36,096 nucleotides of DNA. It comes from Chiloscyllium plagiosum (taxonomy: Eukaryota). This document shows, in pieces, positions 1 to 36,096 of the stretch. Numbering within the stretch: the stretch's first letter is position 1; each line of letters begins with the position of its first letter. The translations under genes and the position numbers were made by a program. Under the pieces are notes generated by a model. That model saw nothing but the letters and a program-made list of their open reading frames with translations, ran no database searches and was not told where the DNA came from. The stretch covers positions 4,364,072-4,400,167 of the forward strand of contig NC_057755.1 in NCBI RefSeq assembly GCF_004010195.1. The letters are read 5' to 3'.

Positions 1-841
1 TGATTTGAATGGCCTGATGTTCTGTTGCACTCTTCGGAATTCCCAATGTGCTCGTATAATGTTAAAGCATGCAAGGCTGTGGGCCAAGTGCTGGAAAATG
101 GGACTAGAATAGGATGTGATTACTAGGGTGCTGATGGCCAAGTGGTATTATTGTTGTTCCGTTCGTCTCTAGTCCCAGATAGCGTTTTGAGGATGATGTT
201 AAAACAAGGCTTGGACAGATGGTGTTTGAACTGAACTGTTGAGGCAGAGTCTGGACTCAATGTCACAGACTTCCCAGGCCAAGCTACAGCTGTGTCTGTC
301 CCCTCAGGTAGTCGTGTATGGTCCATGGGATCCTGCAGGAGGACAGAAATTCCGGGCCAGAATTCAGAGGTTACATTCCCATCTCAGCTAACACCAGCCA
401 CTGATGTGTCCCACGACCTCCACGAACAGCTCGATGGAAGATTGTAACGAGCCTGCGCAATCCACCCCCTCACATTCCCAATGGGCACAGTCAATGGTCT
501 GGCCATTTAGCACGTTGAAGATGGAGGCTGTGATAATTAACTAATGAACCGTTTATCGTTTCATATGATATGCTACGGTGCTCCTGCACCTCACACTGTG
601 GCTGTGCAGTGATCACCAGAGGATGATTAAAGCATTGAATTAGCTGCTTCTGTACCTGATAGTGGCCAAGCCTATCGCTGCAGATGGAGACAGGGAATCC
701 TGGCTGTTGGTGGGAGGTGAGGATGTCTTTCAAAGGGAATGTGAGCAAGGAGAATGCTGGAGAAATCCCAGGCCTGTCTGGCAGCGTCCGAGGAGTGAAA
801 GAAACACTGCTCACATTTCCAGTCCCATTCCTGACGACATT

Positions 842-950
842 CTGAAGAAGAGTGAGAACAGACTGGAAACGTGAACTCTGTTTCTCTCTCTGTCTCTGCA
901 CAGATGCTGCCAGGCCTGCTGAGTCACTCCATCAGTGTCTGCTTCAGATT
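842..950 (+). mobile_element. Penelope-like element terminal-repeat remnant with degenerate hammerhead motif
   Basis: CTGAAGA...GAAACGTGAACTCTG followed by cacagatgctgccaggcctgctgag; the same tail recurs at several other sites in the window. Confidence 0.55.
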
Positions 951-3582
951 GTCAGCACCAAAGGATTTAGCCTTTAGTCTGTTGAGGTAAGCAAGGTATT
1001 AGTGGGAGGAGGAGGTAGACTGGGCAAAGAATAAAGCCATTCAACAGCTTCATGTCTGAATTCTGCTGCTCCACCTGTGTTTGTCCAGGCTTCATTACAT
1101 CACGTGTCTGCTTTGCTCACCTATCCCCCCAACCCTGGTTTCTCCGCAATGTCTTGCTGTCGGAAACACTTATGGGGATCTGTTCCCCTCAGGATCTGGA
1201 GTCATGCACGTGATGTGAATTGTCACAGGCCAGCATGCTTTCAAAGGCAAATTCCATCCTGAATTACATCCCATTCCATGGTGCCTTATTGTATATTCCA
1301 GATTCTTCATTTGTTAATTGGGTGTGAGTGACGCATTCCAATGATCATCGTCTGTTCGTAATCACAAATGAGAGGGCAGCTGAGAAACAGCGACACGTCA
1401 CTCTGGTTCTGGAGTCACATAGCGCTATTCACAAAGAGTCACATAAAGTGATATTCCGGAACCAGATGGATATTTAGGAAAATTGAGAATTGGCACAGCT
1501 GCATAATTATTACATTTTTTCTTTCCATTTCACACTTCACCATCTGTTATGGTGGGAATGTTCTCTTGTGTTTCTGGATGATTATTGCAGTGAAATTCCC
1601 ATCTTCCCTCCACCACCATTCTCCAAAGTGATGTAGTTTGACCGTCGAGAGAAAAGTCTAAAGGGAGAATAAAGAACTGGGCAAGGGAATCTAAACTTTT
1701 AGGCAATTCGCATTTTGTTTGTACAAGTTATTAGGTTGGATTTAAGTGAAATCTACAGGTAAATGTGTGAAATTTCCACATTACAGGAACGTTAGACAAG
1801 ATCTACCGAGGGAGCAATCCAAGAAGCAGCTGAACATGGCTACGCCACAACTGAGTCAGATCGATTCCTTCTGGTTGGAGCATATGAATCTTGTCAAACG
1901 AGAACAACTCACCACTTGGGTTGGTCTTACACTTGAATATCTGTTGCAATCTTTATATTAAGCCAGTGATGAACTTTAAGTTCAAGAAAGATGTGAAAAC
2001 ATTTAAATCTAAACCTAACTAGAGAAAATAGAAGCAGTTAATTGGAGCACATTAAGGCCAGCAGCAATGAGTATGTGTCACAGCTGCAGTATGTGAACAT
2101 TAGGCTAAAATACAGACAATGTCTTGGGGAGGGGAATGTTCGTTGGATTATTTGCAGCAGAAGGCTGTCACACCTTTTACGGTTCGACTTAGTGATTTGG
2201 TCAGTGTTCAGTGTGATTGTCAGACAGGTATACATAGGGAGCCAGACAGCAGAGATACAGGAGCCTCATCTGTGGCAAGGGTGGTACCAGAATGAACAGA
2301 AAACCAGTCAAGTGGGAGAACACCAAAAGTAATGGAATTGTAGGAGGGGGCTCACAGGAATCGACACCTTTCTCTGCAGTAATGAACGTGAGTCCAGGAG
2401 ACTGTGTTCCATTCCTGTCCTGAGGTTCAGGTCCCAAGGTCAGGGCTGTCGACAAGTTCACAATGGGATGGGCATGAGGCAATCTTACTAATCCACGTAC
2501 TTACAGACAACACATACCAGGCAAGGAACAATGTTCTGCCAACACACTTTCAGGAGCTCGGTGTCCAATTTAGAAGCTAAACCTCTGGATTAATATCTCT
2601 CCCAAGTGTTAGTTGGCACAGGGCCATTCAGGTTAGGCTGGAACATTGGTGGCTCAGAGATGAGTGTGAGAGAAATGGGATGTGGTTCTCTCATCACAGA
2701 TACTGCCAGACCAGCTGAGGTTAGATTTCAGTTTTTCAATAAAAGCACTTTTTCTTCATACATTTCCTGTTATTTTTCCTCGCTGTGTAATTTGTGATTA
2801 TAAAGATCCGAAACGGTTGCTGTTATGCTCTTCATCTGATCGTGTCACATTAAAAGATGGATGCACATGAATACCATGGTGACTCTATTCCTATTCGCAT
2901 TGAAACCGCTGCCGTTCTGTAGATCTCTGGATGGACAGTGTCAGTAAGAGTGAGGTCTGTGATCTCTCCATTGTTGGAAGCCCATCTTATTCACTGATTC
3001 CCCTTCACTCAGGAAAGACAGTGCGTTCTCCTCACTCGGTCCTTCATGTGACTCCAGATCCTGGGAAATAGCGAATGGGGAATAAATGCTGACCTCAGCA
3101 GCAAACACACATTCAGAGAGTGAGAAGATTCCCATATCAATCAGTGAGTAGAATGTTCTTGTTTAAAGAGGGCAGCTCCTACCCTGGAGTGCAGAAGGAC
3201 AGCTCTGTGACATGTTTTCACACTAAAATAAATTGTCCCGATGCAATATCAAACGAAATATTCTGTGATCTCGGGATGGGGCCAATGGTGTTTGAGTAGA
3301 AAGCGTTATTGCTGGCAGATTCCGGATTCTGTTTTTGTTATTTCTTTATGATGCACTGTGCAGCAACACTCCTTCATAATTGGGATTAAACTTGTTATTG
3401 TAATTAGTTTGTTCATTGACAGAATTTGAAAAACAGCAAGAAAGCTGAGTAATGCTGCGACCTCGATCTCCCCAAGGAGCTTCCACACTGTATAAGGTAG
3501 CGTCTCTGGGAATAATCCGCTCAGAGTTTCAAACAAGGAGGTTGTCAGCTGCCTCGAGGGGCACATCACCTCACATGGAGAA

Positions 3583-3649
3583 ATGCTTCGGCGAATTCAA
3601 CACGTTGAGAGGGTGTTCATTACCATCCTTGCTTTTATTGGTGCTCTTG
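3583..3649 (+). CDS. Putative first coding exon of a shark-type GPR139/GPR142-like class A GPCR
   Basis: ATG 3583 reads MLRRIQHVERVFITILAFIGAL, then G|gtatag (phase-1 donor). It resembles the short N-terminus plus first half of TM1 of this family. The phase fits the ag|TA AAT (V-N) start of the exon-2 copies at 23047 and 28681. Confidence 0.6.
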
Positions 3650-4059
3650 GTATAGCATTATGAGAATTAAATGTTCATTGGACCCAAAATATTAACTCTG
3701 CTTTCTCTCCCACGGATGATGCCAGTCCTGCTGAGTTATCTCTGTCTTTGTCTTTGGGCTAAAGAGAGAAGGACCGAAAGACTGAACGGTTTTGTCCAAT
3801 CCCTTGTCATGTAGAACCTGAGATATTAGGAGAAGGACATTAACCTGGCCAGTGGTGCTCTAAAACACCCACTCCTCATTACTAACGCGAAATTTGTGAG
3901 AGTACATCAGAAAATATTGTAAACTGCCGGAAGTGCATTAAAATCATCCTCGTCGCCTTATGAAATCGTTTTTTGAGGTGTCTGAATATTATTGTAGTGG
4001 CTATATTTGGGTGCTCTGGATTTAAATAACCTATTCCCCTCAATTAGATTTCAGTTTAT

Positions 4060-4190
4060 AGTTGTTCTGGAAAAAAATACAACAGCTGAGGCAGCATTGA
4101 GGAACAGGAAAATCAACGTTGTGGGCAAAAGCCCTTCATCAGGAATGAGGCTGGGAGCTTCGGGGGTGGAGAGATAAATGGGGAGAAACT
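4060..4190 (-). mobile_element. Penelope-like terminal-repeat fragment with mutated hammerhead
   Basis: Minus strand reads cattcCTGATGAagggcttttgcccACAAcgttga (GAAA mutated); similar to 26651-26690 and 12510-12540. Confidence 0.6.
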
Positions 4191-6439
4191 GAGGGAAGAT
4201 AAAATTTGTAAATTAGCAGCACATCGACAGTGAGAGGAATCTCAGTTAAACACAGTTGGCACAAGCAGAAGTTAAGTACCTATCCATGCTAAAATACACT
4301 CATTATTAAAGACAGTGGAAGGGAGGCAATGGCAATGTGATAAGGATCTGTAGAGGTGAGACAGAGCAATGGATGGACATAGATTCAGGCCAACAGTAAG
4401 AAGCTATCGCAGTCACAGAGACATGGAACGTTACACATGGAACAGACTATTCAAAAAAAAATGACATTGGTGATGATAGCTCAAAAAGCTCTGAAATAAT
4501 TTCACTTCTGAAAAATATCCTGCTAAGTTTCAGGTGGAGCCTGCAACTGGAAAGCTATCGGAACTCTGATGTCAGAGAAAACCCTTCAATTGGAGGAAAT
4601 ACCCAGGATGGAGTAATGTCTCTGTGCCATTGTCACTGTGTGATCACATCACCCACAGGAACACAGAGCATCTGGATCTGTGCAAACTAGAGATCCCCCA
4701 GACACTGGGAAGGATTTCAGGGTTCCTGACAGGGGACTCAGAAGATTTACTAGCAAGGTTTGGGGAATGACAGATTGCAGTCATGAGGTTAGGTTATAGA
4801 AATCGGCATTGAGGGGAGATTTGACAGAGGGGGAGCAGTAGTTTATGATTGATTGACAAAAGGTAAATAAAGTGAAGCTGTTTCCATTAGCTGACCATAA
4901 AAGGATCAGAGGAGAGTTACTTCAGTTTGGGCATGTTCCACAGTGAGAATGCGAGAAACATATTTTATGCAGCGAATGGTCATGACCTTGGACTCAATGC
5001 TGACCCACAACCGCCAATAATGCTGCGATCCTGATACATTGATGGGAAACATGTGTAAAAAGCAAATTGGTCTGATCAATGATGGAATCTGAATTGAATC
5101 AAGACTAGCATTGATCTGACAGAATTAATGTGAAATTCTCCCAATGGACGTGGACCAGATGATTCCAAGACAGAAAGCACAGCATCTTTCCACAAATTAC
5201 TGTTTAATTCTAGAAAAATCTTTCGCTGATTCTGGAAATCTTTCCATCGACTCACGTTGTGAGACATTGCCGATGTATAAAGGTCTAATTCACAGAAGGA
5301 CATCGCTGGGAATACTCAACATATCAGGCAGGTGGGAATACACACAGTGAACATTTCAGCTCAACGAAATTTCATCAACATCTTCTTGAAGTGGGATAAG
5401 TAGGTGATATATACAAAAAGTAAATGATCTGGAGCCATGATATAAGCGTGCAAACTAGAATCGAAATCGCACAGTACAGGAAGTGGTTGACGTCTGGGGA
5501 GACACACATTGGATTAAAGTTTTGAGTTCAAAGTCACTGAGAGTCAGCTGAACTTGAAACGATAAACCTGCTTCTCTGTTCAGAGAGTGTATGCTCGATT
5601 TAGGAGGATAGACGAAAACAATGGGAAGACTTTAAGAATCGGAGATGGAGAGAAATCCGTTGTTGAGCCCACTGAATTGTTAACATTTAGTGCGGAATGC
5701 TCTGTAATTCGGGAAATTGCAATCAGATCGTGTGGCTTTTATGTGTTAAAGAGCGCCTGGTTAATAAATCTGCACACCATTACAATTCCTACTAATCTTC
5801 CACAAACATATTCCAGCCCAAATAGATATCCGTTTCTTGGAAACATTAGAATCTTTCAATTTGTGGATAATGATCAAAGGAAAGTTTTAACTGCAAACAA
5901 AAGTTTGAGATGAATTCTGTGTTATGATCCGGCTTGTATTTTCCTGATCTGCTCTTGACCCTGGTGAGCACTGTGATGCTGTTTAGGGGAGAACACAGTC
6001 TCTTCAGAACTTTCCCTGATCTCCATGGCAGTGACAGATCTCCTGATCAAGTCAACAACCATAACACTATCTGATTTCCAGTCTATCATTTCTATAAGGC
6101 TGCTGAACACCATTCCTGCAAATACATTTACTTCTGTCTTCAGTTATTTAGGAACTGGTAGTTCCAGCTGGTTGATGGTCATTTGGTCCGTATCGCTCAA
6201 TTCCTTGCACATCCATATGCTTGTAGGGCTAACTACCTCCCCTGAGATTACGTTCCAGACACCTACCACTCTCTGTGGCAAAAACACCTTGCCCCCACAT
6301 TTGTTTGAACTTTCCTATTTTCATCTTGAATGTTTGCTTCATTGTTTAAGAAATTTCAATTCTGGGGAAGACATTCTGACTGTTAACTCCATTTCTGTGT
6401 CTCACAATTTTATAGACTTCACCGAAGTCTCCACTCAGC

Positions 6440-6493
6440 NNNNNNNNNNNNNNNNNNNNNNNNNNNNNNNNNNNNNNNNNNNNNNNNNNNNNN
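6440..6493. other. Assembly gap (54 N)
   Basis: Run of N. Confidence 1.
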
Positions 6494-7614
6494 TCCACAC
6501 AGCTCCTTCATTTACAAACTTGACCTCAAAACATTACGCATTCCAATGTCCCAGACCTGCAGCGTCGCCATGACAACCACCATGCTGTACTGTCCCCACA
6601 TCAAAACCGGGAGAGTGAAGGTGACTCGCACTTCCACAGTATCCCTTGTATCCATCCCCCTCTAATGTAGTGTCTTTCCCACCCATTCCACAATTGCTGT
6701 CCACTCTGCCTACAGGCAGGCTGTCCCCACTGCCCAGAACTGGCTTCCCCAACTTCACTGCTACTGCAGGGTCCCCCGAAGCCCGCCCTGAGAATTTCAT
6801 CGAACTGATCCCCAATGACAGGAACGGACAGGGTCAGCATGGATTGGTGAACGGGAATTTAGAATCGAAAATTCTACCGGAGCATTTTGGGGATATAATA
6901 AGTAGTTTGTGTGGCCACCCCTCTGCTCTGCAGTGAATCCCTGATCTTGATTGTCCCAAACAATGTCAAAATCGTTAGACATGCTGTGCCAGTATCTCCA
7001 GACTGAATACTGTCTCCCTTACCCTGACTGAGAACTGGTTTCCTGAGGCTTTGAGACGTGCCCATTTGGTTGAAGTACATGCAGAGTGTTTGCTGCTTTA
7101 GCTGCTATTCCAAGTGCCTGACAGTCCAGCCCCTTGACTGATCACCACTAACAACAATGATAAGCTGCCTGGCGTATGTCTGCGATAAGCAACCAGGCAA
7201 GACAGGAGCACGGTGAAACATTAGGTTCTGGTTGAGCCATCAAATTTCAAAAAAGCTAAGGAAAGGCAGAGATGTTGTGCCAGTCCCTGGGCAGGGCATG
7301 TCTCAGGCACTGGAAAGGTTGCAACGTTTTTGGAGTAATAATATTCTTTGTGGGCAGATGCAGTGCTTTTATTTATCTCTGGCACATTGCACCCGCTCTG
7401 CAAGTGCCTATTGGACTTTTTAATGTGAGAATTGGCTCTCTGAATAATATGCCCCTGACTTGATCATTCGTGATGCCATACCCAATTGTCTTCTACGTCA
7501 GTGAATATGTAATCTGATTCAAACCACAGGCCTTTGAACTGAGAAAATAAAGCCTTCATAAACACACCTATTGATTCCAGTTGCTCTTGCACTCTGGTGA
7601 AAAACATTATTCAG

Positions 7615-8022
7615 TATTTACTAGGAATTTGTCGCGGTTGGATCATTTGAGCTATAGGGAGAGGCTGAATAGGCTGGGATTGTTTACTCTGGAGAGTCAG
7701 AGGCTGAGGGGTGACCTTCTAGAGATGTATAAAGTCATGACGGACATGATTAGGGTAAATAGACAAGACCTTTTCACTGGAGTGGGGTAGTTCAGAACTC
7801 GAGGGCAGAGGTTTAGGGTTAGAGGGGCAATGTTTGTGCATAGAGGATGAGCTTCCTGAGGAAGTGTTGGAGGCTGGTATAACATTTAAAAGGCATCTGG
7901 ATGGGTATATGAACAGGAAGGGTTCAGAGAGATATGGGTCAAGTTCTGGAAAACGGGATCACATGAGGTTAAAATACTTGGTCATCATGAACGAGTTGGA
8001 CTGAAAGGTCTGTTACCGTGCT
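7615..8022 (+). mobile_element. CR1-type LINE 3' fragment
   Basis: Translates to LSYRERLNRLGLFTLESQRLRGDLLEMYKVM (CR1 ORF2 C-terminus), followed by a typical CR1 3' end. Confidence 0.85.
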
Positions 8023-8042
8023 TTAACTGAATGTGCCATAGA

Positions 8043-8328
8043 GGGGCAGCACAGTGGTTTACACTGCTGTCTCCGAACACCAGGGAGCTGGGCTCGATTC
8101 TGTCCTTGGATGGCTGTCTCTGTGGAGTTAGCACATTCTTCTTGTGTATGTGTGGGTTTCCTTTCACATTCCAAAAGATGCGCAGGTCAGGTGAATTGGC
8201 AATGCGAAATTGCCCAAATTGTTAGGTACGTTATTCACAGGTAAAGTAGGGAAATGAATAGGGGTGGGTCAATCTTCAGGTGGACTTGCTGAGCCAAAGG
8301 GCCTGTTTCCACTCTTCAGGGAATCTAT
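8043..8328 (+). mobile_element. tRNA-derived V-SINE (HE1-like)
   Basis: tRNA-like head (ggcagcacagtggtt...gggctcgattc), central tgtggagttagcacattct...tgtgggtttcc domain and a LINE-like tail; decayed. Boundaries approximate. Confidence 0.75.
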
Positions 8329-9098
8329 TTTTTTTAAATCAGATCCTTTCCTGCTTCACAGTGTTCTCAAAATATCTAATTCAATACATCCGAATCATCC
8401 TCCTCCTCATCAAAATGAAAACTGTTGCATACTTCAATAGCTTTATCTTCTTCATTTCTTTTCTGAAATGCCGTTTGACATGAGGTAGAGCTGATGAAAA
8501 ATTTGTGTTTTTTCTATTGTTCGGAAAATGCACTAGGGATGAAGTGATAACATTGAGAGTCAGTACTGAACGTACAGTAAGAGACAGATAAATTAGATTC
8601 GAGGACAAGTTGCCTTGATCAAACAAAAGCGCATGTACTCTTTCTTATGCATAGATTCGGTTCACGAGAAATTAGGGAAACATCCAGAAAAGTGATCAAA
8701 TAAAACTGGTTTTCGAATATTTGAATGGGGAGTGCATCATTCCCAGAAATGTTGCAATACTAGGACTTTGCACCAAGTTGATATAGCAAGCTGCTAATCC
8801 ATCTCCAACACAGGGGGTGCGATTTTAGTTTGGGGGAGTTGAAAGAGACTGTCCCACAGTCTTGCCCCTCCATGTTGCTCAGACTGGGAGGCTCTCAGGT
8901 GAACTTATGTGCATCATTGAAGCAACAATTGGAACATAAGGCAGTTATTGGGATAGAAGACGCGTGAAGAGCTTGGAGTGGAATGCAGGGAATTGGATAA
9001 GGGAATCGGACTGCAGACAGGTACAATGGACCAATTGGCCGCTTCTGTGCCACAACATTCTATCATTCTGTGATCTCTTCCTCTCTCTCTTGAACCAG

Positions 9099-9217
9099 GT
9101 CTGCCTTTCTGCTGTGGAAAAGACGATGGGACCAGCAGACTAAGCACGTGTGCAGAGAATGAGTTCGAAACTAATGGGAAGTTTCTCCTGTTCTTCAAGT
9201 TTTGCAAGAGCTTGTGA
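9099..9217 (+). CDS. Beta-defensin-like mature-peptide exon, Cys-altered paralog (possibly a pseudogene)
   Basis: Polypyrimidine tract plus ccag| acceptor, phase 1. Reads (G)LPFCCGKDDGTSRLSTCAENEFETNGKFLLFFKFCKSL*, with ATTAAA at 9333-9338. Paralog of 13636-13754; C2, C4 and C5 are lost and one new Cys is gained. Confidence 0.65.
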
Positions 9218-9609
9218 GTTCCAACTGGGGAAGCATGGCCAAAGCGAAGCTCTGCTTGGTGCTAAACGCTGTCACTCTTCAGTTGTGTCAGCGGCAATGA
9301 GTGACAAGCCCACTCTTCATGCATTGACTTGAATTAAACTCACTGCATTCATGATCACTTCTGTTCTGTGTTCATTTCTCATGGAGAGAACACCATCCCG
9401 TCTTTATTTTGGAAGAATGTCCATCTGGTCCAAGATTCTCTCACATGCAGAAACAACTTCTCCCCACCTATCCTGTCGTGTCCCCTAAGAATCTTGCATG
9501 ATTCAATTAGGTACTAACTCAGTTTTCTAAACTCTGATGGGTACAGGTCCAGCCCTACTCAACCAATCCTCATCAGACATTCCCTCCATTCCTGGGATCA
9601 GTCTGATGA

Positions 9610-10470
9610 CCATCATAAGTTGGAAGGAAGGGGTGTTCACCAATGACTGCACAATGTTGAGCACCATTTGCAAATTCACAGATACTGAAATAATTTATGT
9701 TCAAATGCAATAACATCTGAAAACCATCCAGGCTCGGGCAGTGATACTTGCTCGTCATTACCATACAATGACCATCTCAAATAAGAGACAATGTAACCAA
9801 CTCCACATGAAACTTGATGGTGCAATCTTCATTGAATCCACCACTATCAACATCCTCGGACTTATCATTGACCAGAAACTCAAGTGAACTCACCAATAAA
9901 CCATGTGGTTACAAGAGCAGGTCAGAGGCTAAGAAAACTGTGGCAAGTAACGCCCAAAGTCTGTTCACAAAGTAGAAGGCACAAGTCAGGAATGTGTTGA
10001 GATATTCTCCATTTGCCGGAGTGAGTGCAGTTGCAGCAACACTCAAGAAGCTCGACAAGATCCAGGTCAAAGCAGACCACTTGACATCCACAAACATCCA
10101 CTCACTCTGTCACTGACACTCAGTAGCAGCAGTGTGTAATAGCTGCAAGATAGCACTGCAGAAATTCACCAAATATCCTTAGACAGGATCTGCCAATACG
10201 CTTTCATTGTGGAGGACAAGGATAATTGCGAAATTGGAACACTACCACTTGCAAGTTTACTATGAAGCCATTCAGCATCCTGGTTTGGAAATATATAGTC
10301 TTTTCTTCACTGTTGCTGGGTGAAAACAGAGATGTTCCCTCCCTTAAGACATTTTGCATCTACCTACAGCACATGGAATGTGACGACTCAAGAAAGCAAC
10401 TCAGCAAAACATTCCCAAGTCACCCAGGAACAGGCAATATATGCTGGGCCCAGTCAGCAATGCTCATGTC
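9610..10470 (+). mobile_element. Decayed non-LTR retrotransposon (CR1-group), RT C-terminus and 3' region
   Basis: Degenerate RT catalytic motif (GVFTNDCTML, cf. F/YADD) and an INILGLIIDQKL thumb-region motif, with many stops. Boundaries approximate. Confidence 0.75.
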
Positions 10471-10813
10471 GCATGAGTGAATTAAATGCGAACTTCCCTC
10501 CCTGGCAGTGCATTCCAGATCTCTGCTGTCTTCATTGCACCCCATGCTCCCAGTAAAACAATTCTTCCTTCAATCCATTCTAAATCTCTCACCTATCACT
10601 TTGACACGGTGGCCCTATGTTACTGAACCTTCGATTAAGGAAATGGATGCTCGCTATTCACCCTGTGCACACACCTCAGAATCTTCCAGACATTTACCAG
10701 CTGTCCCCTCGACCTTCTTTGCTCTAATAATCTCCCTTCATCACTGAATTGCTCCCATCCAAGCTACATCTTGGCGAATGATCTCTGCATTTCCTCCAAT
10801 GCAGTCACAGTTT

Positions 10814-11034
10814 AAAATCTCACAACCCCGGGTTATCGTCCAACAGGTTTATTTGGAAGCACTAGCTTTCAGAGCGCTGCTCCTTCATCAGGTGCTTGTG
10901 GTGTAGGACCATAAGTGTACATACTTCACAACCACCTGAAGGAGGAGTGGCGCTCTAAAACCTGTTGGACTGTAATTGGCGTTGTGTTATTTTTAACGTT
11001 GTCCTCCCCAGTCCAACATCGGTTCCTCCACATC
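10814..11034. mobile_element. Hairpin element made of two inverted Penelope-like terminal repeats
   Basis: aaaatctcacaac...ccttcatcaggtgcttgtg is inverted-complementary to cacaaccacctgaagg...gttgtgttattttt. Copies at about 15351-15570, 16207-16357 (partial) and 35200-35421. Confidence 0.75.
10857..10897 (-). ncRNA. Minimal type-I hammerhead ribozyme motif
   Basis: Minus strand: AAGCAC-CUGAUGA-A-GGAGC-AGC-GCUCU-GAA-AGCU-A-GUGCUU. This gives a 6-bp stem I, a 5-bp stem II, a palindromic AGCU stem III and an intact core. Confidence 0.7.
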
Positions 11035-11049
11035 AAAATAGCCACATCC

Positions 11050-11360
11050 ATCGATAGTGTGGTCACCAGAACTTCACGCAGTTCTCCAGTTGTGATCTAA
11101 CCAATGTCCTGTAAATCTCCAAGGTAACGTCCCTGCTCTCATAATCAATGCCTTGACTGATAAAGACAAGCACAGCCTTTGCCTTCTTAATTATCTAATA
11201 GCGTATGGTTGCAACTTCAGGTTCTGTGGACAAACAACCCAAAATCTCTCTGTTCCACTGACATTCCTGGTCTCCTACCATTCATTGAGTACTCTCGAGT
11301 CATGTTACTTATTTCAATGTTCATGAAGCCACATTTATCAGGGTTAAATTCCATCCACCA
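11050..11360 (-). mobile_element. CR1 LINE ORF2 fragment (also at about 15590-15895, 16375-16680 and, on plus, 34880-35185)
   Basis: The paralogous copy translates as KKAKAMLVFISRGVDYESREVTLEIYRTLVRSQLENCVKF, typical of the CR1 post-RT region. Confidence 0.8.
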
Positions 11361-11997
11361 CTCTTTTTTTGGGTTGGTGGTTTGCCTTATTAACAGGGAG
11401 AGAGAGGATGTCAGAAAATGGCAGTGCCATCGCTTGGAAAGGTAATGGCCCAGGTTGGATTGTCATCCTTCCTGGGGATGGTTGTGTCCCACCAAAGGGT
11501 GGCAGCATCCGAGTGCTGCTGACCTGGGAAGTCTCCGAAATTGATTGCAGCCTCCACCTCATATCTTCAGCTCAAAGACACAAAAGGGAACATTCTATAA
11601 CGATTGAAGTCGACATTTCTCCGTCACCATCACATAATGTAGCCCTCAGGGTGATGAAGTGCACAGCGACACAGTTTCGAATGACCCAGCATCAATTACA
11701 GAGTCATGGAGGTCTGCAGAAAAAAAGGCCTTTTGGCCGATCAAACCACTGTCGATCAAACACAAATCTCTAACTGTTGTTCTTAATCAATCACAAGTTG
11801 TAGGCATTACTGGCTGGACCATCATTTATTGCTTCCCTTAATTTCCAAGACGGCAATTGTAATCAACCACATGGCCATGGGTTTGGATTCACATGGATTC
11901 TATATTTCCCTAAAGGAGAGCAGTGAACCAAATGGACATCTTTCCCAACAATCACCAAAAGTTTCGTGGTCACCATTAGATACTCCATTCCCAATAT

Positions 11998-12497
11998 NNN
12001 NNNNNNNNNNNNNNNNNNNNNNNNNNNNNNNNNNNNNNNNNNNNNNNNNNNNNNNNNNNNNNNNNNNNNNNNNNNNNNNNNNNNNNNNNNNNNNNNNNNN
12101 NNNNNNNNNNNNNNNNNNNNNNNNNNNNNNNNNNNNNNNNNNNNNNNNNNNNNNNNNNNNNNNNNNNNNNNNNNNNNNNNNNNNNNNNNNNNNNNNNNNN
12201 NNNNNNNNNNNNNNNNNNNNNNNNNNNNNNNNNNNNNNNNNNNNNNNNNNNNNNNNNNNNNNNNNNNNNNNNNNNNNNNNNNNNNNNNNNNNNNNNNNNN
12301 NNNNNNNNNNNNNNNNNNNNNNNNNNNNNNNNNNNNNNNNNNNNNNNNNNNNNNNNNNNNNNNNNNNNNNNNNNNNNNNNNNNNNNNNNNNNNNNNNNNN
12401 NNNNNNNNNNNNNNNNNNNNNNNNNNNNNNNNNNNNNNNNNNNNNNNNNNNNNNNNNNNNNNNNNNNNNNNNNNNNNNNNNNNNNNNNNNNNNNNNN
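11998..12497. other. Assembly gap (500 N)
   Basis: Exactly 500 N, probably a fixed scaffolding placeholder. Confidence 1.
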
Positions 12498-12630
12498 AAT
12501 AAAAGCTTTTGAAGGGCTTTTGCCCGAAACGTCGATTTTGCTGCTCGTCGGATGCTGCCTGAATTGCTGTGCTCTTCCAGCACCACTGATCCAGAATCTG
12601 GTTTCCAGCATCTGCAGTCATTGTTTTTAC
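12498..12630 (+). mobile_element. Penelope-like terminal repeat inserted into the SINE of copy B
   Basis: gaagggcttttgcccgaaacgtcga...gatgctgcctgaattgctgtgctcttccagc abuts the SINE body at 12632; absent from the equivalent position in copy A. Confidence 0.7.
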
Positions 12631-12631
12631 C

Positions 12632-12860
12632 TCTGTCCTTGGGTGGCTGGCTGTGTGGAGTTAGCACATTCTTCTTGTGTATGTGTGTGTTTCCTTTCAC
12701 ATTCCAAAAGATGCGCAGGTCAGGTGAATTGGCAATGCTAAATTGCCCAAAGTGTTAGTTACGTTATTCACAGGTGAAGTAGGAAAATGAATAGGGGTGG
12801 GTCTATCTTCAGGTGCACTTGCTGAGCCAAAGGGCCTGCTTCCACGCTGTTGGGAATCCA
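12632..12860 (+). mobile_element. HE1-like SINE, duplicated copy of 8099-8328
   Basis: Near-identical to the SINE body in copy A. Confidence 0.75.
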
Positions 12861-13635
12861 ATTTAAAAAAAAAAATCAGATCCTTTCCTGCTTTACAGTG
12901 TTCTCAAAATATCTAATTCAATACATCCGAATCATCCTCTTCATCATCAAAATCCAAACTGTTGAATACTTCAATAGCTTCATCTTCTCCATTTCTTTTC
13001 TGAAATGCCGTTTGACATGAGGTAGAGCTGGTGGAAAATTTGTGTTTCTTCTATTGTTCGGAACATGCACCAGGGATGAAGTGATAACATTGAGAGTGAG
13101 TGCTGAACGTACAGTAAGAGACAGATAAGTTAGATTCGAGGACAAGTTGCCTTGACCAAACAAAAGCGTATGTACGCTTTCTTATGCATAGATGAGGTAC
13201 CCGAGAAATTAGGGAAACATCTATAAAAGTGAACAAATAAAACTGGTTTTCGAATATTTGAATGGGGAGTGCACCAATCCCAGAAATGTTACAATACTAG
13301 GACGATGCACCAAGTTGATATAGCAAGCTGCAAATCCATCTCCAACACAGGGGGTGCGATTTTAGTTTGGGGGAGTTGAAAGAGACTGTCCCACAGTCTT
13401 GCCCCTCCATGTTGCTCAGACTGGGAGGCTCTCAGGTGAACTTATGTGCATCATTGAAGCAACAATTGGAACATTAAGCAGTTCTTAGTATCGAAGACGC
13501 GTGAACTGCTTGGAGTGCAACGCAGAAAATTGGATAAGGGAATCGAAATGCATACAGGTACAATGGACCAATTGGCCGCTTCTGTGCCACAACATTCTAT
13601 CATTCTGTGATCTCTTCTTCTCTCTCTTGAACCAG

Positions 13636-13754
13636 GTCTGCCATTCCGCTGTGGAAAAGACAAAGGGAGCTGCAGACTGAGCACGTGTGCAGAGAATGAG
13701 TTCGAAATTAATGGGAAGTGTCTCTTGTTCTTCAACTGTTGCAAGAGCTTGTGA
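13636..13754 (+). CDS. Beta-defensin-like mature-peptide exon with intact six-cysteine motif
   Basis: Acceptor tctcttcttctctctcttgaaccag|, phase 1. Reads (G)LPFRCGKDKGSCRLSTCAENEFEINGKCLLFFNCCKSL*, i.e. C-X6-C-X4-C-X10-C-X5-CC with GxC at C2 and C4 and Glu after C3. Stop 13752-13754, alternative phase-2 donor gtgagt at 13751, AATAAA at 13869. Confidence 0.85.
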
Positions 13755-13868
13755 GTTCCAACTGGGAAAGCATGGCCAAAGCGAAGCTCTGTTTGATGCT
13801 AAATGCTGTCACTCCTCAGTTGTGTCAGCAGCAATGTGTGACAAGCTCACTCTTCTTGCATTGACTTG

Positions 13869-13874
13869 AATAAA
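13869..13874 (+). promoter_or_regulatory. Polyadenylation signal candidate for the defensin-like gene
   Basis: AATAAA about 115 nt after the stop, followed by a T/GT-rich tract (ttctgttctgtgttc); ATTAAA at the same place in copy A. Confidence 0.55.
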
Positions 13875-14149
13875 ACTCACTGCATTCATGATCACTTCTG
13901 TTCTGTGTTCATTTCTCATGGAGAGAACACCATCCCGTCTTTGTTTTGAAAGAAAGCCCATCTGGTCCAAGATTCTCTCACAAGCAGAAACAACTTATCA
14001 GCACCTACCCTGTCGTGTACCCGAAGAATCTTGCATGATTCAACTAGGTACTAACTCAGTTTTCTAAACTCTGATGGGTACAGGTCCAGCCCTACTCAAC
14101 CATTCCTCATCAGACATTCCCTCCATTCCTGGGATCAGTCTGATAACCA

Positions 14150-15025
14150 TCATAAGTTTAAAGGTAGGGGTGTTCACCATTGACTGCACAATGTTGAGCA
14201 CCATTTGCAAATTCACAGATACTGAAATAGTTTATGTTCAAATGCAACAAAATCTGAAAACCATCCAGACTCGGGCAGTGATACTTGCTCGTCATTACCA
14301 TACAATGACCATCTCAAATAAGAGACAATGTAACCAACTCCACATGAAACTTGATGGTGCAATCTTCATTCAATCCACCACTATCAACTCCCTCGGGCTT
14401 ATCATTGACCAGAAACTCAAGTGAACTCACCAATAAACCCTGTGGTTACAAGAGCATGTCAGAGGTTAAGAAAACTGTGACAAGTAACACCCAAAGTCTG
14501 TGCACCAACTACAAGGCACAAGTCAGAAATGTGTTGAGATATTCTCCATTTGCCGGGGTGAGTGCAGTTCCAGCAACAAGCAAGAAGCTCGACAAGATCC
14601 AGGACAAAGCAGACCACTTGACATCCACAAACATCCAATCACTCTTTCACTGACACTCAGTAGCAGTAGTGTGTAATAGCTGCAAGACAGCACTGCAGAA
14701 AATCACCAAATATCCTTAGACAGGATCTGCCAATACGCTTTCATTGTGAAAGACAAGGATAATTGCTAAATTGGAACACTACCACTTGCAAGTTTACTAT
14801 GAAGCCATTCAGCACCCTGATTTGAAAATATATAGTCTTTCCTTCACTGTTGCTGGGTCAAAGCAGAGGAGTTCTCTCCCTTAAGACATTTTGCATCTCC
14901 CTACGGCACATGGAATGTGACGACTCAAGAAAACAACTCAATCAACATTTCCAAGTCACCCAGAAACAGGCAATATATGCTGGGCCCAGTCAGCAATGCT
15001 CATGTCGCATGAGTGAATTAAATGC
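14150..15025 (+). mobile_element. Decayed non-LTR retrotransposon RT fragment (duplicate of 9610-10470)
   Basis: ORF 14074-14424: VGVFTIDCTML...INSLGLIIDQKLK. Confidence 0.75.
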
Positions 15026-15420
15026 GAACTTCCCTCCCTGGCAGTGCATTCCAGATCTCTGCTGTCTTCATTGCGCCCCATGCTCCCAGTAAAAACAATT
15101 CTTCCTTCAATCCATTCTAAATCTCTTACCTATCACTTTAACATGGTGCCCCTATGTTACTGAACCTTCGATTAAGGAAAGGGATGCTCGCTATCCACCC
15201 TGTGCACACACCTCAGAATCTTCCAGACATTTATCAGCTGTCCCCTCGACCCTCTTTGCTCTAATAATCTCCCTTCATCACTGCATTGCTCCCCTCCAAG
15301 CTACATCTTGACGAATGATCTCTGCATTTCCTCCAATGCAGTCACAGTTTAAAATCTCACAACCCCGGGTTATCATCCAACAGGTTTATTTGGAAGCACT
15401 AGCTTTCAGAGAGCTACTCC

Positions 15421-16992
15421 TTCATCACGTGCTTGTGGTGTAGGACCATAAGTGTACATACTCCACAACCACCTGAAGAAGGAGTGGCGCTCTGAAACCT
15501 GTTGGACGATAATTGGCGTTGTGTGATTTTTAACTTTGTCCTCCCCAGTCCAACATCGGTTCCTCCACATCAATATAGCCACATCCATCTATAGTGTGGT
15601 CACTAGAACTTCACGCAGTTCTCCAGTTGTGACCTAACCAATGTCCTGTAAATCTCCAAGGTAACTTCCCTGCTCTCATAATCAACGCCTCGACTGATAA
15701 AGACAAGCATAGCCTTTGCCTTCTTAACTATCAAATAGTGTATGGTTGCAACTTCAGATTCTGTGGACAAACACCCCAAAATCCCTCTGTTCCACTGACA
15801 TTCCTGGTCTCCTACCATTCATTGAGTACTCTCGAGTCATGTTACTTATTTCAATGTTCATGAATCCACATTTATCAGGGTTAAATTCCACCCACCACTC
15901 TTTTTTTGGGTTGGCGGTTTGCCTTATTAACAGGGAGAGAGAGGATGTCAGAAAATGGTAATGTCATCGCTTGGAAAAGTAATGGTCCAGGTTGGAATGT
16001 CATCATTCCTGGGGATGGTTGTCTCCCACCAAAGTGTGGCAGCATTCGAGTGCTGCTGATCCTGGGAAGTCTCCGAAATTGATTGCAGCCTCTACCTCAT
16101 ATCTTCAGCTCAAAAACAGAAAAGCGAACATTCTACAACGATTGAAGTCGACATTTCTCCGTCACCATCACATGATGTAGCCCTCAGGGTGATGAAGTGC
16201 ACGGCGTTCATCAGGTGCTTGTGGTGTCGGACCATAAGTGTACATACTCCACAACCACCTGAAGAAGGAGTGGCGCTCTGAAACCTGTTGGACTGTAATT
16301 GGCGTTGTGTGATTTTTAACTTTGTCCTCCCCAGTCCAACATCGGTTCCTCCACATCAATGCAGCCACATCCATCTATCGTGTGGTCACCAGAACTTCAC
16401 GCAGTTCTCCAGTTGTGACATAACCAATGTCCTGAAAATCTCCAAGGTAACTTCCCTGCTCTCATAATCAACGCCTCGACTGATAAAGACAAGCACAGCC
16501 TTTGCCTTCTTAACTATCTAATAGTGTATGGTTGCAACTTCAGGTTCTGTGGACAAACACCCCAAAATCCCTCTGTTCCACTGACATTCCTGGTCTCCTA
16601 CCATTCATTGAGTACTCTCGAGTCATGTTACTTATTTCAATGTTCATGAAGCCACATTTATCAGGGTTAAATTCCAACCACCACTCTTTTTTTGGGTTGG
16701 CGGTTTGCCTTATTAACAGGGAGAGAGAGGATGTCAGAAAATGGTAATGTCATCGCTTGGAAAAGTAATGGTCCAGGTTGGAATGTCATTATTCCTGGGG
16801 ATGGTTGTCTCCCACCAAAGTGTGGCAGCATCCGAGTGCTGCTGATCCTGGGAAGTCTCCGAAATTGATTGCAGCCTCGACCTCATATCTTCAGCTCAAA
16901 AATAGAAAAGCGAACATTCTACAACGATTGAAGTCGACATTTCTCTGTCACCATCACATGATGTAGCCCTCAGGGTGATGAAGTGCACGGCG
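15421..16992 (+). repeat. Tandem duplication, 2 x 786 bp (15421-16206 and 16207-16992)
   Basis: Both units start ttcatca and end gtgcacggcg; present once in copies A and C. Confidence 0.95.
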
Positions 16993-17689
16993 ACACAATT
17001 TCGAATGAACCAGCATCAATTACAGAGTCATGGAGGTCTACAGAAAAAAAGGCCTTTTGGCCGATCAAACCACTGTCGATCAAACACAAATCTCGAACTA
17101 TTGTTCTTAATCAATCACAAGTTGTGGGCATTACTGGCTGGACCATCATTTATTGCTTCCCTTAATTTCCAAGACGGCAATTGTAATCAACCACATGGCC
17201 ATGAGTTTGGATTCACATGGATTCTATATTTCCCTAAAGGAGAGCAGTGAACCAAATGGACATCTTTCCCAACAATCACCAAAAGTTTCGTGGTCACCAT
17301 TAGACACTCCATTCCCAATATTTGTTTCATTAAAATTCATTTCCACCAACTGCCAAGGCCTGAATTAAACCAAGTTCCTCAGAATCCTACTTGGGTCTCT
17401 AGACCAACAATCCACAATAATATCACTGAGCCATGTCCTCTCCAATGACCTAATTCCATTCTGATTCCATTTTCCAACGATGGGCCTACAAGCCTGCATG
17501 CCGTGGCAACACAAGTGCACATTGACAATATAAAAGAGTGCAGCATAAGAACAGGCCATTCATCCCATCCCACCATGTCTGTGAGGACCACAATGCCATT
17601 CAACTGTAATACCATCTGTCTGAACATCGTCTGTATCCCTCTACTCACTTGCTGTTTATGAGTGTTCATAAATGGATCTTTCACTTTGT

Positions 17690-18620
17690 GAATGTAACTG
17701 TTTTGACCAACCCCTCTTGCACCATGCTCCAGTCATTAACCATCCTCTTCATAAAAAAACTTGCCTCGTGCAGCACCTCCAAACATTTTCCCTCAACTTA
17801 AACCTATGCCCCGAGCGTTTGACAATTCCACCATGATTCAAAGACTTTGCTTATTCACCCTACCCGTTTCTTTCATAATTTTATACGCTGTTATCTGGTC
17901 ACACCTCAACATCCGACGCTCTCGTGAAAACAATCCAAGCTTGTCTAACCTTGCCTTATATCTAATATACTCTAATCCAAGCAACATTCTGGGAAACCAC
18001 TTATTAAGCCTCTCTAAGACCTCCACAGCCTTACCTTATTATGGTGGCTGGAACAGGACGTAGTACTCCAAATGTGGCACCATTAAATCTTATACCGTCG
18101 TAACATGAAATTCCAACTCAGTGGCCTAACTGATAAAGGCAAGCCTGCCCGACGCCTTCTTTACCACCTTAGCCACTTGCGTTGATACTGGCCTGGAGAT
18201 ATTGGGTTGTACCCTGATATCCCTATAAACGCTGTCATCTAAATACCTCTTCAAAATGATTAACCCTTCTGACTCCATCACCATTACAGCCAGTGAGTTC
18301 CAGATTCCCACTACCCTCTGACTGAATAAAATAGAAATACCGCAATCCCTCTAAATCTTCCATCCCTTCCTGTAAATCTATGTCTCCTGGCCATTTCTGC
18401 CTCCACTGAAGGGAGTAGTTTCTTCCTGTCTACCCTGTCTGTGCCTCTCATCGATACATCTCTATCATGTCCCCTCTGAATCTGATTTGTTCTGAGAAAA
18501 TAATACTCCACTCTGTCCAAACTGTCTTCACAAATTAATCTCTTCAACTCAACCAACATGCTGGTTAATCACCTCTGCCGACATCCACTGTCACATCCCT
18601 CCTATCATGTAGATCCCGAA
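17690..18620 (-). mobile_element. Cluster of CR1 LINE fragments
   Basis: YKARLDKLGLFSRERRMLRCDQITAYKIM and KVVKKASGRLAFIS motifs; mirrored at about 33050-33860. Confidence 0.75.
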
Positions 18621-18879
18621 GTGCACATAATGAGCCCAGAACAATGTTTCATACAGTTCTAGCAAAACAGTTCTCAGCAGCATCACGATTGATTCAGAAC
18701 TTTTATGAAATCCTGAAGGACAGTCTGAGCCTGGGACAGAGCCCTGAACAGCTGAGCAGGAGGTCTGCAAAACTTTGCTCTGTCCACTTGGAAACCTGGT
18801 TCAGGTACAGCCTGTCAATAACTGAGGCATAGACCATATTCTGCAATTCACCCGGTGAACCCTGAATCTTACTTGCCCG

Positions 18880-19290
18880 GCTTGTTTATGAGCATGTTCC
18901 CAGGTATAGAGGAGACTGTCGCATGAGAAGAGATTAAGTGGATTGGCCCTGCGATCATTAGAGTAAGACGAACTTTACTGAAACATATAAGACTATCAGG
19001 GGATTTGACAGGCTAGATAGAGAAAGATTCTTTCCCCTTTTGGCAGACTCTTGGGCCAGAAAGCATCACCTCACAGTAGGGGGTTGTCCATTTCAGGCTG
19101 ATCTGAGGGGAAATGGCTTCTGTCATAGAAAATTAAAACTGCGGCATTCTTTATCACAGAGGGTTGTGGAGGGTGGGTCATTACGTATATTCAAGATTGT
19201 GATAGAGAGATGTTTAATTCGGAAGGGAATCAAGGATTGAGTGGAAAAGGCATAGAAATGGACTTGAGGATGATCAGATCAGTTATGATC
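18880..19290 (+). mobile_element. CR1 LINE 3' fragment
   Basis: tttactgaaacatataagactatcaggggatttgacagg and HSLSQRVVEGGSLRIFKIVIERCL match the CR1 ORF2 end; mirrored at about 32375-32750. Confidence 0.75.
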
Positions 19291-21859
19291 TGATGGAGTG
19301 GTGGAACAGTCTCAATGGGCACTCTGCAGATGGAGAAAATGTCCTCTTTGTGGTAAGGAGACTAAACAACACACACTGCTCCATCAAGTCCCTGTACAGA
19401 CTTGGTTTCATCAAGTCCCTGTACAGATTCAGTGAGGTATCTTGAATCTGAAGTCCAATCCTTTTGCAATGGAGGCCAACTTTCCATTTTCCTTCTTCAT
19501 TGCTCAAGCAGTGATTAAACTGTTCGTTCACAGTGAGGGCAAGCTTCCAAACAGGATGGCAGACAGGATGGCGACTTGTTCTGCTTCAGAGGTAAATATT
19601 GAAGAAAACATTAGCTGTTCATAAGGAATGTGTAACTATTGGGAGACAGCTGATGATGGTTTAACCTGGGGATCACCTGAGGTTAAACAAGATGGGATCT
19701 GCATGCTGTTAATGATTTGGAACAAAGAAGTGAATGTTCTGTGCTCAAAACTGCAGACAGCGTAACAATGGGGCGGGGGTGGGGGGTGGGTGGAGGCAGC
19801 TTGCAAGAGGGGTGAAAACAGTTTATGGAGAGTATTGATAGTTTCAGTCAGTGGGCATAACTTTGACAAATTGTGTACAATGTTGGAATATGTGATGTTT
19901 TACATCTTGGACGGGAGAACAAAAGCACAGATTCTTGAAATGGAGAAAGCTGCAACATAAAGCAACTTGGGAGAACACGGAAAACGAGCAAACGGGCAGC
20001 ATGTGATCAGGAATGGCAATAGAATGTTGGGTCTCATGATAACAGGAGGGAGTATCATAGTATCATAGAGTGATTGGGATTTTTAAACCATGTAGGGAGG
20101 ACCAAAGTATCATTGTGTCTATACTGGTCATGGAAGATTAATCTTTTCTAATCCTATATTCCATCATTTAGCTAGCAGCCTTGCATACTATGGTATTTCA
20201 AGTGCTCATCTAAATAGTTCTTGATTGTTGTGACAATTCATACCTGTTCAGATTTTTTCAAGCAATGAGGTCCAGATAACTCTAAATACCTCGGTGAAAA
20301 AAATTGCTCAAATCCCCTTACCTGATATCTGTGCATATTGGTTACTGACTCCCGAATGAGGGGAAAGAGTTTGCGCTATTTACCTGTCTATATCACTCAG
20401 AACTTTACACAGTAGGACTGCAAAAAGGCATGGGCTTAGGGAGTATTGTGAGGCCAAATGTGATTACTGTATTAGCGCATGAAACGGTTTGGAGAAGATC
20501 ACAGAACTGAGAGGCCTGTGAGTCTCGAATCATTTGCAGAACTAAGAGGGAGTGACTCTGGAGAAGGTCAAAGGGAAAGAGAAGTTCTGGAAGTGTGCAA
20601 GTGCTTACAGTAATAATGATGGAGTAGGACTGCAGAAGGCCAGAAAAAGAGTGGATGCAGGAACACTGGAGGTTAATACAAATAATAAACACAGTGAGGC
20701 TGGAGGATGATACAGAGTTCTGGAGAACTGTAGAGTTTGGAGCAGACTGCAGAGATGGTGAAGGCCGCATTTGCCTCGTGGGTAATGTAAGGGAATTAGC
20801 TTCTGCAAACTGCAAGCTATGGCATAGTCAGGAAAGATCATTGTGGTTGGGAAAGATTACTGAAATAGGGATGTTTCCAGCCTGGAGGTATTGCGGAGAT
20901 ATGAAGTCGTGCAAACGTGCAGAGGTTAGAGAGAAAGATTGGGTAAAATCATTGACAGATTTGAAAACAAGACCACTTTGAAATGCAGATGTTTCTGGAG
21001 ACAATGCAGTTCAGTTAGAGACCACGTGTGGCAGGAGTTACATGGGCAGCATTCATGTCAACAACATAAGGCTTGCTGACATTAATATCATGCCAAGTCA
21101 GAATTTGAAATTTCCAGTAACGATGTGAGAACAGAGAGATGGAAGATTTACACAACAAATGAGCTGATGCAATAATTAAATGGAAACAAACTCTCTTGAT
21201 GCTGAGACCTGGTTCGAAGTTATCTAATAACTCATTTTATAATTTGTGACTGGGATTTTTCTGGGTCAACCTGAGGCAGTTCCCAGGAAGTGATGGAGGT
21301 TGCCAACAGCTGTCAATCAATGACATTGACCCCAACATTGAATACAGTGTCAGTCCCTGGACCCACCTTCAGCTTTCCACCCAATCCTTCTTAATGATAG
21401 TAACCATGACATTTATAATCTGCCCAGATTAGCACACTTCCTCCCATATCCCTCCAACTCCCAATAACCAAGCAGTATCACGAGGCATCCGGAGATACGA
21501 ATACCCCCAACACCAGCTAGTGGTGTGAGAATCTACATTATATTCATAAATAATTGGGATATTTTTTATTGACGTGGAAAACATTTTTGCATCTGCATTG
21601 ATTTCCATTTTGAAAACTGAAATGTTCTTTTGCTTCCCCGAATGCAATGGGCTGGAAATGGAAATAACAGAGCTGGAAGTGACACTTTGGATCATGATTA
21701 GCTTTCCATGATACAGGAGGAAGCAGAGACCCTGCTCCTGCCATTTCAGATCCAATAATCTTAGGTGAATCTTGGCTCTGGCCCTTGCTCCACTGATCTT
21801 TAGACGATGCAGTATCTACAGCTCCTTTACACTGGTCTCCCAAATATGAAACAAAAACC

Positions 21860-21956
21860 AAGATATAAATTGCTGTAAAGACTCAGCAGGTTTGGCATCA
21901 TTTGTGGGAGAAAAATCCCAGTTAATGCTTCTGGTCCAGTGACCCTTCTTCAGAAC
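21860..21956 (-). mobile_element. Penelope-like terminal-repeat remnant with degenerate hammerhead (mirror at 29667-29760)
   Basis: Minus strand gttCTGAAGAagggtcactggaccaGAAGcattaac plus the recurrent tail. Confidence 0.6.
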
Positions 21957-22145
21957 AGAAATGTTACCTCTTCTCCTTGAATTGGGAAACCTGTGTCCTT
22001 ATCTTCATCTTCTTTTCGTTCTCTTGATGTCTGCTAAAAATTCCATCTTCTGTTATCTCTCTGACAGATGTGCATCTCTACAATGGTTACCTTTGGTCTT
22101 GAATGGTCATTTATTACCCCCTAACCACTGGATTTTGAGCTTTTG

Positions 22146-23047
22146 TCAGGTTTGTGCAGTGATTAGGTAAATAATTCTGGAAACTGGATATTTCATCGTT
22201 CTTTTGAACTGAGCTCGGACATTGGATAGAGGCACCATGTAAATATTGTGCTTGTGCGGCAACTTACATTGCGCAGCATGTATCCAACTTGTTCAAACAT
22301 TCAAAGATTTCATGTTCATAATCCGTTAACTGATCTTGGTGACCAAATATATGGAAAACATATAACAGCCAGAGAATTACGAACTTCTCGATATTGCAAA
22401 GCGTAAAATCACTGTCTGAATTCTGCTCTTCAGCTTGGGCTCACTCTGCTCGTCTTCCTTACTAAGACCCCTCAGTCCCTTACAGGCTGGTCTTGGAAAT
22501 AAAGTGTGTGCGACTGTCAGTTCATTGAGGAACACAATGTAAAATAAGGCAAAATAGGGTTAAAGCCACATCAAATGAGTGGAATCCAATGCAGAAGAGT
22601 CTGCAAAGTAGCTGCCCTTAGTCCTGCCGTAAAATAGCCTGTACATGGTTATATTTTTTAGTCTCAAATCTAAAATTAGTCTCAAATCTGGATGGGTGCT
22701 TAAGCTAGGACAAATGTTCGGCACAACATCGTGGGCCGAAGGGCCTGTTCTTTGCTGTATTGTTCTATGTTCTATGTTCTAAAATGCCAAGAACATTTTT
22801 TAAACAAAGCAGAATGTCGATTGTTGACACAAATGCAGTAAACAATTAATCGTACAGTATTTAGTTTTCAGTTTATGGTAACAAAAGCTGACAAAGCGAT
22901 CAAAGGTGAATGTGACAGTGAACTAGACAGAACAGTCAGTGAAAATGACCAGTAGATCTGCTGTTGCCATGGCCACCACATAACGTGTTATGCAGGGAGC
23001 GAGGCCTCACTTTCCTTGGGACAGGATCAAAATCGACATGGAATTTA
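22146..23047 (-). pseudogene. GPR139/GPR142-like GPCR pseudogene, main coding exon
   Basis: ag|TA AAT start: NSMSILILSQGK*GLAPCITRYVVAMATADLLVIFT-DCSV*FTVTFTFDRFV...KGLRGLSKEDEQSEPKLKSR...VGYMLRNVSC...MKYPVSRII. Contains stops, frameshifts, an internal deletion and a CR1 insertion. Confidence 0.88.
22677..22777 (+). mobile_element. 5'-truncated CR1-type 3' end inserted in the GPCR pseudogene
   Basis: gtgggccgaagggcctgtt...(ttctatg)n tail flanked by direct repeat tctaaaat (22669-22676 and 22778-22785); empty site at about 28945 in copy C. Confidence 0.85.
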
Positions 23048-24389
23048 CTGGCAGAATGATAATTGAAAAATGGCTGGGTATTAATGAACACTATATTGTA
23101 TATAAATATCTAAGCAATCTGAATGGTCGCTACAACAGCAAGATAAAATCAGCCAGAAGTTTATGAAAATATGAGCACAATGGTAAATCAGTAAGTTTCC
23201 AATTCCACTGAACAAATTTTGACTTGAATGAAAACAGGCTGCAAATGGAATCTAGAATACCAATCCAAAAGCTATCCATAGAAACATGCAACACTTATAA
23301 CGGTGAACCTACACTGCATCCAGCCTGTGACTCCTTCAAGAACAATTGACACAACTGGATAACATAGTGTGAAAATTGGACAAACCCTATGATAGGGAAG
23401 TGCTAAAAGTTGGACCACTCTTTTCCTTTTATTCATGTTGAAATCACTGGCAAGGCCAGCATATATTGCTATTTGCTAAGAAAGGAATTAAGATTCAATT
23501 ACATTGCTGTGGATCTGGAGTTACCTATAGACCATTCCCTACCTTCTGAAAAGATAGGTGCCTCACGACAGTGAGTTATATTCGGAGGAAAACATGCCAT
23601 CATAGATGTAAAACATCAGAAAAGATCAGTTTTAAATCATTTATCATGGCAGAGCAAAGGAATACTGGGGATGTAAGAGGAAAGTTCTTCCTTAATGATC
23701 GGTTTGAGGGCAGATGTATTTCAATTACAAAAGGATGATGTTCCCACGCAGTGATAATACATGTTGTTCAAATGTGATTTCCAAGCAGAGGCAAATGTTT
23801 AATGTATAAGCACCGTGAAAAGTGAGGGAAGTGAGACCATTGTAATTCTGGTCAAGTGTGAACCCCAGTCATCTGAAAATATGGTGGAGAAAAAGGGGTA
23901 GATAATGTGGGTTAATTAATATTGTGGAGGCACGGAGGTAGAGATAACACAAACAAACTGCCACACTGCACCATTGCCTACCCCTGCAACGCTGCATTAA
24001 CTCGTCTCAATTATCAACAAAACATACTAGAAGTGCAGTGAATTAACACTGAATACTTTACTTTCAATGTGGATTCCTGCAAGTTTTAGAAAATGAATAA
24101 TATGCTGTTCATCATTCAGTTCAAAATGTAAAGATGTATGCAACATGTATAAAGGCAGAAAGTAGAGTTAAACAGTCCCGCCGTGATCCTTCAGCAAAAT
24201 AAACTGTCCAGACATCTATCGTCACTTCTGTGTTATAGATGATTTCTTTTGGACAGGTACCTCAATTGAAAGAAGTGGACGTTCATTTCAGTCCAAGCTA
24301 GAAACATTTTTGCGACCCTGTAGGTGTAGATGAAAGGAAGTAAGAGGGAATGAAACTCATTTACTCAGACAGAAAAGTACCAAGTGCTT

Positions 24390-24867
24390 TACAGCTGCTC
24401 TGCCCCGGACCGTAATAAACTATAGAAAGTTGTGAACACAGCCCAGTGCATTGCACAAGCCAAACTTCCTGCCATTCACTCATTCTACATTGTTGTTGCC
24501 TTAGAACGGCAGCCAACATCATTAAAGACTCCTCCCATCCCATTTAAATCCTCTTCCAAACTTTTCCGTTAGGCAGAAGACACAAAAGCATAAACATGCA
24601 TACCAATAGGTTCAAGAATATTTTCTTCTCCGCTGTTATTTGACTTGTGAATGGATCGCTCAAATTTAAAATCTAATGCTGATCTTGCTTTTTGTGCACC
24701 TTCGTTGCAGCTGTAACTTTATATTCCTCGCTCTGTTTAATCACCTGATGATCTTCGTGTCTTTGCATGTTAAAATCTGCTGTACTACAAGCAAACAAAT
24801 GATTTTCACAGTATACAGGTAGATATGACAATAATAATAAAACAAATCAAACCAAATCAAATCAAAG
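24390..24867 (+). mobile_element. Rex1/Babar-like LINE 3' fragment
   Basis: AANIIKDSSHP...FQTFPLGRR-type C-terminal motif, 3' UTR and (aaatc)n tail. Confidence 0.65.
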
Positions 24868-25289
24868 GTGAAGGGAGAGAGATAAATGACAGAGATGTTG
24901 GAAGCGGTCGAACATCAAAGCCATTGGAATAACTTGTGAGGACAGAGACGTGTTGTGTTTTTGACAAAGCTGAACATGTTGAAATGCCAGAGGATGGCAT
25001 GTTCAATGTTGAGGGTGTTGCTGAAATATGAAAAGTGCATCACTGGGTACGTTACTAAGGTGGCACTGATGCCTTCACAAAGAAAAGTATCCTGAGAAGT
25101 AACAACAGTTAGGACCATGACAGTCAGGGTCATTTTGGAATCAGTGGCTCTGGAGAAATGTTGGTTGAAAAGACGATGTGCTATATAGGAGTTGGAGAAG
25201 TCATAGAGACAGAGAGGTTTATAACGCAGAAAAAGAAATGCACTTTGGCCTGTAGAGTCTGTGCTGGTCAAATTCTATACATTGAAACC

Positions 25290-25900
25290 ACGTCCCCTCA
25301 AGTATCTTCCCTGCTTCAAGGAAAACAACCCTAATCCATCCAATCTCGCTTCGTAACTAAAGCTTTCCAACCTTGGAATCGTCCTCGAAATCTCTGCATC
25401 CTTTCCAGGGCAATCAAAATACACCTACGTTGTGGATTCCAGAACTGCACACAATACGCTAGCTGTGGCGTGGCCAATAGTTTATACAGTTGCAGCACAT
25501 TTTCCTTGCACTTCATCTCGATTAAAAGAACAAATAATGTTCCTTATTCCTTTTGAACCATATTATCGACCTGTCCTGCTGCCATAAGGTGTTCATGTGC
25601 AGCAATTTTTATACTGTCAGTGAACTTATCCTGTCTCTTCCCCAGTTTGTAGGTTTCCCGGTATATGTGAATACCACCATTCATCTTTAGTGGAACATGT
25701 GGGCCCTGTAATCTTTCTATTTCCTCCTTGAATGCATCCCACTCCTCTGACATGGATTCCCCTAAAAGTGTCTGCTCTCTGTCCAAACCCACACAATCTT
25801 ATTAAAATTTGGGATTGCTCCAGTTTAGAACTTTGATTTCTTGTCCTCGTCTTTTTCCATATTAATCTTGAGTTATTATCATTGTCTGCAAAATTCTTCC
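25290..25900 (-). mobile_element. CR1 LINE ORF2 fragments
   Basis: LQLYKLLATPQLAYCVQFWNP...LERMQR and WDAFKEEIERLQGPHVPLK. Confidence 0.8.
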
Positions 25901-25954
25901 CCACTGAATTACCAGGTAGGAGAAAGAGGAATTCAGAGGTTGGAGATCAGAGTA

Positions 25955-26745
25955 GAGAGTGTGGTGATGGAAAAGCACAGCAGGTTCGGCAGGATTCTCG
26001 TCAGATCAACATCCATCACTCCCAGCATCTTCTACTGCCACCACAGGAAGTGCAAAACCTGCGCCCACAGGCCGCCCCCTCACCTCAATCCAAATCCCCA
26101 AAGGGTCCTCCCACATCCAACAGACGTTTACCTGTACCTCCACAAATGTCATCTACTGCATCCGTGCACCCAATGTGGTCTCCTCTATATCAGGAGACTG
26201 GATATCAACTTGCGAATCTTTTCAGAAAATATCCCTGGTACACTCACACCAACCTGGTCAACTGCTCCATGGCTGAACACTTCAACTCCCCCTCCCACTC
26301 CACCAAGAAAACGCAGGTCCTTGGCATTCTCCATCGGTAAACCCGAACCATGCACTGCCTAGAGGATGAAAGCCTCATCTTCGGCCTTGGGACCCTGAAT
26401 CCACACGGGATTAATGTGGATTTCACCAGTTTCCTCATTCCCCCTCCCTCCACCTTATCCCAGTCCCAAGCCTCCAACTGGGCACCGCCCCCTTGACTCA
26501 TTCATCTTCCTTCCCATCGATCCGCTTCACCCTCTTCTCTGACCTATCACCCACTCCTCACCTTCATGTATCTAGCACATTCCCAGCTATCTTGCCGCTA
26601 GCGCCACACCCACCCGTTTGTGTCTAACCCCCCTCCCCACGGCCTATAAGCCTCATTCCTGAAGAAGGGCATATGACTGAAACGTTGATTCTCCTACACC
26701 TCAGATGCTGCCTGGCCTTCTGTGCTTTTCCAGCAGCACATTCTT
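25955..26745 (+). mobile_element. Penelope-like element: GIY-YIG endonuclease remnant, 3' terminal repeat and inverted 5' repeat piece
   Basis: Across frameshifts: CHHRKCKTCAH, NVIYCI, CGLLYI, ETG, MAEHFNSPSHS, LEDESLIFGLGTLNPHGINVDF. Hammerhead-like CTGAAGA...GAAACGTT at 26659-26686. 25956-25998 is an inverted copy of 26705-26745. Confidence 0.85.
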
Positions 26746-27341
26746 CCCATTGAAATGTCAGCCACTTACCCAACTTCATTCCATAAAAATGGGGCCGGGA
26801 ATTCCATCAAAGTGGGTGAAGGTACTAAAAACCAGTCTGGGATTGGGCAGACGAAGCTATACAGTATGTTGTGGTAAAGAGAGAAGGAAAGAAACCTCCA
26901 GTTTATCCAGCAGACAGCAACAGAGTGATAAAGTGTGAAAACTGCTGTAAAATGCTCCAGACTCAGGGGTGAAACAGGAAGATCCGGGCCAAGTGTTGGA
27001 TGATAGGGTGGGGGAGGAATTCCAATGATAATCGTGAACACATGGAGTCCAATGAATAATATCCAACCTGTGGAAAGCTTTGGCAAATCATGAAGGGAAT
27101 TTGACAGAGAATTATTTGTTGCTGACAGTAAAAATAGGTCATATTCACTGTGGGTTTAAATAATGCTCAGGTTCATTGCATATTTCAGAGATGAGTATTT
27201 CAGAGATAGCCACTGTGAGGTAGGAAAATAAGCTTCTATGTTCAGCTGTGGACTCATTCAGAAACAATCAACATGCATTGTGGGACAGGAGAAGCGGAAT
27301 GAAGGAGATCATGAAAAATCCAATGTTTAAGGAGTCAGAGA

Positions 27342-27386
27342 GAACTGATTATCAATTCTGAACTGATTATCAATTCTGAACTGATT
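27342..27386. repeat. 18-bp tandem repeat x2.5
   Basis: gaactgattatcaattct repeated. Confidence 0.9.
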
Positions 27387-27497
27387 GGATCCTGCATTAT
27401 GAAATTCAAAACTATGCACTTGATGGTTGCATGTGTCTCCATTCAAATGAACACACTCCATCTCGCAGAATTAAAGAAAATCCCAAAGCATTCTATT

Positions 27498-27997
27498 NNN
27501 NNNNNNNNNNNNNNNNNNNNNNNNNNNNNNNNNNNNNNNNNNNNNNNNNNNNNNNNNNNNNNNNNNNNNNNNNNNNNNNNNNNNNNNNNNNNNNNNNNNN
27601 NNNNNNNNNNNNNNNNNNNNNNNNNNNNNNNNNNNNNNNNNNNNNNNNNNNNNNNNNNNNNNNNNNNNNNNNNNNNNNNNNNNNNNNNNNNNNNNNNNNN
27701 NNNNNNNNNNNNNNNNNNNNNNNNNNNNNNNNNNNNNNNNNNNNNNNNNNNNNNNNNNNNNNNNNNNNNNNNNNNNNNNNNNNNNNNNNNNNNNNNNNNN
27801 NNNNNNNNNNNNNNNNNNNNNNNNNNNNNNNNNNNNNNNNNNNNNNNNNNNNNNNNNNNNNNNNNNNNNNNNNNNNNNNNNNNNNNNNNNNNNNNNNNNN
27901 NNNNNNNNNNNNNNNNNNNNNNNNNNNNNNNNNNNNNNNNNNNNNNNNNNNNNNNNNNNNNNNNNNNNNNNNNNNNNNNNNNNNNNNNNNNNNNNNN
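27498..27997. other. Assembly gap (500 N)
   Basis: Exactly 500 N. Confidence 1.
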
Positions 27998-28680
27998 TTT
28001 GTAATTGAAATACATCTGCCCTCAAACCGACCATTAAGAAAGAACGTTCCTCTTACATCCCCAGTACTCCTTTGCTCTGCCATGACAACTGATTTAAAAC
28101 TGATCTTTTTAGATATTTTACAGCTATGATGGCATGTTTTCCTCCGAATATAACTCACTGGAGTGAGGCACCTAACTTTTCAGAAGGTAGGGAATGGCCT
28201 ATAGGTAACTCCAGATCCACAGCAATGTAATTGAATCTTAATTCCTTACTTAGCAAATAGCAATATAAGCTGGCCTTGCCAGTGATGTCAACATGAATAA
28301 AAGGAAAAGAGTGGTCCAACGTTTAGCACTTCCCTATCATAGGGTTTGTCCAATTTTCACACTATATTATCCAGTTGTGTCAATTGTTCTTGAAGGAGTC
28401 ACAGGCTGGATGCAGAGTTGGTTCACCGTTATAACTGTTGCATGTTTCTATGGATAGCTTTTGGATTGGTATTCGATATTCCATTTGCAGCCTCTTTCTA
28501 TTCAAGTCAAACATTTTCAATGGAATTGGAAACTTAATGATTTGCCGTTGTGCTCATACTTTCTGAAACTTCTGGCTAATTTTATCTTGCTGTTGTAGCG
28601 AACATTCAGATTGCTTAAATACTTATATAGAAAATAGTGTTCATTAATACCCAGTCATTTTTCCATTATCATTCTGCCAG

Positions 28681-29477
28681 TAAATTCCATGTCGATTTTG
28701 ATCCTGTCCCAGGGAAAGTGAGGCCTCGCTACCTGCATAACACGTTATCTGGTGTCCATTGCAACAGCAGATCTACTGGTCATTTTCACGGACTGTTCTG
28801 TCTAGTTCACTGTCACATTCACCTTTGATCGCTTTGTCAGCTTTTGTTGCCACAAACTGAAAACTAAATACTGTACTCGTAATTGTTTACTGTATTTGTA
28901 TCAACAATCGACATTCTGCTTTGTTTAAAAAATGGTCTTGGCATTTTAGTTTTGAGACTAAAAAATATAACGAGGAACAGGCTATTTTACGGCAGGAATA
29001 AGGGCAACTACTTTTCTGACTCTTGCTGCATTGGATTCCACTCATTTGATGTGGCTTTAACCCCATTCTTGCCTTATTTTACATTGTGTTCCTCAATGAT
29101 CTGACAGTCGCACACACTTTATTTACAAGACAACCCTATAAGGGACTGAGGGGTCTGAGTCAGGAAGACGAGCAGAGTGAGCCCAAGCTGAAGTGCAGAA
29201 TTCAGACAGTGATTTTACGCTTTGCAATATCTAGAAAGTTCGTAATTCTCTGGCTGTTATATGTTTTCCATATATTTGGTCTCCCAGAACAGTTAACGGA
29301 TTATGACTATGAAATCTTTGAATCTTTGAACAAGTTGGATACATGCTGCGCAATGTAAGTTGCGGCACAAACGCAAATATTTACATGGTGTCTCTATCCA
29401 ATGTCAGAGCTCAGTTCAAAAGAACGATGAAATATCCAGTTTCCAGCATTATTTAACTAATCACTGCATAAACCTGA
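28681..29477 (+). pseudogene. GPR139/GPR142-like GPCR pseudogene, main coding exon
   Basis: NSMSILILSQGK*GLATCITRYLVSIATADLLVIFT-DCSV*FTVTFTFDRFVSFCCHKLKTKYCT / ILLCLKN...FDVALTPFLPY / FLNDLTVAHTL...KGLRG...ILWLLYVF / VSCGTNANIY...MKYPV. Stops at 28719 and 28803; DRF at 28827-28835. Confidence 0.9.
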
Positions 29478-31702
29478 CAAAAGCTCAAAATCCAGTGGGT
29501 AGGGGGTAAGAAATGATCATTGAAGACCAAAGGTAACCATTCTAGAGATGCACATCTCTCAGAGAGAAAACAGAAGATAGAATATTTAGCAGACATCAAG
29601 AGAACGAAAAGAAGGTGAAGATAAGGACACAGGTTTCCCAATTCATGGAGAAGAGGGAACATTTCTGTTCTGAAGAATTTTCACTGGACCCGAAGCATTA
29701 ACTGGAATTTCTCTCCCACAAATGCTGCCAAACCGACTGAGTCTTTGCAGCAATTTATATTTTCGTTCTTGTTTCATATTTGGGAGACCAGCGTAAAGGA
29801 GCTGGAGATATTGCATAGTCTAAAGATCAATGGAGCAAGGGCCAGAGCCAAAATTCACCTAAGATTATTGGAACTGAAATGGCAGGAGCAGGGACTCTGC
29901 TTCCTCCTGTATCATGGAAAGCTAATCATGATCCAAAGTGTCACTTCCAGCTCTGTTAGTTCCATTTCCAGGCCATTGCATTCGGGGAAGCAAAAGAACA
30001 TTTCAGTTTTCAAAATGGAAATCAATGCAGATGCAAAACTGCTTTCCACGTCAATAAAAAATATCTCAATTATTAATATAATGTAGATTCTCACACCACT
30101 AGCTGGTGTTGGGGGTATACTTATCTCCGGATGCCTCGTGATACTGCTTGTTTATTGGGAGTTGGAGGGAGATGGGAGTACGTGTGGTAATCTGGGCAGA
30201 TTATAAACGTCATGGTTACTATCATTAAGAAGGATTGGGTGGAAAGCTGGAGGTGGGTCCAGGGACTGACACTGTATTCAATGTTGGGGTCAATGTCATT
30301 GATTGACAGCTGTTGACAACCCTCCACCACTTCCTGGAAACTGCCTTAGGTTGACAAAAAAAACCCAGTCACAAATTTGAAAATGAGTTTTTAGATAACT
30401 TCGAACAGGTCTCAGCATCAAGAGAGTTTGTTTCCATTTAATTATTGCATCAGCTCATTTAATGTGTAAATCTTCCAACGCTCTGTTCTCACATTATTAT
30501 TGGAAATTTCAAATTCTGACTTGGCATGATATTAGTGTCAGTAAGCCTCATGTTGTTGAAATGAATGCTGTCCATCATGTAACTCCTGCCACACGTGGTC
30601 TCTAACTGAACTGCATTGTCTCCAGAAACATCTGCATTTCGAAGTGGTCTTGTTTTCAAATCTGTCAATGATTTCACCCAATCTTTCTCTCGAACCACTT
30701 CACGTTTGCACGACTTCCTATCTCCGCACGACCTCCAGGCTGGAAACATCCCTATTTCAGTAATCCTTCCCAACCACAATGAATTTTCCTGACTATGCCA
30801 TAGCTTGCAGTTTGCTGAAGCTAATTCCCTTACATTACCCGCGAGGCAAATGCGGCCGTACCCACTTCTGCAGTCTGCTCCAAACTCTACAGTCCTCCAG
30901 AACTCTGTATCATCCTCCAGCCTCACTGTGTTTATTATTTGTATTTGCCTCCAGTGTTCCTGCATCCACTCTTTTTCTGCCCTTCTGCAGTCCTACTCCA
31001 TCATTATTATTGTAAGCACTTGCACACTCACATAACTTCTCTTTCCCTTTGACCTTCTCCAGAGACACTCCCTCTTATTTCTGCAAATAATTCGAGACTC
31101 ACAGGACTCTCAGTTCTGTGATCTTCTCCAAACCGTTTCATGCGCTAATACAGTCATCATATTTGGCCTCACAATACTCCCTAAGCCCATGCCTTTCTGC
31201 AGTCCTACTGTGTAAAGTTCTGAGTGATATAGACAGGTAAATAGCGCAAACTCTTTCCCCTCAGTCGGGAGTCAGTAACCAACATGCACCGATATAAGGT
31301 AAGGGGATTTGAGCAATTTTTTTCACGAGGTATTTAGAGTTATCTGGACCTCATTGCCTGAAAAGATCTGAACAGGTATGAATTGTCACAACAATCAAGA
31401 ACTATTTAGATGAGCACTTGAAATACCATAGTATGCAAGGCTGCGAGCTAAATGATGGAATATAGGATTAGAAAAGATTAATCTTCCATGACGTTTATAG
31501 ACACAATGATACATTGTTCCTCCCTACATGGTTTAAAAATCCCAATCACTCTATGGTACAATGATACTCGCTCCTGTTATTATGAGACCCAACATTCTAT
31601 TGCCATTCCCGATCACATGCTGCCCCGTGTGCTCGTTTTCCGTTTTCTCCCAAGTTGCTTTGTGTTGCAACTTTCTCCATTTCAAGAATCTGTGCTTTTG
31701 TT

Positions 31703-31924
31703 AGATTAGATTAGATTAGATTACGTACAGTGTGGAAACAGGCCCTTCGGCCCAACAAGTCCACACCGCCCCGCCGAAGCGCAATCCACCCATACCCCTA
31801 CTTCTACCCCTTACCTAACACTACGGGCAATTTAGCATGGCCAATTCAACTGACCTGCACATCTTTGGACTGTGGGAGGAAACCGGAGCACCCGGAGGAA
31901 ACCCACGCAGACACGGGGAGAATG
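31703..31924 (-). mobile_element. Young 5'-truncated HE1-like SINE specific to copy C
   Basis: V-domain ccggagcacccggaggaaacccacgcagacac and (agatt)n tail; CpG-rich; absent from copy B. Confidence 0.85.
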
Positions 31925-34900
31925 AGTTTTGAACACAGAACATTCACTTCTTTGTTCCAAATCATTAACAGCATGCAGATCCCATCTTATTTAACCTCAG
32001 GTGATCGCCAGGTTAAATCATCATCAGCTGTCTCCCAGTAGTTACACATTCCTTATGAACAGCTAATGTTTTCTTCAATATTTACCTCTGAAGCAGAACA
32101 AGTCGCCATCCTGTCTGCCATCCTGTTTGGAAGCTTGCCCTCCCTGTGAACCAACAGTTTACTCACTGCTTGAGCAATGAAGAAGGAAAATGGAAAGTTG
32201 GCCTCCATTGCAAAAGGATTGGACTTCAGATTCAAGATGCTTCACTGAATCTGTTCAGGGACTTGGGGAAACCAGCCCTGGAGCAGTGTGTGTTGTTTAG
32301 TCACCCTACCACAAAGAGGACATTTTCACCATCTGCAGAGTGCCCATCGAGACTGTTCCACCACTCCATCAGATCTTAACTGATCATCCTCAAGTCCATT
32401 TCTATGCCTTTTCCACTCAATCCTTGATTCCCTTCCGAATTAAACATCTCTCTGTCACAACCTTGAATATACTTAATGACCCACCCTCCACAGCCCTCTG
32501 TGATAAAGAATGCCGCAGTTTTAATTTTCTATGATAGAAGCCATTTCTCCTCAGATCAGCCTGAAATGGACGACCCCTTACTATGAGGTGATGCTTTCTG
32601 GCCCAAGAGTTTGCCAAAAGGGGAAAGAACCTTTCTCTATCTAGCCTGTCAAATCCCCTGATAGTCTTATATGTTTCAGTAAAGTTCTTCTTACTCTACT
32701 GAGCGCAGGGCCAATCCACTTAATCTCTTCTAATGCGACGGTCCCCTCTATACCTGGGAAAAGATTTGTGAACCTGCTCATAAACAAGCTGAGCAAGTAA
32801 GATTCAGGGTACATCGGGTGAAGTGCATAATATGGTCTATCCTTCAGTCATTGACAGGCTGTACCTGAACCAGGTTTCCAAGTGGACAGAGCAAAGTTTT
32901 GCAGACCTCCTGCTCAGCTGTTCAGGGCTCTGTCCGAGGCTCAGACTGTCCTTCAGGATTTCATTAAAGGTCTGAATCAATCGTGATGCTGCTGAGAACT
33001 GTTTTGCTGGAACTGTATGAAACATTGTTCTGGGTTCATTATGTGCACTTCGGGATCTACATGATAGGATAGATGTGACAGTGGATGTAGGCAGAGGTGA
33101 TTAACCAGCATGTTGCCTGAGTTGAAGAGATTCACTTGCGAACACAGTTTGGACAGAGTGGAGTTTTATTTTCTCAGAACAGATCAGATTCAGAGGGGAC
33201 ATGATAGAGATATATCGATGAGAGGCACAGTCAGGGTAGACAGGAAGAAACTACTCCCTTCGGTGGAGGCAGAAATGGCCAGGGGACATAGATTTACAGG
33301 AAGGGATGGAAGATTTAGAGGGATTGTGGGATTTCTATTTTATTCAGTCAGAAGGTAGTGGGAATCTGGAACTCACTGGCTGTAAGGCTGATGGAGTCAG
33401 AAGGGTTCATCATTTTGAAGAGGTATTCAGATGAAAGCATTTATAGGGATATCAGGGTACAACCCAATATCTCCAGGCCAGTATCAACGCAAGCGGCTAA
33501 GGTGGTAAAGAAGGCGTCGGGCAGGCTTGTGATTTTCAGTTAGGCCACTGAGTTGGAAATTCATGTTACGACGGTATAAGATTTTAGTGGTTCCACATTT
33601 GGAGTACTACGTGTAGTTCCAGCCACCACAATAAGGGAAGGCTGTGGAGGTCTCAGAAATGGAAATGTGTTGCTGGAGAAGCGCAGCAGGTCAGGCAGCA
33701 TGAATAACCAAAGTCTTTGACACATGGTGGAAATGTCAAACACTAGGGGCAAAGGTTTAATTTGAGGGAAAATGTTTGGAGGTGCTGCACGAGGCAAGTG
33801 TTTTTATGAAGAGGATGGTTAGTGACTGGAGCACGGTGCAAGAGGAGTTGGTCAAAACAGTTACATTCACAAAGTGAAAGATCCATTTATGAACACTCAT
33901 AAACAGCAAGTGAGTAGAGGGATACAGACTATGTTCAGACAGATGGTATTACAGTTGAATGGCATTGTGGTCCTCACAGACATGGGGGGATGGGATGAAT
34001 GGACTGTTCTTATGCTGCACTCTTTTATATTGTCAATGTGCACTTGTGTTGCCGAGGCATGCAGGCTTGTAGGCCCATCGTTGCAAAATGGAATCAGAAT
34101 GGAATTAGTTCATTGGAGGGGACATGGCCCAGTGATATTATTGTGGATTGTTGGTCTAGAGTCCCAAGGAGGATTTTGAGGAACTTGGTTTAATTCAGAC
34201 CTTGGCAGACGGTGGAAATGAATTTTAATGAAACAAATATTGGGAATGGAGTGTCTAATGGTGACCACGAAACTTGTGGTGATTGTTGGGAAAGATGTCC
34301 ATTTGGTTCACTGCTCTCCTTTAGGGAAATATAGAATCCATGTGAATACAAACCCATGGCCATGTGGTTGATTACAATTGCCGTCTTGGAAATTAAGGGA
34401 AGCAATAAATGATGGTCCAGCCAGTAATGCCCACAACTTGTGATTGATTAAGAACAATAGTTAGAGATTTGTGTTTGATCGGCAGTGGTTTGATCGGCCA
34501 AAAGGCCTTTTTTTCTGTAGACCTCCATGACTCTGTAATTGATGCTGGGTCATTCGAAATTGTGTCGTCGTGCACTTCATCACCCTGAGGGCTACATCAT
34601 GTGATGGTGACGGAGAAATGTCGACTTCAATCGTTGTAGAATGTTCGCTTTTCTGTTTTTGAGCTGAAGATATGAGGTAGAGGCTGCAATTAATTTCGGA
34701 GACTTCCCAGGGTCAGTAGCACTCGGATGCTGCCACCCTTTGGCGGGACACAACCATCCCCAGGAAGGATGACAATCCAACCTGGGCCATTACCTTTCCA
34801 AGCGATGACACTACCATTTTCTGACATCCCCTCTCTCCCTGTTAATAAGGCAAACCACCAATCCAAAGAAAGTGTGGTGGGTGGAATTTAACCCTGATAA

Positions 34901-35337
34901 ATGTGGCTTCATGAACATTGAAATAAGTAACATGACTCGAGAGTACTCAATGAATGGTAGGAGACTAGGAATGTCAGTGGAAGAGAGGGATTTTGGGTTG
35001 TTTGTCCACAGAACCTGAAGTTGCAACCATACGCTATTAGATAGTTAAGAAGGCAAAGGCTGTGCTTGTCTTTATCAGTCGAGGCATTGATTATGAGAGC
35101 AGGGAAGTTACCTTGGAGATTTTCAGGACATTGGTTATGTCACAACTGGAGAACTGCGTGAAGTTCTGGTGACCACACGATAGATGGATGTGGCTGCATT
35201 GATGTGGAGGAACCGATGTTGGACTGGGGAGGACAAAGTTAAAAATCACACAACGCCAATTACAGTCCAACAGGTTTCAGAGCGCCACTCCTTCTTCAGG
35301 TGGTTGTGGAGTATGTACACTTATGGTCCTACACCAC

Positions 35338-35378
35338 AAGCACCTGATGAAGGAGCAGCTCTCTGAAAGCTAGTGCTT
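35338..35378 (+). ncRNA. Minimal type-I hammerhead ribozyme motif (copy C)
   Basis: AAGCAC-CTGATGA-A-GGAG-CAGCT-CTCT-GAA-AGCT-A-GTGCTT; core intact, stem II 4 bp. Confidence 0.65.
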
Positions 35379-35749
35379 CCAAATAAACCTGTTGGACGAT
35401 AACCCGGGGTTGTGAGATTTTAAACTGTGACTGCATTGGAGGAAATGCAGAGACCATTCGCCAGGATGTAGCTTGGATGGGAGCAATTCAGTGATGAAGG
35501 GAGATTATTAGAGCAAAGAAGGTCGAGGGGACAGCTGATAAATGCCTGGAAGATTCTGAGTTGTGTGCACAGTTTGAATAGCGAACATCCCTTTCCTTAA
35601 TCGAAGGTTCAGTAACATAGGGGCACCATGTTAAAGTGATAGGTAAGAGATTTAGAATGGATTGAAGGAAGAATTGTTTTACTGGGAGCATGGGGTGCAA
35701 TGAAGACAGCAGAGATCTGGAATGCACTGCCAGGGAGGGAAGTTCGCAT

Positions 35750-36096
35750 TTAATTCACTCATGCGACATGAGCATTGCTGACTGGGCCCAGCATATATTG
35801 CCTGTTCCTGGGTGACTTGGGAATGTTTTGCTGAGTTGCTTTCTTGAGTCGTCACATTCCATGTGCTGTAGGCAGATGCAAAATGTCTTAAGGGAGGGAA
35901 CATCTCTGTTTTCACCCAGCAACAGTGAAGGAAAGACTATATATTTCCAAATCAGGGTGCTGAATGGCTTTATAGTAACCTTGCAAGTGGTAGTGTTCCA
36001 ATTTAGCAATTATCCTTGTCCTTCACAATGAAAGCGTATTGGCAGATCCTGTCTAAGGATATTTGTTGAATTTCGGCAGTGCTATCTTGCAGCTAT
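35750..36096 (-). mobile_element. 3' region of the non-LTR fragment, third copy
   Basis: Reverse complement of about 10138-10470 and 14676-15025. Confidence 0.7.

What the first reader, a model, noticed from the sequence alone, without database searches (positions are those of the whole stretch)
13636..13874. Hidden beta-defensin-like exon missed by the ORF track
Seen: a strong phase-1 acceptor, then LPFRCGKDKGSCRLSTCAENEFEINGKCLLFFNCCKSL*, then AATAAA and a GT-rich tract. Established: beta-defensins have about C-X6-C-X3/4-C-X9-C-X5/6-CC spacing with GxC motifs, and a phase-1 intron between the signal and mature exons. Inference: this is a probably unannotated antimicrobial-peptide gene of a cartilaginous fish, with low net charge (6 basic, 4 acidic residues). 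A gtgagt donor right after CCKS would also allow a fish-like third exon.
Basis: partly seen in the sequence, partly recalled or inferred. Interest (0 to 1): 0.88.

Follow-up and report, generated by a model that had tools for sequence, protein, structure and literature searches.

The report
Probably dead shark beta-defensin gene copy
The flagged exon is a real piece of a beta-defensin (antimicrobial peptide family) gene in a shark-type genome, but this copy is most likely a disabled passenger of local duplications, while the large gene family around it, including a fast-evolving neighbour gene, looks alive.

Summary
The exon is real: phase-1 acceptor, 38 codons with six cysteines, stop, AATAAA. 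Pfam beta-defensin models match it full length just under cut-off, and its predicted fold matches beta-defensins best. It is probably not a working gene. The matching signal-peptide exon (window 623-716) has an in-frame TAG at codon 7, shared by 12 of 17 copies of its lineage. This copy's own first exon is lost at an assembly break, but both assembled first exons of its closest clade carry the TAG, and its sister copy has deleted that exon. The seven recent mature exons diverge like intron DNA and 3 of 7 have lost cysteines. A second defensin gene lying head-to-head in the same duplicated cassette keeps all cysteines in 7 of 7 copies and changes 2.5 times faster than introns, so the flagged exon looks like a passenger. 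The proposed fish-like third exon is not supported. The genome holds at least 60 intact-looking defensin exons of tetrapod-like layout; I found no paper describing shark beta-defensins. The scan noted this family four times before on other pieces of this genome.

The parts
13613..13635 (+). Pyrimidine tract and CAG splice acceptor of copy B
   Evidence: sequence; same context in sister copies
13636..13754 (+). Copy B: beta-defensin-like mature-peptide exon, phase 1, six cysteines, stop included (the finding)
13751..13756 (+). GTGAGT overlapping the stop codon; probably not a used donor
   Evidence: 5 of 60 intact exons have it, all this subfamily
13869..13874 (+). AATAAA polyadenylation signal, at the same offset in the intact-looking sister copies
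13896..13909 (+). T/G-rich downstream element
   Evidence: sequence; function inferred
623..716 (+). Signal-peptide exon (31 codons + 1 base, phase-1 donor at 717) collinear with copy A; not shown to be copy B's own first exon
   Evidence: homology to the open first exon of paralogue C101976 and others
641..643 (+). In-frame TAG at codon 7 of the signal exon, shared by 12 of 17 copies of the lineage
9099..9217 (+). Copy A: decayed mature exon, three of six cysteines lost, no Pfam match, ATTAAA in place of AATAAA
11998..12497 (.). 500-N assembly gap that cuts copy B off from its upstream sequence
12498..12631 (.). Right arm of an inverted repeat-element pair; the contig starts at its centre. 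Unplaced contig C80403 ends at the same point
12632..16206 (+). Segment duplicated at 8099-11668 (93.8% identical)
27998..36096 (-). Inverted duplicate of the region downstream of copy B (93-96%), leading to copy C just beyond the window end (C46:4401534-4401647, minus)

Best explanation
13636-13754 is the second (mature-peptide) exon of a two-exon beta-defensin gene, and this copy is most likely an unprocessed pseudogene. Shown: the exon's anatomy and family; a homologous signal exon 5-10 kb upstream in five collinear units; a TAG at codon 7 of that exon in most copies; neutral-looking divergence. Inferred: the stop arose once in an ancestor of 17 copies; a cassette holding this dead 'type I' gene head-to-head with a live 'type II' beta-defensin was then duplicated several times on C46; selection acted on type II and type I came along as a passenger; copy B looks intact only because the duplications are recent (2-4% per lineage). 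A transcript, if made, would stop after six codons, 73 bases before the exon junction, and probably be degraded. An open relative (C101976) would give a 70-residue precursor whose mature part folds as a three-disulfide beta-defensin of low net charge, by family analogy a secreted host-defence or signalling peptide (not tested).
For: TAG in 12 of 17 first exons in a clade of support 100/97; the 4 outgroup rows have TTG or CTG. Contig C80403 ends at the base where B's contig starts, judged by the unbroken sister copy C. With it, B groups with C, 4310641 and C100047 (100/99); the matching 5' clade is C, 4310641, C94920 (100/100). Both assembled first exons of that clade carry TAG; C has lost exon 1 by a deletion of about 6.8 kb whose junction lies in unbroken sequence and occurs once among 40 listed matches. 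The one unplaced open first exon (C77332, TCG) overlaps by 33 identical bases the flank of a gap in a different unit, sister to copy A (100/100). Seven recent type I exons: mean distance 0.065 in the exon, 0.066 intron, 0.063 3' UTR; 5 synonymous and 17 non-synonymous changes, omega 0.80; 5 cysteine-destroying changes against 3.7 expected if neutral, 4 of 7 copies keep all six. Control from the same cassette: type II keeps six cysteines in 7 of 7 (0 changes against 3.9 expected, P 0.02), non-synonymous distance 0.174 (0.120-0.234) against intron 0.070, and 5 of 5 distinct first exons that my pattern picked up are open.
Against: B's own first exon is not assembled, so its codon 7 was not seen. 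5 of 17 copies no longer have the stop (TCG, TTG, CAG twice, AAG), so reversion happens. B keeps its acceptor, frame, six cysteines and AATAAA. The neutrality test is small (22 changes; non-synonymous distance 0.025-0.104), so moderate constraint is not excluded; 3 of 7 against 0 of 7 copies with cysteine loss is not significant alone (Fisher P 0.19). The exon 1-exon 2 pairing rests on homology and phase, not on a transcript. B's last 800 intron bases are closest to C100047 (1.4% apart), which lacks the inverted repeat, so conversion or allelism blurs the tree; both lie in the same clade.
Confidence: 0.8

Rival explanations
1. Copy B is a working (or re-opened) beta-defensin gene whose own first exon is hidden in an assembly gap and lacks the stop.
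For: Intact exon 2, splice and polyadenylation signals. 5 of 17 first exons lack the stop. B's upstream is not assembled beyond about 3 kb of intron-equivalent sequence.
Against: 2 of 2 assembled first exons in B's clade have TAG and the sister copy lost the exon. The open TCG exon belongs to another unit. No sign of constraint on the seven mature exons.
Confidence: 0.14
2. The TAG is conditional: read through, edited, or bypassed by another first exon or a near-cognate start, so the TAG-bearing genes make small amounts of peptide.
For: The stop is old (copies about 80% identical share it) yet 4 of 7 recent mature exons are intact; the base after the stop is C, a leaky context (recalled).
Against: The number of intact exons is what neutral drift predicts. 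Eight older copies have no type I exon 2 within the 5.7-10 kb fetched downstream (L192-L199, three with gaps). One TAG copy has a second stop in exon 1. No ATG in frame after the stop.
Confidence: 0.04
3. The cysteine pattern is a chance reading of a repeat or low-copy duplicated DNA, not a defensin exon.
For: The Pfam score of B is below the cut-off; no relative in the protein databases.
Against: A 71%-identical paralogue passes the cut-off (25.6 bits; identity); 60 distinct intact exons share the spacing and 58 a phase-1 acceptor; top fold matches are beta-defensins.
Confidence: 0.02

Closest known systems
Tetrapod beta-defensins (Pfam PF00711, PF13841; solved examples hBD-2 1fd3, mallard AvBD3 7lzl, crocodile CpoBD13 7t9q)
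   Same: Two-exon layout with all six cysteines in exon 2 behind a phase-1 intron (PMC11541337, PMC7203481, PMC3978493, passages); predicted helix plus three strands, TM 0.74 to 1fd3; clustered genes with decayed copies.
   Different: Spacing X10 and X5 rather than about X9 and X6; first exon of 31 codons with a short acidic piece after the hydrophobic stretch; low net charge (+2); this copy is probably dead.
Teleost beta-defensins (zebrafish BD1-3, seabream defb1/defb2)
   Same: Six cysteines, small prepropeptide of 60-77 residues, net charge +1 to +5 (PMC3978493, passages).
   Different: Teleost genes have three exons with the cysteines split 4 + 2 and are few and, in seabream and seabass, not clustered (PMC11541337, passages); here all six lie in one exon and the family has dozens of members.
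Big defensins (invertebrates, amphioxus)
   Same: Same phase-1 intron before the cysteine-rich domain (PMC7203481, passages); C-terminal domain 6qbk is among the fold matches.
   Different: No hydrophobic N-terminal globular domain: the first exon encodes only 31 residues.
Birth-and-death beta-defensin clusters with copy-number variation (for example PMC4255768, abstract start only)
   Same: Recent segmental duplicates, pseudogenes beside fast-evolving live genes.
   Different: Here the passenger and the driver are two defensin subfamilies in one head-to-head cassette.

Membership tests
Vertebrate beta-defensin | Six cysteines in beta-defensin order ending in CC | tested here: met
   C5, 12, 17, 28, 34, 35; spacing X6-X4-X10-X5, shared by 60 of 60 intact exons picked by a pattern that allowed 9-11 at the third gap
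Vertebrate beta-defensin | Profile match over Pfam's curated cut-off | tested here: inconclusive
   B scores 19.3 of 21 bits, full length; 4 of 9 paralogues tested pass (23.2-25.6 bits), one of them 71% identical to B
Vertebrate beta-defensin | Helix plus three-stranded sheet fold | tested here: met
   Model pLDDT 73, H4-7 E10-13 E21-24 E33-37; Foldseek ranks 1-5 are beta-defensins, best E 0.29, TM 0.74, rmsd 1.9; VIA-align best Z 4.3, rmsd 2.7, 37 aligned. Scores are low, as for any 38-residue model
Vertebrate beta-defensin | C1-C5, C2-C4, C3-C6 disulfides | not testable with these tools
Vertebrate beta-defensin | Phase-1 intron in front of the cysteine exon | tested here: met
   Acceptor at 13635, donor after 94 coding bases in exon 1; 58 of 60 intact exons have a phase-1 AG. 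Genomic inference, no transcript
Vertebrate beta-defensin (functional gene) | Open signal-peptide exon joined to the mature exon | tested here: inconclusive
   B's own exon 1 is unassembled; 2 of 2 assembled first exons of its clade have TAG, the sister copy has deleted it. Met for paralogue C101976
Vertebrate beta-defensin (functional gene) | Constraint on the cysteines | tested here: not met
   5 cysteine-destroying changes in 7 copies against 3.7 expected if neutral; small sample
Vertebrate beta-defensin (functional gene) | Expressed, secreted, antimicrobial or chemotactic | not testable with these tools
   No suitable RNA run; needs bench work
Teleost three-exon beta-defensin | Cysteines split 4 + 2 over exons 2 and 3 | tested here: not met
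   All six are in one open exon; teleost layout from PMC11541337
Big defensin | Hydrophobic N-terminal globular domain | tested here: not met
   First exon has 31 codons only

The most novel reading that the evidence does not exclude
Cartilaginous fish carry a very large, undescribed beta-defensin repertoire: well over 60 intact-looking genes, perhaps more than 100 loci, in a dozen subfamilies, mostly on the smallest chromosomes, with the tetrapod two-exon layout. That would move the family's known origin from 'teleosts to mammals' back to the root of jawed vertebrates and make the teleost third exon a later gain. Parts of it, such as the type II genes beside this exon's lineage, are diversifying under selection and drag dead neighbours along.
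Probability: 0.55. Interest if true: 0.65.

Novelty: new member of a known kind. Interest (0 to 1): 0.36.

Why it matters
For this exon alone, little: it is probably a pseudogene, and it shows that an intact mature exon with good splice and polyadenylation signals does not prove a live defensin gene. It does point to the right targets. The head-to-head type II genes and the open paralogue on C101976 are the candidates to test, and the family as a whole would fill a gap: a 2019 review lists no defensin among shark antimicrobial peptides (PMC6795676, section 14), and a 2020 paper gives the range of beta-defensins as teleosts to mammals (PMC7203481, passages).

Tried and rejected
Signal exon within 1 kb upstream of 13636: my scan for open hydrophobic phase-1 exons found none in the window; the exon was found by comparing paralogues. 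Expression: no RNA holder listed. Laying four runs on 400-14300: X1 and X2 cover introns like DNA; X5 (single-cell RNA, about 2 in 100 of the run read, tissue unknown, no positive control) has zero depth in the bins holding exon 1, copy A, copy B and its 3' end; X6 laid nothing, so no test; no exon 1-exon 2 joint among the 15 joints shown (133 not shown). I give this no weight. Protein databases: no relative for B at 22-70 or 71-2000 residues, none for type II at 24-77; the profile search gave 4 long repetitive cysteine-rich proteins, not defensins. PDB by sequence: only weak rows, AvBD3 at E 0.86. The Atlas could not read the sequence. Pfam PF00711 over the genome is noisy: 28 matches, many partial, and it rang in 3 of 14 control genomes below cut-off. 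V-set domains did not tell the taxon; globins did. Rfam: no match in the window. Idea that C77332 (open exon 1) is B's first exon: rejected. Idea that copy C's exon 1 hides in the 809-N gap: rejected, it is deleted. Idea that C94920 directly abuts B: not shown, it ends about 830 bases short and shares an insertion with C100047. Positive selection on type II by dN/dS alone is not significant (53 against 7 changes, P 0.11; intervals of pN and pS overlap); it rests on the intron comparison. Literature searches that found no paper on shark defensins: (open-access library only; subscription papers and database annotations are not covered).

Full report
Observation. Cysteines stand at 5, 12, 17, 28, 34 and 35; there are six basic and four acidic residues. 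A loose six-cysteine motif appeared in 2 of 200 simulated windows of the same composition. I call this exon copy B.

Family. Pfam Defensin_beta matches positions 2-36 of 36 at 19.3 bits (cut-off 21) and Defensin_beta_2 at 17.3 (cut-off 22.2). Of 9 paralogues scanned, 4 pass the cut-off, 3 match below it and 2 give no match; one that passes is 71% identical to B. A model built from a 9-row alignment has pLDDT 73 and a short helix with three strands. Foldseek's first five rows are beta-defensins (best hBD-2, E 0.29, TM 0.74; none reaches E 0.001) and VIA-align's first six are too (best Z 4.3). Disulfide pairing was not read. Two globin exons of the genome match PDB 1gcv/1gcw/3mkb best, which I recall as shark haemoglobins, so a cartilaginous fish is likely.

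It is one of many. The peptide gives 58 matches in the genome at E up to 10, of 65 candidates scored. Four more single-protein searches widened this (11, 64, 39 and 29 matches) and one subfamily alone gave 84. A profile run over the 201 loci then held found 97 distinct hits of 14 bits or more. Among the loci held, 60 distinct exons (56 peptides) have six cysteines and a stop within 25 residues; 58 of 60 have a phase-1 acceptor, 45 of 60 a polyadenylation signal within 400 bases; net charge runs from -3 to +7. I fetched only part of the matches, so this is a floor for the assembly; unplaced contigs may be second haplotypes, which inflates it. Most placed copies outside the scattered subfamily lie on C46, C49 and C50.

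Local structure. The window holds a decayed copy A at 9099-9217 (three cysteines lost), and an inverted duplication leads to copy C just beyond the window end. Comparing paralogues located the first exon: ATG 623, 31 codons plus one base, donor at 717, in phase with exon 2. It lies collinearly upstream of exon 2 in five units (A, C46:3909960, C46:3848903, C46:3756487, C101976). In the window it has TAG at codon 7 (641-643). A DNA search gave 20 copies; with one more from fetched loci I built a tree of 21 rows. Seventeen form a clade (100/97): 12 have TAG, 2 CAG, 1 AAG, 1 TCG, 1 TTG; the four outside have TTG or CTG. The simplest reading is one old nonsense change and four later single-base changes away from it.

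Which first exon is B's? B's contig starts at 12498, behind a 500-N gap, at the centre of an inverted repeat pair that is unbroken in copy C. Contig C80403 is the only other match among 40 listed that includes this repeat junction and it ends at the base before B's first base. It continues the intron to window-equivalent 6184 and then meets a gap. On that stretch B groups with C, 4310641 and C100047 (100/99; C94920 left out of this tree for short overlap); on the 5' intron the matching clade is C, 4310641 and C94920 (100/100). Both assembled first exons of the clade have TAG. Copy C has lost exon 1 and its neighbour gene in a deletion of about 6.8 kb, a junction seen once. The one unplaced open exon, C77332, shares 33 identical bases with the flank of a 4934-N gap at C46:4291321-4296254, in a unit that is sister to A (100/100), not to B. 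Against a clean story: B's last 800 intron bases are 1.4% from C100047, which lacks the inverted repeat, so conversion or allelism has mixed these copies; and B's own codon 7 remains unseen.

Selection. For seven recent type I exons (the second of a tandem pair was dropped from eight) mean distance is 0.065 in the exon, 0.066 in the intron and 0.063 in the 3' UTR; 5 synonymous and 17 non-synonymous changes give omega 0.80; eight first exons (one likely allele dropped) give 0.85. Five changes destroy a cysteine against 3.7 expected under neutrality; 4 of 7 copies keep all six. The same cassettes carry a second defensin gene head-to-head (type II). Its seven mature exons keep all cysteines (0 against 3.9 expected, P 0.02) while non-synonymous distance is 0.174 (0.120-0.234) against 0.070 in the intron; the five distinct first exons that my pattern picked up are open. 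The samples are small: the copy-level contrast has Fisher P 0.19, and type II pN and pS intervals overlap. Together they fit a live, diversifying type II gene driving or surviving the duplications and a dead type I gene carried along.

Third exon. In teleosts four cysteines lie in exon 2 and two in exon 3 (PMC11541337, passages; PMC3978493, passages), so a donor after the CC is not the fish layout. The GTGAGT overlaps the stop and occurs in 5 of 60 intact exons, all type I, while AATAAA follows in the same exon. The gene layout is that of tetrapods.

Expression could not be judged; see Tried and rejected.

Novelty. Seven searches of the open-access library (listings and abstract starts) gave no paper on defensins of cartilaginous fish. 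PMC6795676 (section 14 read) lists none among shark antimicrobial peptides; PMC7203481 (passages) gives the range as teleosts to mammals and describes the shared phase-1 intron; PMC10707392 mentions defensin only in a reference; PMC13337447 has nothing on it (passages). I read no supplements; genome-paper supplements and database annotations may list such genes. No relative was found in the protein collections, which are weak for short peptides. The scan's own notes hold four earlier reports of this family on other pieces of this genome; they agree on a large, partly decayed family, which I had already found, and did not change my reading. None was near this window.

Verdict. A real beta-defensin-family exon, new member of a known kind, most likely a pseudogene (0.8). 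Interest 0.36 for the finding: the exon is ordinary, but it marks a large and apparently undescribed repertoire (probability 0.55, interest 0.65 if true) and points to better candidates beside it.

Noticed in passing
G000:C46:4313368-4314392 (L087 3369-4393), and C46:4290299, 4229652, 3904320, 3843274, C94920:14187, C55986:143: Type II beta-defensin genes head-to-head with the type I first exon, 2.5-4.6 kb away; short intron (under 1 kb), open signal exons, six cysteines kept in 7 of 7, exon diverging 2.3-2.5 times faster than intron. Best candidates for live, diversifying genes.
   Followed up: partly
G000:C101976:16699-21967 (L053): Fully open two-exon type I gene; mature exon passes the Pfam cut-off (25.6 bits). 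Probably the living relative of the finding.
   Followed up: partly
G000:C46:3848903-3860239 (L081, L052): Type I unit with an open first exon (TTG at codon 7) and two tandem copies of exon 2, 383 bases apart, both behind a GAG rather than CAG acceptor.
   Followed up: no
G000:C8, C7, C11, C23, C32, C38, C48, C16 and many unplaced contigs (L183-L190, L202-L207): A further six-cysteine subfamily with 84 matches at E up to 0.01, many 85-95% identical, scattered over large chromosomes as if spread by a mobile or segmental unit.
   Followed up: no
G000:C16:71649085, 71668412, 72343095; C21:1994658; C45:12891603; C99736:16847; C46:1751310; C98004:10373: Older copies of the type I first exon with no type I exon 2 in the 5.7-10 kb fetched downstream: orphan first exons on other chromosomes.
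   Followed up: partly
G000:C49:8902762, C49:8828956, C27:51556547, C81426, C81816, C17161, C92287 (L011-L018): A clade of decayed type I-like exons that lost the second cysteine and the CC pair.
   Followed up: no
window 15421-16992: Tandem duplication of 786 bases at 97.5% identity, specific to the copy B unit.
   Followed up: no
window 1-12497 and G000:C46:4359220-4364071: A second TAG-bearing first exon with 3 kb of intron lies just left of the window, separated by a 1058-N gap; contig order in this cluster may be wrong and several unplaced contigs look like alleles or gap fillers (C81810, C81054, C77332, C80403, C92167).
   Followed up: partly
G000:C44:12.4-14.5 Mb, C9:2.0-4.3 Mb, C41:18.5-19.0 Mb, C25:44.1-45.3 Mb: Dense clusters of V-set immunoglobulin-type exons; two from C44 resemble antigen-receptor V domains.
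   Followed up: no
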